Below, in pieces: positions 1-64,000 of a stretch of 64,000 nucleotides of DNA. The DNA is from a virus. How positions within the stretch are numbered: position 1 is the stretch's first letter; the number at the start of each line of letters is the position of its first letter. A program made the position numbers and the translations under genes. The stretch lies in the IMG/VR virus record IMGVR_UViG_3300045988_103857; one strand, written 5' to 3'. Below the pieces are notes generated by a model that made no database searches, was not told where the DNA came from, and worked only from the letters and a program-made list of their open reading frames with translations.

Positions 1-89
1 GGACGTCCTTGTTTTCCAGTATTTTCAGGAGGTAATAAAGGTTCAATGCGAAGCCATTCTTCATCAGTCAACTCATATCGTCTCAACAT
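1..89 (-). CDS. IS4/IS5-type (DUF4096-like) transposase, N-terminal fragment running off the window edge
   Basis: The minus-strand ATG (complement of 87-89) opens MLRRYELTDEEWLRIEPLLPPENTGKQGR, which matches the conserved IS5-family N-terminus from memory. A GGGGTG SD sits 6 nt upstream. Confidence 0.5.
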   Translation of the reverse strand, partial: MLRRYELTDEEWLRIEPLLPPENTGKQGR

Positions 90-464
90 AGTGAACACCC
101 CTTTTTCTTTATTTTATCATGAAAAAGGGAAATAAAACATGCGTTTTGTGCAATTTTTATTTTTCAGACACGCTCTAGAGTTTATTAATATACATGCTAT
201 ACAGTACCGTATAGATATATAGAGTTAATAAGAGTAATGTAACAGTAAAAATAAAATCAAATAGACTGTTGACAGTGATCTAAAAGTATGATAAAACAGA
301 ATTAACAATTGAATAAGCCGAAAGGCAATAATGATAATTAAGACTATTAGACGACTAAAAACCGTAGCAGACGGAAAGAAAAGGAACAAATAAGAGTTCT
401 GAAAAAGTATCTGCAAACGTGTTTTTTGTCGTCTTTTTTATTTCAATTTTTTGGAGGTGATACA

Positions 465-1073
465 GTGAAAAAGAGTAATACAACAGTAACAGAACAGGGA
501 ATAGAAGTGTATGAGAATGATATATACAGGCTTGTGGATGAATATATAAACACTGTGTTACAAGTAACTCCAGAAGAATTTGACACACAGAAAGAGTATA
601 AGGCTGTTGTTGCTGATAGCTTTGTAGATATGATCTTTTATATTGCTGATAGAATACCAAAACCAAGTAACGATGATATAGAGTTATTAGATAATATATT
701 TAATATATTTGTCAGGATATGCAGTAAATACAATGTGTTACCGACATTAGAAGTATTTAGCTTTTTAGTTAATATTAATCGGTCAACATTTAGTGATTGG
801 ATGCGTGGGGACTATAGAACAAGCTCATCGCATGGCACCACGGTTAAAAAATGGTTCGATATCTGCAAGAATTGTACAGTCAATAGATTGAACAACCAGC
901 CCGGCACAAATGCCAACTTGATATTTGTCGCCAAAGCAGCTTACGGCATGGCAGAGACAGCGCCAGTGCAGACGACACAGCAGGACGGCATACCACACCA
1001 GACAGCGCAGCAGATCGCAGATAAACACAGGGCGGTGCTGGAGCTTCCAGAGATGGAAAAGCCGGAGCTGTAA
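465..1073 (+). CDS. terminase small subunit-like protein
   Basis: GTG start 5 nt after a GGAGGTGA SD. The C-terminal TNANLIFVAKAAYGMAE resembles the Terminase_2 motif (..AIFLLKN.FGY..). It lies 8.6 kb upstream of TerL, so the assignment is tentative. Confidence 0.45.
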   Translation: MKKSNTTVTEQGIEVYENDIYRLVDEYINTVLQVTPEEFDTQKEYKAVVADSFVDMIFYIADRIPKPSNDDIELLDNIFNIFVRICSKYNVLPTLEVFSFLVNINRSTFSDWMRGDYRTSSSHGTTVKKWFDICKNCTVNRLNNQPGTNANLIFVAKAAYGMAETAPVQTTQQDGIPHQTAQQIADKHRAVLELPEMEKPEL

Positions 1074-1584
1074 TAGATCAGAGACCTGAAGAAGTACGCA
1101 GAGGGCGGACAAAAGAGCATGGAAACAGCTTAAATAGTGTAAATTGTATAACATATACAATATAAAAGGACTGTATTTGTTTAATATGTACACCAATCTA
1201 TAAAGAAAACTGAAGTTTGTTCCATAGATACATATGTTCTGGCTGAATAACCGTTATCACACATTCCCTTGACCACTGCCGCAGGCCATTAAAAGTCAGC
1301 GTTAAACCAGGGAAGCGGGAACCCATGGGGCGGCGGGCTTCCCTGGTAGCGTCCGGCAGGGGACACCGGGAGGGGTCTATATAAAGCCCAATACGCGCCG
1401 AGTGAGTACTCCGAGTTCCCGAAAAATTAAAAAAGCCTCTTCTAACAGCAAGGCTTTAAAATTCCGAAAAAAACAAAAAAAGAGTTCACCATGGCAGGGA
1501 TAGTGATTGCAACACGAAAGCCATAAGCCTTAATGGTTTCTCTGCCATAAACAACAAGGCGATATCAGAAAGGCAGGTATAAAT

Positions 1585-1974
1585 ATGAAAATAGGATATG
1601 CAAAAGAGTCAGGCATTTGGTTTCCATTGCTTGCAAAGAAAAAGATGCTTTTGAATGAAAAAATTGACACATTTGCTTGCGACTCAATAGATGAAAATAA
1701 TAATTTCGAACATCTTTGCGAAAACATGAGAAATGGTGATTCTTTGATTATTTGCGGAGTTGATGATATTGGAAATACCAAGGATGAAATCGAAGAAACA
1801 TGGAGACGACTCCGTGATTTGAATATTGAAATTTATGTGCTTACAGCTCCGATGTTGTTTCAGAGAGAAAACATGGCGTTAGAAGAATCATTTATAAGAG
1901 ACGTGTCACTTAGCGTACTTGCTTCTCAGGTTGAAATTGCTAATCAGAAATTAAAAGCAATGAATGATTTATGA
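1585..1974 (+). CDS. degenerate serine-recombinase (resolvase) catalytic-domain-like protein with no DNA-binding domain
   Basis: MKIGYAKESG.. and GDSLIICGVDDIGNT align by eye to resolvase MxIGYARVST and GDxLvVxxlDRLgR. The conserved Arg residues are replaced. The protein is only 129 aa. Confidence 0.4.
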   Translation: MKIGYAKESGIWFPLLAKKKMLLNEKIDTFACDSIDENNNFEHLCENMRNGDSLIICGVDDIGNTKDEIEETWRRLRDLNIEIYVLTAPMLFQRENMALEESFIRDVSLSVLASQVEIANQKLKAMNDL

Positions 1975-2008
1975 TAACCATTTACATTCACAGAAGGGTA
2001 GGAACAAG

Positions 2009-2215
2009 ATGGAGAAAATATTAAACAACGATGGATATCTTCGGTCAGGGCTGATGGATATTGCTAGACAGTTACTGAATATCTGTAGCGAAACTGGTGT
2101 TTCTAATATTCAGATAGTCACATCACCTTGGAAAGAAGGCATCACACTTTTAGCAAAAACCGGAGATAAGCCGATTCTTTCAGTAAAGATGGACACTGCC
2201 TATGAAAAAGAATAA
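2009..2215 (+). CDS. hypothetical protein
   Basis: ATG after an AGAAGGGTAGG SD-like sequence. Co-directional with neighbours. No motif recognised. Confidence 0.5.
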   Translation: MEKILNNDGYLRSGLMDIARQLLNICSETGVSNIQIVTSPWKEGITLLAKTGDKPILSVKMDTAYEKE

Positions 2216-2351
2216 CCCTCAGGGCGAATCAATCAGAATCCGTCTCACATATCAGCTAGAACGAAAGCTCATAACCGAAAAGAACCGAACCGGTAAAAGC
2301 GTATCGCAGATCACCAGAGAAGTATTGGAACAATATTTCCGAAGGAGATAG
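2202..2351 (+). CDS. ribbon-helix-helix (CopG/Arc-like) small protein, 49 aa
   Basis: Hand-translated sub-threshold ORF: MKKNNPQGESIRIRLTYQLERKLITEKNRTGKSVSQITREVLEQYFRRR. It shows the beta-strand/helix/G-x-S/helix RHH pattern. Confidence 0.5.
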   Translation: MKKNNPQGESIRIRLTYQLERKLITEKNRTGKSVSQITREVLEQYFRRR

Positions 2352-2401
2352 GAAAAACGCCGACTCAATTTTTCTCAAAAAAATAAAAAAGAGGTTTTTA
2401 T

Positions 2402-2722
2402 ATGTCAGAAGAATACAGTGAACGCTTTGATGAACTTCGTAAGAATCGAGTCGAGGTAAGCTATCATAAATACGGTCCTGTCAGGAAGAATTTTAAAACC
2501 GGGAATGTGCAAGCACTCCCATCCATGGAACGATGTATTGAGAAATACAATTCCACCGGCAACACAGAATATCTCGTGGATGCAGCAAATTACCTCATGT
2601 TCGAGTTTATGTACCCGCAGCATCCTAAAGCACATTTCAAAGCCACAGACAGCAAAGATAGCGCCGGGATAGTCGGAATCAGCGTAAAGGAAATGGAGGA
2701 CTTGAAGAATGAACAATACTAA
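2402..2722 (+). CDS. hypothetical protein
   Basis: ATG after an AGAGG SD. 106 aa. No confident motif. Confidence 0.6.
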   Translation: MSEEYSERFDELRKNRVEVSYHKYGPVRKNFKTGNVQALPSMERCIEKYNSTGNTEYLVDAANYLMFEFMYPQHPKAHFKATDSKDSAGIVGISVKEMEDLKNEQY

Positions 2723-2918
2723 CTCTGTAACTGTTACGTACGCAATAGCCGTTTTGAGAAATGAACTTCTTGCACATGGAGAAGTTTACAATGGTTTCAA
2801 AGCAAGCCTTAAAACAGCGATTGAGAAGTACTGTACATGCGGCCTGCCATTCGAGCCAGAAGAAGAAACTGCCGGTAAGATTCTTGATTTTATGATCGGA
2901 GAGGAACAGAAAGAATGA
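2709..2918 (+). CDS. hypothetical protein
   Basis: Overlaps the upstream stop. Co-directional with neighbours. Confidence 0.5.
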   Translation: MNNTNSVTVTYAIAVLRNELLAHGEVYNGFKASLKTAIEKYCTCGLPFEPEEETAGKILDFMIGEEQKE

Positions 2919-3091
2919 TTCTTGCAAAATTTGTAGCAGCCATGTTGGATATTGCATTTTTCACATTGGTTTTAGCATTTCTTATATCACAGGACGAAAC
3001 CGAAAAGAAAGGCAATCCAATAGCGACGGCAGTATTTATATTGATGGAAATTTGTTTTGCAGTTAATGCAGTTGTGATTTTTAGATTATAA
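2915..3091 (+). CDS. small membrane protein (two hydrophobic helices), 58 aa
   Basis: Hand-translated: MILAKFVAAMLDIAFFTLVLAFLISQDETEKKGNPIATAVFILMEICFAVNAVVIFRL. ATGA overlap with the upstream ORF. Confidence 0.5.
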   Translation: MILAKFVAAMLDIAFFTLVLAFLISQDETEKKGNPIATAVFILMEICFAVNAVVIFRL

Positions 3092-3106
3092 AGGAGGACG
3101 CAAGTA

Positions 3107-3619
3107 ATGAAATTTTCAGAAGCATTCAAACTTATGAAACAGGGAGCCAAGGTAAAACTTCCATCATGGGGCGGATATTGGTATTGGAACGCAGAAAAAG
3201 AAACGATTATGATACAGTGCAGACCTCAGGATAGCGATACTCAGGGAGAACTACTTGACATCAGGGAAACTCAAAGAGTTGAATATACAACTATGAATAT
3301 GCAGTCTGATGAATGGATTATTGCGGACGAAACAAACTGCCAGGTACTCGGCGGTGAAGCAACATTCTCTTTCGGGGATGCAATTAAGTACATGAAGCGC
3401 GGACTTAAAGTGGCAAGAAAAGGTTGGAACGGAAAGAAACAGTACATTCAGCTCGCCACTGGAATTTCATATAAGAGTGCTGATAATGAGATTATAAATT
3501 GCGAACACGATGCAATCGGAAATAAAGCCATTGCTTTTGTCGGAACATCTGGCGTACAGATGGGATGGGTTGCATCTCAGGCAGATATGTTAGCAGAGGA
3601 TTGGATTTTTGCAGAATAA
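3107..3619 (+). CDS. tandem DUF2829-domain protein (Tad2-like candidate Thoeris-signal sponge)
   Basis: The C-terminal half has FGDAIKYMKRGLKVARKGWNGK...WVASQADMLAEDWIF, the DUF2829 signature. The N-terminal half repeats it in weaker form (FSEAFKLMKQGAKVKLPSW...SDEWIIADE). Strong AAGGAGG SD. Confidence 0.6.
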   Translation: MKFSEAFKLMKQGAKVKLPSWGGYWYWNAEKETIMIQCRPQDSDTQGELLDIRETQRVEYTTMNMQSDEWIIADETNCQVLGGEATFSFGDAIKYMKRGLKVARKGWNGKKQYIQLATGISYKSADNEIINCEHDAIGNKAIAFVGTSGVQMGWVASQADMLAEDWIFAE

Positions 3620-3631
3620 GAGGAGAACCCA

Positions 3632-3769
3632 ATGTGGTTAGCATTTACAATACAAATTCCCCTGTTCACCATACTGATTGAACGGGTGAAAATACAAGAA
3701 AAGCAGAAGCCTGTCGTTCTCAGGTTAGGGAAAGCCTTTGAATCTGACAGGTCGAGGCATCCAGAGTAG
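3632..3769 (+). CDS. small hydrophobic protein, 45 aa
   Basis: AGGAG SD 6 nt upstream. MWLAFTIQIPLFTILIERVK... Confidence 0.4.
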   Translation: MWLAFTIQIPLFTILIERVKIQEKQKPVVLRLGKAFESDRSRHPE

Positions 3770-3930
3770 CTTAGGTCTGCGTTGGTGAAACTCAATGGAG
3801 AATAACTTTTCCCACCCATTGCAAAGTAACTGGCGCGGACTTAACGGTACAAATATAGACATGATGCTTTCTAAAATTTTATAAAATATATCACTCTATC
3901 ACGAGTCCGGGTAAAATCCCGGACAAATAA

Positions 3931-3960
3931 TGGGCTATCGCCAAGTGGTAAGGCACAGGT
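3931..3960 (+). pseudogene. tRNA-Gln 5' half (acceptor stem, D arm and 5' anticodon stem), cut off at the anticodon loop
   Basis: TGGGCTATCGCCAAGTGGTAAGGCACAGGT closely resembles the bacterial tRNA-Gln 5' sequence (UGGGxUAUCGCCAAGxGGUAAGGCA). It is complementary to 4550-4584 in tRNA geometry. Confidence 0.7.
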
Positions 3961-3966
3961 GAATAC

Positions 3967-4452
3967 ATGACAAAAGAATTGATATATGATGGCAAAACAT
4001 ACATAAATTTTCTTATTGATGAAAATGGAAATGTACTAAACAGTAAAACAAAAAGAATTTTAAAAAAATCAATTTTCAAAGATGGATATTATCATATAAC
4101 ATTACCAATGGGAAAAAGAGGAAAAGTGAAATCGATTAGACTTCATAAAGCGGTTGCGGAAACATTTATTCCGAATCCACGAAAATATCCAATCGTTCAT
4201 CATAAAGACGAAAATAAATTAAATTGTTGTTGTGAAAATCTTGAATGGACAGACTCAAAAACAAACACTCAATATCATTTAAAAAAATTAAGTGAAACAA
4301 CGGATTATTATAATAATCGAAAACTCACAAAAGATGATGTCAAATACATAAGAAAAAACAAAGGAACAATAAGCTCAGGAGAATTAGCAAAAATATTTAA
4401 TGTTTCTAAAACTACAATTTTAAACGCTCAAAATTATAAGCTGTACAATTGA
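3967..4452 (+). CDS. HNH homing endonuclease (HNH_3/NUMOD-like)
   Basis: IRLHKAVAETFIPNPRKYPIVHHKDENKLNCCCENLEW matches the H-N-H core pattern of phage HNH_3 endonucleases. Its only SD-like sequence (AGGTG) is the preceding tRNA anticodon stem. Confidence 0.8.
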   Translation: MTKELIYDGKTYINFLIDENGNVLNSKTKRILKKSIFKDGYYHITLPMGKRGKVKSIRLHKAVAETFIPNPRKYPIVHHKDENKLNCCCENLEWTDSKTNTQYHLKKLSETTDYYNNRKLTKDDVKYIRKNKGTISSGELAKIFNVSKTTILNAQNYKLYN

Positions 4453-4465
4453 TATTAAGAATTAT

Positions 4466-4541
4466 TGGGGGTTGGCGAAGCGGATTAACGCATCGGTCTT
4501 TGACACCGACATTTTCATCAGTTCAAATCTGATACCCCCAG
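4466..4541 (+). tRNA. tRNA-Gln (anticodon TTG)
   Basis: Hand fold: acceptor TGGGGGT/ACCCCCA (U1:A72, G73). D arm GCGA..ACGC. Anticodon stem TCGGT/ACCGA with loop CTTTGAC. T arm ATCAG-TTCAAAT-CTGAT. The 7-nt variable region is unusual. Confidence 0.75.
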
Positions 4542-4549
4542 TAACATTC

Positions 4550-4584
4550 ACCTGTATTCGCGGGTTCGAATCCCGCTAGCCCAG
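4550..4584 (+). pseudogene. tRNA-Gln 3' half (3' anticodon stem, variable loop, T arm and acceptor)
   Basis: ACCTG-TATTC-GCGGG-TTCGAAT-CCCGC-TAGCCCA-G. ACCTG pairs with CAGGT (3956-3960). TAGCCCA pairs with TGGGCTA (3931-3937). Confidence 0.7.
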
Positions 4585-4786
4585 TCGGACTATATTGTTT
4601 AGCCATGATATAGTTCCCCTCCGAATTGGTTCCATCTATCCCAACGGGGATGATTAAAGGGGCTTCAAACGCCCCGGTTGGACTCTGCTTATGCAGAACA
4701 GCATTTAGACCCTTTGTTGCGACTGTGAGGGCATGAATCGCAACAGCAGAGGAAGTTACTCTTGAACTGCAATAACCCTCTGCTTA

Positions 4787-4859
4787 GGAAACTTAGTTCA
4801 GTTGGCAGAACGGTCGGCTCATAACCGACAAGTCACAGGTTCGAGTCCTGTAGTTTCCA
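4787..4859 (+). tRNA. tRNA-Met or Ile2 (anticodon CAT), elongator type
   Basis: Acceptor GGAAACT/AGTTTCC. D stem GTTC/GAAC. Anticodon stem GTCGG/CCGAC with loop CTCATAA. T arm ACAGG-TTCGAGT-CCTGT. Confidence 0.85.
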
Positions 4860-5189
4860 TTTCTTCCATATGCTGTCTATCCGTTTTATGGACAGAAAAA
4901 ACTGTTGAATGAGTGTATGTGGATTATTTTCATGAAAGGTGTGTAACGGCACAGCCTGTTCGATGAAGATAATTCCCCGTTCGGCACAGTCTCTGAGTTA
5001 AATTGTCGTCAATAGGTGCACGTTGAGGACAGGAAGTTTTCAAGAGGCATATAAAAGGTTTCGTCGCTATACACAAAGACATCAATATCCAAATCCGAAA
5101 CAACTCCGTGGGGCTGGCACGGTTGAAAACAGCCTAGTGGAAAGCATAACACGATAAACATATTGCTAACCCGGGGTTTCCGGGTTATG

Positions 5190-5258
5190 TGGAATGTACG
5201 CTAGTGGAAAACTGACAGAGTCGCGCTCTGGTCTCCGGTTCGATTCCGGGCGTTCCGC
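5190..5258 (+). pseudogene. degenerate tRNA-like element (intact acceptor and T arm, aberrant D and anticodon arms)
   Basis: Acceptor TGGAATG/CGTTCCG and T arm TCCGG-TTCGATT-CCGGG are good. The central 37 nt gives no 4-bp D stem. The only central hairpin (CAGAG-TCGCG-CTCTG) has a 5-nt loop. The 5' end resembles tRNA-Thr at 5550. Confidence 0.35.
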
Positions 5259-5549
5259 TTTAATCCGCTTAGAGTTAAGCTGTTTGTATACAGGCGGTCT
5301 ATGTCTCAGGTGGATTTACGCATGAGCGTAAACGTACAACTCACTAGGCGTTTGCGTAAAAAACTTTTTAGAGAGATGAGACCACGGGCCGTGAGAAGTG
5401 ATAGTCGGCAATTCTAAAAGAACCATCTAGTTCATGTGTTTTACGATGGAAAGGTTAATGCTTATCTGGATATTTTCATCCGGTCCGAAAGCATGTGATG
5501 TGGGAATCAACCCAGTTTCTTTTCAGAGAACTGGCCGTTATAGGCGGTA

Positions 5550-5621
5550 CGGAATGTAGCTCAGTGGTAGAGCAATGGCATTGTAAGCTATGTGCCGCAG
5601 GTTCGATTCCTGCCTTTCCGA
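5550..5621 (+). tRNA. tRNA-Thr (anticodon TGT)
   Basis: D arm GCTC-AGTGGTA-GAGC. Anticodon stem ATGGC/GCTAT with loop ATTGTAA. T arm GCAGG-TTCGATT-CCTGC. The acceptor CGGAATG/CTTTCCG has one mismatch. Confidence 0.75.
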
Positions 5622-5653
5622 TTCCAATGAACTGCAATCATTGGAATTTTTTT
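5622..5653 (+). terminator. rho-independent terminator closing the tRNA island
   Basis: 9-bp stem TTCCAATGA/TCATTGGAA, a 7-nt loop, then T7. Confidence 0.8.
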
Positions 5654-5743
5654 CTCTTACTTCGTTCGGTTCCAGTGTTTCTCGTTGGGAGATTTATGCC
5701 GTTCAAGTCGGCGCACTGGATTTTTTTAATTAAGGAGATGGCT

Positions 5744-5812
5744 ATGGACACAAAAGGATGTAAATGTTGTTGCACGTGTAAATGGTACGCAGTATGCGAA
5801 GGCGTCTGCTGA
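5744..5812 (+). CDS. Cys-rich micro-ORF, 22 aa (MDTKGCKCCCTCKWYAVCEGVC)
   Basis: AAGGAG SD 6 nt upstream of the ATG. 8 of 22 residues are Cys. Sub-threshold ORF read by hand. Confidence 0.3.
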   Translation: MDTKGCKCCCTCKWYAVCEGVC

Positions 5813-5885
5813 AATGGCGACAGTGAACATTGTGCAGACTTTAGATGCCTGGATGATAGTTGTGAATGTTGGGAGGAGAATAAGC

Positions 5886-6080
5886 ATGAGTGATTTGTCT
5901 GAACTTATTAATAATGGCGGTCTTATTATAAAAGAGCTGGAAAACGAACCGCCCATAGACCCTATAAAGGTAGCAAATTGGTTGATTGATCGCGGATTAA
6001 AAACTGGAATCCGATTATACGGAAAAAGTGAACTTAGACAAATTGCCAAACACCTTTTAATTTATTGTGGGGACGAATAA
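5886..6080 (+). CDS. hypothetical protein
   Basis: GGGAGGAG SD upstream of the ATG at 5886. 64 aa. Confidence 0.5.
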   Translation: MSDLSELINNGGLIIKELENEPPIDPIKVANWLIDRGLKTGIRLYGKSELRQIAKHLLIYCGDE

Positions 6081-6241
6081 TGCAAATAGCAGGAAAAGAA
6101 ATCAAAGACGAGTGTTCCAGATGCGGTAATATCCTTGAATGTGAGTTGTTCCGTCAGGGACATGGAATAAAACAGAAACGTGAGAATATAGCAAAGATGA
6201 TCGAATGCCAGATGAAGCACAGGGAGGAAAGAGAGAAATGA
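6080..6241 (+). CDS. small CxxC-containing protein, 53 aa
   Basis: ATG overlaps the upstream TAA. MQIAGKEIKDECSRCGNILECELF... The stop overlaps the next start (ATGA). Confidence 0.4.
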   Translation: MQIAGKEIKDECSRCGNILECELFRQGHGIKQKRENIAKMIECQMKHREEREK

Positions 6242-6954
6242 ACGAACTGAAAGTATTGAATGAGCAGGAAGTATTAGGAAAACAGTTTCGAGTATACGGA
6301 ACGGCAGAGGAACCGCTATTCTTAGCAAAAGATGTAGCGGAGTGGATTGAACACAGCAAGCCATCAGTAATGATTGAATCTGTAGATGAGGATGAGAAAG
6401 TCAAAGTAAATAATGTTTACTTTGAAAATAGAACCGGCGGGAATGGGACATGGTTTCTTACCGAAAATGGACTTTATGAAGTTCTGATGCAATCCAGAAA
6501 GCCGATTGCCAAACAGTTCAAAAAAGAAGTCAAAGAGATTCTGAAAACCATCCGTAAGCATGGCATATATGCCACGGACAATGTCATTGATAACATTCTG
6601 AATAATCCAGACTTCGGCATCGAACTTCTGACAAAATTGAAAGAAGAACGTGCCGCAAGAGTAGAAGCCGAGAGAAAGAATGCTATCCTGATGCACGTAA
6701 ATAAGACATATACCATTACTGAGATTGCAAAAGAACTGGGACTGAAATCAGCAATACAGCTAAATCGGATTCTGGCAGAGAAAAAGATACAGTATCAGGT
6801 GAACGGTACGTGGGTGATGTTTTCACAGTATAGTAATTGTGGGTATGAGGAAATCAAACAGGAAGTTCTGGATTCTGGAAAAGTGATCTACCATAGACGG
6901 ATTACACAGATGGGACGGGAATTTATTCTTGATCTATTTGAAAAGACAGCGTAA
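6238..6954 (+). CDS. phage antirepressor (BRO-N domain plus KilAC-like C-terminus)
   Basis: FRVYGTAEEPLFLAKDVAEWIEH...NGLYEVLMQSRKPIAKQFKKEV is a typical Bro-N pattern. The C-terminal half is ANT/KilAC-like. Confidence 0.75.
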   Translation: MNELKVLNEQEVLGKQFRVYGTAEEPLFLAKDVAEWIEHSKPSVMIESVDEDEKVKVNNVYFENRTGGNGTWFLTENGLYEVLMQSRKPIAKQFKKEVKEILKTIRKHGIYATDNVIDNILNNPDFGIELLTKLKEERAARVEAERKNAILMHVNKTYTITEIAKELGLKSAIQLNRILAEKKIQYQVNGTWVMFSQYSNCGYEEIKQEVLDSGKVIYHRRITQMGREFILDLFEKTA

Positions 6955-6972
6955 TTGAAAGGGGAGATTTCC

Positions 6973-7209
6973 ATGTTTAATAAACTTTTTAACTTATACA
7001 TAAGATACAAGACTAAAAATCTCAAAGCAGTTCCACTGTTCGTTATGACATTTAATTGGAAGAAAATTCAGAAAGACGGTAAAAAAGATATCTGTATGTT
7101 GACCATACATCCAGAAATCGCAAACGATCCGTTCTTAAAGAAAAAGCTGTCTGAATGTGCAGATTATATCCGAGATAACTACGATATGGAAATATTCACT
7201 AAGCTTTAA
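6973..7209 (+). CDS. hypothetical protein
   Basis: GGGGAG SD upstream of the ATG at 6973. Confidence 0.5.
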   Translation: MFNKLFNLYIRYKTKNLKAVPLFVMTFNWKKIQKDGKKDICMLTIHPEIANDPFLKKKLSECADYIRDNYDMEIFTKL

Positions 7210-7220
7210 GGGAGGACGCC

Positions 7221-7562
7221 ATGAGAATTGAAGATTTGAAGAGTTGGACAGCAGATCAGTTGAAAGAAGAACTTTTTCGGTTGGCTGATGAGAGAGAAGC
7301 AAAGCAACATGAGATTTTAGACAAGGATAATAAAATCAACGAGCTTCAGGCTGAATTGGATAAAATGTGCGATTATAACAATGAGTTAAAAAGACAGGTG
7401 TGTGAAAAAGCGGATGTGCCATTTTACGACGAATCTGTAGAAATCGCAAAATATCACAGACAGCATCAGGACGACTGCGTTACAATTAACCAGTTGCATA
7501 CAACACTTGACGTTCTGATTGACCGATATGCAAACATGAGAAAGATTCATGGGGTGAGTTGA
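7221..7562 (+). CDS. hypothetical coiled-coil protein
   Basis: AGGGAGG SD. Heptad-like charged sequence. Confidence 0.6.
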   Translation: MRIEDLKSWTADQLKEELFRLADEREAKQHEILDKDNKINELQAELDKMCDYNNELKRQVCEKADVPFYDESVEIAKYHRQHQDDCVTINQLHTTLDVLIDRYANMRKIHGVS

Positions 7563-7566
7563 TGTT

Positions 7567-7851
7567 ATGGATAATCAAATTACTGTTAGCAAATTACTAA
7601 ATATACTTGATGAGCTTTCGATGAATGGCTTTGGAGATATGCCAGTGTTCTTAGGCGAAAATTATCCGTTGTTAGAAGATTCGATAAGCGTTAATCCGCG
7701 TGAAAATAAGTTACAAATTAGGAATACATACTATGATAATAGAATGGCAGAAGCCATGACAAAAACAATTAATGAATTAGAGAACATACGCAAAACGTAT
7801 ATTTCAGAATGTATTTTAGCTGGAATGGGATGGGATAATGAATCGACATAA
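7567..7851 (+). CDS. hypothetical protein
   Basis: GGGGTGAG SD. Tight spacing to neighbours. Confidence 0.6.
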   Translation: MDNQITVSKLLNILDELSMNGFGDMPVFLGENYPLLEDSISVNPRENKLQIRNTYYDNRMAEAMTKTINELENIRKTYISECILAGMGWDNEST

Positions 7852-8032
7852 AAACACCGAATATAATGCAGTTATGATTGACGCATCCGTTTTACACGAT
7901 AGCATAAAATACGGAATACCACGTACATTCATTAAAAATAATTACTTAAAAATGCACGGCAAACCAATGATTCGTAAGTCCACTAGGAGGAAACAGAAAT
8001 ATGTTACTGGTTTATTCAGGCTCGGACATTGA
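7838..8032 (+). CDS. hypothetical protein
   Basis: Overlapping stop-start with neighbours. Confidence 0.45.
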   Translation: MNRHKNTEYNAVMIDASVLHDSIKYGIPRTFIKNNYLKMHGKPMIRKSTRRKQKYVTGLFRLGH

Positions 8033-8243
8033 TTTTCTTGACGCCACATACAATATCGAGGGAGAATGCCACCGAATGAACATCCCGACTAGGTTCTATC
8101 CAGACAGACGCTTGCTTCTAGCAGGGAATACGACCGTAATATACAACAAAACGGGAAATCTTTCTAAAACATGGAAAGCAGATTACATCGGGGACAATTA
8201 TTTGACGATTTTGACATTGATCAGAAAGGACAACGGTAAATGA
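8001..8243 (+). CDS. hypothetical protein
   Basis: TAGGAGG SD upstream. Confidence 0.55.
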   Translation: MLLVYSGSDIDFLDATYNIEGECHRMNIPTRFYPDRRLLLAGNTTVIYNKTGNLSKTWKADYIGDNYLTILTLIRKDNGK

Positions 8244-8473
8244 GCATTAAAACAGCACTTGAATCAGAGGGAGTAGACTTCTCCGAATATATGAATATAC
8301 CCGAACCATGGGACGGCTCAGCACAAATTAAAATGGAAAATGGTACAAAATGGGTAATTTGTCCGTTTTGCGGAAAGAAAGCCTTAAAGATTCTCCCGAC
8401 CACAAAGATTTATCGGATGCCGTATAAATGTAAGGGTAGCAACTGCAAGAAAGAATTTATGGTGAATGTATGA
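8240..8473 (+). CDS. Cys-rich KTR-type zinc-ribbon protein
   Basis: CPFCGKKALKILPTTKIYRMPYKCKGSNCKKEFMVNV matches the Cys_rich_KTR pattern (CPxCgxK...P..C..C..e..v). Confidence 0.6.
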   Translation: MSIKTALESEGVDFSEYMNIPEPWDGSAQIKMENGTKWVICPFCGKKALKILPTTKIYRMPYKCKGSNCKKEFMVNV

Positions 8474-8754
8474 TATGGAACGAAGAAATATCCTTTGATG
8501 GATTCCAAAAGAAGATTGATGAGTGGTACAAGGATAAAGACTTTGAATTGTGCGATCCACCTATCAGTGCTCAGTTTGCCTTAGACTTGATTTTCAAGAC
8601 ATTAGTAGATGATAGAGAAGATTATCCATATCTCACAACTATGCCAGAAAGCGTAGAACAGACAAATAGCATCATGCTTGATTTGATTCTTCGGAGATAC
8701 AGTCGCAAATACAGAAAATACTTGAAATCAAAAAGAAAGATGGCGAACAAATGA
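8470..8754 (+). CDS. hypothetical protein
   Basis: ATGA overlap with the upstream gene. Confidence 0.55.
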   Translation: MIWNEEISFDGFQKKIDEWYKDKDFELCDPPISAQFALDLIFKTLVDDREDYPYLTTMPESVEQTNSIMLDLILRRYSRKYRKYLKSKRKMANK

Positions 8755-9350
8755 AAAAGATACCAACATTGTTTGAACGAGAATTTAAAGACCATAATGT
8801 TATAAAAATCCTTCCAAAAGTGCATCCAGGTATGGAATGGGTACTTAAAGGAGAAGGAGTTGCAACAGTGAAATATGATGGCTCTTGCTGTGCGATAATT
8901 GACGGAGAATATTATAAAAGATATGACTGCAAGAAAGGTAAAATACCACCAGAGGGATTTATCCCTTGTTGCGAGCCAGACACAATTACAGGTCATTGGC
9001 CGGGATGGGTAAAGGTTGATGAGAAAAATCCGGCTGATAAGTGGTTTGTTACGGCATATGAAATGACGGTAATGCTTGAAAACTATGGGATGAAATTATC
9101 AGATGGCACATATGAAGCAGTTGGTAGATGCTTTCAAAATAATCCATACAATTTCACATCCAATAAATTAATCAAGCATGGCAAGGAAATCGTTGAAGTT
9201 GAAAGAACATTTGATGGAATCAAGAAATATATTTCCGAACACGAAATAGAGGGATTGGTTTTCTGGAAAGACGGAATCCCACAATGCAAAATCAAACGTT
9301 CAGATTTCGGCTTTGAATGGCCAGTAAGAATGGGAGGATGCACAGAATGA
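8751..9350 (+). CDS. small ATP-dependent nucleic-acid ligase-like protein (KxDG nucleotidyltransferase motif)
   Basis: GVATVKYDGSCCAIIDG carries the KxDG adenylylation motif. Its size and the PPEGFIPC..PD..TGHWPGWV segment resemble the short phage RNA/DNA ligase family. Confidence 0.55.
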   Translation: MKKIPTLFEREFKDHNVIKILPKVHPGMEWVLKGEGVATVKYDGSCCAIIDGEYYKRYDCKKGKIPPEGFIPCCEPDTITGHWPGWVKVDEKNPADKWFVTAYEMTVMLENYGMKLSDGTYEAVGRCFQNNPYNFTSNKLIKHGKEIVEVERTFDGIKKYISEHEIEGLVFWKDGIPQCKIKRSDFGFEWPVRMGGCTE

Positions 9351-9616
9351 AAAAGATAATCGTTGCAATAACAGCTTTATCACTGACGCTTGGAATAGCA
9401 GGGTGCCAGTCTACCACAAGAAATTGCGGTGGAAACACAACATTAGAGTTGAAACCAAACCAAAAGTTAGAGGAAATTACATGGAAAAATAATTCACTAT
9501 GGTATCTCACACGTCCTATGACTGATGATGATATTGCCGAGACTCACACGTTCCAGGAATCTTCTAATTTCGGAGTATTCGAGGGTAGAGTAACTGTTGT
9601 TGAAACAAAAAAATAA
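9347..9616 (+). CDS. lipoprotein (possible superinfection-exclusion type)
   Basis: Signal peptide MKKIIVAITALSLTLGIAGC with the lipobox L-G-I-A-G-C. Confidence 0.7.
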   Translation: MKKIIVAITALSLTLGIAGCQSTTRNCGGNTTLELKPNQKLEEITWKNNSLWYLTRPMTDDDIAETHTFQESSNFGVFEGRVTVVETKK

Positions 9617-9686
9617 ACAATCAGTCAAAGAGCCACATGAGAGCCAGACTAAATCCTAAGAAGAAAGGAGGTCTGGCTCTATTTTT

Positions 9687-11381
9687 ATGCAAAAATTCAC
9701 AGAAGGTTCGTTTGAATGGTATCGGGCGATTTTAAATCAAATTATTAATGGTGATATGACAGTCTATCAAAACCAGAAAGACTGCCTTGATCTGCTGTTA
9801 AATATGAATATTGACCTTCCTTTCAAGGATAATCCAGATGCGCAACAGATGGGAATAAAGGTGAGCCAGTATTCACACAATATCGCAGAAAGGCAAGCTG
9901 CTATTACTGGAAGTGGAGATTTTGACGATATTTACTGGAAATATTTGCTATTGGAAGCACCATGGATTTTTGAAAGCTATTTGTATTACATGGAAAAGAA
10001 TAGGCCTGACAGTAAGAAGTTTTACGTTCCAAGAAAAAAGACACTTCAAGTAGTTGCCCAAGATTTACAAGATTTGGAAGAGAGAAAAATTGAGTTTTAC
10101 GGTTTGTCGCTTCCAAGTCGAGTTGGGAAAAGCACCATGTGCATATTTTTTATGTCATGGATAATGGGTAGAAGACCAAATAGTCATAATGCTATGGGCG
10201 GTCACTCCGGAAAACTGGCTAAAGGATTCTATGGCGAACTACTTAATCTGATCAATACGCAAGAATATACATATTCAGAAATATTTCCGACTTTAAAATT
10301 GCAGAAACAGAGTGCAGATGATTTTGAAATCAATCTTGATAAACCCGACCGCTTTGCGACTATGACTTGCCGAGGAATTGAAGGAACATGGACGGGTGCT
10401 GTCGATATTTCTCCTGACGGATATTTGTATGTGGATGACCTTGTAAGAGACAGACAGCATTCATTAAGCCCTACTCGACTGGAAAATACATATCAAGAAT
10501 ATCTAAACAAAATGGTTGACCGTAAAATTGATGGGGCAAGAGAGCTTATGGTTGGAACAAGATGGAATCTGTACGACCCATTAGGTAAGATTGAAAAACT
10601 CAATCGAGATAATCCACTGTATAGGTTCCGCAAGATTCCTGCCTTGAATGACGATGGTGAATCAAACTTCGAATATGATTATGGAGTTGGCTTTTCTACA
10701 AAGTATTATGTGGATATGAAAGCCAGACTTGATGCTAACGAATGGGAGGCTAAATATCAACAGAGACCATTTTTACGAGAAGGGATTATATTTGCAGAAG
10801 ATGAATTGAGATATTACAACGGAATTCTTCCCGAAGGCGGTTTTGTGAGAAATATATCTGCTTGTGATGTGGCATGGGGTGGTGGCGACAGTTTGTCGAT
10901 GCCCGTAGGAGCGGAATTTGAAAATGGAGATATTTACATTTATGACTGGATTTTTAATACAGGTCCTAAAGAGGTGACACTTCCATTAGTTGTCGGAAGA
11001 ATTATGGGGAATAAAATACAAAACATTAACTTTGAGGCAAATAATGGTGGAGATATGTACGCATATTATGTGAGCGAGCGATTGAAAGAACATATGTATT
11101 CGTGCAGTACAACCAGTACAAAAGCTCCGTCAAAGCAAGCTAAAAAAGAAAAAATAAATCAATACTCAGGAGATGTAAAAAATAGATTTATATTTTTAGC
11201 CCCGAAATATCGCAGCCGAGAATATGAAAATGCCATGGAAGAATTAACCACTTTTGTATATATTGGGGACAATGACCATGACGATGCACCTGACGGGGTA
11301 ACACAACTTATGATGTCAATCACAGAAAAAAGGCTCGCAGAAGTTTCAGCAGTACAGAATCCATTTTGGGGAAGGAGATAA
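9687..11381 (+). CDS. terL: terminase large subunit
   Basis: 564 aa. Walker-A-like PSRVGKST. Acidic nuclease-half motifs (DVAWGGGDS, DHDDAPD). Lies immediately upstream of the portal region. Confidence 0.85.
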   Translation: MQKFTEGSFEWYRAILNQIINGDMTVYQNQKDCLDLLLNMNIDLPFKDNPDAQQMGIKVSQYSHNIAERQAAITGSGDFDDIYWKYLLLEAPWIFESYLYYMEKNRPDSKKFYVPRKKTLQVVAQDLQDLEERKIEFYGLSLPSRVGKSTMCIFFMSWIMGRRPNSHNAMGGHSGKLAKGFYGELLNLINTQEYTYSEIFPTLKLQKQSADDFEINLDKPDRFATMTCRGIEGTWTGAVDISPDGYLYVDDLVRDRQHSLSPTRLENTYQEYLNKMVDRKIDGARELMVGTRWNLYDPLGKIEKLNRDNPLYRFRKIPALNDDGESNFEYDYGVGFSTKYYVDMKARLDANEWEAKYQQRPFLREGIIFAEDELRYYNGILPEGGFVRNISACDVAWGGGDSLSMPVGAEFENGDIYIYDWIFNTGPKEVTLPLVVGRIMGNKIQNINFEANNGGDMYAYYVSERLKEHMYSCSTTSTKAPSKQAKKEKINQYSGDVKNRFIFLAPKYRSREYENAMEELTTFVYIGDNDHDDAPDGVTQLMMSITEKRLAEVSAVQNPFWGRR

Positions 11382-11382
11382 T

Positions 11383-11808
11383 ATGACCACAAGAGAATAT
11401 TTAGGGCAAATTCAGAAATATGACAAGCTTATTAAAAATAAAAAATACGAAGAAGAACATTTAAGAAGTCTTGCTCTTGGGCTTAAATCGTTCTCATATG
11501 GTGAAAAAGTTCAGTCTACTCCGAATCCCAATCAAATGACCGATGCCGTAAGCGAACTTGTTGACATTCAAACAGAAATCAAAAAAATGGTTATTGAATA
11601 CACAAAGAAAAAGCAAGACATTATTGAAACAATAGACAAGGTGAGCGATATCAATTCAGATTTGTATGATCTGCTGTTTAGGCGATATGTAAAAGATGAA
11701 AGGCTTGAAATGATTGCCTGTGAAATGGGATATTCCTATTCTCATGTGAAATTATTGCATTCGAAAGCACTGAATATCGTCAAAAACATTAAGAATTTTG
11801 AAAGTTAA
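11383..11808 (+). CDS. DUF1492/sigma-70 region-4-like late transcriptional activator (RinA/ArpU superfamily type)
   Basis: The C-terminal LEMIACEMGYSYSHVKLLHSKALNIV is a sigma r4-type HTH. Size and phage context fit the Gram-positive late-activator superfamily. Confidence 0.55.
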   Translation: MTTREYLGQIQKYDKLIKNKKYEEEHLRSLALGLKSFSYGEKVQSTPNPNQMTDAVSELVDIQTEIKKMVIEYTKKKQDIIETIDKVSDINSDLYDLLFRRYVKDERLEMIACEMGYSYSHVKLLHSKALNIVKNIKNFES

Positions 11809-11900
11809 TACCTGATAATACTGAATAATACCTGCATATATTATATAATATAAGCTGTAAAATAAGCACCGGGAAGAACCCTTGGTGCTTTTTTCATGCA
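11799..11900 (+). promoter_or_regulatory. conserved cassette copy 1: 35-nt block with three TAATAC repeats, then a -10 TATAAT (11844-11849), then an intrinsic terminator
   Basis: 35/35 nt identical to 29185-29219. CTGAAT (11821-11826), 17 nt, then TATAAT. The terminator hairpin follows about 15 nt later. The shared 3' end is GCTTTTTTCATGCA. Confidence 0.6.
11865..11894 (+). terminator. intrinsic terminator inside cassette copy 1
   Basis: Stem AGCACC(GGG)/(CCC)TTGGTGCT followed by T6. Confidence 0.7.
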
Positions 11901-11920
11901 GAAAAATAGGAGGACAGGCA

Positions 11921-13375
11921 GTGGGGAGAAACAAAATAAATTTTGTTGACCTATGCCAAGGCGAGTTTGGCAGAAAAACTGCCTATACTGGCGTAGACCA
12001 GATTACTCCCCAGAACGTGGCACAGGTCCTTTCTGATACAATCGGAATCCATAACAGGAATAGAACCCTGATGGATTATCTTTACAGATATTACAAAGGC
12101 GATCAGCCAATTTTATATCGTGAAAAACTTGTTCGCCCAGAGGTCAACAATAAAGTTGTTGAGAATCATGCCCTTGAAACAGTCAAATTCAAGGCAGGAC
12201 AGATATACGGAGAACCTATTCAGTATGTCTGCAAGAAGAAAAAAGCGAGTGAAGAAACAAACGAACAAGTTGATAGGCTCAATGATTATCTGGACGAAGC
12301 CAATTCAGACGCCAGAAACATTCAGCTTGGAATATACCAGAGCGCAGTAGGAACTGCATATAAAGCAATTCTAAGAGAGGATGAATGGACAAAGGATGGA
12401 GACTTACCGCCTTTCAGAATATTTATCCCATCACCGCAGGATGTATATATTGTTTATTCAAGCGTTACTGGCAAACCAGTGCTTTCCGTCCAGATTTTAA
12501 AAGACGAGGACAATCAGCAGTATTACCAGTGTTATTCTTCCAGACAGTATTTCAAAATACAAAATGGAGCGGTAACAGAATCTGGAATCAATGGTTTTGG
12601 CGGTATTCCTATCATTGAATATCCAAATAATCACGACAGACTTTCTGACATTGAAATTGCGATCACAATGTATGATGCAATCAACAAATATCAATCTGAC
12701 AGACTGAATGGGGTTGAACAGTTCGTGCAAGCCCTAATGAAATTCAAAAACTGTGAGATTGATGAAGCAGAATTTGTAAAAATGATAAAACTCGGTGCTG
12801 TATCTGTAAAAGACGTCGGGAATGGAACACAATCAGATGTTGATTTAATGACTGCTGAACTAAATCAGTCAGAAAGTCAGGTTGCTAAAGATGATATTTA
12901 CAACAATATACTGATTGTAGAAGCAATGCCGAATCGACAGGGCAATACCGGTGGAGACACAGGAAATGCAGTGTATCTGAGGAATGGTTGGGATTTTGCA
13001 GAACGAGACGCAAAATTGGTAGAACCATTTACGAAAGAAGCGGAAAAAGCATCCGCCAGAATTATTTTGAATATTATCCGAAAAACTTCAATGGACGTAA
13101 ATATTTCAACTAGAGATTTTGATGTAAAAATCACCAGAAACCCGACAGATAACATGCTTGTCAAAGCGCAGGCACTTGATTATCTGTTCAAAAATAAAAT
13201 TCATCCGCTTATTGCGCTGATTACTTGCGGATTATTTAGTGATCCACAAAAAGTATATGAAATGAGTTTGCCATATCTCGGAACCATTTATCCGGAATTG
13301 GCAGACCCAGACTCAGAGTTGCAGAAAGCGCAAGATTTGCTGAATGGCTTCAATAAGGATGTGATTTCAGAATGA
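11921..13375 (+). CDS. portal protein (SPP1 gp6-like)
   Basis: GTG start 7 nt after AGGAGG. About 485 aa. Sits between TerL and the Mu-F-like gene. Confidence 0.8.
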   Translation: MGRNKINFVDLCQGEFGRKTAYTGVDQITPQNVAQVLSDTIGIHNRNRTLMDYLYRYYKGDQPILYREKLVRPEVNNKVVENHALETVKFKAGQIYGEPIQYVCKKKKASEETNEQVDRLNDYLDEANSDARNIQLGIYQSAVGTAYKAILREDEWTKDGDLPPFRIFIPSPQDVYIVYSSVTGKPVLSVQILKDEDNQQYYQCYSSRQYFKIQNGAVTESGINGFGGIPIIEYPNNHDRLSDIEIAITMYDAINKYQSDRLNGVEQFVQALMKFKNCEIDEAEFVKMIKLGAVSVKDVGNGTQSDVDLMTAELNQSESQVAKDDIYNNILIVEAMPNRQGNTGGDTGNAVYLRNGWDFAERDAKLVEPFTKEAEKASARIILNIIRKTSMDVNISTRDFDVKITRNPTDNMLVKAQALDYLFKNKIHPLIALITCGLFSDPQKVYEMSLPYLGTIYPELADPDSELQKAQDLLNGFNKDVISE

Positions 13376-14025
13376 GTATTTCATCATACGATGAATTAAA
13401 TATCAGGCCCAACAATCGCAGAAGTGAACCGTATAAAGAATATTTCAGCAAAATGTCAATATCAGACAAAGAAAAGCAACAAAGGATAGCTTTTTCTGAA
13501 CAAATGGAAGAAGTTGTCCTTTATATTTTAGCGTTGATAGAAACAACCATAGAAAGTGGAGAATCAGATCAAGAATACATTCAGACTCAATTTTACGACA
13601 AATATCTGGATGTAATTGCTTCGTATATGCTTATAGACACATATATCAAGCAATATGCTCTTGACGTGACAAAACAAATTATTGATGCAACATTTGAAAG
13701 ATTTTCTGCCGAAGACAAAAGCATTACTGATGATTATTACCTGTCAAATGACCGGACAATGTTTATTTCAGAATGCGAAGCTAATTCGATACTGAATTAC
13801 AGACAGTATTCAAAAGCTGTGAAAGCAGGAAAGACAAAGAAGAAATGGATTGACGTAGGAGACAAAAGGGAACGAAAGACACACCTTGAAGTCGGAGGAA
13901 CCATACTCCCGATTGATGAGCCGTTTTCGGTTGGAGATAGCTTACTACAATTTCCAAAAGACACCTCGCTAGGAGCTTCGGCAGATGAGGTTGTGAACTG
14001 CCGGTGTTCAATTCAATACAGTTGA
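13372..14025 (+). CDS. head morphogenesis protein (SPP1 gp7 / Mu F family)
   Basis: The C-terminal W.DVGDKRERKTH...NCRCS matches the gp7/MuF signature (D.RvR.sH ... NCRC). Confidence 0.8.
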   Translation: MSISSYDELNIRPNNRRSEPYKEYFSKMSISDKEKQQRIAFSEQMEEVVLYILALIETTIESGESDQEYIQTQFYDKYLDVIASYMLIDTYIKQYALDVTKQIIDATFERFSAEDKSITDDYYLSNDRTMFISECEANSILNYRQYSKAVKAGKTKKKWIDVGDKRERKTHLEVGGTILPIDEPFSVGDSLLQFPKDTSLGASADEVVNCRCSIQYS

Positions 14026-14149
14026 TTTAGAGACGAGTAAAATCGTCTCTTTTTTATTAAAAAAATATGCACCCCGATAGCGTAATCATGGGAGACACCT
14101 TGAGCTGAGCGAACAGCGTAAAAAAGCGTATTGGTGAAAGGAGATTTCA

Positions 14150-14776
14150 ATGACAAGAGAAGATGTAAAGAAGATCTTTCCAGATGCAACCGATGAGCAG
14201 ATTACCTCTTTCCTGAATCAGTCAAATTCTGATGTGGCTAAGGAAAAAGCCAAAAATCAGAAATTAAAAGAAGATGCAGAAAAAGCAAAAGCGTTGGAAA
14301 CAGAACTGGAAGAACTGAAAAAGCAGAACATGAGTGAAGCTGAAAGAACAGAATTGGAGCATCAGAAAGAGAAAGCAACAAATGAAAAAAGAATTTCTGA
14401 TCTCGAATCTGCACTTAAAGCAGCTCAGAAAGACGCTCTGACAGGTAAAATCACTTCTATTTTTGCGAGTGCAGGAATGAAAGGAGATGCCTACGCAGGA
14501 GCAATCAAAGCATTTTCAAATATGGATGCTGAAGATGCACTCAAAGAAGCCCAGACTTTTGTTGATGGAATTTCCGAAGTAAATAAATCAACGCTTGATA
14601 CCGCAAAAGCCGCATGGGAAAAAGAAGCCCTTGAAAAGACACCTAATCCGGGTGGCGGTAAATCTGGTGGAGAACCAGAAAAGAAAAGCGAAGCATCTGA
14701 ATATGCAAAAGCGTACTCAGCAAAAATGTGTCCAGAAAATAAACCGGCAGATGATAATGCCCCAGTAAATATTTAA
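14150..14776 (+). CDS. scaffolding protein (DUF4355-like)
   Basis: Highly charged coiled-coil (KAKALETELEELKKQN...). Lies immediately upstream of the capsid genes. Confidence 0.7.
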   Translation: MTREDVKKIFPDATDEQITSFLNQSNSDVAKEKAKNQKLKEDAEKAKALETELEELKKQNMSEAERTELEHQKEKATNEKRISDLESALKAAQKDALTGKITSIFASAGMKGDAYAGAIKAFSNMDAEDALKEAQTFVDGISEVNKSTLDTAKAAWEKEALEKTPNPGGGKSGGEPEKKSEASEYAKAYSAKMCPENKPADDNAPVNI

Positions 14777-14794
14777 GAAAAGGAGATTTAGATT

Positions 14795-15139
14795 ATGGCT
14801 TTTATGAAAACAGAGCAGTACGAATCCACACCTAATATCCTCGAATCCGAGGTAGGACTGGTACTTAAAACCTATACAGCAGAACAGACAAATGCTGAAA
14901 CCGTTGGAACTAAGAAGATTATCAAGGCAGGTTCTGTATATCCGACAAACGCAACTGGTGCTAAAGGCATTGTGTTTGAAGACGTCGATATGACAGACGA
15001 TACAAAACGACCGATTTCCGTAATTGTTGCAGGACGTGTTCTTGAAAAAAGACTTCCGGTAACAGTAGAAACCACTGCGAAAACAGAGCTTGAAAAAGCA
15101 GGTATCGTTTTTGTAACCACTACAGACCCAGAATTTTAA
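14795..15139 (+). CDS. small head protein (possible decoration protein)
   Basis: 114 aa, between the scaffold and major capsid genes. Function inferred from position only. Confidence 0.4.
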   Translation: MAFMKTEQYESTPNILESEVGLVLKTYTAEQTNAETVGTKKIIKAGSVYPTNATGAKGIVFEDVDMTDDTKRPISVIVAGRVLEKRLPVTVETTAKTELEKAGIVFVTTTDPEF

Positions 15140-15151
15140 GGAGGTAAGCAG

Positions 15152-16189
15152 ATGCCATTTAATATTTTAGAATCAATCACACAGGAAGAAAGACTTAACT
15201 TTTCTCAAGATTTCAGCGTAAAAAGACCGGGCATTCTTGACACCATCTTCCCGGATGTCAAAACCCAGTTCCTGAAAGCTGAATACTACAGACTTATGGC
15301 TGGACAGAGACTTCCAGAGGTAGCATTTGTTCATGCGCTTGATACTGAAGCAGAAATCGGGACAAGACCGGGCTTCGAAAAAGTTCTGACTGAAAAGCTC
15401 TTTATTAAGAGAAAAATCAATCAGTCTGAGAGATTACAGCAGGCAATTGAAAACGGTGTGCCGGATGACGAGAACTTAAAGAGATTTGTATTTGATGATG
15501 CAGCTAACCTGTTTGAAGGCGTTGTTGCCAGAGCAAATGTCATGAAAGGACAATTCCTTTCTACAGGTGCCGTAAAAGTCAAAGAGAACAACGTGGATAT
15601 GAGCATTGATTATGGCGTTCCGTCCAGCGCAAAGGTAGAAATGTCAGATTGGTCTAAACCGGATGCAGATATCATGGGTGATATCCAGAAGATGGTTGCT
15701 GTTGCAGAGGATAATGGTTTTGTGGTAAACAAAGCCCTGACATCCCTTAAAATGATTAATTACATGAGAAACAACACTGCAATGCAGACAGCAGTCTTAG
15801 GAGCAGCAAACAAACGTCTCTTAACAAAACAGGAACTTGCAAATCTGCTTATGCAGGAATACGGAATCACAATTGATCGTTGTGACGAGAAATTCAGATT
15901 CAGAAAAGCAGATGGTTCACTCAAAACAGGAAGATACTTCAAAGAGGATGTATTCACTTTGTATGAAGCAGAGCCGAACGGTTCATTTGGTACTGGACTC
16001 TGGGGCGTAACACCAGAGGAACTTGAATACAGACAGTTTATTCAGGAAGAAAATCGTTCCTTTGTAACACTGTCCATGTGGGCTACACAAGACCCAGTTG
16101 CAGTTTGGACTAAAGCATCAGGTATGTTTGTTCCAGTAGCAGCAAAAGCTAATGGCGGTATCGTAATCGGTACCAAAGCGGGGGAATAA
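15152..16189 (+). CDS. major capsid protein
   Basis: 345 aa following scaffold and decoration-like genes. AGGAGG SD. Size and position are typical of E-like/HK97-fold MCPs. Confidence 0.8.
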   Translation: MPFNILESITQEERLNFSQDFSVKRPGILDTIFPDVKTQFLKAEYYRLMAGQRLPEVAFVHALDTEAEIGTRPGFEKVLTEKLFIKRKINQSERLQQAIENGVPDDENLKRFVFDDAANLFEGVVARANVMKGQFLSTGAVKVKENNVDMSIDYGVPSSAKVEMSDWSKPDADIMGDIQKMVAVAEDNGFVVNKALTSLKMINYMRNNTAMQTAVLGAANKRLLTKQELANLLMQEYGITIDRCDEKFRFRKADGSLKTGRYFKEDVFTLYEAEPNGSFGTGLWGVTPEELEYRQFIQEENRSFVTLSMWATQDPVAVWTKASGMFVPVAAKANGGIVIGTKAGE

Positions 16190-16377
16190 ACGGGCATAGT
16201 CTCGACGAGAACAGCCAGTCACCATCTGTAGCAAGTGTTAAACACAAGTATACAGAAAACGAGCTGTCAAGCATGACAGTGGTTCAACTGAAACAGCTCG
16301 CAAGTGACAATGGCTATGCCCTGACATCGACAAATAAGGCTGGTATTATCTCTGAAATTTTATCTCAGCAAGGGTAG
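16180..16377 (+). CDS. HeH/Rho-N-like domain ORF in the -1 frame of the MCP 3' end (possible frameshift extension, or a short ORF from ATG 16273)
   Basis: The -1 frame is open from 16153. It encodes ...KHKYTENELSSMTVVQLKQLASDNGYALTSTNKAGIISEILSQQG, a Rho_N/HeH-type helix-extended-helix. The only ATG is at 16273 and lacks an SD. A GGGGG run at 16180-16184 lies just before the MCP stop. Confidence 0.4.
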   Translation, partial: GGINGHSLDENSQSPSVASVKHKYTENELSSMTVVQLKQLASDNGYALTSTNKAGIISEILSQQG

Positions 16378-16387
16378 GTGATCTTGA

Positions 16388-16714
16388 ATGAACGAAGAAC
16401 TTGTGAATGATCTGAAAGAATATCTATCCGATGATGCGGAAACTGACGGTATGATTTCTTTGTCTGTGAAGCGTGCAATTCGTTCATTCAAAAAGAAACG
16501 CAACTATCCGTCTGGATATACAGACGAAAAAATCAATACCGATATGGAATGCTGTTATGATTGCATATTTGATCTGGCTCTTTATTTCCTTGTGAAGCAG
16601 GGAGCCGAGTTCCAAGAATCGCACTCTGAAAATTCAGTAAGTCGAAACTGGGAATCCGAAACAGAAATATATATTAATCATGGCGTTTTTCCATTTGCAG
16701 GAAGTTTAATTTAA
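16388..16714 (+). CDS. head-tail connector (gp6-like) protein
   Basis: 108 aa directly after the capsid genes. The N-terminal LVNDLKEYL...D.ETD pattern resembles gp6-like connector proteins. Confidence 0.55.
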   Translation: MNEELVNDLKEYLSDDAETDGMISLSVKRAIRSFKKKRNYPSGYTDEKINTDMECCYDCIFDLALYFLVKQGAEFQESHSENSVSRNWESETEIYINHGVFPFAGSLI

Positions 16715-16827
16715 CTAAGATGGTTGGGTCACGTGGCACGGTATTTTTGTCCTCCCGGAGTGCCGCTGGGTTGCTTATATTCAGTAGGGAAAAGCAAATG
16801 TTAAGGGAGTGAAGAAAGGAACTGGCG

Positions 16828-17139
16828 ATGGGATGTGAACATGAATGTTTTAATGAACACCGCATAGAAGAACTGGAAAAGAATTTTCAGCTGATGCAAG
16901 AGAAGCAATCTGATCGTAGTAAAGAGTTTTATGAGCGTATCGGGGAACTGGAAAGAAAGACAGCATTAAGTGAGAATGACTTGAACCATATCAAGTCAAC
17001 TGTGGATGAGATGAATAACAATATAAAGACTCTCATGGCAGTCCCGGGAAAGCGTTACGATACAATCATTGTATGCGTTATTACAGCGATTGTCAGCGCA
17101 GTTATCGGTTTTATGTTAAGCGGTATTCTTCCAGTTTGA
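16828..17139 (+). CDS. XhlA-like coiled-coil protein with a C-terminal TM anchor
   Basis: A coiled-coil followed by the C-terminal hydrophobic IIVCVITAIVSAVIGFMLSGILPV. The architecture matches XhlA haemolysin/lysis accessory proteins. Confidence 0.5.
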   Translation: MGCEHECFNEHRIEELEKNFQLMQEKQSDRSKEFYERIGELERKTALSENDLNHIKSTVDEMNNNIKTLMAVPGKRYDTIIVCVITAIVSAVIGFMLSGILPV

Positions 17140-17168
17140 TTCCACTTGTAAGGGAGGACGGTGGAAAT

Positions 17169-17423
17169 ATGAATTATACAGACTTTTCAGAAGATGAAAG
17201 AAAATTTTATTTAAAAGAAGCAGGCTTTGATTCCAGAGAAGAAAAACTGTTTCGATTACGGGCCTATGGCGAAAAGACACTATGGGAAGCATCTGAACTT
17301 ATGGGGTATAGTCCGAGAACCATAGACCGAATTAACAAAAGAATAAAGAAGAAAATTTCCAAAGTTGCCCCGATGTATTGTCGGGGCTTTTCTTTGTATT
17401 ATGGCGAAAACGTGGCGAAATAG
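17169..17423 (+). CDS. small HTH (sigma r4/LuxR-like) regulator
   Basis: GGGAGGACGG SD. EKTLWEASELMGYSPRTIDRINKRIKKKI is an HTH pattern. An intrinsic terminator is embedded at its 3' end. Confidence 0.5.
   Translation: MNYTDFSEDERKFYLKEAGFDSREEKLFRLRAYGEKTLWEASELMGYSPRTIDRINKRIKKKISKVAPMYCRGFSLYYGENVAK
17367..17395 (+). terminator. intrinsic terminator
   Basis: Stem GCCCCGA/TCGGGGC followed by a T-rich tract. Confidence 0.65.
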
Positions 17424-17578
17424 TGACGTTCAAAAACAGAGTTCCTTCCTATATAATATAATCATAGGAGAAAACACAATGATTATGTTAAGGAACCCTT
17501 ACGAGGGTATATGGGAAAAGCATCGTTCCATAGATGATATGGATATGATTCTTGAATCCCGGACAGGAGGAACAGATT

Positions 17579-18076
17579 ATGGCAGGTTATCCGTATTATC
17601 CGCAACAGCCAATGATAAACAACCCATACGGACAAATACAGCCGTATCAGGACAGGCTGGCACAATTGCAGAATAATTACCAACAGGCAATGCCTTATGG
17701 TCAAATGCAGATGCAACAGTTACAGTCAATTCCACAATCCCCTATGCTTCAAGGACAGATGGTGGATGGGATTGATACTGTAAAGGCTAAAGATGTGGAT
17801 ATGTCCGGCAATCCTGTTTACTATCCAAAAACAGACGGAACTGAAATTTACAGAAAACAGCTTCAATCCGATGGAAGGAGCAGGATTTTTGTTTACCGAC
17901 TTGCAAACCCAGACGAACAACAGCCAAAGCAAGATGAAAAGCAGATTGACATTGAAGCAATGTTTAATCAGCTTCGGAATGATGTTTGTTCGGAGATTTC
18001 TGAAATAAAGAATATGTTTCCGACGCAGATGTCGGGAACACCAGAACCTAAGCAGAACGGAGGTAGGCAGAGATGA
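17579..18076 (+). CDS. protein with a Q/P/Y-rich low-complexity N-terminus
   Basis: CAGGAGGAAC SD. MAGYPYYPQQPMINNPYGQIQPYQDRLAQLQNNYQQAMPYGQMQMQQLQ..., then a globular C-terminal half. Confidence 0.6.
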   Translation: MAGYPYYPQQPMINNPYGQIQPYQDRLAQLQNNYQQAMPYGQMQMQQLQSIPQSPMLQGQMVDGIDTVKAKDVDMSGNPVYYPKTDGTEIYRKQLQSDGRSRIFVYRLANPDEQQPKQDEKQIDIEAMFNQLRNDVCSEISEIKNMFPTQMSGTPEPKQNGGRQR

Positions 18077-18312
18077 TGAACCCTATGCAACTTATGCAGA
18101 TGATACGTAACGGTGGAAATCCACAGCAAGCTATCATCAATATTATGAAAAATCAGTCTGGGAACAGCCCAGTTATAAACAATGCTATCAATATGATGGA
18201 AAAAGGCGACAGTGCAGGTCTTGAAAAACTTGCAAGAAACCTTTGCAAAGAAAAAGGAATTAATCCTGATGATATGTTATCGCAGGTTAAGAACCAGTTT
18301 GGAATAAAATAA
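18073..18312 (+). CDS. hypothetical protein
   Basis: ATGA overlap with the upstream gene. 79 aa. Confidence 0.55.
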   Translation: MMNPMQLMQMIRNGGNPQQAIINIMKNQSGNSPVINNAINMMEKGDSAGLEKLARNLCKEKGINPDDMLSQVKNQFGIK

Positions 18313-18321
18313 GCGGATAAA

Positions 18322-18882
18322 TTATTTATCCGCATATCTCCAACCAAATCCGTGTGTTTGAGAAAAAATGCCTTTGCAACATTTCCCTATTTTGGACTCC
18401 GAACATCCAGTCGCTCTGGAAGCTTCACCTATACTTCCAAAAGTGGCAATAATATTCCCAGTGTTTAAATCAATTTGGCTCACTGGAATAGAAGATGCGT
18501 TTTGGAATCCGGTTTTCCCTAGCCACGGTTTAGAACCTTTGTTTATTCCGATTTTGTAAGCGTGCAAATTGTTTTCGGAAGACGTGCACCATTCAAGGTT
18601 ATTTACACAATTATCTTTTTTGTTTCCGTTAATGTGGTTAACTTGAGGCTTGTTTTCCGGATTTGGAATAAACGCTATTGCAACAAGACGATGTACCATA
18701 AAATACGCAGGCTTTTTATTCCGATATAAACTGACTCGCAAATATCTCCCGTCAGCGCAGATTGGACTTAATATTTTGATTTTGGAATGATGGTTTCCTG
18801 ATTGCAAACTTTTTACATTCCCTAGATTGCTTACTTGATAAACACCTTCGTATTTTGGAATGTCTTTCCATATTTCTTTCAT
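18322..18882 (-). CDS. HNH homing endonuclease (NUMOD4 N-terminus, HNH_3 core, C-terminal HTH-like region)
   Basis: [21 protein letters not shown] (NUMOD4-like). [35 protein letters not shown] (HNH). It is the only minus-strand gene in this block. Confidence 0.85.
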
Positions 18883-19081
18883 AAAAATAACACCTTGCCT
18901 TTCTGATGTACGCCTTTATTGGTTGTGGGAAAATCACTAAGGCATGTGACTTTCGGGTCGCGAATCCCTATTCCCACATAAATATTATACTATATTTCAT
19001 TTAACATTGCTACAAAATTGAGCTGAAAGCCCGGGATTTCTACTTGATTTGTAAAATAAATCAAATAGGAGGTTTGAATTT

Positions 19082-19888
19082 ATGATGAATTCAGGCGGAT
19101 ATAGCCTTGCTGACATTGCGGCAGCAACAGGCTCTAATAATCATGCAGATGATGGCTACGGCTTCGGCGGTGGATGGGCATGGTGGATCATTATACTTCT
19201 CATCTTTGGTTGGGGAGGCAATGGCTGGGGCTTCGGCGGAAACAGAGGAAATGGAAGCACAGATTTCTTAGACTCTGCTTTACAACGTGGCTTCGATAAC
19301 CAGTCCGTAATTAGCAAGCTCGATGGTATCAGCAATGGTATCTGTAACCTTGGTTATGACCAGTTGGCTCAGCTGAATGGAATCAATCAGAATATTTCTA
19401 ATGGATTCCACGGCGTAGATAATGCTATCTGCAATCTTGGCTATCAGACCCAGCAGGGATTTAATAGTACAAACATTGCACTTATGCAGGGACAGAATGC
19501 ATTACAGTCTCAGTTAGCTCAGTGTTGCTGTGACAACAGGGAAGGACAGGCTCAGATCAGATATGATATGGCTACCAACGCTTGTGCAATCCAGAACTCA
19601 ATGAACAACAATACCAGAGATATTCTGGAAAATCAGAACAGCAACACCCGTGCCATTCTTGATTATCTTTGCCAGAAGGAAACAGCAGACCTTAGAGCAG
19701 AGAATCAGGCACTTAAACTGGCGGCTTCACAGTCCGACCAGAATGCGGTATTACAGGCGGCTATGAACGCAAATACAGCAGAAATTCTCAGACGCACTGC
19801 ACCACTTCCGGTTCCGGCATATCCGGCAAGTAATTTGTATGGATATTACGGAAACAACGGATGTGGATGCAACAGTGGATGCTGCTAA
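19082..19888 (+). CDS. N/Q/G/C-rich membrane-anchored low-complexity protein
   Basis: AGGAGG SD. GYGFGGGWAWWIIILLIFGWGGNGWGFGG is a TM helix flanked by Gly/Trp. Repeated N(G/A)ICNLGY(D/Q)Q motif. CCC triplet. C-terminal GCGCNSGCC. Confidence 0.65.
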   Translation: MMNSGGYSLADIAAATGSNNHADDGYGFGGGWAWWIIILLIFGWGGNGWGFGGNRGNGSTDFLDSALQRGFDNQSVISKLDGISNGICNLGYDQLAQLNGINQNISNGFHGVDNAICNLGYQTQQGFNSTNIALMQGQNALQSQLAQCCCDNREGQAQIRYDMATNACAIQNSMNNNTRDILENQNSNTRAILDYLCQKETADLRAENQALKLAASQSDQNAVLQAAMNANTAEILRRTAPLPVPAYPASNLYGYYGNNGCGCNSGCC

Positions 19889-19967
19889 GTAACTCACCCT
19901 TAGAGGTTGACTAATTCTAAGAGGTGGGTTACGGCTCACCTCTTATTTTGATTGAGAGGTATAAAAT

Positions 19968-20393
19968 ATGAGTTGTAAAAATGTTTGTAAGCTCTGCAAC
20001 CATCTTGTAATCAGCCAAGCCGTTGCGTTTACAGGAGGTAATCTTGTAATCACACTTCCAGCAGGCAGTTACAATAACGGAGAGAAATATTGTATTGTTG
20101 TTGCACAAAGCATACCGGAAACAACCACAATTTCTGCTCCGGTAGTAATCCAGGTAGGCACGGGAACAACCTTGTATCCATTACAGAATCGTTGCTGTGC
20201 ACAGGTTACGGCTTGCGGAATAAGAACCAGAACGAAGTACGCAACCAGAGTAGCTACAAGTGCAACTGGCGGAGTATTCAAGATGTTAGGAAATCCAGCT
20301 TGTAGTCCGAGTAACAATTTGACAGCAATTAATGGTACAGCCCCAACAACAGACACACCTGTTACACAGGCTGCCAGAAAGGGGGCAATGTAA
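19968..20393 (+). CDS. Cys-containing hypothetical protein
   Basis: GAGAGG SD. MSCKNVCKLCNH... 141 aa. No family recognised. Confidence 0.6.
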   Translation: MSCKNVCKLCNHLVISQAVAFTGGNLVITLPAGSYNNGEKYCIVVAQSIPETTTISAPVVIQVGTGTTLYPLQNRCCAQVTACGIRTRTKYATRVATSATGGVFKMLGNPACSPSNNLTAINGTAPTTDTPVTQAARKGAM

Positions 20394-21025
20394 TGCATAA
20401 AGTTGCAATGGAAATGGGAAAATGGGCCATGGAGAAAGCTAAAGCACATGGCTTTGATAATCTCAGTGCTCAAGACTGGGACGATTTGAAAGACTGCATG
20501 GAAGCTGTAAAGTGTGCGATTTGCGCAGATAAGGATTACAGAATCGTAGAAGCTATGGACGAATGCGAACAGGAAGAGAAATATCTTGGACGCATGGGAT
20601 ATGACAGATATCGTTATGCAAACGGCAGATTTGCACCAAAAGGCAGAGGAAGTCGTATGGGATACAAGCCATATCTGTACATGGAAGATGATGACTGGAT
20701 GAATGAATATCTGAATAATCCAGAATTTGAACGCAATATGTACCGCATGGGATATCACCCAGAATATTCAGACAGGAATATGGGGAATGATGGCATGAAT
20801 CGTCAGCAGTCCAGATATGGTGAAACCTACGACAGGTACAGTGAGAATCGCAGACATTACCATGATTCCAAAGACGCTGAATCAAAGAGAAAAATGGATG
20901 ATTCCATGAAAGAGTACACAGAAGATATCATCCGCAATATGAAAGAAATGTGGGACGATGCAGACGCATCAATCAGACAGCAGATGAAAACTGATCTGAC
21001 ACGTTTCATACAGCAGATGAACTGA
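20393..21025 (+). CDS. charged repeat protein (three RMGY motifs)
   Basis: The start overlaps the upstream stop. GRMGYDRYRY, SRMGYKPYLY and YRMGYHPEYS repeats. Rich in D/E/R/K/M/Y. Confidence 0.6.
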   Translation: MHKVAMEMGKWAMEKAKAHGFDNLSAQDWDDLKDCMEAVKCAICADKDYRIVEAMDECEQEEKYLGRMGYDRYRYANGRFAPKGRGSRMGYKPYLYMEDDDWMNEYLNNPEFERNMYRMGYHPEYSDRNMGNDGMNRQQSRYGETYDRYSENRRHYHDSKDAESKRKMDDSMKEYTEDIIRNMKEMWDDADASIRQQMKTDLTRFIQQMN

Positions 21026-21041
21026 ATATGAAATGAATTTT

Positions 21042-21074
21042 GCCCTTGTTACAGGAATGTAGCAGGGGCTTTTT
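21042..21074 (+). terminator. intrinsic terminator closing the 19.1-21.0 kb cassette
   Basis: Stem GCCCTTG/CAGGGGC followed by T5. Confidence 0.6.
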
Positions 21075-21093
21075 AGTTATGGAGGTACATAAT

Positions 21094-21255
21094 ATGCCGA
21101 GAAAAAAAGCGGAAGTCAAAATTAAAATGATTTGTGAGAAATGCGGAAAACCACAGAAACCAAGTGCTGACAAATCAACAACTAATTGGAATGTATATGA
21201 CTGTCATGAAAAATGTGAATGTGGTGGAAAATTCGTAATGAAATTCGAGGATTGA
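21094..21255 (+). CDS. small zinc-ribbon protein
   Basis: GGAGG SD. CEKCGK...CHEKCECGG provides two CxxC-like pairs. Confidence 0.5.
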   Translation: MPRKKAEVKIKMICEKCGKPQKPSADKSTTNWNVYDCHEKCECGGKFVMKFED

Positions 21256-21257
21256 TT

Positions 21258-21608
21258 ATGGAAAATTTGACTGTAAATATTTTAGGAACCGAGTACAAAA
21301 TATATTTCAGGAATGAAAAAGACGACGATTTACTTGATGGAAAAGGCAGAGATGGATACACGGATATGTCCGCGCACGAAATTATAGTGTGTAACAAAAA
21401 AGATGATTGTGAATTAATAGATTACGAAAATTGGAAGAAAAACATTCTACGTCATGAAATTGTTCATGCTTTTTTATTTGAAAGTGGACTTGATTCTTCG
21501 TCTGCCAATTTTTATGGAGCATGGGCTACGAACGAAGAAATGGTTGATTGGTTTGCAATTCAATCTCCAAAGATTTTTAAAGTATTCCAAGAACTTGATT
21601 TAATTTGA
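21258..21608 (+). CDS. HExxH metallopeptidase-like protein
   Basis: ILRHEIVHAFLFESG contains HExxH. 116 aa. Confidence 0.55.
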   Translation: MENLTVNILGTEYKIYFRNEKDDDLLDGKGRDGYTDMSAHEIIVCNKKDDCELIDYENWKKNILRHEIVHAFLFESGLDSSSANFYGAWATNEEMVDWFAIQSPKIFKVFQELDLI

Positions 21609-21626
21609 AAAGGATGGTGATAAGCC

Positions 21627-22013
21627 ATGATAAGACAATTTTACATGAACGGCGACCTATGGAGAGTGCAGTTCGTATCTCCGCACGACAGCGTGTTAAT
21701 TGATCGTACAGGCAATAGAACGCTTGGGGTATCGGATTATTCCACCCATATTATTTCAATCGCAAATAACCTGCACGGAGAGCTTCTGAATCGTGTGTTT
21801 ATTCATGAGTTAGGGCATTGCGTAATGTTTAGCTACGGTCTATTACCAGAACTTCATCACATGGTCAAGAAACGGTATTGGGTGGATGCAGAAGAATGGT
21901 GCTGCAATCTTCTGGCCGACTATTCTTGTTTCGTGATTGGCACAGCTAGAGATATTTTAGGAAACCAGTTCACATATGTAGCTCCTATCGGGGCAGAAAG
22001 GATGATTGCATAG
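21627..22013 (+). CDS. HExxH metallopeptidase-like protein (second, divergent)
   Basis: VFIHELGHCVMFSYG contains HExxH. 128 aa. Confidence 0.55.
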   Translation: MIRQFYMNGDLWRVQFVSPHDSVLIDRTGNRTLGVSDYSTHIISIANNLHGELLNRVFIHELGHCVMFSYGLLPELHHMVKKRYWVDAEEWCCNLLADYSCFVIGTARDILGNQFTYVAPIGAERMIA

Positions 22014-22256
22014 ATGGCAAAAGCAGAAAACACAGTTATTTTTGATGGAATCAAGTACAATCCCGGTGATGAATTGCCAGATTTAGGCAGTTGGGTGTGT
22101 ACAGATGCAAAAGGCATGGTTCGTGATTACGAAGGGCTTTCAAAGGACGTATCGAAGCTTCCACATTATGTAGAGAGTGGTTCTTCGGCGTTGTGCCTTG
22201 ATACTTCTGAATTATACGAATATCACAAACCTACCGATACATGGTACAAACTGTAA
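22014..22256 (+). CDS. hypothetical protein
   Basis: The start abuts the upstream stop. 80 aa. Confidence 0.5.
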   Translation: MAKAENTVIFDGIKYNPGDELPDLGSWVCTDAKGMVRDYEGLSKDVSKLPHYVESGSSALCLDTSELYEYHKPTDTWYKL

Positions 22257-22269
22257 AGGAGAATCGCAT

Positions 22270-24174
22270 ATGGCATTAACAGCAAAGAAAGTATATGCAA
22301 TATTAAAACGCCAGATTTCCGATATGGAAGCAAAAATAAAAACGCCTATTATTTACCGTGGTACAGTTGCAACCGCTGATTTGCTTCCATTAAATCCAGA
22401 TATCGGAGATATGTACAATATCGAGTCTAAATCTGTCTATGGCGAAGCAGGAATGAACGTGGCATGGAACGGTGTAGTATGGGATACTATGGGCGCCCCG
22501 ATTGATATGTCGCTTTACATTAAATCAAGCGAATTGGCGGATTGGGTAAAACAGCAGAACAAGCCGACATATACGGCTGAAGAAGTTGGAGCGTTGCCGG
22601 CTGATACAAAGATTCCAAGCAAAACTAGTGACTTGCAGAATGACTCTGGATTCTTGACTAAAATTCCAGACAATTATCTTTCTGGAACAGACAAAACTCT
22701 GAGCGTATCTGGAAAAGCTGCTGACGCAAAGGCTGTTGGAGATAAAAACGTAGAATTATTAGCTGATATATCAAATAAGTTAAATAAGAACCAAGGCTCG
22801 GAGAACTCTGGCAAGATTGCCGGAATTAACGAATCTGGTGATATTGTTCCAATGTTTCCAGTAAGCGTAGATTACAACGAAGAAACAAATTGTCTTGAGT
22901 TTGGCTCTGATCAGAAAATGGAACTGAACCAAGGTATCGGTCTTGATAGCACTCTCACAAAGACGGGATATGCCGCTGATGCGGGCGTAGTTGGAGAAAT
23001 AACTAATTCACTAAAGGAAGATATAGGTGACTTAGAAAATTTAAAGTATAGAGAATTATATGATAATCTTTTTTATGATTTTTTTGATATTGCCACTAAT
23101 AAAAGCGGTAATATTAATGAATATGGAAATGCTCAGCATATATTTGTAGAGAATGTCTATTCAAATGGTGCCAAACTTGAAAGTGGAAATTATTTAGTTG
23201 CGCTCAAACTTACAAATATCAGTTTAAAAAGACAGGTTAATGTGGACGCAAGTTTTGCACTTTGTATTATAGACGGTTGGAATAAAAAATACTTGGGAGA
23301 TATTCAATATTATAATGGTGAAAAAGAGTTATTTGTTTATTCCATTATAAATTTTACAAATGACAATAATATAAAAGTTTCTCCAGCTTTAATTTTAAAT
23401 GGTGGCTTTGAGTCAAACTCCGAATATTCCTTTGATGTAGATACCATTGCTATCATAAAAAATAACACAAATGGATTACCTGAATCAATCTTTCATTATG
23501 GAAATAACAAGATATATCCTGTTTTTAATATGTATGGCAATCTATCTAATTTTAAAAATGCCTATATTCTGAATAAAAAATTGGTTGCTAATGACACAAG
23601 TGGAACATCCGATGTTTCGGCTCAATATACTGTTGCGAAGATGGGAAATACTGTAAATAAAATTATGTTAAAAGGTATTTTTGATACAAATACCACAATA
23701 GCTATTATTACAGAGCCTAACGGAATGACAAATGTTACAGATGTTACAAATAGGTCTATTCATGTTACGTTTAGTGCAAATGGTTGCTCGGTTGGTTATT
23801 TTGATAATAAAGCATTAACGAACATAAAAAATATATCTTGGGATGGAGACTATATAGGCAAAGAAGTAACTATTGGCTTTGAAATAAGTGGAAATGTTAT
23901 TACAGTTTATCTGCCAAACGGAAACACTTTAACGGTAACTAATGAAAAGTTAATATCTTGTGGTGGAAAATATGCTTTGTGGGAGCATTATATGGGAGGG
24001 CTTAATAAAAGAATTTTCCATTCTGCACAATTTACAAAAATTTATGCAGAGGATGCTGACGGAAATGTTCTTTGTGATGATTTTAACAGAGAAAATGGTA
24101 GCATTGGGATTTCTCCGCAAGGTTATGTTTATGCTCAATTTACAAATGAAAATCAAACTGGATGGACATTTTAA
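22270..24174 (+). CDS. fibre / receptor-binding-type protein with a mosaic C-terminus
   Basis: AAGGAG SD. The N-terminal IYRGTVATADLLPLNPDIGDMYNI...VAWNGVVWDTMG and SGKAADAKAVGDK motifs are typical of Gram-positive phage fibres. The C-terminal ~380 aa are strikingly AT-rich and N/I/K-rich. Confidence 0.65.
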   Translation: MALTAKKVYAILKRQISDMEAKIKTPIIYRGTVATADLLPLNPDIGDMYNIESKSVYGEAGMNVAWNGVVWDTMGAPIDMSLYIKSSELADWVKQQNKPTYTAEEVGALPADTKIPSKTSDLQNDSGFLTKIPDNYLSGTDKTLSVSGKAADAKAVGDKNVELLADISNKLNKNQGSENSGKIAGINESGDIVPMFPVSVDYNEETNCLEFGSDQKMELNQGIGLDSTLTKTGYAADAGVVGEITNSLKEDIGDLENLKYRELYDNLFYDFFDIATNKSGNINEYGNAQHIFVENVYSNGAKLESGNYLVALKLTNISLKRQVNVDASFALCIIDGWNKKYLGDIQYYNGEKELFVYSIINFTNDNNIKVSPALILNGGFESNSEYSFDVDTIAIIKNNTNGLPESIFHYGNNKIYPVFNMYGNLSNFKNAYILNKKLVANDTSGTSDVSAQYTVAKMGNTVNKIMLKGIFDTNTTIAIITEPNGMTNVTDVTNRSIHVTFSANGCSVGYFDNKALTNIKNISWDGDYIGKEVTIGFEISGNVITVYLPNGNTLTVTNEKLISCGGKYALWEHYMGGLNKRIFHSAQFTKIYAEDADGNVLCDDFNRENGSIGISPQGYVYAQFTNENQTGWTF

Positions 24175-24277
24175 TCAATTAACAAAAGAGGGCTTTAGTT
24201 AACCATTAAAACTGCAGGCACAACGCATTTAATTATTATAAACAGTTGACAATAAATAACAGATATGGAGGAATCAC

Positions 24278-26041
24278 ATGAAAACGCAGAAAACAAAAGG
24301 ATTTTATGACCGTGAAAATGATACGGTACATATTTTTATCCCACCTGCTCCGACAGAATCGGAGAGAGGTGGAATTACTGCAAAAGAAAAAACAACGGAA
24401 TCTCTTGAGGTTGCAGTTGACCCAGGAACAGGAAAAGCGTATGTGGCGCTGGACGCTACTCTTTCCAAAACAGGAGAAGCGGCAGACTCAGCAGAAGTAG
24501 GGAAAAAGATTAGTGTCCTAAACGACATTATCTGCGGCACACCACATACAGATACCGTAGAAGAATATCTTAACCGCCAGAAAACAGGCGTGGTGTACCA
24601 GTCAAAAGAGTGGAAATCAGCGGTAAATCCGACAACTACGATTGAGAAGTTAGGCGTAAACAAGCTGATTCCATACGAACCGTCCACAGATACCGTAGAG
24701 GGTGCAGACGGATATGCGAACCGTCCAGAATTTCAGTGGTGGTACGGAAATTATATCCGCCACGACAATGAAGACTATGAACTGACCGCAATCGAGGGCG
24801 AGGATGGATATTCAGAGGCTGACACCGTAGACGTGTGCTCTTTCGGGCCTATGTTCTATTACCGGAAAGAAAATAAAGGAGATTATTTCCTCTGGTCTTG
24901 GTCTGATACACCGCATGAGGAACTGGGATTAAAGCCATTTCAGAAGAATGCTGATGGCTCCGTACCTGCTTATTGGCTTCTGTCTGCATTTCCATCTGTA
25001 GCCGGTTCTGACGGATTGCCACACTCGCAGCCCGGAAAGAAGATTTTAAGAAACCAGAGTTACGGAAATATCCATCAGAATTACCAGAGGAAAGGAGCCG
25101 GATACTTAGGATGCGGCAAAGAACGTCAGACTTTCTGTATGATTTTCAATGCGATCAAAGGCGGGCAGAAGAGTTCCAGAAAGATTTCACAGGGTGTAAA
25201 CAACTGGAACTTCCAGCTCGATGCAGCAGAGCAGAGGTCGGAGAAGGCAACTTACTTCCCGGTAACAGCAGCACAGGCAGCAAACCTGGAAGTTGGATTA
25301 TGTGTTTCTGTTGGATATGGTTCTAACAACAATGGTGCAGTAAATAAAGACCGCGGAGTCGGAACTATGCATTCCTACGCGGACGACGTAAAGATTCTTC
25401 GTATTGAAGACCTTGCAAGCGGAAACAAAGCAGTGTATCTGGATATTTCAGAAGGATTTACTACAGTACCTGTAAAACTTACGGATACCTTAAATGCGCC
25501 GATCACAATGTCTTCTATGCACATTCACACTGGCGAGACGAAGAAAGTAATTGGAAAGCATGACGGTGCAGCTGTATCAAACACATCAGCAAGACATCCA
25601 TACAGAATTCAGGGTGTCGAATATCAGGTAGGTGCTTATCATGTAGCTGCAAATACAGTGATGGTATTCAAAAGTGATTACAGCAAAGATGTATATATCC
25701 GTGAAAAAGGAACTGCATGGAGTGATAACGAGAATATTGTCAAGAGTACATATAAACTTGTTGGAAACATACCTGCCAGTGCAGATGGCAAAGGAAGTGA
25801 CTGGTGGGTTGGTGATGTAGAAATTGATGAAGAAACAGGTGCATGGTGGCCAATAGCCGCAACCGATTCTTCTGATCGAGGAATGGGAAGCAGAGTTTAC
25901 GCCGGAGGAACAGCCACATCTGGAACCAGAGAATCACTTGAAGCCGGGCTCCTCTGGGATGGGGCGTTCTCCGGTTCCGCGTTCGTGGGTTGCTGGGGCG
26001 GGCTCTGGAATGACTGGTGGAGCTTCGGCTCCTGCGATTAA
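24278..26041 (+). CDS. DGR variable (target) protein, fibre-like N-terminus with a C-terminal variable region
   Basis: The last 99 nt (VR) match the downstream TR except at TR adenines. The N-terminus shares the S..GEAADSAEVGKK fibre motif. The C-terminus is AGLLWDGAFSGSAFVGCWGGLWNDWWSFGSCD. Confidence 0.85.
   Translation: MKTQKTKGFYDRENDTVHIFIPPAPTESERGGITAKEKTTESLEVAVDPGTGKAYVALDATLSKTGEAADSAEVGKKISVLNDIICGTPHTDTVEEYLNRQKTGVVYQSKEWKSAVNPTTTIEKLGVNKLIPYEPSTDTVEGADGYANRPEFQWWYGNYIRHDNEDYELTAIEGEDGYSEADTVDVCSFGPMFYYRKENKGDYFLWSWSDTPHEELGLKPFQKNADGSVPAYWLLSAFPSVAGSDGLPHSQPGKKILRNQSYGNIHQNYQRKGAGYLGCGKERQTFCMIFNAIKGGQKSSRKISQGVNNWNFQLDAAEQRSEKATYFPVTAAQAANLEVGLCVSVGYGSNNNGAVNKDRGVGTMHSYADDVKILRIEDLASGNKAVYLDISEGFTTVPVKLTDTLNAPITMSSMHIHTGETKKVIGKHDGAAVSNTSARHPYRIQGVEYQVGAYHVAANTVMVFKSDYSKDVYIREKGTAWSDNENIVKSTYKLVGNIPASADGKGSDWWVGDVEIDEETGAWWPIAATDSSDRGMGSRVYAGGTATSGTRESLEAGLLWDGAFSGSAFVGCWGGLWNDWWSFGSCD
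25942..26040 (+). repeat. DGR variable repeat (VR)
   Basis: Ungapped alignment to 26141-26239 (offset 199). 18 mismatches, 17 of them opposite TR adenines. Confidence 0.9.
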
Positions 26042-26076
26042 AAAGGCCCTTAGGGGTGAATTTTCCGAAGGAAAAG

Positions 26077-26090
26077 AGGGGGCTTCCCCT
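26077..26090 (+). promoter_or_regulatory. GC-rich hairpin downstream of VR (candidate DGR target-recognition element)
   Basis: AGGGG-GCTT-CCCCT lies 36 nt after the VR end. DGR targets often carry a GC hairpin or cruciform 3' of VR. Confidence 0.35.
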
Positions 26091-26140
26091 TAATTCCTTC
26101 CAAACACATACAAAAATAAAAGCATAAGGACTCATGGTGC

Positions 26141-26239
26141 AGCCGGGAACCTCAGGAATGGGACGAACTCCGGTTCCGCGTACGTGAATTGCAGGAACGG
26201 GCTCTGGAATGACAGGTGGAACTACGGCTCCTGATATTA
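26141..26239 (+). repeat. DGR template repeat (TR)
   Basis: Non-coding copy of VR. It contains 25 A residues, 17 of which differ in VR. The TR reading frame is rich in AAC/AAT/TAC codons. Confidence 0.9.
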
Positions 26240-26434
26240 TTTATATCAAAACCAGTATTATTTGCATCATGTTTCACACCTGAAAAGGGTGTAGCCGAAA
26301 GGTTCTTTACGCATAAGCGTTAAAATAAGCAAGAAAGGCCAGCTGAAAGCCGGGGACGGCAAGTAAGGAATACAGTGTATGAGACTGTATTCGGGGCTAG
26401 TAGAAAAACCGGAAACCCTCTTTAAAATAATCGA

Positions 26435-26581
26435 ATGAAAAGATATTGCAAGGCCATTGATATAACAGACCGCGGATTAATCAGCACAGCGGTATATAAA
26501 TGTCTGAAGAAAAAGTACAAAAGAAATGATGTACTGAGATTACTTAGTACATATACGACTTTGGATGTTAATCAAATTTAA
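26435..26581 (+). other. RT N-terminal segment (48 codons), ending at an in-frame TAA
   Basis: MKRYCKAIDITDRGLISTAVYKCLKKKYKRNDVLRLL... resembles the RT-0/N-terminal region of DGR RTs (A...K..KR..v..f). It is in the same frame as 26624-27610. TAA at 26579-26581. Confidence 0.5.
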
Positions 26582-26623
26582 TGCATTTTCAGAAGAAACG
26601 GAAAGAATGCCATTCGTTTTCTG

Positions 26624-27610
26624 GTGGAAGCAGTGATTGATGATATCCAGAATGAAATCATTAACTGGGACATTAAATTCCCTCCGGTATGGTACCGGGA
26701 AAAAGTAGACCCATCGTCCGGGAAAATCCGTAGAATCGGAATCCAGAATATAAAGCATCAGTTGTATGATTACATAGCAGTTATAGCATTGCAGCCTATT
26801 CTGAAACGCATTGGAGAGCATCAGTACGCTTCCATCAAAGGGCGTGGGACTCTAAAAGGTGCAAGGGACGTAAGAAGATGGTTGAGAAACCATAAGCTCA
26901 CATTCGTTGCTCAGGCAGACGTAAAGAAATGTTATGAGAGCATAGATAGGGATAAGCTTATGCAATTCCTGGAATGCCACATCAAGAACGATCTGCTGAT
27001 TAAATTGATCAGAAAATTGATTTACAGTTTTGAGAAAGGCCTGAGTATAGGCTCATATCTTAGCCAGTTTCTCTGCAATCTGTATATGAGCATCCTGTAT
27101 CATCATGTTGCCGAAGGAATGTACCGTACCAGAAAGCACCGGAATGGATGCAGTGAGCGGATTAATCTTGTTAAGAAGCAAACGTTTTATATGGATGATA
27201 CGCTGTTTGCCGGAACAAATAAGAAAGACATCAAGAAAGCAATGAAAATGTTCATTAGAAAAGCAAAAGATATGGGGCTGACCATTAAGAACACCTTCCG
27301 TATCTACAAAATAACTGGAACATTCGTGGATATGATGGGATACCGGATATATCAGCATAAAATGACTGTTCGCAGAAGAAACTTCCGTAGAATCAGAAGG
27401 GCATATAAAAAGGCCCTAAAATGTTATGAGACACATAAACCAATTCCATTTAAACTGGCAAAACGATGTAGTAGTTTCTATGGATTCCTGAAGAATACAA
27501 ATAGTAAGCACATCCGGAAGAAATGGAAAGTAAAGAAGATTATGAAGATATGTAAAGGGGTGATAAAACGTGAAGAAAGTAAAATTTACACAGAAACAGC
27601 CATTGCTTAA
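26624..27610 (+). CDS. DGR reverse transcriptase (core)
   Basis: YMDD active-site motif (FYMDDTLF). DGR-specific IGxxxSQ motif (SIGSYLSQFL). Adjacent to the TR. The track start is a GTG; the frame is open upstream to the TAA at 26579. Confidence 0.9.
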   Translation: MEAVIDDIQNEIINWDIKFPPVWYREKVDPSSGKIRRIGIQNIKHQLYDYIAVIALQPILKRIGEHQYASIKGRGTLKGARDVRRWLRNHKLTFVAQADVKKCYESIDRDKLMQFLECHIKNDLLIKLIRKLIYSFEKGLSIGSYLSQFLCNLYMSILYHHVAEGMYRTRKHRNGCSERINLVKKQTFYMDDTLFAGTNKKDIKKAMKMFIRKAKDMGLTIKNTFRIYKITGTFVDMMGYRIYQHKMTVRRRNFRRIRRAYKKALKCYETHKPIPFKLAKRCSSFYGFLKNTNSKHIRKKWKVKKIMKICKGVIKREESKIYTETAIA

Positions 27611-27941
27611 GACGTTTGATTCCGGAGACGGAATTTATGTATTTATCTGTGCAAACGAAAAAGAAATCACAGAAGAAATACAGCAAGGAAATATATCAGA
27701 AGAATCACAGAGCCACACAGAAACAGTATACGAATATGACTGTAATGAATTTGTGACATCTGCAGATCGGCTTCCTGATATTGAGCAGAAGCCAAAAAAG
27801 TATCTTGACTATGTTCCAGAAACTAAAAAGAGCACAGAACAGCTTCTGGCAGAACAGTCAGAACAGATCACAGCGCAGGCAAAACAGATTGAGATGCTAA
27901 AAGAGTGCCTGTTAGAAATGAGTGAACAGGTTTATGCGTAG
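27570..27941 (+). CDS. hypothetical acidic protein
   Basis: GTG start after an AAAGGGGTGA SD. Overlaps the RT 3' end by 41 nt. Acidic, so not Avd-like. Confidence 0.5.
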   Translation: MKKVKFTQKQPLLKTFDSGDGIYVFICANEKEITEEIQQGNISEESQSHTETVYEYDCNEFVTSADRLPDIEQKPKKYLDYVPETKKSTEQLLAEQSEQITAQAKQIEMLKECLLEMSEQVYA

Positions 27942-27981
27942 GAATTTAATCATTATGTTATTAAGCAAAGGAGATAAAGAA

Positions 27982-28128
27982 ATGATGGCAAAATTATGGG
28001 TTACAGAAATCTTAAGCAAAGAAACAATTGAAGAAGCAAAAGAAGAATACAAGAGAACACCGAGACTCCTGAAAGAAAAGGTAAAAAAGCTTCTCGTTGA
28101 TGCAGGCATGGAGGAAATTACTGAATAA
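27982..28128 (+). CDS. small protein, 48 aa
   Basis: AAAGGAG SD. MMAKLWVTEILSKETIEEAKEEYKRTPRLLKEKVKKLLVDAGMEEITE. Confidence 0.45.
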   Translation: MMAKLWVTEILSKETIEEAKEEYKRTPRLLKEKVKKLLVDAGMEEITE

Positions 28129-28284
28129 ATGACGAAGCTTCAGATCATTTCAAAACTCTGGCCTGTAATCTATGATATGCAATTAGCTACGAAGCCCTGG
28201 GAAGAGATAGACAAAGAGCTAGATATTCTGGAGTATAAATGCCGGAAATATGTGGATACAGACGATTTGGAGGAAATGCCATGA
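28129..28284 (+). CDS. small protein, 51 aa
   Basis: ATG overlaps the upstream TAA. The stop overlaps the next ATG. Confidence 0.4.
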   Translation: MTKLQIISKLWPVIYDMQLATKPWEEIDKELDILEYKCRKYVDTDDLEEMP

Positions 28285-28679
28285 GAGGATTAAAACGGCA
28301 AAAACAAACAATATACTGGTCCAGAGCAACAGAAGACCTTGACGGGATAGACACAATCAAAACGTACCAAAAGCCAGAATTATATCACTTCTCCGTATCT
28401 GCGACCGCCGGAACGCCAGAGGAATTATCCGCCGGTTATATCCCGGACTACGACAGGTATATCACAAACTTCGACCGCAGCTTCAAGCCACAGACCGCCG
28501 ATGTATTCTGGATTGATCGCAAGCCGGAACTGACCGGTGCAGGCGAACTTGTTTTAGGTGAAGACGGAGAGCCTACAGTACCGCCAGATTACCGTCTGAA
28601 AAAGATTCTCGATACCCAGAAAGGCAATGTGGCACGATATGGCATCAAGTATATAGGAGATGGTTCAGATGGCGAATAA
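28281..28679 (+). CDS. head closure / head-tail adaptor protein
   Basis: 132 aa. Its position ahead of the gp10-like gene and its size fit phage head-closure proteins. Confidence 0.5.
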   Translation: MRGLKRQKQTIYWSRATEDLDGIDTIKTYQKPELYHFSVSATAGTPEELSAGYIPDYDRYITNFDRSFKPQTADVFWIDRKPELTGAGELVLGEDGEPTVPPDYRLKKILDTQKGNVARYGIKYIGDGSDGE

Positions 28680-29187
28680 GACTATCAAAATGGAATTGTC
28701 GCATAAATCTATACAGGACACAATAAAGCAGCTCAGAGCGTATCAGAAGTCACTTGCAAGCAAGAATGAAGAGTTTGTCCGCAGGCTGGTAGAACTTGGA
28801 ATCCCGGTCATAGATGAAAACATAGCATTGGCACAAGGCGATTCTGACAAAAACCATAACACCTATATCAGAATCAATAACTTTGGCGATTATTCTCAGG
28901 CGACGCTTGTGTGTGAAGGCTCTGACCTCTTGTTCATTGAGTTCGGGTCTGGCATTTACTACAACACTCCTGCAGGAACCAGCCCACATCCTAAGGGGCA
29001 AGATTTCGGTTACACAATCGGTTCATACGGACAGGGGAACGGAAAGAATGAATCGTGGGTTTATTTTGCCGATTCTGGCGAATGGGTACGCTCTTACGGT
29101 ACCGAAGCCACCATGCCGGTATATAAGGCAAGCGTAGAAATCATGCAGAGCATCAGAAAAATTGCAAAAGAAGTGTTTGCATCATGA
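28669..29187 (+). CDS. HK97 gp10-like neck/tail-completion protein
   Basis: ATLVCEGSDLLFIEFGSGIYYN...P.PKG resembles the HK97 gp10 family core. Confidence 0.55.
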   Translation: MANKTIKMELSHKSIQDTIKQLRAYQKSLASKNEEFVRRLVELGIPVIDENIALAQGDSDKNHNTYIRINNFGDYSQATLVCEGSDLLFIEFGSGIYYNTPAGTSPHPKGQDFGYTIGSYGQGNGKNESWVYFADSGEWVRSYGTEATMPVYKASVEIMQSIRKIAKEVFAS

Positions 29188-29283
29188 AAGTTAATACCTG
29201 ATAATACTGAATAATACCTCTGTCTTTGATATACTATAACATATAAAAGCATCTACCTGAGCGGTGGGTGCTTTTTTCATGCA
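29185..29283 (+). promoter_or_regulatory. conserved cassette copy 2: TAATAC-repeat block, -10 TATACT (29230-29235), intrinsic terminator
   Basis: 35 nt identical to 11799-11833. CTGAAT (29207-29212), 17 nt, then TATACT. The terminator follows. It shares the GCTTTTTTCATGCA end. Confidence 0.6.
29249..29277 (+). terminator. intrinsic terminator inside cassette copy 2
   Basis: 9-bp stem GCATCTACC/GGTGGGTGC (with G:U pairs), loop TGAGC, then T6. Confidence 0.7.
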
Positions 29284-29311
29284 AAAAAACATAGAAAAGG
29301 AGAATGTAAGC

Positions 29312-29950
29312 ATGTTAGTAGAAACAATGATTATCAAAAAAGTAGAAACGAGCATTGTCACAAGCCTAGATGTCGCAGAAACTTTTGAAAAAGAACATAA
29401 AAGAGTATTGCAGGACATTAGAAATTTAGGATGCAGTGAAGAATTCGGACAGCACAATTTCGTGCTTTCCTCATACACAAGCATCCAGAATAAAAAACAA
29501 CCTATGTACTGCATGACGAGAGATGGATTTACGCTTCTTGTTATGGGATACACTGGCGAAAAAGCCATGAAGTTCAAAGAAGGATACATTCGCCAATTCA
29601 ATGCAATGGAAAAAGTTCTTTTAGGAAAAATCAGAGAACGAGACAAAGGCATTGCAGTAAGACAAGCGTTGACCAATGCACTTAAAGAATCTCAAGAAAA
29701 CGAGAGAATGCACGGTCATGCATATTCGACATACACAGATATGGTATATCGTACATTGTTTGGCAAAACTGCAAAACAACTTAGAGAAGAAAAAGAAATT
29801 TCTACTAAAGACAATCTAAGAGATTTCCTTACCGAAGAAGAGCTAAAAGCTGTCCAGTCAAAGGAAATGCTTGTTAGTGGTTTGATTGACTGCGGATGGG
29901 GATATTCTCAAATAAGAGATTTCCTTAATACCAGTCTCAGAATATGTTAG
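29312..29950 (+). CDS. Rha-family phage regulatory protein
   Basis: VTSLDVAETFEKEHKRVLQDIRNL...MTRDGFTLLVMGYTGEKAMKFKEGYIRQFNAME matches the Phage_pRha pattern. Confidence 0.8.
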   Translation: MLVETMIIKKVETSIVTSLDVAETFEKEHKRVLQDIRNLGCSEEFGQHNFVLSSYTSIQNKKQPMYCMTRDGFTLLVMGYTGEKAMKFKEGYIRQFNAMEKVLLGKIRERDKGIAVRQALTNALKESQENERMHGHAYSTYTDMVYRTLFGKTAKQLREEKEISTKDNLRDFLTEEELKAVQSKEMLVSGLIDCGWGYSQIRDFLNTSLRIC

Positions 29951-29970
29951 AACAGGCGGTGTGATATAAA

Positions 29971-30378
29971 ATGCCAGACACGATTAACAACCCAGTATCA
30001 GAAGTATTTTCTAGGTGGAGCAAAGATATTCAACCAACAGTCGGCAAAGGCAATTTTTCCATGGAAAAAAGCCAGACAATAGCATCTGGTAAAACAAAAT
30101 ACGCCAGATTGTTCATGATGGGGAATCCCACGCAGTCAACAAGTCTTGAAGGTCACGAATGCGCAACAGTTCTTTCATTTCAAACGGAAAGTTACGCATC
30201 TGGGACAAAGGCTTTATCGACTGCATACGAAATCGACAGCAAAAGTCATCAGGCTATGGTTTCGATGGGCTTTCGCCGGACATACGGGCCGGAAGAAGTC
30301 GCAAACTCCGAAAAGAGTTTCAAACGAATCATAAGCCGGTACAGCAGAATTTACACCGGGCAATTATTGGAAGTGTAA
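29971..30378 (+). CDS. putative tail terminator / tail completion protein
   Basis: 135 aa just upstream of the major tail gene. Assigned by position only. Confidence 0.4.
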   Translation: MPDTINNPVSEVFSRWSKDIQPTVGKGNFSMEKSQTIASGKTKYARLFMMGNPTQSTSLEGHECATVLSFQTESYASGTKALSTAYEIDSKSHQAMVSMGFRRTYGPEEVANSEKSFKRIISRYSRIYTGQLLEV

Positions 30379-30419
30379 CAGCTTCTATTTTTTATACCAA
30401 AAAGAAAGGAGAGTGTCCT

Positions 30420-30632
30420 ATGAGTAAAGATAAATTACAATGGCTGAAAGCTGCGGGAATCAGAGCTGTTAAGACAATTGCTCAGACAGCAGTTGCGACA
30501 ATCGGAACCGCAACAGTCCTTGGAAGCGTTGACTGGAAGATGGTCGTATCCGCGTCCGTTCTTTCCGGCGTTTTATCCTTGCTTACATCTGTAGCAGGGC
30601 TTCCAGAACTGAAAACAGGCACAGATGAATAG
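30420..30632 (+). CDS. holin, phiLC3-like family
   Basis: AGIRAVKTIAQTAVATIG...VDWKMVVSASVLSGVLSLLTSVAGLPE fits the phiLC3 holin pattern (R..KTfaQt ... LLTS..GLPE). Confidence 0.6.
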   Translation: MSKDKLQWLKAAGIRAVKTIAQTAVATIGTATVLGSVDWKMVVSASVLSGVLSLLTSVAGLPELKTGTDE

Positions 30633-30677
30633 AAAGGACGGTGATCCTTTTATCTCCCGGATGCAGGGTTACGCATC

Positions 30678-30698
30678 AGAGCCATGTGGCTCTTTTTT
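30678..30698 (+). terminator. intrinsic terminator
   Basis: Stem AGAGCC/GGCTCT, loop ATGT, then T6. Confidence 0.6.
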
Positions 30699-30737
30699 AT
30701 TGTGATTTTATAGCTGAAAAGCAGAAAGGAGCCGAAT

Positions 30738-31232
30738 ATGGCAGAAAAAGGAAATATAGCAGGCGTAAGTACCGTTGGTTCGCTTACTGGATATGCAGTC
30801 GAAACAACAGCAGGTACTAAACCGACAACATTTAAACTTCTTCACAGAATCAATGCTTCTGATGAAATCAAAATTGACGTGGAGACAATCGACGCTTCCG
30901 CACTTGAAGATGAAGTCGAAAGAACTATTGCAGGACGTGGTTCTACAGGTGGTACATTCAACGTAACTGTGAATGTAACTGATGAAACTATCACTGAATG
31001 GGAAACCTTAATCAGCGAATATAAAACAGGAAAAACAGATGGAAAATCTATGTGGTATGAAGAATATTTCCCGTCTCTTAAGAAAGCATTCTTCACAAAA
31101 ATCGAGCCACCGACAATCATTCCTAAACCGGCGAGAGATCAGAATGGCCTGTTAACCGTTGAAATGTCTCTTACTATCAATGAATATGTCGGCCCGAGTG
31201 AAGCAGTAGTTCCAACTGACAGCGGCCTTTAA
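30738..31232 (+). CDS. major tail protein
   Basis: 164 aa upstream of the chaperone pair and the tape measure. AAGGAG SD. Confidence 0.7.
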   Translation: MAEKGNIAGVSTVGSLTGYAVETTAGTKPTTFKLLHRINASDEIKIDVETIDASALEDEVERTIAGRGSTGGTFNVTVNVTDETITEWETLISEYKTGKTDGKSMWYEEYFPSLKKAFFTKIEPPTIIPKPARDQNGLLTVEMSLTINEYVGPSEAVVPTDSGL

Positions 31233-31255
31233 ACACATTTGGGAGGACAAATAAT

Positions 31256-31741
31256 ATGTATAAAGTTTTAAAAATCGGCGGCAAAGACTACAAACTTGAA
31301 TATGGAATTGAAGCATCACTGTTTGATGATTGTGTGAAATCCGTAATGAATATGCTGGTTTCCACAAGCGGTGGAACGGACAGGAGTCTTAAGGAAATGG
31401 TTTCTGGAATGAGTAGTATTCCAAATACTGCACTCAATGCGTTCTATGCCGGATTACTTCAATATCACGGCAACCATTCTGACGGTGATGGCACTGTCCC
31501 GGACTTAGATACCGCCAAAAAACTTGCAACACAGTATATGACCGAACATAAAGATGATGAGCAGGGTAACTTCTATGGCCTTTTCGCCATGTGCATTGAA
31601 CAGATGGAGGAAGATGGTTTTTTCAAGTTAACCGGTCTGGAAACCTTCATGGACAACATGAATGCGGCAATGGACTCTGTGAAAGCGAAGAAAGCGCCGA
31701 AGAAGCCAACAGATCACCTGAAAAAAGCTACAGTGAAATAA
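31256..31741 (+). CDS. tail assembly chaperone (G-like)
   Basis: Canonical position between the major tail and tape measure genes. Acidic, 161 aa. Confidence 0.7.
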   Translation: MYKVLKIGGKDYKLEYGIEASLFDDCVKSVMNMLVSTSGGTDRSLKEMVSGMSSIPNTALNAFYAGLLQYHGNHSDGDGTVPDLDTAKKLATQYMTEHKDDEQGNFYGLFAMCIEQMEEDGFFKLTGLETFMDNMNAAMDSVKAKKAPKKPTDHLKKATVK

Positions 31742-32142
31742 TCTGGGATGAATTATATCCAATGGCTGTGCGCATTGGGATGTCAAAAAAAGAATTTCTT
31801 AGGAGCACTCTTAAGGACCTGAGAATCCGTATAGAACAATATGGAATCTTAAAGAACGAAGAAATTCAGTCGCAGTTGATAAACATGGACTATCAGTCGT
31901 GGCTGACCGGATTGTACGTGAAAACAAGTGTTTTGTGTACATTGTTCCCGAGAAAGGTTAGCTATCCGAGCAAACCAATTACGCAGGAAAAACAGAATAA
32001 TTGGGTTGAACACAATCCAGATATGCCAAAGAAATCAGAAGCAGAACTAAGACAAGAAGAACGTTACTACGAACTTCTTATCAGGCAGGCAAATGCAAAT
32101 ATATCTGAAATAGGTAATGAAAAGGGCAAGCAGGATGAATAG
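31721..32142 (+). CDS. tail assembly chaperone -1 frameshift extension (GT-like)
   Basis: The -1 frame is open from 31600. CTG-AAA-AAA-GCT A6 run at 31721-31726. The downstream frame reads ..IWDELYPMAVRIGMSKKEF.., the conserved T-part motif. Confidence 0.6.
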
Positions 32143-32189
32143 TAGTCTTGCTTGCCCTTTATTTTTTTTGAAATAAAGGAGGTGCTTAT

Positions 32190-35100
32190 ATGCCTGACAA
32201 CACAATAGATAGCCTTGCGATAGAGGTCAGCAGTAACGTATCAAATGCAAGTAAATCCATTGATGATTTATGCAATAAACTGAATCGCCTGAGCAGTCGT
32301 ATGTCTGAGAGCATCAAGTATCTCAGAGACTTTTCAGCTTCCGTCGGTACGGTCAACTCTGCTGTTCAAGCACTTAAATTGGACAGGCTTGATTTATCAA
32401 CGATAAACAGTCAATTGCAACAGTTTACGCAGTCCATGAGTGCGCTCGGTAGCCTGAACTTGAGAAACAACGGATTAAACTCATTCGTAAATGCAATCCG
32501 CAGATTGAACGAAACATTAAATTCCACAGGTGATGTGTCTGGAAAGATTCAGAGCATGATTTCTGAGCTATCCACGCTTGGCAGTATTCCAGACGTATCA
32601 AACAACGTGAACCGGTTTATTTCTTCGTTGGCAAGATTGGCGAATGCAGGCAGCTCTATTGATGCAGTTACATCAAAACTTCCAAATCTTGGTGAAGAAC
32701 TTAGAAAAATCATAGTTTCATTCTCTGGAATAGGTAATATTTCTCAGCCAATTAATACATTTGTTCAGTCAATATCTCAGTTGGCAAATGCAGGAGATAA
32801 AACCGGAAAGACAGCAACTCAGCTTAATGATCTGGCAAATAGCCTAAAATCATTCTTCCAGACGATGAGTACCGCTCCTAGAATCAGTAGCAGTACAATT
32901 CAAATGACTCAGGCTGTTGCTCAGTTGGCAAATTCTGGGGCGAATGCCGGTAGAGCGGCAAGGTCTACTGCAAGTGCATTTTCAGGATTGGGACAGGGTG
33001 CGGCCACTTCGACAGGAAAGGTCAGAAAACTTGCAAACGCCGTTGGAAGTGTAGGAAGCAAGGCAAAGAAAAGTTTGCCTAGCATCATGTCTCTGGTGGC
33101 AAAATTCTGGACGTTGAAATTTGTTGTTGGAAAATTTGGAAGCGCAATTGAAAGTTCCATGAATTTTCTCGAAGATTACAACTACTTTCAAGCGGCGTTT
33201 CGTCAGGTAGCAGATAAAGCAGGAGAAACTTGGTCAGAGGCAGGCTATGATTCTGCGGAAGCTTATGCAAATTCATTTAGTAATAGAGCTAGAGAACTTA
33301 CATCCAAAATGTCTGGGTTCAATGTTTCCGATAATGCGATTTTGACCGCAAATAAATCAGGTAAATCACTCGGTATGGACCCGTCCATGCTCTTGAATTA
33401 TCAAGGCCAGTTTGCACAGTTGTCGTCCTCCATGGGAACAACTTCTGAACAGGCATTAAAACTGTCGAATGCACTGACTATGATCGGTGCTGACCTTGCA
33501 TCTGTTAAGAATCTTGATTTTAGCACAGTTTATGAGAACTTATCCTCTGGATTAGTAGGTATGAGCCGTGCTGTAGACAAATATGGTGCAAACATTCGTG
33601 TGGCAAACTTACAGCAATATGCGGCAAATCTTGGTATACAAACGTCTGTTTCTAATATGGACCAGGCAAGTAAGGCAATGCTGAGAACGATAGTAATACT
33701 GGATTCCACCCGGTACGCATGGGCGGATATGGCAAATACGATAAATATGCCAGCCAACCAGTTACGTATACTTCGTGCAAACTTAGTATCCTGTGCCAGA
33801 GCATTAGGTAACATCTTTATGCCTGTAGTTGCGGCAGTGCTTCCATACATCAATGGTCTTGTGATCGCATTCCAGAGACTTTTGACATACATTGGTTCGC
33901 TTCTTGGAGTTGATACCAAAATCGGAAAAATGTTCGGTTCTATCGGTGGTGGAAGTGAAAATCTCTCGAATGCACTTGATTCCATAGACGATTCTGGAAT
34001 TTCGGACGTAAATGATGCTACAAAAGATACAGACAATAATCTGAAAAATGCAACCAAGAGCGCAAAAAAATTAAAACAGTTCCTCGCATCCTATGATGAA
34101 CTTGAAATTATGAGCAAAGACGATAGTTCTCTGTCAGACCTTGCAAATTCTAAAATTAAAACGCCAAAAATTGACACATCTGCAATTGATGCAGGAATCC
34201 TCAACGATGCACTGGATAAACTTTTGAACGAATACCAGAAGAAATGGGATGCTGCCTACAACTCCATGGAAAACAAGGCTATGGCGTTCGCTAATAAGGT
34301 CACAGACACATTTAAGAAACTTGCAAAAGCCGCAGAACCTACCACAAAAGCACTGAAAAATCTTTGGAACAATGGATTGAAGCAGCTCAGAGATTTCACA
34401 TGGACAGCATTAAAAGATTTCTGGAATCATTTTTTAGTTCCGCTTGGCAAGTGGACGCTTGGGGAAAAAGGATTACCACGACTAATCAATGCTTTTAACG
34501 ATTTTCTTGTGAAAATCAACTGGGACAAAATCAATGCTTCCCTTGTACAGTTATGGGGTGTATTAGAGCCATTTGCTGAGAATGTCGGAACTGGCTTACT
34601 TGATTTCTTCGATGATTTCTTTGACAAGGCGGCAGATGGAGTTAATAAACTTCCTGATCTGATTGACAGGTTCAAAGAGTTTATCGCAGCATTCTCACCG
34701 AAGCAAGCACAGTCTATCGGATATTTCCTCGGACAGCTCCTGACAGCTTTTGTAGCATTTAAAGGGCTTACATGGTTTGGAAGTATTTTCGGTAAAGATG
34801 GAGCGATAGGCAAAGGAATCACCATGTTAGCAACGCATCCATATGCTTCGATAGCGGTAGGATTAGGCCTTACCGTTGCTGCACTTGATAAATTTGGAGT
34901 AATTGATGTTGATTGGGACGGGTTATGGACAAGAATCGGGAATCTCAAAGACGTAATTGTGAATTTCATCAAAAACATTGATTGGGATTCGTTAATAAAA
35001 ACAATCGGCGATGTATGGGATGTATTCCAGCCATTTGCTGAAGGATTCGCAGATGGATTTATCAGCTTTTTCGATATAATGCTGAACGATATTGGTGCCC

Positions 35101-37166
35101 CACTGATTAATACATTAGTAAGCGTCTTAGATGCTTTCGCAAAAGCCTTAGGAAAGCTTGACGATAAGCAGATAGAAGCTCTTGGCGAAGCTCTAGCACG
35201 GTTTTTTATTATAAGGGGAAGCATTAAGTTTGCCCGAAATATATACAATGTAGTCAGTTCTATCAGCGCACTCAGAACAATCTTCGGTGGGTTAGGAACG
35301 GTTCTTTCCACAGCCAGTGGTGCATTGCAGACATTCTTTGGCTCTGGACTTGGTTCTACGCTTGCGGCAGGATTCGCAGACAGCATGGTTGTCTTAGGAA
35401 CTGCAATGGCAGGTTTCAACCTCGGAAAGTGGATAAGTGTTAATCTGTTCGGCGGCGAAGATAAAACTTTTGGAGAGTTTTTGGAAGATAATGTATTCGG
35501 ATATCAAAAAGGAGATTTTACCGGTGCTATCAACGAATGGATGAAAGATATATTCGGAGTCGGTAATAAACTTACAGAGGATGATTTAAAGGTATTTCAG
35601 GAATATGAAGATGCTATTCTAGGTTTGGTTCACGCAAGCCAGATTTCAGGCGAACAAGCATATCCTTTATTAACATTCCTTTCCGAATTGAAAGATAACG
35701 GATATAGCACAGAACAGGCGTTGTTTGAACTTGAACTCAAACTCAATAATCTTGGAGTTTCATCAGAGGACTTCGAGAATGCGATAGCAGGAGTAAACAA
35801 ACCAGTCAAAGACCTTGGAGATACAGCGGAAACATCCTCTAATCAGTTTTCAAATATGGCTGATCGGATTAACAATGTGTCGTTTGAGGATATCTCAGAA
35901 CAGCTTACAGGATTCCAGACGCTTATCCAGACCGTTGACTTTGCAACTCTGGTAACAGATACGGCAAACGCAATTGATGAGATGGGCGGCATCTGGGAAA
36001 ATGGAAAACAGATTCTCGGAGAAAAAGCATTACAGATTTATCAGGAAATTTCAAAGGGATTAGAACCGGATGATAACGGCTACTATACTTTAGCAAACGG
36101 ACAGATGGTGCAGTTTGGAAAAGGTATTTCTGATTATGAAAGCACTCTACAAAGTACAATGGATTCAACTTTACAGGGGGCAATCAACGGCGTTCTGGAT
36201 AACAATTCTGGTTTTGAATTAGTCACAGAACTCGGAAAGAATCAGATTCTTGCCGTAGGTAGTGGGATTGAGCAAAACGGCAGTAAAGTCACTGAAAAGC
36301 TTAACTCAACAATTCAATCATCTGCGAAAGGTGCAGAAGAAACTGCGAAATCAAGCGGCAAAACCCTTGGAAGCAACATTGCAGAGGGATTACAGACTGG
36401 AATTAACGGGAAGAAAGAAAGCACAAAGACTTCGATTCTTGATCTAATGAATAACAGCGTAAAAGCCCCTGCACAGGAAGCAGTAGACTCCCATTCTCCG
36501 TCCAGATGGTTCAAGCAGCTTGCAGAGTACTGCGGTCAAGGATTCCGAAACGGATTAGAGCCGGGCTTTTCTGCGTCGTTCACATGGTTCGGAAGAATCC
36601 GAAGCAGAATCAGCAATTCCATTGGAAACCTGTATAATATCGGTTGGAACTCTATTATTGGCTTAAATAATGGAATTGTAGGCGCGGCACAACAGCTTTA
36701 TGCAAATGTGCAAAAAATCGCACAAAATATATCAAATACGTTCCGCAAAGTTCTTAAGATTCATAGCCCGTCGCAGGTAATGATGGAACTCGGTGGATTT
36801 ACCGTTGAGGGATTCCAACTCGGTATGCAGAATATGCTTCCGAAAGTTGAATCCACCATCAATGATATAAGCGCCGAAGTGCAAAAAATTAATACACCAA
36901 CCGCAGACATTATCACAAAGAGTGCATCCTATCAGGAAATAAAGAGCAGAATGTCAGTTGATACAGATGATTTTGTGGATGATATGCGAAAAGAAATCAT
37001 GGCAATCAGCAGTAACACGTTTGACAATAATCAGATGATCGGGCAGGCGGTCAAAAACGCTCTGAACGGTATGGCAATATATGCAGACGGGCATCTGATT
37101 GGGTATCTGAAAGAAGAAAATCAGCAGTTCAGAAACCGTAATGGCTACGGACTGTTTGAAGGGTAG
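32190..37166 (+). CDS. tail tape measure protein
   Basis: 1658 aa. Helical and hydrophobic repeats. Position after the G/GT chaperones. Confidence 0.9.
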   Translation: MPDNTIDSLAIEVSSNVSNASKSIDDLCNKLNRLSSRMSESIKYLRDFSASVGTVNSAVQALKLDRLDLSTINSQLQQFTQSMSALGSLNLRNNGLNSFVNAIRRLNETLNSTGDVSGKIQSMISELSTLGSIPDVSNNVNRFISSLARLANAGSSIDAVTSKLPNLGEELRKIIVSFSGIGNISQPINTFVQSISQLANAGDKTGKTATQLNDLANSLKSFFQTMSTAPRISSSTIQMTQAVAQLANSGANAGRAARSTASAFSGLGQGAATSTGKVRKLANAVGSVGSKAKKSLPSIMSLVAKFWTLKFVVGKFGSAIESSMNFLEDYNYFQAAFRQVADKAGETWSEAGYDSAEAYANSFSNRARELTSKMSGFNVSDNAILTANKSGKSLGMDPSMLLNYQGQFAQLSSSMGTTSEQALKLSNALTMIGADLASVKNLDFSTVYENLSSGLVGMSRAVDKYGANIRVANLQQYAANLGIQTSVSNMDQASKAMLRTIVILDSTRYAWADMANTINMPANQLRILRANLVSCARALGNIFMPVVAAVLPYINGLVIAFQRLLTYIGSLLGVDTKIGKMFGSIGGGSENLSNALDSIDDSGISDVNDATKDTDNNLKNATKSAKKLKQFLASYDELEIMSKDDSSLSDLANSKIKTPKIDTSAIDAGILNDALDKLLNEYQKKWDAAYNSMENKAMAFANKVTDTFKKLAKAAEPTTKALKNLWNNGLKQLRDFTWTALKDFWNHFLVPLGKWTLGEKGLPRLINAFNDFLVKINWDKINASLVQLWGVLEPFAENVGTGLLDFFDDFFDKAADGVNKLPDLIDRFKEFIAAFSPKQAQSIGYFLGQLLTAFVAFKGLTWFGSIFGKDGAIGKGITMLATHPYASIAVGLGLTVAALDKFGVIDVDWDGLWTRIGNLKDVIVNFIKNIDWDSLIKTIGDVWDVFQPFAEGFADGFISFFDIMLNDIGAPLINTLVSVLDAFAKALGKLDDKQIEALGEALARFFIIRGSIKFARNIYNVVSSISALRTIFGGLGTVLSTASGALQTFFGSGLGSTLAAGFADSMVVLGTAMAGFNLGKWISVNLFGGEDKTFGEFLEDNVFGYQKGDFTGAINEWMKDIFGVGNKLTEDDLKVFQEYEDAILGLVHASQISGEQAYPLLTFLSELKDNGYSTEQALFELELKLNNLGVSSEDFENAIAGVNKPVKDLGDTAETSSNQFSNMADRINNVSFEDISEQLTGFQTLIQTVDFATLVTDTANAIDEMGGIWENGKQILGEKALQIYQEISKGLEPDDNGYYTLANGQMVQFGKGISDYESTLQSTMDSTLQGAINGVLDNNSGFELVTELGKNQILAVGSGIEQNGSKVTEKLNSTIQSSAKGAEETAKSSGKTLGSNIAEGLQTGINGKKESTKTSILDLMNNSVKAPAQEAVDSHSPSRWFKQLAEYCGQGFRNGLEPGFSASFTWFGRIRSRISNSIGNLYNIGWNSIIGLNNGIVGAAQQLYANVQKIAQNISNTFRKVLKIHSPSQVMMELGGFTVEGFQLGMQNMLPKVESTINDISAEVQKINTPTADIITKSASYQEIKSRMSVDTDDFVDDMRKEIMAISSNTFDNNQMIGQAVKNALNGMAIYADGHLIGYLKEENQQFRNRNGYGLFEG

Positions 37167-37174
37167 GTGATAGA

Positions 37175-37600
37175 ATGAGTGACTTTATTGCAGGAAGTAG
37201 TTTCCAAGGTTATTTTTTAAAGTTCGGGGGAAGCGTTCTCCCGAACAAATTCTTAGCCTACGATGATTATTCTGCAACTCCAAACCAGAGAACAGAGATA
37301 GAAGCATACAGGGACTTGAATAATCTCTTGCATAGGGACACAAGCCCGAATTTCAAGACAAAAATAGACTTCAACACGCGCCCTATGTGGTTGCCAGATA
37401 AAATTAAAATGCAGTCTGTTTTCAAATCAGGCTTAGTCAACAAGGCGCAGCGGAAATACAAAGTTACATACTGGGACGATGAAGAAAACACCTATAAAAC
37501 AGGTGTTTTTTATATGCCTGATATTGAGTATAAACCTATCAGAGTTGTAGGAAATAACATTTTGTATAACAAAATCAGAATCGCACTGATTGAATACTAA
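37175..37600 (+). CDS. distal tail protein-like (short)
   Basis: Lies immediately after the tape measure. 141 aa, shorter than a typical Dit. Confidence 0.4.
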   Translation: MSDFIAGSSFQGYFLKFGGSVLPNKFLAYDDYSATPNQRTEIEAYRDLNNLLHRDTSPNFKTKIDFNTRPMWLPDKIKMQSVFKSGLVNKAQRKYKVTYWDDEENTYKTGVFYMPDIEYKPIRVVGNNILYNKIRIALIEY

Positions 37601-37663
37601 CAACCAGAGTGCATGGGTGTCACAGCTCATGTGCTCTTTTATTTTATAGACGGGAGGAAAACT

Positions 37664-40600
37664 ATGGCTACACCTGTAAGCATTGTGGCAAAAAGTTACT
37701 CTAATACATGCTATTTTGTTGGAGATACAAGCAATGTAAGAGTAAAAAGTATAAAAGTAACTTATGATGATGAAACAGTAGAAACAATAACAGATGGCTA
37801 TACGGTATCTCAAATAGACACATCTGAAGCGGGAGAAAAAAAAGCAAAGGTCGAATATTTGGGATTAACCGCAGAAATTTCCGTTATAGTATTGGATTCA
37901 TATAATGTTCAGGCAGGTACTCCAAATTTAGAAGATGTAACAATTACACTTAATCTTGACACAGGGATTATGAATATATCGGGCATAGGAGAATTTTTAA
38001 GTTTATATAATATTGATAATACCCCAAATTCAATAAGTTCTCGTATAAAATCATTAAATATCGGATACGGCATTACTAAAATCCCGAGCGGATGCTTTAG
38101 CGGAAATGAAAATCTCGAAGAAATTTTATTTCCAGACACTTTAGTTGAAATTGAAGGAGGAAATTTTTATAATTCTCCTAAAATAAACAAACTTACATTT
38201 CCAGAATCTCTAAAGAGAATAAATGGTGGATGTTTTGGATCACTTCCCAGTTTGGAAACAATAATATTTAACGAGGGACTTGAAACGATAGATGGCGGAT
38301 CGTTTATTGGGTGCCCATTGATTACGGATTTAATTCTTCCGTCTACATTAAAAAATATGCCATATAGTTTTCAAGGAAATACTCTTGAAAATTTGGTAAT
38401 AGGTGGAGAAGGCGCGCCTTTTCTGCATAGTGGTGAGAATGGAATAATTGGCATTTCTGCAAAAAATATGACCATTCGCGGAGGCACAATAGGCATTAGC
38501 GCATTTTATGGAAAAACAGACATAGAGACTGTTACTTTAAATGGAGGGGTAAAGTTTGATAGCACTGGTCAATTTCAAGGATGTTCTAATTTATCAAATA
38601 TAACTATAGACAATGGAGTCGCAAATATTCCGGCAAATTGTTTTTCTAATTGCGCTATTGAAAACGTTATTCTTCCTGACAGTGTTTTAGAATTAGGGCA
38701 AAATTCTTTTTCTGGATGCACATCTTTAAAGAATATAACATTATCTAAAAATATAAAAAAGATTCCAAATAGTTGTTTTAGCGGTTGCGGATTTGAGACT
38801 TTTACAATTTCTGATGATTTGGAAATTGAAGAACTTGAAAATGTTGTATTTCAGGGATGCTCCAATTTAAAAATGGTGTATATCGGGAAGAATGTAAAAA
38901 CAATCGGACCGGGTTGCTTTGCTTCTATTGGCTCCCCTTCGACTATAATTCAAATTAATCAGAAAAAAGATGCTATTTCTGGTTCTCCATGGGCGGCTTC
39001 AAATGCGACGGTGGAATGGATAGCCAAGGAAGTTGTTAAAATAGAATTGACATCATTACCAGATAAATTGAAATACAAAGATGGAGAATCTTTTGATAGC
39101 TCTGGCTTAATTGTGACAGTAACTTATGATGACGGAACAGTGCAGGAAACGACAAATTATACGCTTTCTTTGCCGGATATGTCAACTGCCGGAACTAAGA
39201 CTGTTACTGTAACATGTGGTAGTCAGACAGCTACATTTGATATAACGGTTATTTCTATATCTAAAATCGAAGTCACCACACCGCCAACCAAACTAGAATA
39301 TCACAAAGGTGATGCCTTAGACACAACCGGAATGGTAATTTCTGCAGTCTGGACAGACGGCTCAAAAGAGGTTCTGACAGATGGATATACGGTGTCAGAC
39401 TTAGACAGCACTGAAACAGGCGAAAAAACTATCACGATCACATATCAGACATTCACAGCAACATTCACTGTAGAAGTCGTGGCAGATACTACCGGAATCC
39501 GAATCACAAGTTTTCCGTCCAAGGTCTACTATAAAATCGGAGAAGCATTCGACCCGTCTGGGCTGACTGTCGCAGAAGTAAGACAGGATGGAACCGAGAA
39601 AGAAATCACAGATTATGATATTTCTGGCTTCGATAGTTCCACCGCAGGTTCCAAGACTATCACGGTTTCTTATAATACAACAACCAACGGTGTTTCCAAA
39701 TTTGTCGGTTCTGATAGCTTTCAAATTAAAGTCACAAACGATGGAAAAAACCCATTTGACGACAGTTCAAGTGGTGACTCTGGCGGTGGTTCTGGTGAAA
39801 TCGAAGAAGAAAAAACCGAGCCAATAAATGTAACAGTACACTGGATTAACGGTGAATTTGCTGACCTTACAAATGAAAATATCGACCAGAATACACTTAC
39901 TTTGCAGGAGTCTATTTGTTCTGAAAGCTATTTCATTTTCGGCGGTTGCGTCTGCAATCAGATAACATTTCAGGCTCATCACGATCAGTTCAATGGTACT
40001 TCGGAAGAATTTTATCCCTCTGGAAAAATCGAAGTCTACATTGAGCGAAAAAAAACAAAAATCAAAATTTTCACAGGTGAAATCGACAGTGCAGAGCGGA
40101 AAGCAAATTCCCTGACGCGTAATTTTATTGCATATGATTATCTGTATAAATTACGAAATACTGACATTGCAAGGTGGTATAAGAACCAGACGACTGATAA
40201 GAAGAAAAAGCTGACCCAAAAGCAATTCAGAGATAAATTATTTGAGTTTTTAGGGCTTGAACAAGTCAGTACAAAGTTACATTGGGACGACACCTATGTC
40301 CCTGATACAAATAACTCAAATGAAATGAACGTAGTAAATATTCTGAAAGATTTATGCTTGCAGAATGACCGTTTTGGATGGATGAACAGGGATGGCAAGT
40401 TTGAGTATCTGAAACTTCGCCAGAACAGTTACAGATACGGGCAGACCACCGGTAATCAGAACATTTATAAATACTACAACAACGAAGAAATTCACCTCGA
40501 TACATTTAAAAGTTTTACCGCAAAAGAGGGCAGAATCTGGTTCCCAAATATTATATTTTGTGACCCTGACCCGAATAGAGCCTTTGGCTTTACACAAGGC

Positions 40601-41299
40601 GACTATACAGCGCAAGAAGCGTATGATAACAACGTTTATTACAATAGAAATAGCTTCTTTGTAGGAAATGAAGACTGGCTGAATTACGTTTGGAACGCTG
40701 ACGAATATGGCGGTATTTCAAGGTCTGAACCAATTATGAAGATTTGCTATGGCGTATTCGTAAATCAAGATTTGCGGAAATATTATCGTGCGCAGGGATA
40801 TACCGCCGAGGTTCAGGGAAACCCACTGAACATGGTTGGACAGGCAGTCGAACTCTACTATAAAAAGCAGATTCAGCACGACAATCAGGAGCCTACAGAA
40901 CTGCAATGGTACGTTCATTCATACATCATGAGCAGGACACTCAAAATCGGCGCTACAGACATGATTGACACCTATTCTGCCAATAATGCACCGTTCAACA
41001 GCAATAGCCGACAACTTGGAAAAGACACGCCTGAGATATCCGCAACCGTCAACCGCACCCGATCAGAAATGCCGACAATCAGCTATGCGGAATTTACGGA
41101 CGGTTCGGATTCTGAATTTTCACCGGCAATGATTTACGATTTTACGGATGGTTCTGGCGGTTCTGGAAGCGCTTCTGAGCAATTAAAAAAGGCACAATTA
41201 AGGTGTGTAAAGCGAATAAAAAAAGCTGATTACGACGCTCTTGTAGCCGCAGGAACTGACCGAGCAGATACATTGTATTTCACATTTGAGGAGAAATGA
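37664..41299 (+). CDS. large tail-tip protein with Ig-like repeats, a BspA-type leucine-rich-repeat block and a C-terminal tail-associated domain
   Basis: Repeated ..DGYTVS(Q/D)(I/L)D(T/S)(S/T)E(A/T)GEK.. Ig-like units. The LRR_5-like stretch (IPSGCFSGNENLEEILFPDTLVEIEGGNFY..) repeats about 10 times. The C-terminal ~450 aa are typical of siphovirus tail-tip proteins. Confidence 0.7.
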   Translation: MATPVSIVAKSYSNTCYFVGDTSNVRVKSIKVTYDDETVETITDGYTVSQIDTSEAGEKKAKVEYLGLTAEISVIVLDSYNVQAGTPNLEDVTITLNLDTGIMNISGIGEFLSLYNIDNTPNSISSRIKSLNIGYGITKIPSGCFSGNENLEEILFPDTLVEIEGGNFYNSPKINKLTFPESLKRINGGCFGSLPSLETIIFNEGLETIDGGSFIGCPLITDLILPSTLKNMPYSFQGNTLENLVIGGEGAPFLHSGENGIIGISAKNMTIRGGTIGISAFYGKTDIETVTLNGGVKFDSTGQFQGCSNLSNITIDNGVANIPANCFSNCAIENVILPDSVLELGQNSFSGCTSLKNITLSKNIKKIPNSCFSGCGFETFTISDDLEIEELENVVFQGCSNLKMVYIGKNVKTIGPGCFASIGSPSTIIQINQKKDAISGSPWAASNATVEWIAKEVVKIELTSLPDKLKYKDGESFDSSGLIVTVTYDDGTVQETTNYTLSLPDMSTAGTKTVTVTCGSQTATFDITVISISKIEVTTPPTKLEYHKGDALDTTGMVISAVWTDGSKEVLTDGYTVSDLDSTETGEKTITITYQTFTATFTVEVVADTTGIRITSFPSKVYYKIGEAFDPSGLTVAEVRQDGTEKEITDYDISGFDSSTAGSKTITVSYNTTTNGVSKFVGSDSFQIKVTNDGKNPFDDSSSGDSGGGSGEIEEEKTEPINVTVHWINGEFADLTNENIDQNTLTLQESICSESYFIFGGCVCNQITFQAHHDQFNGTSEEFYPSGKIEVYIERKKTKIKIFTGEIDSAERKANSLTRNFIAYDYLYKLRNTDIARWYKNQTTDKKKKLTQKQFRDKLFEFLGLEQVSTKLHWDDTYVPDTNNSNEMNVVNILKDLCLQNDRFGWMNRDGKFEYLKLRQNSYRYGQTTGNQNIYKYYNNEEIHLDTFKSFTAKEGRIWFPNIIFCDPDPNRAFGFTQGDYTAQEAYDNNVYYNRNSFFVGNEDWLNYVWNADEYGGISRSEPIMKICYGVFVNQDLRKYYRAQGYTAEVQGNPLNMVGQAVELYYKKQIQHDNQEPTELQWYVHSYIMSRTLKIGATDMIDTYSANNAPFNSNSRQLGKDTPEISATVNRTRSEMPTISYAEFTDGSDSEFSPAMIYDFTDGSGGSGSASEQLKKAQLRCVKRIKKADYDALVAAGTDRADTLYFTFEEK

Positions 41300-41303
41300 T
41301 AGG

Positions 41304-42287
41304 ATGATATATAAGGCATTTTTGAACAGACAGGAAATCACTGGGTTTCCTGTCAAAGGCAAGGAAACGAGTGAGATATGGGGTGGCGATACATTGTTGT
41401 GGAAGAAATCGGGAGCTCAGGATTATTTCAAATTTGAATATGAGGGCACGATTATTTTTGGAATTAAAGGGACAAACATTTCTATTGATTGGGGCGACGG
41501 CAAGAAAGAAACATTTTCCAATGAATATGAAAATGCCAAATTAAGCAACAAAGATAATTACATTACCCATATTCCTATAAGTGACGGTAGACATATAACA
41601 GAGATATACGGAACAAACTTAGAGGTTCAGTTTGGATATAACTGGATTAGCACTACCTTTGGAGCATTAGCACTTACAAAAGTTTTGTCCCCACTTCCTA
41701 GAAGCTCAAGTAAACTCTTAGCGTATAAGTTTTATGAATGCGAAAATCTCGAAAGCGTTCCAGAAGATTTATTTAAAAATTGTGGAGACGCGACAGGCGC
41801 TCTTCAAACTTTTATGGATACGCCTAAGTTGAAAACCATATCTGAAAAATTGTTTGATTATACTCCTAAATTACAAACTGCAACATGGACTTTTAGAGAA
41901 TCAGGAATAGAAATAATTCCGGGAAAACTTTTTTCAAAGTGTGAAGAACTGAATGGCGCGACATCTTGTTTTGAAGATTGTACTGGCTTAAAAACAGCAG
42001 GCGACGGTTTTTTGTCAAAGCAGAAAATGATTGTTATGCACGGAATTTTCACAGGATGTTCAAGCCTAACTAAAGTGGGAGAAGATTTCTTCAAGAATGC
42101 CGATCCCCTTTCAAGTGAAAATGCATGGGGATTTAACAGTGTTTTTTCTGGATGCACTGAGCTGACTCAGGCTCCTAATTTCTATGCAAAATTTCCTACA
42201 TTAACTAACACACAAAGGACTGGTCGATGCTATTACAAATGCGAAAAATTGCCGTTTTATTCATCTCTTCCTGATAGATGGAAATAA
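41304..42287 (+). CDS. LRR-like repeat protein (putative receptor-binding accessory)
   Basis: Repeats of F..C..L..(I/V)(P/S)..LF resemble BspA-type LRRs. It is the last gene of the tail operon. Confidence 0.5.
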   Translation: MIYKAFLNRQEITGFPVKGKETSEIWGGDTLLWKKSGAQDYFKFEYEGTIIFGIKGTNISIDWGDGKKETFSNEYENAKLSNKDNYITHIPISDGRHITEIYGTNLEVQFGYNWISTTFGALALTKVLSPLPRSSSKLLAYKFYECENLESVPEDLFKNCGDATGALQTFMDTPKLKTISEKLFDYTPKLQTATWTFRESGIEIIPGKLFSKCEELNGATSCFEDCTGLKTAGDGFLSKQKMIVMHGIFTGCSSLTKVGEDFFKNADPLSSENAWGFNSVFSGCTELTQAPNFYAKFPTLTNTQRTGRCYYKCEKLPFYSSLPDRWK

Positions 42288-42691
42288 CTAAAATCATTGA
42301 GTTTTCACCCCAAATATGCTGTAATAAACCCATAAAAATTCGCATCTGATTCTTAAAAGAATTCGGAGTCGAGCGGAACGAGTCAATCTGAAATGGACTC
42401 AATCCCTCGGCTCTTTTTGCTTATTTAGATATTAATTTCAGCAAATAAGAAGCTTAAAATTGCAAATAAGAGCATGATTTTTCGAAAATATGAAATAAGC
42501 CCTTATTCGCCAAAATAATCTCAAAATCTCAGTCCCGAACGTACTAAAATGTAACTATATTAAAAATAAAAAATGAATAATTTGTAAACGTAAATTTTAC
42601 TTGTTTTCAGAATAAATCAATCATCTGAGAAAATAATAAAATCCAGAAATAAATATTCTGTCAAAGAGCAATTTTCGTTTACATAATATCT

Positions 42692-42735
42692 CAATGTAAC
42701 GTTACAATAACGTTACCAGTAACGCAATGTAACGC
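42692..42735. repeat. cluster of GTAACG motifs (four copies, including the palindrome GTAACGTTAC and the direct repeat CAATGTAACG x2)
   Basis: Read directly: 42696-42705, 42711-42716 (inverted), 42719-42724 and 42728-42733. Confidence 0.7.
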
Positions 42736-42738
42736 GAT

Positions 42739-42768
42739 AGAATAAGAATAAGAAATAGAATAAGAATA
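42739..42768. repeat. tandem hexamer array AGAATA x5 (one unit is AGAAAT)
   Basis: agaata agaata agaaat agaata agaata, read directly. Confidence 0.8.
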
Positions 42769-42771
42769 TAA

Positions 42772-42798
42772 TTAATATATATACGAGATATATATTAA
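42772..42798. repeat. 27-bp AT palindrome TTAATATATAT-ACGAG-ATATATATTAA
   Basis: The 11-bp arms are perfectly complementary. Confidence 0.8.
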
Positions 42799-43000
42799 TC
42801 GTCGAATAAGCACTATTCGACCCTGACATTCTTAACTCGTTTCAGCCCAAGGCAAACCATTTTTATTAGCAACCTTGTATTTGACTCATATAGCGATTTT
42901 ATGTGCGATTCGATAAAATCCTAGAATAACATATAAAAATTGATTTTAGTGGCAAATACGGAGCTTACAAGGCATATTTAACAGAAAGGAGCAACGCGAT

Positions 43001-44428
43001 ATGACAAACGAACAGAAAACAGTTCTCAGGAAGATTATTTATGCGGTCGAAACTGGCGGACAGGTTTACGGACAACAGGATTATTCGGACTTCACGGAAG
43101 CCTATACGAATAACTCAGATGAACACGCAATTACAATCGGTGCAGGAGCGTGGTACGGAACCGAAGCCAAGGCACTTTTGGAACGAATTTACGATGCCGA
43201 CCCGGAACAGTGGGAGAAGATAGACGAAGTCAGACTTTTGGAACAAGTTCAGACCGCTAATTGGGAATGCTTCAATATTTCCAGACTATCACAACTTGCC
43301 GACACTATAGTTGCCCTTATTTCGTCCGATTTGGGCGTTAAATGCCAAGATAGCCTTATGGATGAACAATTAGCCATCTATGCAGACGAAGCCATTAAAC
43401 AGGGCGTTACGGACGCTAGAGCGCAAGCTATGTGTGTGAACTTTAGACACCAAGGCGGACAGGGAGCAGTAACGAGGATTCTGGCAAAGACTCAGAAGCC
43501 ATATACGCTCGATAATCTCTATGCAGCTTGTCAGACGGACACAGGGAATCAAGTCGGGGCATATGAGAGCAGGCAGAGATTTGTTTATGGCGCATTAAAG
43601 ACATATTTTCCAGAAAGTGAGGAGACAGACATGAACGCAATTGATAAATTAATCCAGATCGCAAAGAATGAAACCGGATATCTTGAAAAGGCAAGTAATA
43701 GTCAGCTTGATAGTAAGACAGCAAATGCCGGAGAAAATAATTATACGAAATATTGGCGTGATATTAAGCCGGATTATCAAGGACAGCCATGGTGTGCTGC
43801 ATTTGTTTCGTGGTGCATGATGAAAGCATTCGGCTTAGACACAGCGAAGAAACTTTTGAAACACTGGCCATACGTTTATTGCCCGACAATGGCGGATTTG
43901 TTTACTCTGAACGGCAATCCAAAAGTCGGAGACATTGTTATTTTCTACAGAAACGGAGAATTTACGCATACTGGAATCGTAATAAAAGTGTCAGGAGATC
44001 GGTTCTGGACAGTCGAAGGAAATACTTCTGGTGGCTCTACAATTATCGCAAATGGTGGTGGTGTATGCCAGAAAAGTTACTACAACAGCAACCTTCCCGG
44101 AACAAAATTCTGCACTCCAAATTACAGTTTAGTTAAAAATACAACGTCAGTTTCAGACTCAGATACAGTCAAAAAACAGAACACTAGAGCCTACATTGCG
44201 CAGATTAAAAAAGGCACAAAATGTTATACAAAATCAAACAAAAACAGCCCATCTAAACTGTTCCCAAAACTGAAAAAAGGTGCAGTTGTAGAGGTGATGA
44301 AGTACACGGAAACCGACAGTTCAGGGCTGAAATGGTACTTCATCCGCATCCCGCATCCGACAGAAGGGTTTGTTTTTGAATTTGTTCCAAAGGGAACGTT
44401 TACCAGAATCACAGAAATTTCTAAATGA
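43001..44428 (+). CDS. endolysin (N-terminal domain of unknown type, CHAP amidase/peptidase, C-terminal SH3b-like domain)
   Basis: CHAP catalytic pattern GQPWCAAFVSWCM ... FTHTGIVIKV ... WTVEGNTS. The C-terminal KGAVVEVMKYTETDSSGLKWYFIRI is SH3b-like. Confidence 0.8.
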   Translation: MTNEQKTVLRKIIYAVETGGQVYGQQDYSDFTEAYTNNSDEHAITIGAGAWYGTEAKALLERIYDADPEQWEKIDEVRLLEQVQTANWECFNISRLSQLADTIVALISSDLGVKCQDSLMDEQLAIYADEAIKQGVTDARAQAMCVNFRHQGGQGAVTRILAKTQKPYTLDNLYAACQTDTGNQVGAYESRQRFVYGALKTYFPESEETDMNAIDKLIQIAKNETGYLEKASNSQLDSKTANAGENNYTKYWRDIKPDYQGQPWCAAFVSWCMMKAFGLDTAKKLLKHWPYVYCPTMADLFTLNGNPKVGDIVIFYRNGEFTHTGIVIKVSGDRFWTVEGNTSGGSTIIANGGGVCQKSYYNSNLPGTKFCTPNYSLVKNTTSVSDSDTVKKQNTRAYIAQIKKGTKCYTKSNKNSPSKLFPKLKKGAVVEVMKYTETDSSGLKWYFIRIPHPTEGFVFEFVPKGTFTRITEISK

Positions 44429-44570
44429 CAGTTGTAATATGACTTTTATAATGCTATAATAAAATGTGTTTGATATAGTAGTTCGTATTGCAAACCTTTT
44501 ATTTATTAAGTGTTAACAATGAGAATGACCGCCAATTACTCCTTCCCGGGTTGGCGGTCATTCTTCACTG

Positions 44571-45269
44571 TCAACTTATGTAATTTTCATATTTTTCTTT
44601 GATTTCTTTTGACCCATTCTGTCTTATCTGGACAATGTCCCCAGAATCCATGACGAAATTATCACCTGCCGACTGAATATGATCCATGTTCACCAGATAA
44701 CTCTGATGGCAACGTAAGAATCGCTTATCAGACAGCTTTTCTTCCAGATCGTTCAGCTTGCAAGTGGTCACGAAACATCGGTTATTTGTAGCGAAAATAT
44801 GGCAAACTCTTGCCTGACTTTCGACGTACTCAATTTCATCGTATTTGAGCCGGTTTATCTGCCTACGGAATTTGAACGTCAATGTTTCATCCCTCATCTG
44901 TGACAGAATCTCGTCAATAGCCCGGTATATTCTGCCGTATTCCTTGCCCTTGACCGCATACTGCATAGCGCCGACGTCAAACGCTTCTTGCAGATGAGAA
45001 TCGTCGGCTGTCCAGAATATAATCTTTCCATCATATCCAATATCCCGGAGCCGGTTCGCAATCTCCAAACCGTTCTCATTTTCCAGAATCATATCCAGTA
45101 CAATTACATCGTACCATTTACCCTCTTTCACATCTTCAACAAGCGGATAACCTGCCGAATACTCGCTAATTTCATACCGGTAATCTCCTTTGCGCCGCAA
45201 GAATCCCGATATGTGCTCTTTAAACAAGTCAACTTCAAGCTGATTATCGTCACATATGGCTATTCTCAT
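44571..45269 (-). CDS. orphan LytTR-family response regulator
   Basis: Start refined to MRIAICDDNQ.. after an AGGAGGG SD. Receiver motifs (DD.., VIVLDMIL, KIIFWTA). C-terminal LytTR domain (YVESQARVCHIF...FLRCHQSYLVNMDHI). No kinase gene nearby. Confidence 0.8.
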   Translation of the reverse strand: MRIAICDDNQLEVDLFKEHISGFLRRKGDYRYEISEYSAGYPLVEDVKEGKWYDVIVLDMILENENGLEIANRLRDIGYDGKIIFWTADDSHLQEAFDVGAMQYAVKGKEYGRIYRAIDEILSQMRDETLTFKFRRQINRLKYDEIEYVESQARVCHIFATNNRCFVTTCKLNDLEEKLSDKRFLRCHQSYLVNMDHIQSAGDNFVMDSGDIVQIRQNGSKEIKEKYENYIS

Positions 45270-45490
45270 ATGCGCGCCCTCCTTTCGTAGTCTCAATTTT
45301 GCCAAAATACGCAATGATTTTGACAGCACACACATTTTTCTTCCTGTTCGTGGTATTATTGTCCCACAAACAAAGTGTAGCACTTAAAATTGTTAGTGTA
45401 AAGCGCTAAAGTTTGACATAATTCGCAAAATATGGTTTCTGTGTCCGGGAGGATGTGTGGATAGAGAGACTGCCTGCGAGAACGACAGGC

Positions 45491-45517
45491 AAAAGAAAGA
45501 GGGGCGGTTGCCCCTCT
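45491..45517 (-). terminator. intrinsic terminator for the 45521-46321 gene
   Basis: Stem AGAGGGGC/GCCCCTCT with a T-rich tail on the minus strand. Confidence 0.65.
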
Positions 45518-45520
45518 TGT

Positions 45521-46321
45521 TTATTTCGCTAAATACAAAACTGAAACAGTATCTATTTTTACGCACATTCCATTCTCTAACGGTAGATTCCCAATTTCAC
45601 TGGAATACAAAGAATTAATGCTTTCTAAGTCAGAATCAAGACTTTCTTTATATTTTTTTGAAGCGACATGGTATTCTTCTGAATGTTCGTAATCATCATT
45701 CTTATAATCATCGTAGCTGTCATATACGCTGATAATTCCTGCTCCGTCGGTTATTGAAAAGGTGTACTTTCCGGCAGGAATATCTTCGCCAATAATATAA
45801 ACACCTGGATTTAGCCTGCCGGTATTATCAAGAGAATCGTTTTCCTGAGAATTAGAATTTTCGCTTTCCACGTCTTTTAAAACAGCTTCTTTTAATTTAG
45901 TTCCGTCTGAAAGACGCGTGATTGATAGCGAATCATCCCAAATTGAGCAAGCCAGAGTATCATTTTTGAAATTCCAAACGTTTGTTAGAACTACTCCATC
46001 ATAACCGCTCTTATAGAAATCATCGGTAACATAATCATAATCATACCAATCCTGCTGAGATGCTTCCGACAATACACTGGAAACCTTTGAAGCAAATGTG
46101 CCAACTTCATCATCTGGCACGTTCTCACTTATAACGATGCTTAGATGCAAGGATTTAGTGTTTTTGTCAATCACACATTCAGATGCTTCGACAAACCCAT
46201 CTTCACCATTGATCTTATTAAGCATTTCATTAATGTTGTCAAAGGAAGTAGCACTGGCATTGACAGGCGAAATGCATAAAAAAGCACACATCGTTATAAT
46301 TCCGCAAACTCTCTTTTTCAT
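45521..46321 (-). CDS. secreted protein of unknown function
   Basis: Signal peptide MKKRVCGIITMCAFLCISPVNASA. Confidence 0.65.
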   Translation of the reverse strand: MKKRVCGIITMCAFLCISPVNASATSFDNINEMLNKINGEDGFVEASECVIDKNTKSLHLSIVISENVPDDEVGTFASKVSSVLSEASQQDWYDYDYVTDDFYKSGYDGVVLTNVWNFKNDTLACSIWDDSLSITRLSDGTKLKEAVLKDVESENSNSQENDSLDNTGRLNPGVYIIGEDIPAGKYTFSITDGAGIISVYDSYDDYKNDDYEHSEEYHVASKKYKESLDSDLESINSLYSSEIGNLPLENGMCVKIDTVSVLYLAK

Positions 46322-46337
46322 AAAACCCTCTTTTCTG

Positions 46338-46586
46338 CTAAAGAAATCTCATATACTGCACTGCAATAAAAACTACTTCAATAATTCCGACAATAATTCC
46401 GAACCATGAGCCAATATGCCTATATTCCTCTTTCTTTGTGCCAATATCTACTAATCCTACAATTGCTCCTGCCAGAGCCAGTGGAAACGACAGGATAATT
46501 GGCAATGGAAGAATGAATGCCACACCTGCCAGAATACAGGAAATGACGCTCAGGGTTGAATCTTTCTTCTTTTCGCCTTTGCTCAT
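46338..46586 (-). CDS. small integral membrane protein
   Basis: Two long hydrophobic segments. 82 aa. Confidence 0.6.
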   Translation of the reverse strand: MSKGEKKKDSTLSVISCILAGVAFILPLPIILSFPLALAGAIVGLVDIGTKKEEYRHIGSWFGIIVGIIEVVFIAVQYMRFL

Positions 46587-46766
46587 ACAATCCCCTCCCT
46601 TGTTAAAATTTTATAATATTATACCACCTCATACAAACTGTGCATAGTAAAATATTAAAAAAGTAGATTATTTTTGTAGAAAAACTCCATGATTTTACAC
46701 TTCCCGGAAAAATCACACAAGTTTGTGCTATAATGCGTGATATATTTTTAGAAAGAGTTGGTAATA

Positions 46767-47129
46767 ATGAAGAAGAACAGATACAGGATAGTCGTACTCA
46801 TCCTGATATTTTACGAAATATTCTGTGCGGTGCATATACCGTCACATGATATAGCAGAACGGCACCGCAGAGATGTGCAGATCACAAAGGAAGTTACGGA
46901 ACAAATTTGTTCCGCCCAGATGCAGGAGTTGAACGAGATCAAAGAAATTTGCAATGTCAGATGTTATATTTGTGAAAGCGCAATTTTCTTTGGAATTGAG
47001 AAGTTTGCCTATGAAATAACAAAAGTCCATGTGTATATTTGGCAGTTGCCACGGGGAAATATTGATGGTATAATGTTGAAAACGAACTTATGTTCGGTTC
47101 TATTTCCCACAGCCGGACATATACTGTGA
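46767..47129 (+). CDS. hypothetical membrane-anchored protein
   Basis: N-terminal hydrophobic helix IVVLILIFYEIFCAV. Confidence 0.45.
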   Translation: MKKNRYRIVVLILIFYEIFCAVHIPSHDIAERHRRDVQITKEVTEQICSAQMQELNEIKEICNVRCYICESAIFFGIEKFAYEITKVHVYIWQLPRGNIDGIMLKTNLCSVLFPTAGHIL

Positions 47130-47289
47130 TGTAGGTGGTAGTTGTGACAGGGAGGGCTATTTATGGATTATAAGAAAGAGATTATTGAAATGGTGCAAAA
47201 GATAGATAGTGAAAAATTTATGAAATTCTTGTACAACATGATTGTTTCATTCAAGAGTCAATGGGGATATTAGAAAAAAAGACAGGGAA

Positions 47290-47643
47290 TTAATCCCTGC
47301 CTTTTTTGTGAAGAAATTCAATCATGTCGAAAACGCTTTTCTGATCAGATTCGCTTAATTCAATTAGTAACTTAACATGTTCAACGATATTTGAATTTGA
47401 CATCAATTTTGGAATAAAATCTGTGTCTGTTTCTAAATTATTTTCCCAACCCATTAGATAAGCCGGAGTAGTACGAAGTGCTTTGGATAATACATTCATA
47501 TATTCGGCAGGAACTTTATCAATATCGCCTTTTTCATATCTGAATATAGTAGACCTTGACACTCCCAATTTTTCTGCTAACTCATCAGCACTCATATTAA
47601 GTTGTTTTCTTCTTTCTTTTATTCGTTCGCCAGTTTCCGACAT
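47290..47643 (-). CDS. CI-like repressor (XRE-family HTH)
   Basis: MSADELAEKLGVSRSTIFRYEKG is the HTH_3 pattern. Divergent from the Cro-like gene. Confidence 0.85.
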   Translation of the reverse strand: MSETGERIKERRKQLNMSADELAEKLGVSRSTIFRYEKGDIDKVPAEYMNVLSKALRTTPAYLMGWENNLETDTDFIPKLMSNSNIVEHVKLLIELSESDQKSVFDMIEFLHKKGRD

Positions 47644-47683
47644 TTTTCACACCTCCTTTCTGAATACATAATAACACTAATGA

Positions 47684-47782
47684 TGCAAAAATGCAACAAA
47701 AATAATTGCAAAAATGCGATTTTATATATTGACATATGCGACACTTTGGCGTAATATATAATCACAAAGTTGCATTAATGCT
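47684..47782. promoter_or_regulatory. immunity switch region: three TGCA-N4-TGC operators and a sigma-70-type rightward promoter
   Basis: TGCAAAAATGCA (47684-47695), TGCAAAAATGCG (47707-47718) and TGCATTAATGCT (47771-47782). TTGACA (47729-47734), 17 nt, then TAATAT (47752-47757). Confidence 0.65.
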
Positions 47783-47802
47783 ACTGGAAAGGAGGAACGC
47801 GA

Positions 47803-48015
47803 ATGGTTGTTAATATAGCTAGACTTAAAGGAAAAATCGTTGAACGTGGAAACACTCAGGAAGCTGTTGCAAATGCAATTGGAATGGACAGAAGCACATT
47901 CTACAGAAAACTAAAAGATGGCGGAGAGAAATTTACAATCGGAGAAATCCACGGAATCGTAAATGCAGTTCCTTTAAGCAAAGAGGAAGCTATAGATATT
48001 TTTTTTACATCATAG
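47803..48015 (+). CDS. Cro-like HTH regulator
   Basis: NTQEAVANAIGMDRSTFYRKLK is an HTH pattern. It is the first gene of the rightward operon. Confidence 0.75.
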   Translation: MVVNIARLKGKIVERGNTQEAVANAIGMDRSTFYRKLKDGGEKFTIGEIHGIVNAVPLSKEEAIDIFFTS

Positions 48016-48057
48016 TCGCATTATTGCGACTTAAATATATTACACGAAAGGAGACAA

Positions 48058-48750
48058 ATGAACAGCTTACAGATTTTTAACTCAGAAGAGTTCGGAGAAA
48101 TCCGAACAATAGAAATTGACGGGAAACCGTATTTTGTTGGAACAGATGTTGCGAAAGCACTTGGATACAGCAATCCGAGAAAAGCCATTCTTGACCATTG
48201 CAAGGGAGTAACGAAACGTGACACCCCTACATCTAGTGGCGTTCAGTCAATGTCATACATAAATGAGGGAGATTTGTACCGCCTGATTATGAAATCAAAA
48301 CTTCCGTCAGCGGAGAAATTCGAGTCATGGGTTATGGACGAAGTTCTCCCGGCAATCCGCAAGACGGGTTCATACCAGAAACCGATGACCGTAGCAGAAC
48401 AGATTCAGTTACTGGCTCAGGGCAATCAAGACCATGAGGAACGAATCGAGAAACTTGAGAACACAATGACCATCGACTACGGGCAGCAGAAATATCTTGG
48501 AGATTTAGTTTCCAGAGTAGTAATCGAAGTGCTAGGTGGCAAGAAATCCAATGCTTACGACGAGATCGGCAAGAAAGTATTTGCAGAATGCAACCGGGAT
48601 GTCAAAACTTACTTTGATGTAAATGCCCGGAATAACATTCCAAAACTGAGGTATCAGGAAGCAGTTGAATATATCAAGGAATGGACGCCATGTGCAAATA
48701 CAAAGATTATGATTCGAGACTGCAATGCACAGGGAAGATTAGCTGAGTAG
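48058..48750 (+). CDS. antirepressor (BRO-N domain plus a C-terminal ORF6C-like domain)
   Basis: FGEIRTIEIDGKPYFVGTDVAKALGYSNPRKAI...EGDLYRLIMKSKLPSAEKFESWVMDEVLP is a Bro-N pattern. Confidence 0.8.
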   Translation: MNSLQIFNSEEFGEIRTIEIDGKPYFVGTDVAKALGYSNPRKAILDHCKGVTKRDTPTSSGVQSMSYINEGDLYRLIMKSKLPSAEKFESWVMDEVLPAIRKTGSYQKPMTVAEQIQLLAQGNQDHEERIEKLENTMTIDYGQQKYLGDLVSRVVIEVLGGKKSNAYDEIGKKVFAECNRDVKTYFDVNARNNIPKLRYQEAVEYIKEWTPCANTKIMIRDCNAQGRLAE

Positions 48751-48761
48751 GAGGAAAACAA

Positions 48762-49004
48762 ATGAAAAATATTGATAGCCGATTACACATACCTGGTGAC
48801 AATGATGAAATTTTTCATTCTATTATCGGCTTTAAACTTGTCGATATATCAGCAGGCACAAGTGGAAGTCAAGAAGAACCGACGCTTTTATTAAAGTTTG
48901 TGAATGAACACCATGTTGAGATTGATGTCGTTATTCAAGAATCTGGCGTGTTTGTCACTGAACCATTTGCAGTAAAAGAAGATTTAACCGTTGTTGATGA
49001 TTGA
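48762..49004 (+). CDS. hypothetical protein
   Basis: TAGGAGGAAAAC SD. Confidence 0.55.
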   Translation: MKNIDSRLHIPGDNDEIFHSIIGFKLVDISAGTSGSQEEPTLLLKFVNEHHVEIDVVIQESGVFVTEPFAVKEDLTVVDD

Positions 49005-49324
49005 AAAGGAGAATGCAAGTCGAACATTTTAAACGCCATTCCCCTGTCAGCAATGTTGGTTATTTGCAGTTATGTTTCTTAACGGCACGGGAACAGTAAA
49101 TGCGGCGGAAGAAAGACAGGACTGGTTTGCACAATCACACTTGGAATTGTTGCTATGATTCTTGCAGTTCGGAAACTTTTTCACCGTGTTGATGAAAACC
49201 ATCAATATGCGGTAATAATTGCAAAATTTTATCTCATTTCATTTTACCCGGCATGGCGGTACCTGTAAGGACATTATAAGGAGATACAGAATAAAACTCA
49301 ATATCATATCGGAGGGATATAAAA

Positions 49325-49498
49325 ATGGCAAAAGCATTAATCCTATCAGCTCTGATCGGCGGTATGTCACCGTACCTGCCGTTCTGGAGATTTGACAGTG
49401 CATCACAGCCGGTTGCAGTAGCAATCGTAATGTTTATCTTATCATTCGTGGTTATTTACCCGGATGAAATTAAAAGAATCGGAGGGAAAGAAAGATGA
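49325..49498 (+). CDS. small membrane protein, 57 aa
   Basis: Hand-translated: MAKALILSALIGGMSPYLPFWRFDSASQPVAVAIVMFILSFVVIYPDEIKRIGGKER. The stop overlaps the next ATG. Confidence 0.4.
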   Translation: MAKALILSALIGGMSPYLPFWRFDSASQPVAVAIVMFILSFVVIYPDEIKRIGGKER

Positions 49499-49767
49499 TT
49501 GAGACAAAAATGGGAGAAATCAAACTTAAAGGCAGTAAAGCAGAATTAATAGCTGACTTAGCTGTTATCGTTCGTGGAATCAAAGAAACCATTATGGAAG
49601 ACGGCAAAGAAACAGAGGAATCTGTGAAGCAGGAGATTAACGAAGCGGTCAAAATCGGACTGATGAACGAAGAAGAATTTAAAACTATTCAAAAAGAAAA
49701 AATCAAAGAAGTTGTAAAAACATTATTTGGTGATTTACTTGGAGGGCTTTTCGATGAAGATAAATGA
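49495..49767 (+). CDS. hypothetical protein
   Basis: GGAGGG SD upstream. 90 aa. Confidence 0.55.
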   Translation: MIETKMGEIKLKGSKAELIADLAVIVRGIKETIMEDGKETEESVKQEINEAVKIGLMNEEEFKTIQKEKIKEVVKTLFGDLLGGLFDEDK

Positions 49768-50050
49768 ATTTGATAAGACCGTAGATGAGCTGTACCAGTT
49801 GTGCAGGAGAGTTCAGAAAGAAACCGGCAGAACGGTAGCATTTCATTTCGCAAACTACAAGATCGGATGCAGCTTGCACATCAACATATATAAGAAAGAA
49901 TCCTTAAGAGAGTTTGATATGTACAGCATTGTAGAGGGCGGTTGTCAGCAGGAAGAAAATGTGAAGAAAGTAACTGACCATTTGAACAAAATTTTGATGG
50001 ACAACAAATGCCCGTATTGTGAGGGAGATTGCAATGAAGAAAGAAAATAA
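49754..50050 (+). CDS. hypothetical protein with a C-terminal CxxC
   Basis: ATG at 49754, overlapping the upstream gene's end. CPYCEGDC near the C-terminus. Confidence 0.5.
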   Translation: MKINEFDKTVDELYQLCRRVQKETGRTVAFHFANYKIGCSLHINIYKKESLREFDMYSIVEGGCQQEENVKKVTDHLNKILMDNKCPYCEGDCNEERK

Positions 50051-50198
50051 GATGGATTTCAGAGCAGAGACCGTAGCCGAGGAATACGCCGAATTAGTTG
50101 GCAGACTAAAGGCGTTCAAAGCATACCTCAACTCTGGCGAGAGCATAATCATCGACAAGAAAATATGTATCGCCATGTTAGGTCTCGACTCAGATTAA
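50034..50198 (+). CDS. small protein, 54 aa
   Basis: Hand-translated: MKKENKMDFRAETVAEEYAELVGRLKAFKAYLNSGESIIIDKKICIAMLGLDSD. Confidence 0.4.
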   Translation: MKKENKMDFRAETVAEEYAELVGRLKAFKAYLNSGESIIIDKKICIAMLGLDSD

Positions 50199-50329
50199 AA
50201 GTTGGCTCCATGGGTACCGGAAATACCACATGGAGCCGCGTATCTAACTTAATTTGGCTAAGTTAAATACAGGACAAGTATAACACACCTTCCTGTATTT
50301 ATCAAATAAATAATTAGGAGGGCATTTTT

Positions 50330-50527
50330 ATGTCTAAAACACACACATCCAACGAACAGAAACCACTTGCAAGCGAGATTATTTGTGATCTGGAAGCAGA
50401 AAACGCAAAACTCGAAGCGAGAAACAAGAAACTCAGTAACATTATTTTGAAGCAGGCAGCAGTTCTTGTGGAGACATTATTGCTGTTGAATGAAGAAGGT
50501 GATTTAGGAAATGAAGATGCGAGATGA
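50330..50527 (+). CDS. hypothetical coiled-coil protein
   Basis: TAGGAGGG SD. Confidence 0.55.
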   Translation: MSKTHTSNEQKPLASEIICDLEAENAKLEARNKKLSNIILKQAAVLVETLLLLNEEGDLGNEDAR

Positions 50528-51128
50528 GAACCAGGTGCTTTTATCAGGTGACATTCCGGCAGGGTTCGTATTCTCACATGAAGAATACGGTGGAACCAAG
50601 ATGTACGAGGGAAGAATGACAATATTCAGAAAGAATGCATCCTATGACATTCTTCCAATTATTGCACCAGAGCACATGATTTCAAGAGAAACAGAGCTGA
50701 TTGCTAGTGTATATGGTGAAATGCGAAGCCGTACAGTCCGAGAAGATGGAAAGAAAAGCCTTACAGCGTATGTAAGAGCAATGGACATTCAGTATCTTGA
50801 AAGACTGGAAGAACACGATGCGAACGAAGTTTATCTGACTGGATATCTGATTAAAAAGCCGACAATAAAGATGATTGGCGCGAACAACTACAGGAAGCTG
50901 GCAAGAATACTTCTGGCAGTAAACAGAAAGAAGAAAGCCGGATATACCAGATCAGATGCAATCAGTTGTTTATGCTGGGAGGAAAACGCAGATGCCGTAG
51001 AAAATCTGAAAAAGGGAGCAAAAATCAAACTCTGCGGAAGATTCCAAAGCCGGGAACTGTGGTCTGATCAGAGTCAATCATGGGTAACCGCGTTGGAGGT
51101 ATCAGTAAAAAGATTGGAGATTTTGTAA
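50511..51128 (+). CDS. SSB-like / OB-fold DNA-binding protein (tentative)
   Basis: Position at the head of the recombination module. Repeating beta-rich pattern. No canonical acidic SSB tail. Confidence 0.35.
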   Translation: MKMRDENQVLLSGDIPAGFVFSHEEYGGTKMYEGRMTIFRKNASYDILPIIAPEHMISRETELIASVYGEMRSRTVREDGKKSLTAYVRAMDIQYLERLEEHDANEVYLTGYLIKKPTIKMIGANNYRKLARILLAVNRKKKAGYTRSDAISCLCWEENADAVENLKKGAKIKLCGRFQSRELWSDQSQSWVTALEVSVKRLEIL

Positions 51129-51129
51129 T

Positions 51130-64000: not shown

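Follow-up and report, generated by a model that had tools for sequence, protein, structure and literature searches.

How did a phage tRNA-Gln gene come to lie in two pieces, one on each side of an HNH endonuclease gene and a second, complete tRNA-Gln, and what has become of its function? This question is raised by positions 3931-4584 of the window, by which we mean the whole stretch of phage DNA that was analysed (64,000 nt, IMG/VR record IMGVR_UViG_3300045988_103857). The initial annotation, made from the letters of the sequence, read the locus as a broken tRNA-Gln gene holding a mobile cassette of HNH gene and second tRNA-Gln(UUG) rather than an intron. This reading is supported by intact alleles in other phages and by sharp limits of sequence identity. 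The two tRNA half sequences that it claimed were found exactly at 3931-3960 and 4550-4584. When the halves were joined with a 7-nt Gln anticodon loop ARAGORN called a tRNA-Gln, and when they were joined without the loop it made no call.

Intact alleles were located by synteny with the upstream 170-aa gene. The intact ancestor that the annotation presupposed exists, as an uninterrupted tRNA-Gln was found at this locus in sister phages. In many of these the gene is a tRNA-Gln(UUG) of 72 nt which scores 67.3 bits against the Rfam tRNA model. Among the best 80 relatives of the upstream gene 5 loci were filled and about 50 were intact, and at six empty sites (L038, L039, L042, L043, L049 and L052) the halves are identical to those of the window. 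The 5′ remnant (3931..3958, + strand, 28 nt), which holds the acceptor 5′ strand, the D arm and CAG of the anticodon stem, equals nt 1-28 of the intact gene in those six phages. The 3′ remnant (4552..4584, + strand, 33 nt), which holds CTG, the variable loop, the T arm, the acceptor 3′ strand and the discriminator G, is identical to nt 40-72 of the sister-phage gene. As judged from genome comparison, the sister phages with an intact gene show the insertion to be recent and spreading.

The anticodon region of the intact allele reads GGCA CAGCA CTTTGAC TGCTG TATTC. In the window the only original tRNA left in the anticodon stem is CAG (3956-3958) and CTG (4552-4554). Alignment with the intact alleles set the boundaries of the insert at 3959..4551 (+ strand), so that 11 nt of the resident gene (CACTTTGACTG, tRNA positions 30-40, CA-CTTTGAC-TG), the whole anticodon loop among them, have been exchanged for 593 nt. 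The replacement has this extent because the GT/AC stem pairs belong to the insert. The initial annotation had a 7-nt loop replaced by 589 nt, and those values are corrected here. It had also counted five of five pairs in the anticodon stem; three of these (CAG/CTG) are indeed original, while two (GT/AC) belong to the inverted repeat of the cassette. A strict search of IMG/VR for an uninterrupted allele with a CAGGT/ACCTG stem returned none; the real stem is CAGCA/TGCTG.

From these alignments we judge that what is left of the resident gene on either side is non-functional. The 3′ remnant has been lost entirely in two cassette-bearing loci (L112, at 85% in the HNH gene, and L203), and stubs alone persist in L011, L017 and L109, where the HNH gene is intact. 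In L001-L009 we saw no substitution that would break a stem of the outer halves. We attribute this undecayed state to recency, since the halves are identical or nearly identical to extant intact alleles. Compensatory differences between the outer halves of different phages had been considered as a sign of structural selection after the split. This was dropped, because intact alleles show the same variants and the cassette is identical across those backgrounds. On this comparison the compensatory differences say nothing about function after the split.

The cassette consists of the HNH gene, a different tRNA-Gln(UUG) and an 8-nt terminal inverted repeat. It is AT-rich, with a GC content of about 25-30% compared with about 43% in the flanks. 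The HNH gene is the sole ORF of the 593-nt insert; the non-coding part is about 100 nt, of which the inner tRNA makes up 76. The arrangement was found in 10 contigs of IMG/VR and again in ENA/Logan assemblies of independent origin, a recurrence that rules out an assembly artefact. When positions 3000-6000 were compared with GenBank phages by megablast, a single 94-nt match was returned, in a part of the query outside the cassette unit. A promoter scan detected no sigma-70-like promoter near the unit, and we therefore assume that the cassette is expressed from the tRNA-cluster transcript.

I-HmuI and I-HmuII are HNH homing endonucleases of the Bacillus phages SPO1 and SP82. The HNH ORF noticed in the initial annotation (3967..4452, + strand) was identified by Pfam, PHROG and PDB searches as a 161-aa HNH homing endonuclease of the I-HmuI-like kind. 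The protein matches PDB 1U3E (I-HmuI) with E=1.5e-10 over residues 15-106 and phrog_59 ‘HNH endonuclease’ at 2.3e-32. The window protein scores 22.1 bits with Pfam HNH_3, under the 24.8 cutoff, which many clade members pass. A match to Pfam HTH_11 was also obtained, and the cassette enzyme resembles I-HmuI in its homologous N-terminal and HNH domains, its small size and its C-terminal helix-turn-helix domain. The Pfam, PHROG and PDB searches matched HNH and HTH only, with no GIY-YIG domain. The catalytic core HHKDENKLNCCCENLEW aligns to DHKDGNKDNNLSTNLRW of I-HmuI, and H79, D81, N83, N86 and N91 are invariant across 14 clade members. A dN/dS of 0.06-0.13 indicates strong purifying selection on the HNH gene.

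The inner tRNA-Gln(UUG), which would be the cargo and replacement, lies at 4466..4541 (+ strand). A complete tRNA-Gln different from the resident one had been claimed here, and ARAGORN and the Rfam tRNA model both call it (54.1 bits; 4465/6-4541/2). Its anticodon loop, CTTTGAC, is the same as that of the resident gene, and all 5 pairs of its anticodon stem (TCGGT/ACCGA) are different. CCA is not encoded. The variable loop is an unusual 7 nt, and the score is 54 bits compared with 67 for the gene that it replaced. ARAGORN found no other tRNA-Gln in the 64-kb window. In IMG/VR we always found this tRNA with the HNH gene and never alone, its conservation among cassette variants is 94-99%, and a compensatory change is present in its acceptor stem in L010/L112. 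From conservation alone we infer that the inner tRNA is functional. Glutamine is encoded by 93 CAA and 220 CAG codons, and a special demand for the UUG anticodon is not apparent.

The cassette is present or absent at one site in otherwise similar phages and is far better conserved than its surroundings. It is 100% identical over 593 nt in L002/L003/L004/L009, with flanks that are 94-97% identical or unalignable. The block identical to L004 covers 3954-4580 and so ends 5 nt and 29 nt past the cassette. For L004 the homology to a donor does not go beyond the tRNA halves of 28 and 33 nt, and recombinational repair would have very little sequence to work with. A single case, L010, is a mosaic: its flanks are like those of L078/L085, and its 3′ remnant matches the L092 allele with 100% identity. 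This pattern is consistent with co-conversion of tRNA remnants, and other recombination histories may have produced it as well.

The same HNH clade occurs with a tRNA-Gln and stubs in eight other lineages, in agreement with the suggestion that the HNH and tRNA form a unit. In all nine of the nine sampled clade lineages (HNH identity of at least 51%) a tRNA-Gln(UUG) lies within about 80 nt of the HNH gene, and stubs of a second tRNA-Gln often adjoin the clade HNH loci. Independent nested cases were found in L108 and L125, and stub cases in L109-111 (with a 24-nt direct repeat), L011, L017 and L203. A search for homologues of the HNH protein gave about 260 proteins at E<=1e-10. The metagenome and genome scans returned mainly distant HNH_3 proteins and helped little in finding new states of the cassette. 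As a negative control they showed how seldom a tRNA adjoins such HNH genes outside the clade: of 150 loci of relatives with less than 50% identity, about 5 (about 3%) have any tRNA close by. L203 is a 2.7-kb contig that was binned with a Eubacterium MAG, a weak hint of the host. The presumed target CAGCACTTTGACTGCTG has no match in the window at up to 3 mismatches.

We consider it likely that the insert is a free-standing homing-endonuclease cassette in a gut phage, with a tRNA as its cargo. When two phages infect the same cell, the HNH enzyme would nick or cut the intact tRNA-Gln gene of the one that lacks the cassette, within the anticodon arm (CAGCA-CTTTGAC-TGCTG) or close to it. The genome with the cassette would then serve as template for repair of the break, with the tRNA halves and further flanks providing homology. 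Repair would copy the cassette into the recipient, at times together with the tRNA remnants by co-conversion. I-HmuI-type enzymes are nickases and are able to cut their own allele too. We propose that the physical split of the target protects the carrier allele from the enzyme. The inner tRNA has the same loop but differs in all five anticodon-stem pairs, and so presumably escapes recognition. The insertion is proposed to be cheap for the phage because the cassette supplies a substitute isoacceptor, and for that reason the cassette would need neither a self-splicing intron nor an intein. The remnants would be dispensable and would be lost or diverge over time, as in L112, L203, L011, L017 and L109.

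The simple homing model does not explain the 8-nt inverted repeat. Its left arm, AGGTGAAT (3957..3964, + strand), begins with two bases, AG, that are resident tRNA sequence too, and its right arm, ATTCACCT (4546..4553, + strand), ends with two bases, CT, that are likewise also resident. The Shine-Dalgarno sequence AGGTGA lies inside the left arm, 4 nt 5′ of the HNH ATG. It had been described as the anticodon stem itself; its first bases, AG, do belong to the resident tRNA, and most of it is the terminal inverted repeat of the cassette. The right arm is kept in all cassette variants. We also found the 8-nt repeat in L123, from a lineage at 80%, on a different tRNA allele, and the repeat forms a 9-bp helix in both the window and L123. 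In the window the closing helix is 9-10 bp (CAGGTGAAT/ATTCACCTG) and extends beyond the 5-pair stem because the cassette termini are an inverted repeat. The arms 3957-3964 and 4546-4553 are paired in the MFE fold, and the MFE and centroid folds of 3931-4584 retain the outer acceptor, D and T stems together with the 10-bp closing helix (z = -3.7). The folds suggest that this helix would bury the Shine-Dalgarno sequence in the primary transcript, and it could confine translation of the endonuclease to a co-transcriptional window.

These folds bear on a different explanation, in which the outer halves are alive: with the inverted repeat they would form a tRNA-shaped scaffold, an RNA element kept for its function rather than a pseudogene. 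We regard this as unlikely. It would also require, and we doubt, that RNase P and RNase Z or the CCA-adding enzyme process the unit, such that the HNH mRNA is defined and stabilised, the Shine-Dalgarno is buried and the inner tRNA is released. The retained outer stems and helix would fit such an element, as would the retention of the repeat AGGTGAAT/ATTCACCT in two cassette lineages (window, L123) that sit in different tRNA alleles, and the lack of stem-breaking substitutions in the outer halves of L001-L009. However, the L001-L009 halves match extant intact alleles, so recency explains the missing decay. The 3′ half is gone in L112 and L203 and mere stubs are left in L011, L017 and L109 with the HNH gene intact, and L010 has mismatches within the closing helix. 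It seems doubtful that the cassette has evolved to use the broken gene as an RNA chassis, with the 8-nt repeat rebuilding a helix like that of an anticodon stem, and that the 654-nt unit is transcribed as a giant tRNA-shaped precursor. There is likewise a small chance that the outer ends are trimmed by RNase P and RNase Z, that this frees the inner tRNA, and that the helix with the Shine-Dalgarno gates translation of the endonuclease. If true, an mRNA would here have a natural ‘tRNA scaffold’, and the inner tRNA would serve as processing signal and would also make up for the destroyed gene.

In another reading the HNH enzyme takes no part in the movement of the cassette. It is quite improbable that this is so, and that the HNH gene and tRNA are mere neighbours inserted once by illegitimate recombination. 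We would be similarly surprised if the unit owed its later spread to ordinary homologous recombination or to an advantage of the inner tRNA, such as escape from a host defence that targets tRNA. Phage genomes are described as mosaic, with nuclease genes often at recombination boundaries (an account in PMC10448857), and tRNA genes beside homing endonuclease genes can be selected as anti-defence cargo (PMC13096335). Against this, general recombination would not easily produce identity limits that fall 5 and 29 nt off the cassette in a genome that is otherwise unalignable. The association of the clade with tRNA-Gln and its stubs, at several breakpoints and in nine lineages compared with the roughly 3% of distant relatives, points to repeated HNH-dependent events. 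The strong purifying selection on the HNH gene argues in the same direction. The anticodon loops of the inner and outer tRNAs are identical, and a loop-based escape is therefore not obvious.

We find it hardly credible that the 593-654-nt insert is an intron that is spliced out to give a functional outer tRNA-Gln, either as a group I intron or by a BHB-type endonuclease and ligase, with the inner tRNA as an incidental passenger. In favour of an intron, bacterial group I introns and archaeal tRNA introns classically lie in the anticodon arm, and here the two ends of the insert are paired beside the anticodon stem. There is also a known endonuclease that is encoded by an intron and acts specifically on the anticodon region of a tRNA (Bonocora & Shub 2001, as cited in PMC3984707). 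Splicing had been named in the initial annotation as the process that would set an intron apart from a cassette. However, the halves cannot restore a tRNA: the 11 missing nt include the anticodon, which is physically absent, so excision cannot yield a decoding tRNA. Intron-aware ARAGORN (-i) reported no intron-containing tRNA, and neither a group I (Intron_gpI) nor a group II match was obtained at E<=1 in 3000-7000. The non-coding insert is about 100 nt and is mostly inner tRNA, and the 3′ ‘exon’ is missing in L112 and L203. For a BHB intron, the closing helix is a continuous 9-10 bp that lacks 3-nt bulges, and the anticodon is absent here also. An integrase/att-site element is ruled out, as the insert contains no trace of an integrase and the tRNA is reconstituted at neither junction.

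Several known systems share part of the logic of a homing cassette with tRNA cargo. I-HmuI is encoded in a self-splicing group I intron of a DNA polymerase gene, and splicing rescues the host gene. In contrast, the cassette has no intron and makes good the loss of its host gene with a spare copy. Mitochondrial homing endonuclease elements such as that of Allomyces atp6 carry a replacement segment, and the resident segment is left as a downstream pseudogene. In both these elements and the cassette an endonuclease element neutralises its own insertion by a substitute that it carries. However, the Allomyces atp6-type elements are found in organelle genomes in protein-coding genes, form in-frame fusions and replace the 3′ part alone.

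T4 SegB is a free-standing GIY-YIG homing endonuclease in the T4 tRNA cluster that cuts tRNA genes of phages lacking SegB, and its homing moves the endonuclease gene with neighbouring tRNA genes and eliminates markers of the recipient tRNA region (PMC2330249, PMC13096335). Like the cassette, it is a phage homing endonuclease gene in a tRNA cluster that carries tRNA genes along. It differs in being GIY-YIG and not HNH and in lying between intact tRNA genes, none of which it splits; SegB recognises the T-psi-C motif of many tRNAs, whereas the cassette HNH is tied to one isoacceptor. The intron endonuclease of Bonocora & Shub (2001), as presented in PMC3984707, resembles the cassette in targeting the anticodon region of one tRNA and sitting in an anticodon arm, and differs in that it is cyanobacterial, belongs to another nuclease family and lies in a group I intron that restores the tRNA. 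The same review states that the phage introns then known were all in protein-coding genes and none in tRNA genes (PMC3984707). Fractured genes (Dassa et al., PMC2677866) and the T-even mobE/nrd arrangement (PMC2988022) also have a homing endonuclease gene between pieces of one gene. Those pieces keep their function by subunit assembly or split-intein trans-splicing, whereas a tRNA with no anticodon cannot be rescued in this way and the cassette brings a whole replacement. In mycobacteriophage tRNA arrays, HNH genes adjoin tRNA genes and have been implicated in repertoire diversity; the accounts in PMC5966550 and PMC6409571 describe adjacency and imply dissemination, and in them a tRNA split around an HNH gene plus isoacceptor is not described.

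Our analysis delimits, among the I-HmuI-like endonucleases, a clade that is linked to just one isoacceptor, tRNA-Gln(UUG). The usual view is that homing endonuclease genes persist in essential or useful genes only by means of self-splicing introns or inteins, or else sit harmlessly between genes. The cassette would represent a third route for an RNA gene, which is to insert in the target, destroy it and bring a putatively cleavage-resistant spare. Different stages were caught within the clade, nested with both halves, with one stub, and in clean adjacency, and together these would show, as a natural series in time, how an invasion proceeds and how the remnants then decay. The cassette would account for tRNA gene fragments in phage tRNA clusters, and it offers a candidate pair of endonuclease and target. 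Because a split gene is silently missed by tRNA finders, the arrangement is probably under-reported. Such cassettes would provide a mechanism for the horizontal replacement of phage tRNAs, which bears on phage tRNAs as counter-defence cargo.

The two strings that the initial annotation had read as halves of a tRNA-Gln gene were found at 3931-3960 and 4550-4584. ARAGORN and Rfam both missed this split outer gene; they called tRNA-Met (4787-4859), tRNA-Thr (5550-5621) and, between the halves, an inner tRNA-Gln(UUG) (4465/6-4541/2, 54.1 bits) which is the sole tRNA-Gln of the 64-kb window. When the halves were joined in silico around a 7-nt Gln loop, ARAGORN returned a clean tRNA-Gln. Fused without the loop they gave no ARAGORN tRNA, and intron-aware ARAGORN reported no intron-containing tRNA. 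The annotated HNH ORF (3967-4452, 161 aa) proved to be the sole substantial ORF between the halves. The insert is AT-rich, with a GC content of 25-30% against ~43% in the flanks.

GenBank phages contained no close relative, and a strict pattern search of IMG/VR for an uninterrupted allele gave no match. We searched by synteny with the upstream 170-aa gene and fetched the best 80 of 553 IMG/VR relatives. About 50 of these 80 carry an uninterrupted 72-73-nt tRNA-Gln(UUG) at the exact position of the split gene, followed by the same tRNA-Met, while five of the 80 synteny-anchored loci have the split arrangement. The HNH-plus-tRNA unit is thus polymorphic for presence and absence. In six sister phages with an empty site (L038, L039, L042, L043, L049 and L052) both parts of the gene are identical to the window halves, and the flanks are 92-98% identical. 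Against the Rfam tRNA model, the uninterrupted gene reaches 67.3 bits.

The intact allele reads ...GGCA CAGCA CTTTGAC TGCTG TATTC... and the window ...GGCA CAG/GTGAAT...ATTCAC/CTG TATTC..., with slashes at the junctions. Alignment of the two indicates that 11 nt (tRNA positions 30-40) were exchanged for 593 nt (3959-4551), rather than a 7-nt loop for 589 nt as first proposed; of the five anticodon-stem pairs credited to the tRNA, two derive from the insert and the others stand. The anticodon arm has been replaced by the HNH-plus-tRNA unit. The two ends of the insert form an inverted repeat, which a relative in a different tRNA allele (L123, 80% HNH lineage) sets at 8 nt: AGGTGAAT...ATTCACCT. 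The Shine-Dalgarno sequence AGGTGA lies within this repeat, 4 nt before the HNH ATG.

The cassette is 100% identical in four relatives (L002, L003, L004 and L009), although its flanks are 94-97% identical in three of them and essentially unalignable in L004. The block of perfect identity with L004 spans 3954-4580 and so extends past the cassette by 5 nt and 29 nt. The cassette has therefore spread horizontally, with tight boundaries. A more diverged carrier, L010 (81% HNH), resembles L078/L085 in its flanks (96-97% downstream), yet its 3' tRNA remnant matches the L092 allele at 100% and that of L078 at only 80%. This mosaic, a single case, would fit co-conversion of target gene and element, among other recombination histories.

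The HNH protein is homologous to the homing endonuclease I-HmuI (PDB 1U3E, E=1.5e-10), matches PHROG HNH families and has a C-terminal HTH domain; its His/Asn core aligns with I-HmuI and is invariant across the clade. Comparisons between cassette variants give dN/dS values of 0.06-0.13 at a dS of up to 1.2, indicating that the gene is kept by selection. Over the same divergence the inner tRNA is 94-99% conserved, with a compensatory acceptor-stem change in L010/L112. Selection acts on both cargo genes. As annotated, the inner tRNA is complete and more divergent, only ~55% identical to the resident gene; its anticodon loop, CTTTGAC, is identical to the resident one, and all five anticodon-stem pairs differ. 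Just ten IMG/VR contigs contain its sequence, all with the HNH gene. One cassette copy (L008 3001-3477) has a 9-nt in-frame deletion in the HNH motif, from HHKDENKLNCCCENLEW to HHKDEN---SCCENLEW, which takes out one clade-invariant Asn; judging from this change its endonuclease may be inactivated in an otherwise intact cassette.

HNH relatives were sampled from IMG/VR, a 5.8-billion-protein collection, metagenomes and genomes. All sampled full-length relatives of at least 51% identity, in nine lineages, have a tRNA-Gln(UUG) no more than ~80 nt away, whereas below 50% any tRNA was present within the fetched flanks of only ~5 of ~150 loci. Linkage to tRNA-Gln is clade-wide. The gene is nested inside the resident tRNA-Gln in the window lineage (80-100%; L001-L010, L112, L123) and, independently, in L108 (60%), where a 5' half reaching the loop is followed by HNH, tRNA-Gln and a 3' remnant that pairs, through its acceptor strand, with the 5' half. 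L125 (58%) is nested with remnants on either side, and L203 (58%) has a 5' half, HNH and tRNA-Gln. Stubs are seen in L109-111 (64%; a 24-nt direct repeat giving a 17-nt 5' stub ahead of HNH and a complete tRNA), L011/L012 (52%; 5' stub) and L017 (51%; tRNA-Gln, HNH, then a 3' T-arm/acceptor stub). In L105-107 (69%) tRNA-Gln lies upstream without a remnant, and L124 (62%) has the clean order tRNA-Met, HNH, tRNA-Gln.

Other elements accompany some relatives. Two distant (~40%) HNH relatives have a ROOL RNA (Rfam RF03087, 284 and 318 bits) directly upstream, at L016 2166-2754 and L019 2335-2895, with a tRNA-Gln in between in L016. On a 49-kb JGI contig, an IS605 OrfB/TnpB-like gene (L109 3419-4465; Pfam OrfB_IS605 weak, Cas12f1-like_TNB faint) follows the HNH-tRNA-Gln unit by ~900 nt.

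Neighbouring RNA features were also observed. Between tRNA-Gln and tRNA-Met, ~200 nt of non-coding sequence (4585-4786; core 4631-4682, 4713-4746) are conserved in diverged sister phages. This spacer folds as a 7-bp stem around two hairpins, of which the second carries a T-loop-like TTCAAAY, plus a separate 11-bp hairpin. The 7-bp-stem part looks like a mini-tRNA that lacks a D arm and has a 4-nt 'anticodon' loop, and the RNAalifold consensus has compensatory changes at 10 of 28 predicted pairs. The spacer matched no Rfam family at E<=1 and could represent a tRNA-like or processing element of phages that has not been described before. Six nucleotides before the start of tRNA-Gln, a hairpin (GTCCGGG-TAAAAT-CCCGGAC, 3905-3924) is kept in sister phages with other stems (GACCGGG/CCCGGTC, TCCCGGG/CCCGGGA, CCCCTGG/CCAGGGG). 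Since no T-run follows, it is not a canonical terminator and may be a processing or protein-binding signal. Sister phages also share a tRNA gene (L091 5707-5778, L092 5767-5838; also L074, L089), homologous in body to the window tRNA-Thr(UGU) and without a long variable arm, that differs solely in the anticodon loop: ATTGAAT (UGA, called 'Ser') or ACTCAAT (UCA, called 'SeC', with C at position 33), which would read the UGA stop. These variants may reflect anticodon switching or an opal-suppressor tRNA in the phage family. An ARAGORN 'tmRNA' spanning tRNA-Met and tRNA-Ser genes (L010 4212-4683) is almost certainly a false positive built from tRNA parts.

When the whole unit is folded, the MFE structure retains the acceptor, D and T stems of the outer gene, and a 10-bp helix covers the Shine-Dalgarno sequence (z = -3.7), which suggests that HNH translation is gated by this helix. 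The outer halves might be a functional tRNA-shaped scaffold. We consider this unlikely, since the 3' half is wholly lost in L112 (85%), where the inner tRNA abuts sequence normally 3' of the outer gene, and in L203; the outer halves are thus dispensable, and the loss argues against gating by the helix being essential. Passive spread of the cassette without HNH activity is highly improbable, as it is hard to square with boundaries this tight and a clade-specific tie to tRNA-Gln stubs. An intron (group I, group II or BHB) is ruled out by the missing anticodon, the lack of a ribozyme match and the continuous helix.

Of the described systems T4 SegB, a homing endonuclease gene (HEG), comes closest. 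It is housed within a tRNA cluster, cleaves tRNA genes and brings tRNA genes with it; however, SegB is a GIY-YIG enzyme, sited between genes, and recognises the T-psi-C motif (PMC2330249; PMC13096335). One known endonuclease that targets the anticodon region of a tRNA resides in a self-splicing intron (Bonocora & Shub 2001, as cited in PMC3984707), and the phage introns known at the time of that review were all within protein-coding genes. HEG-split protein genes keep their function via their pieces (PMC2677866, PMC2988022). For mycobacteriophage tRNA arrays, papers citing Pope 2014 (PMC5966550, PMC6409571) implicate HNH genes in the diversity of the tRNA repertoire. A full-text literature search, which covered Pope 2014 through citing papers, found no account of a HEG-plus-isoacceptor cassette that sits inside the tRNA gene it targets.

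The feature is real. Intact alleles, cassette mobility and clade linkage support the overall interpretation of the initial annotation, with its boundaries corrected. We propose that the HNH enzyme would nick or cut intact tRNA-Gln genes close to the anticodon arm, and that carrier-templated repair would copy the cassette in. Immunity would come from the split site and the different stem of the inner tRNA; a scan of the window found no sequence resembling the anticodon arm of the intact allele. The inner tRNA would compensate for the destroyed gene. The feature is probably a case of intronless homing by a free-standing HEG, nested in an RNA gene and self-compensating via its cargo tRNA.

Follow-up and report, generated by a model that had tools for sequence, protein, structure and literature searches.

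Judged from its sequence, the cassette at 24278–27610 of the 64-kb stretch of viral DNA analysed here (the window) is a genuine phage diversity-generating retroelement (DGR) of the Avd-less target–TR–RT architecture. This identity was supported by every test applied at that level, namely the comparison of TR with VR, hypervariation in the population, and the motifs of the reverse transcriptase (RT) together with its kinship to bRT. The explanation that best fits the data as a whole, and which we consider likely, is an Avd-less DGR primed by fold-back of its own spacer RNA, in which the RT gene carries a nonsense mutation and the present copy is most likely frozen. The phage is of the siphovirus type and its relatives infect gut Lachnospiraceae.

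Repeats, target gene and variation among relatives

The target gene, the two repeats and the elements between them are as follows.

24278–26041, + strand: target gene, 587 aa (ORF; phrog_17147, E = 1.9e-52)
25939–26043, + strand: VR, with a mutagenised span of 25949–26025 (alignment with TR; 14 distinct VRs in 14 related genomes)
26026–26043, + strand: IMH-like invariant 3' end of VR, with the discriminator CG at 26035–26036 (AT is the TR counterpart)
26053–26062, + strand: conserved GGGGTGAATT box between VR and TR (GGGGnTGAAT in 123 of 154 related loci)
26067–26100, + strand: hairpin 3' of VR (DNA fold), with the inner stem-loop GAGGGG-GCTT-CCCCTT at 26076–26091 and the outer stem GAAGGAA/TTCCTTC
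26138–26242, + strand: TR, with 25 A in the 99-nt core and the IMH* discriminator AT at 26234–26235 (100% identical in 9 of 13 relatives)

The VR core (25942–26040) was aligned with the TR core (26141–26239) over 99 positions without gaps at an offset of 199 nt. As stated in the first-pass annotation, there are 18 mismatches, of which 17 fall on TR adenines; 17 of the 25 TR adenines are thus changed in VR (A>T eight times, A>G seven times and A>C twice). The enrichment of mismatches at A over non-A positions has a p value of 3.2e-12 by Fisher's exact test, and 16 of the 17 A-changes lie in codon position 1 or 2. Homology between the repeats continues slightly beyond the 99-nt core, to the limits listed above. 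TR had been described as rich in AAC, AAT and TAC codons, and reading it in the VR frame gave seven AAY, three AGG, two TAC, one GAC and one ACG codon. When both strands of the window were searched with TR a single VR-like match was obtained and no second VR was found. The sole non-A mismatch is T>G at 26036. It had been read as an IMH/IMH* difference, in agreement with the finding that the difference between CG in VR and AT in TR is fixed in 14 of 14 close genomes.

Variation in the population was assessed in the window plus 13 near-identical phage contigs (14 genomes). All 14 VRs are distinct from one another and TR is nearly invariant. The diversity expected of a DGR, restricted to A sites, was observed directly: 21 of the 25 columns at TR adenines vary in VR, compared with five of the 74 other columns. 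Two related loci (L001 and L002) differ at 14 of 3,333 positions, and 12 of these differences are located in the pair of 100-nt bins spanning VR. Among some 40 loci at greater distance, all except L103 have an A-biased pair of TR and VR directly 5' of the RNA motif described below. A megablast search of the cassette against 50,697 phage records gave no match. The sequence pattern indicates that VR in the window copy has been diversified in the past and that every cis element is intact.

The 587-aa target ORF ends with VR, which makes up its final 33 codons. In the encoded protein an N-terminal adaptor that is variable and contains a 'TLSKTGEAADSAEVG' motif is followed by a conserved body and then by the VR segment; it has more than 1,800 homologues, and variable N-termini and a hypervariable C-terminal segment are likewise seen in the alignment. 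No match to the 587-aa protein was found in Pfam, or in the PDB by sequence-profile search. Structural matches in BFVD were to proteins annotated 'tail collar fiber protein'. A full-length model matched TaqVP (5vf4), a DGR variable protein, weakly (E = 0.03, probability 0.8, low TM-score) and a model of the C-terminal domain alone gave no match to a C-type lectin, so that the expected C-type lectin fold was not confirmed; the VR-bearing domain was modelled at low confidence, with a pLDDT below 50 for the VR segment. The earlier label 'fibre-like' is upheld only in so far as the BFVD matches are to predicted proteins that bear the annotation tail collar fibre; on that basis the target may be a fibre-like virion protein. 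The cassette lies upstream of the tape-measure gene and not after the tail-tip genes, as had been noted previously.

Reverse transcriptase and the stop at codon 49

The RT gene was divided into three segments.

26435–26578, + strand: RT codons 1–48, a conserved N-terminal segment (PHROG RT match; 18 of 48 positions invariant in the alignment)
26579–26581, + strand: premature in-frame TAA at RT codon 49 (Tyr, TAC or TAT, in relatives)
26582–27610, + strand: RT codons 50–391 and stop (IGSYLSQ at 27047–27067; YMDD at 27188–27199; RVT_1, E = 8e-19)

Mechanical translation of the RT frame from 26435 yields two ORFs, 26435–26581 (48 aa) and 26624–27610 (328 aa), separated by the TAA. The first-pass annotation described one adjacent ORF with YMDD and IGSYLSQ; both motifs are present, and the single ORF is in fact two. 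The in-frame TAA had been missed. The match to the PHROG RT family runs across the stop (residues 1–384), and both motifs are invariant in 16 aligned RT homologues. The closest relative of solved structure is the Bordetella bRT (8ub7, E = 5e-15), with group II intron RTs behind it (2e-8).

These assignments bear on a quite different reading, in which an ordinary duplication lies beside an unrelated RT from a retron, a group II intron or a defence system. Generic RT and DRT models in PADLOC do match (best 2.7e-19), but the matches are to the generic RT domain only. The reading is contradicted by the A-specific divergence (p = 3e-12) together with VR hypervariation focused on TR-A sites, by the SQ motif and by bRT being the best solved relative; Rfam searches of the window and of the locus found neither group II intron ribozyme domains nor a retron RNA, and the layout is kept in more than 100 loci. 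The data already in hand leave it virtually no probability.

The RT is intact in all 50 complete related copies, with a length of 391 aa in the 19 close relatives and of 394–398 aa in the others. Codon 49 encodes Tyr (TAC or TAT) in 19 of 19 close relatives, and among 20 close genomes the stop occurs in the window alone. Apart from this single-base change (TAC>TAA) the gene shows no decay and is 98% identical to its intact relatives. The description of the DGR as complete does not hold, since the RT has a nonsense codon at position 49 that is absent from all 19 close relatives.

Recoding or suppression of TAA was considered and ruled out: among the genuine stops of the window TAA is the most frequent, ending seven of 14 long ORFs, and the three phage tRNAs of the window are Gln(ttg), Met and Thr, with no suppressor among them. 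The break in the RT frame bears on activity and leaves the identity of the element as a DGR untouched. Because of the nonsense codon, this copy has most likely lost the capacity for diversification on its own, and from the sequence we infer that the element is most likely frozen unless RT is supplied in trans.

There are two alternatives to a frozen copy. One is that the DGR is complete and active and that the TAA at 26579–26581 arose as an error in sequencing or assembly, or represents a low-frequency allele that entered the consensus. In its favour are the change of a single base in a gene otherwise so close to intact relatives, the intact cis elements and the heavily diversified VR. Nevertheless, the sequence as given carries the stop, its occurrence in none of 19 relatives means that it is not a shared artefact, and consensus errors of the substitution type are uncommon outside repeats in modern assemblies, which counts against this possibility; we regard it as unlikely. 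The other alternative is that the RT is truly broken and that the cassette is diversified in trans, by a related RT from a co-resident prophage or a co-infecting phage acting on the intact TR-RNA. TR and the spacer RNA are 98–100% identical among many co-circulating phages, and a profile scan found related RTs to be common in Lachnospiraceae genomes (a genome scan with the single RT protein as query gave no match). Components of the BPP-1 DGR are moreover functional in trans from plasmids (PMC3240598). Set against this is the absence of a second RT from the 64-kb window, in which the one RNA-motif match is the locus itself and a single TR/VR pair is present, and supply in trans is judged highly improbable. 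A copy that is most likely frozen remains our preferred reading.

Spacer RNA and predicted priming

TR and RT are separated by a spacer of 195 nt (26240–26434), in which two features were delineated.

26262–26433, + strand: conserved structured RNA of ∼172 nt with seven helices (covariance model R1)
26424–26433, + strand: RNA 3' tail AAAATAATCG, the predicted fold-back primer and IMH-pairing segment (complementarity to the TR 3' flank)

A structured spacer had been proposed, and the conserved seven-helix RNA bears this out; the position of the hairpin that was given as an example (26370–26394) is corrected to 26368–26392. The RNA consists of a closing helix around three hairpins, followed by three more hairpins. 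Its structure was specified by hand on one clade and the sequences were then realigned with the covariance model. In the window model R1 scored 79.8 bits (E = 2e-17), and it matched upstream of RT in 65 of 65 viral loci (once per locus) and in 32 of 37 bacterial genome loci. Pairing in the two sets of loci was 94% and 91%, although fitting the alignments to the model structure favours pairing; compensatory changes were observed in 31 and 36 of the 39 pairs, and the covariation scores were 0.54 and 0.62, compared with at most 0.14 for slid controls. RNAalifold recovered only 17 pairs from a plain MAFFT alignment because the hairpins were misaligned between clades. Folding energy alone is uninformative: the stability of TR plus spacer folded as a single sequence was not above that of shuffles (z = −1.1), and the hairpin region after VR gave z = −1.6. 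A pseudoknot between the invariant TAGTAG loop and an upstream CCTACT was dropped, as by eye the partner varies without compensation.

Searches against Rfam 15 gave no family at E ≤ 10 in 25800–26800 and none at E ≤ 1 in nine diverse related loci, and there was no covariance-model match to the RT-associated motifs RT-1 to RT-19, which include the RT-10 motif of BPP-1. In BPP-1 the RT gene is separated from TR by RT-10, for which a role in priming has been proposed (Weinberg et al., 2017; PMC5737381). The RNA described here resembles these 'RT' motifs in being a structured RNA beside an RT gene and is unlike them in having no Rfam 15 match.

The reverse complement of the tail, CGATTATTTT, is composed of the VR discriminator CG, the shared core ATT and the TR flank ATTT. 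This relation between tail, TR flank and discriminator was observed directly to co-vary across five sequence types. In 30 of 30 anchored loci the tail complement equals the VR discriminator, whereas it equals the TR discriminator in 0–2. At flank positions +3 to +6 it agrees with TR in 29, 27, 20 and 20 of 30 loci, compared with 22, 6, 6 and 7 for VR. Beyond the discriminator on the upstream side it fits neither repeat. One locus (L089) shows a paired change, G>A in the tail together with C>T in VR.

By analogy with BPP-1, priming and homing would proceed as follows. The transcript would comprise TR and the ∼172-nt folded spacer, the 3' tail of which would fold back on the TR 3' flank and prime RT. 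Reverse transcription would start at about TR G26233, the predicted first templated base, and adenines would be miscopied. The exact priming nucleotide is uncertain because the terminal two bases of the tail are mismatched to TR. The RNA-linked cDNA would then replace VR at the 3' end of the gene for the 587-aa fibre-like virion protein, with a potential output of up to ∼1e12 protein variants across 14 codons. As the tail bears the VR-type dinucleotide, the hybrid of primer and cDNA is expected to match VR but to mismatch TR, which would set the direction of homing. The conserved folded RNA thus probably both primes and aims the mutagenic copy.

The hairpin after VR probably helps in target recognition. 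Its core, GAGGGG-N4-CCCCT, was found in 115 of 154 loci with a loop that is always 4 nt long; in 104 of 154 loci the hairpin is preceded by GGGGnTGAAT within 70 nt. The inner stem-loop begins 33 nt past the end of the VR homology and its 6-bp stem is invariant, that is, without covariation. By analogy with the hairpin/cruciform element after VR in BPP-1 (PMC3240598), it is a candidate for the same role.

The BPP-1 DGR (mtd-avd-TR-brt) resembles the present element in several respects: mutagenesis directed at adenines links its TR to a VR that closes a virion gene of receptor-binding type, IMH and IMH* differ at the 3' end, VR is followed by a GC-rich hairpin (a candidate element here) whose loop has 4 nt, and its RT is the closest solved relative of the RT described here. 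In BPP-1 the spacer folds back on TR and supplies A56 as the priming nucleotide, and IMH is a better pairing partner for the primer than IMH* is (PMC5703328); a post-TR spacer RNA that matches IMH better than IMH* is common to both, here as predicted from sequence. The priming A of BPP-1 lies 56 nt after TR, whereas the predicted primer here forms the end of the seven-helix RNA, ∼190 nt downstream of TR, and C55 and A56 of BPP-1 are paired to TR whereas the corresponding two bases here are mismatched. Further differences are that the element has no Avd, its hairpin loops do not fit GRNA, its target is not Mtd-like and its RT is nonsense-mutated.

Avd, the acidic ORF and the wider family

One further feature adjoins the RT gene.

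27570–27941, + strand: small acidic ORF, 123 aa, pI 4.6 (41-nt overlap with the RT 3' end)

No Avd-like ORF had been seen previously, and family searches of the 27 ORFs in 19968–30375 agreed in finding no Avd or four-helix-bundle family at E ≤ 1. For 54 other ORFs of the window, 51 families were matched at E ≤ 0.01, and the 25 of these that were listed did not include Avd. Avd occurs in about 74% of DGRs and is thus not universal. The target–TR–RT order, which had been recognized correctly, is a known Avd-less architecture: Avd-less DGRs form a recognized class, 'Architecture A' and 'Lineage 3' of Wu et al. (2018; PMC5758913), and share with the present element a TR–RT core that directly follows the target and is devoid of avd, HRDC and MSL genes.

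The acidic ORF is conserved and had escaped notice in the first-pass annotation. Directly after RT a homologue is present in 117 of 154 loci, and in every case for which both coordinates could be read it overlaps the 3' end of RT. The homologues have a median length of 114 aa and a pI of 4.05–4.82, and their long forms gave a match at 1e-7 to phrog_1348 'tail fiber protein' and one below threshold to DUF4376. CH1, a small acidic accessory candidate of 160–169 aa and pI 4.7, is exclusive to avd-less DGRs (PMC5758913). Compared by description, the two are similar in pI (4.7 for CH1 and 4.6 here) and differ in length (160–169 aa and a median of 114 aa), and the long forms of the present ORF, unlike CH1, resemble tail-fibre-associated proteins. 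The ORF is a candidate for either a fibre-assembly factor or a non-Avd accessory protein.

A more specific proposal is put forward tentatively, at somewhat less than even confidence: that this Avd-less lineage is RNA-guided, with the seven-helix RNA, which has no match in Rfam, taking the scaffolding role of Avd. The tail would act both as a primer on the TR flank and as a guide to IMH and not IMH*, so that the direction of homing would be set by two co-varying RNA nucleotides, and the acidic ORF would encode a lineage-specific cofactor. If this is true, changes in the tail would reprogram the choice of target.

As an element the cassette is ordinary, since gut phages carry DGRs very commonly and catalogues have included the Avd-less target–TR–RT layout since 2018. 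The DGRs of Faecalibacterium prophages likewise comprise TR, VR and RT in temperate gut phages, although their targets contain DUF6273, Ig-like or Mtd-like domains whereas the present target has no Pfam match; their VRs are diverse among cognate genomes, but one culture often shows no such diversity, a sign of copies that are inactive, or inactive for a time (PMC11792537). The window copy most likely represents an RT-null allele of natural origin, surrounded by active relatives that are nearly identical to it, and offers a clean comparison for the freezing of VR upon loss of RT. The family is large and diverse enough for mechanism to be read from covariation, and it has revealed a well supported structured RNA outside Rfam. 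The relation between tail, TR flank and VR discriminator predicts the priming junction and would explain, with no need of Avd, how IMH and IMH* give homing its direction. These predictions on the spacer RNA, which are testable by mutagenesis, address the wider question of the mechanism of Avd-independent DGRs.

The repeat pair and its variation

Alignment of VR (25942–26040), at the 3' end of the 587-residue target gene (24278–26041, + strand), with TR (26141–26239) was gapless at an offset of 199 nt, as the first-pass annotation had placed them, and 17 of the 18 differences indeed lay at TR adenines. The core of the repeats was retained as annotated and the ends were revised, with homology reaching a little further (25939–26043 and 26138–26242). 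The compared stretch of TR contains 25 adenines; those substituted in VR were changed to T, G and C (enrichment of A over non-A mismatches, p = 3.2e-12), and the sole non-A mismatch was T>G at 26036. All but one of the 17 A-changes (16) fell at codon position 1 or 2. Read in the VR frame, the TR codons comprise seven AAY, three AGG, two TAC, one GAC and one ACG, from which we count ∼1.2e12 possible protein variants. No further VR-like copy was found on either strand of the window.

Thirteen phage contigs, 91–97% identical to the window across the cassette, were retrieved using the RT protein as query. TR was the same as that of the window in nine of them and differed by 1–3 bases in the others; the VRs of all 14 genomes were distinct. 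The A-site-restricted polymorphism that the first-pass annotation had anticipated was borne out in this set, in which 21 of 25 columns at TR-A positions were variable in VR versus 5 of 74 elsewhere. Two related loci, L001 and L002, differed at 14 of 3333 positions, 12 of which lay within two 100 nt bins spanning VR. An IMH/IMH* difference (between the 3' boundary elements of VR and TR) had been suspected and proved constant: the dinucleotide at 26035–26036 was CG in all VRs and AT at the matching place in all TRs. An A-biased TR/VR pair was present at the same location in all but one (L103) of ∼40 more distant loci. The TRs of L006 (4704–4809) and L011 (4703–4808) carried AA>GG changes where their own VR also has G, which suggests occasional return of mutagenized sequence to TR or VR-to-TR gene conversion.

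The reverse transcriptase gene and accessory genes

The RT matched Pfam RVT_1 (E = 8e-19) and, over residues 1–384, the PHROG RT family (E = 1.7e-58); PADLOC returned generic RT-domain models only. The IGSYLSQ (27047–27067) and YMDD (27188–27199) motifs were invariant across 16 aligned homologues. The nearest solved structure was the Bordetella phage DGR RT (8ub7, E = 5e-15), followed by group II intron RTs (2e-8).

Features bearing on RT expression and the accessory gene
26435–26581, + strand: first mechanical ORF of the RT frame, split from the second by TAA
26624–27610, + strand: second mechanical ORF of the RT frame
4465–4542, + strand: tRNA Gln(ttg)
4787–4859, + strand: tRNA Met(cat)
5550–5621, + strand: tRNA Thr(tgt)
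27570–27941, + strand: small acidic ORF, 123 residues, pI 4.6, with a 41 nt overlap with the 3' end of the RT

The element had been described as a complete DGR. This could not be upheld: the frame from 26435 is interrupted by an in-frame TAA at 26579–26581, because of which the RT appears as two mechanical ORFs. All 19 close relatives encoded an intact 391-residue RT with tyrosine (TAC or TAT) at the position of this stop codon, and the RTs were likewise intact in all 30 complete copies from more distant loci. As 18 of the 48 residues preceding the stop are invariant in the family, translation resuming at GTG 26624 would yield a protein without a conserved part. TAA terminates seven of the 14 long ORFs in the window, and no suppressor tRNA was present among its three phage tRNAs. 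The simplest reading of the TAA is a recent nonsense mutation, and no decay was seen in the remainder of the gene; it may instead be a consensus error.

The first-pass annotation saw no Avd (the DGR accessory protein), in agreement with the family searches of the window ORFs. The 27 ORFs of all frames in 19968–30375 gave no match to an Avd or four-helix-bundle family (Pfam and NCBIfam, E ≤ 1), and none was among the 25 families listed of the 51 matched (E ≤ 0.01) by the 54 other window ORFs. An accessory gene was absent in 29% of 372 DGRs surveyed by Wu et al. (PMC5758913), who noted an entire avd-less lineage; the absence here is therefore not unusual. The small acidic ORF had been missed. 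Of 154 related loci, 117 had a homologue at this place (median 114 residues, pI 4.05–4.82), and long forms from larger phages matched a 'tail fiber protein' PHROG (E = 1e-7) and, below threshold, DUF4376. The product may help to assemble the target protein, or it may be a cofactor other than Avd, in the manner of CH1, also acidic, described by Wu et al.

Structured RNA, tail and IMH

Nucleic acid elements flanking TR
26053–26062: GGGGTGAATT box
26076–26091: hairpin GAGGGG-GCTT-CCCCTT, with an outer stem at 26067–26073 and 26094–26100
26262–26433, + strand: spacer RNA (covariance model, 79.8 bits, E = 2e-17)
26424–26433, + strand: RNA tail, ten bases, AAAATAATCG

Compensatory changes were evident in the hairpins between TR and RT across relatives of several clades. 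A covariance model (seven helices, 39 pairs) was built from one clade using a hand-drawn structure. All 65 viral loci yielded exactly one full-length match each, which runs up to the start of the RT gene; the RNA was also present in 32 of 37 bacterial-genome loci, mostly of Lachnospiraceae with some Bacilli and Erysipelotrichaceae. In the viral and genome sets, respectively, 94 and 91% of cells were paired, 31 and 36 of the 39 pairs showed compensatory changes, and covariation scores were 0.54 and 0.62 versus ∼0.18 for shuffles and ≤0.14 for slid controls. Fitting of the alignments to the model favours pairing; pair types per position were nonetheless numerous. Neither the window copy of the RNA nor those of nine diverse relatives matched any Rfam 15 family. 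[quoted passage not shown] In clades with a later RT start (L103, L118 and L121, ∼45–50 nt past the motif), GGTCT(T)A near the ribosome-binding site is complementary to a conserved mid-RNA TA(A)GACC; in L108 an A>G change within this complementarity retains a G–U pair. The two segments may form a long-range pairing that links RNA folding to RT translation.

The reverse complement of the tail, CGATTATTTT, consists of the VR-type discriminator CG (the two bases differing between IMH and IMH*), the core ATT shared by VR and TR and the TR-type 3' flank ATTT. The same comparison was tabulated for 31 diverse loci, 30 of which could be anchored. At the four positions past the core the tail complement equalled TR in 29, 27, 20 and 20 of the 30 loci and VR in 22, 6, 6 and 7; at the discriminator it carried the VR dinucleotide in 30 of 30 and the TR dinucleotide in 0–2, and upstream of this it fitted neither repeat. 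Five discriminator-plus-core types co-varied (CG-ATT, TG-ATT, CG-TTT, CT-TTC and CT-CTC), and within one clade a G>A change in the tail accompanied C>T in VR. The TR discriminator was variable, yet unequal to that of VR in 34 of 34 tabulated loci.

For BPP-1, experiments have established that the spacer folds back onto the 3' end of TR, with Sp A56 as the primer and TR G117 as the base copied first, and that pairing of the RNA primer is better to IMH than to IMH* (PMC5703328). The logic of tail, TR flank and IMH is the same here, as seen in sequence covariation, and by analogy the tail would fold back as the primer and pair with IMH, and copying would begin at TR G26233. Unlike in BPP-1, the last two tail bases are opposite mismatches in TR, which leaves it uncertain precisely which nucleotide primes.

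The GGGGTGAATT box and the hairpin between VR and TR were retained together in 104 of 154 loci, always with a 4 nt loop. The hairpin resembles the hairpin/cruciform required for BPP-1 target recognition (a GC-rich stem of 7–10 bp with a 4 nt loop, 4–34 bp after VR; PMC3240598), but its stem sequence is invariant and its loops do not fit GRNA. The same CCCCT can pair with GGGG of the box or with the GAGGGG arm (26053–26091), giving two mutually exclusive folds, for example in L028, L118 and L138.

Target protein and genome setting

Genes outside the cassette
22177–24174, + strand: gene directly upstream of the target, 665 residues, no Pfam domain
44571–45383, − strand: response regulator (receiver domain, E = 4e-13; LytTR DNA-binding domain, E = 2e-15)

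No Pfam family matched the target protein, and its PHROG has no assigned function. Its >1800 homologues, with 575 member sequences in one 90%-identity cluster, share a conserved body, interchangeable N-termini and a hypervariable C-terminal segment of ∼30 residues. The full-length AlphaFold model (mean pLDDT 75, VR segment <50) gave only weak matches in the PDB, including TaqVP, a DGR variable protein of Thermus (E = 0.03, probability 0.8), and a model of the domain alone gave none, so that a C-type lectin fold was not confirmed. Among predicted viral structures the full-length model matched many gut-phage proteins annotated as 'tail collar fiber protein', together with crAss-like proteins annotated as 'tail fiber' (E down to 6e-53). 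The upstream protein shares a TLxxxGxAADAxxVG motif with the target; its 706-residue counterpart in L001 (1633–3753) and L002 has an SGNH/GDSL lipase domain. The cargo of this gene differs between relatives, and its product may be a second, modular fibre.

Terminase (9687), portal (11882), head morphogenesis (13372) and major capsid protein (15152) genes and a block of unknown genes precede the DGR, and Rha (29264), tape measure (32190–37166), a 1228-residue tail protein (37613) and endolysin (43001) follow it. The cassette thus lies between the head and tail modules, which matches its earlier assignment to the head/neck region and would be in keeping with a neck, collar or head fibre as target. 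The Rha-family regulator gene (29264–29950) is unusually placed, within the structural block directly past the DGR. The response regulator is encoded on the opposite strand a short way past the endolysin gene, and it could couple a phage decision to a signal from the host or a phage. RecT recombinase (53571–54521) and an N6/N4 DNA methylase (58486–59319) are also encoded. One of the 54 other ORFs encodes a Tad2-like domain (Thoeris anti-defence 2; E = 3e-25). Three NUMOD-containing HNH endonucleases and, at 57712–58428, a GIY-YIG protein are in the same set, which points to several insertions of the homing-endonuclease type. Members of the RT family were present in Blautia, Dorea, Coprococcus, Hespellia and other Lachnospiraceae genomes, and homologues of both the target and the small acidic ORF carry Blautia names.

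The element is a true DGR of the known Avd-less kind and a member of a large gut-phage family, not complete as it stands because its RT is nonsense-mutated. What the analysis adds is an RT-null allele, an uncatalogued RNA and the covariation of the primer tail with IMH.
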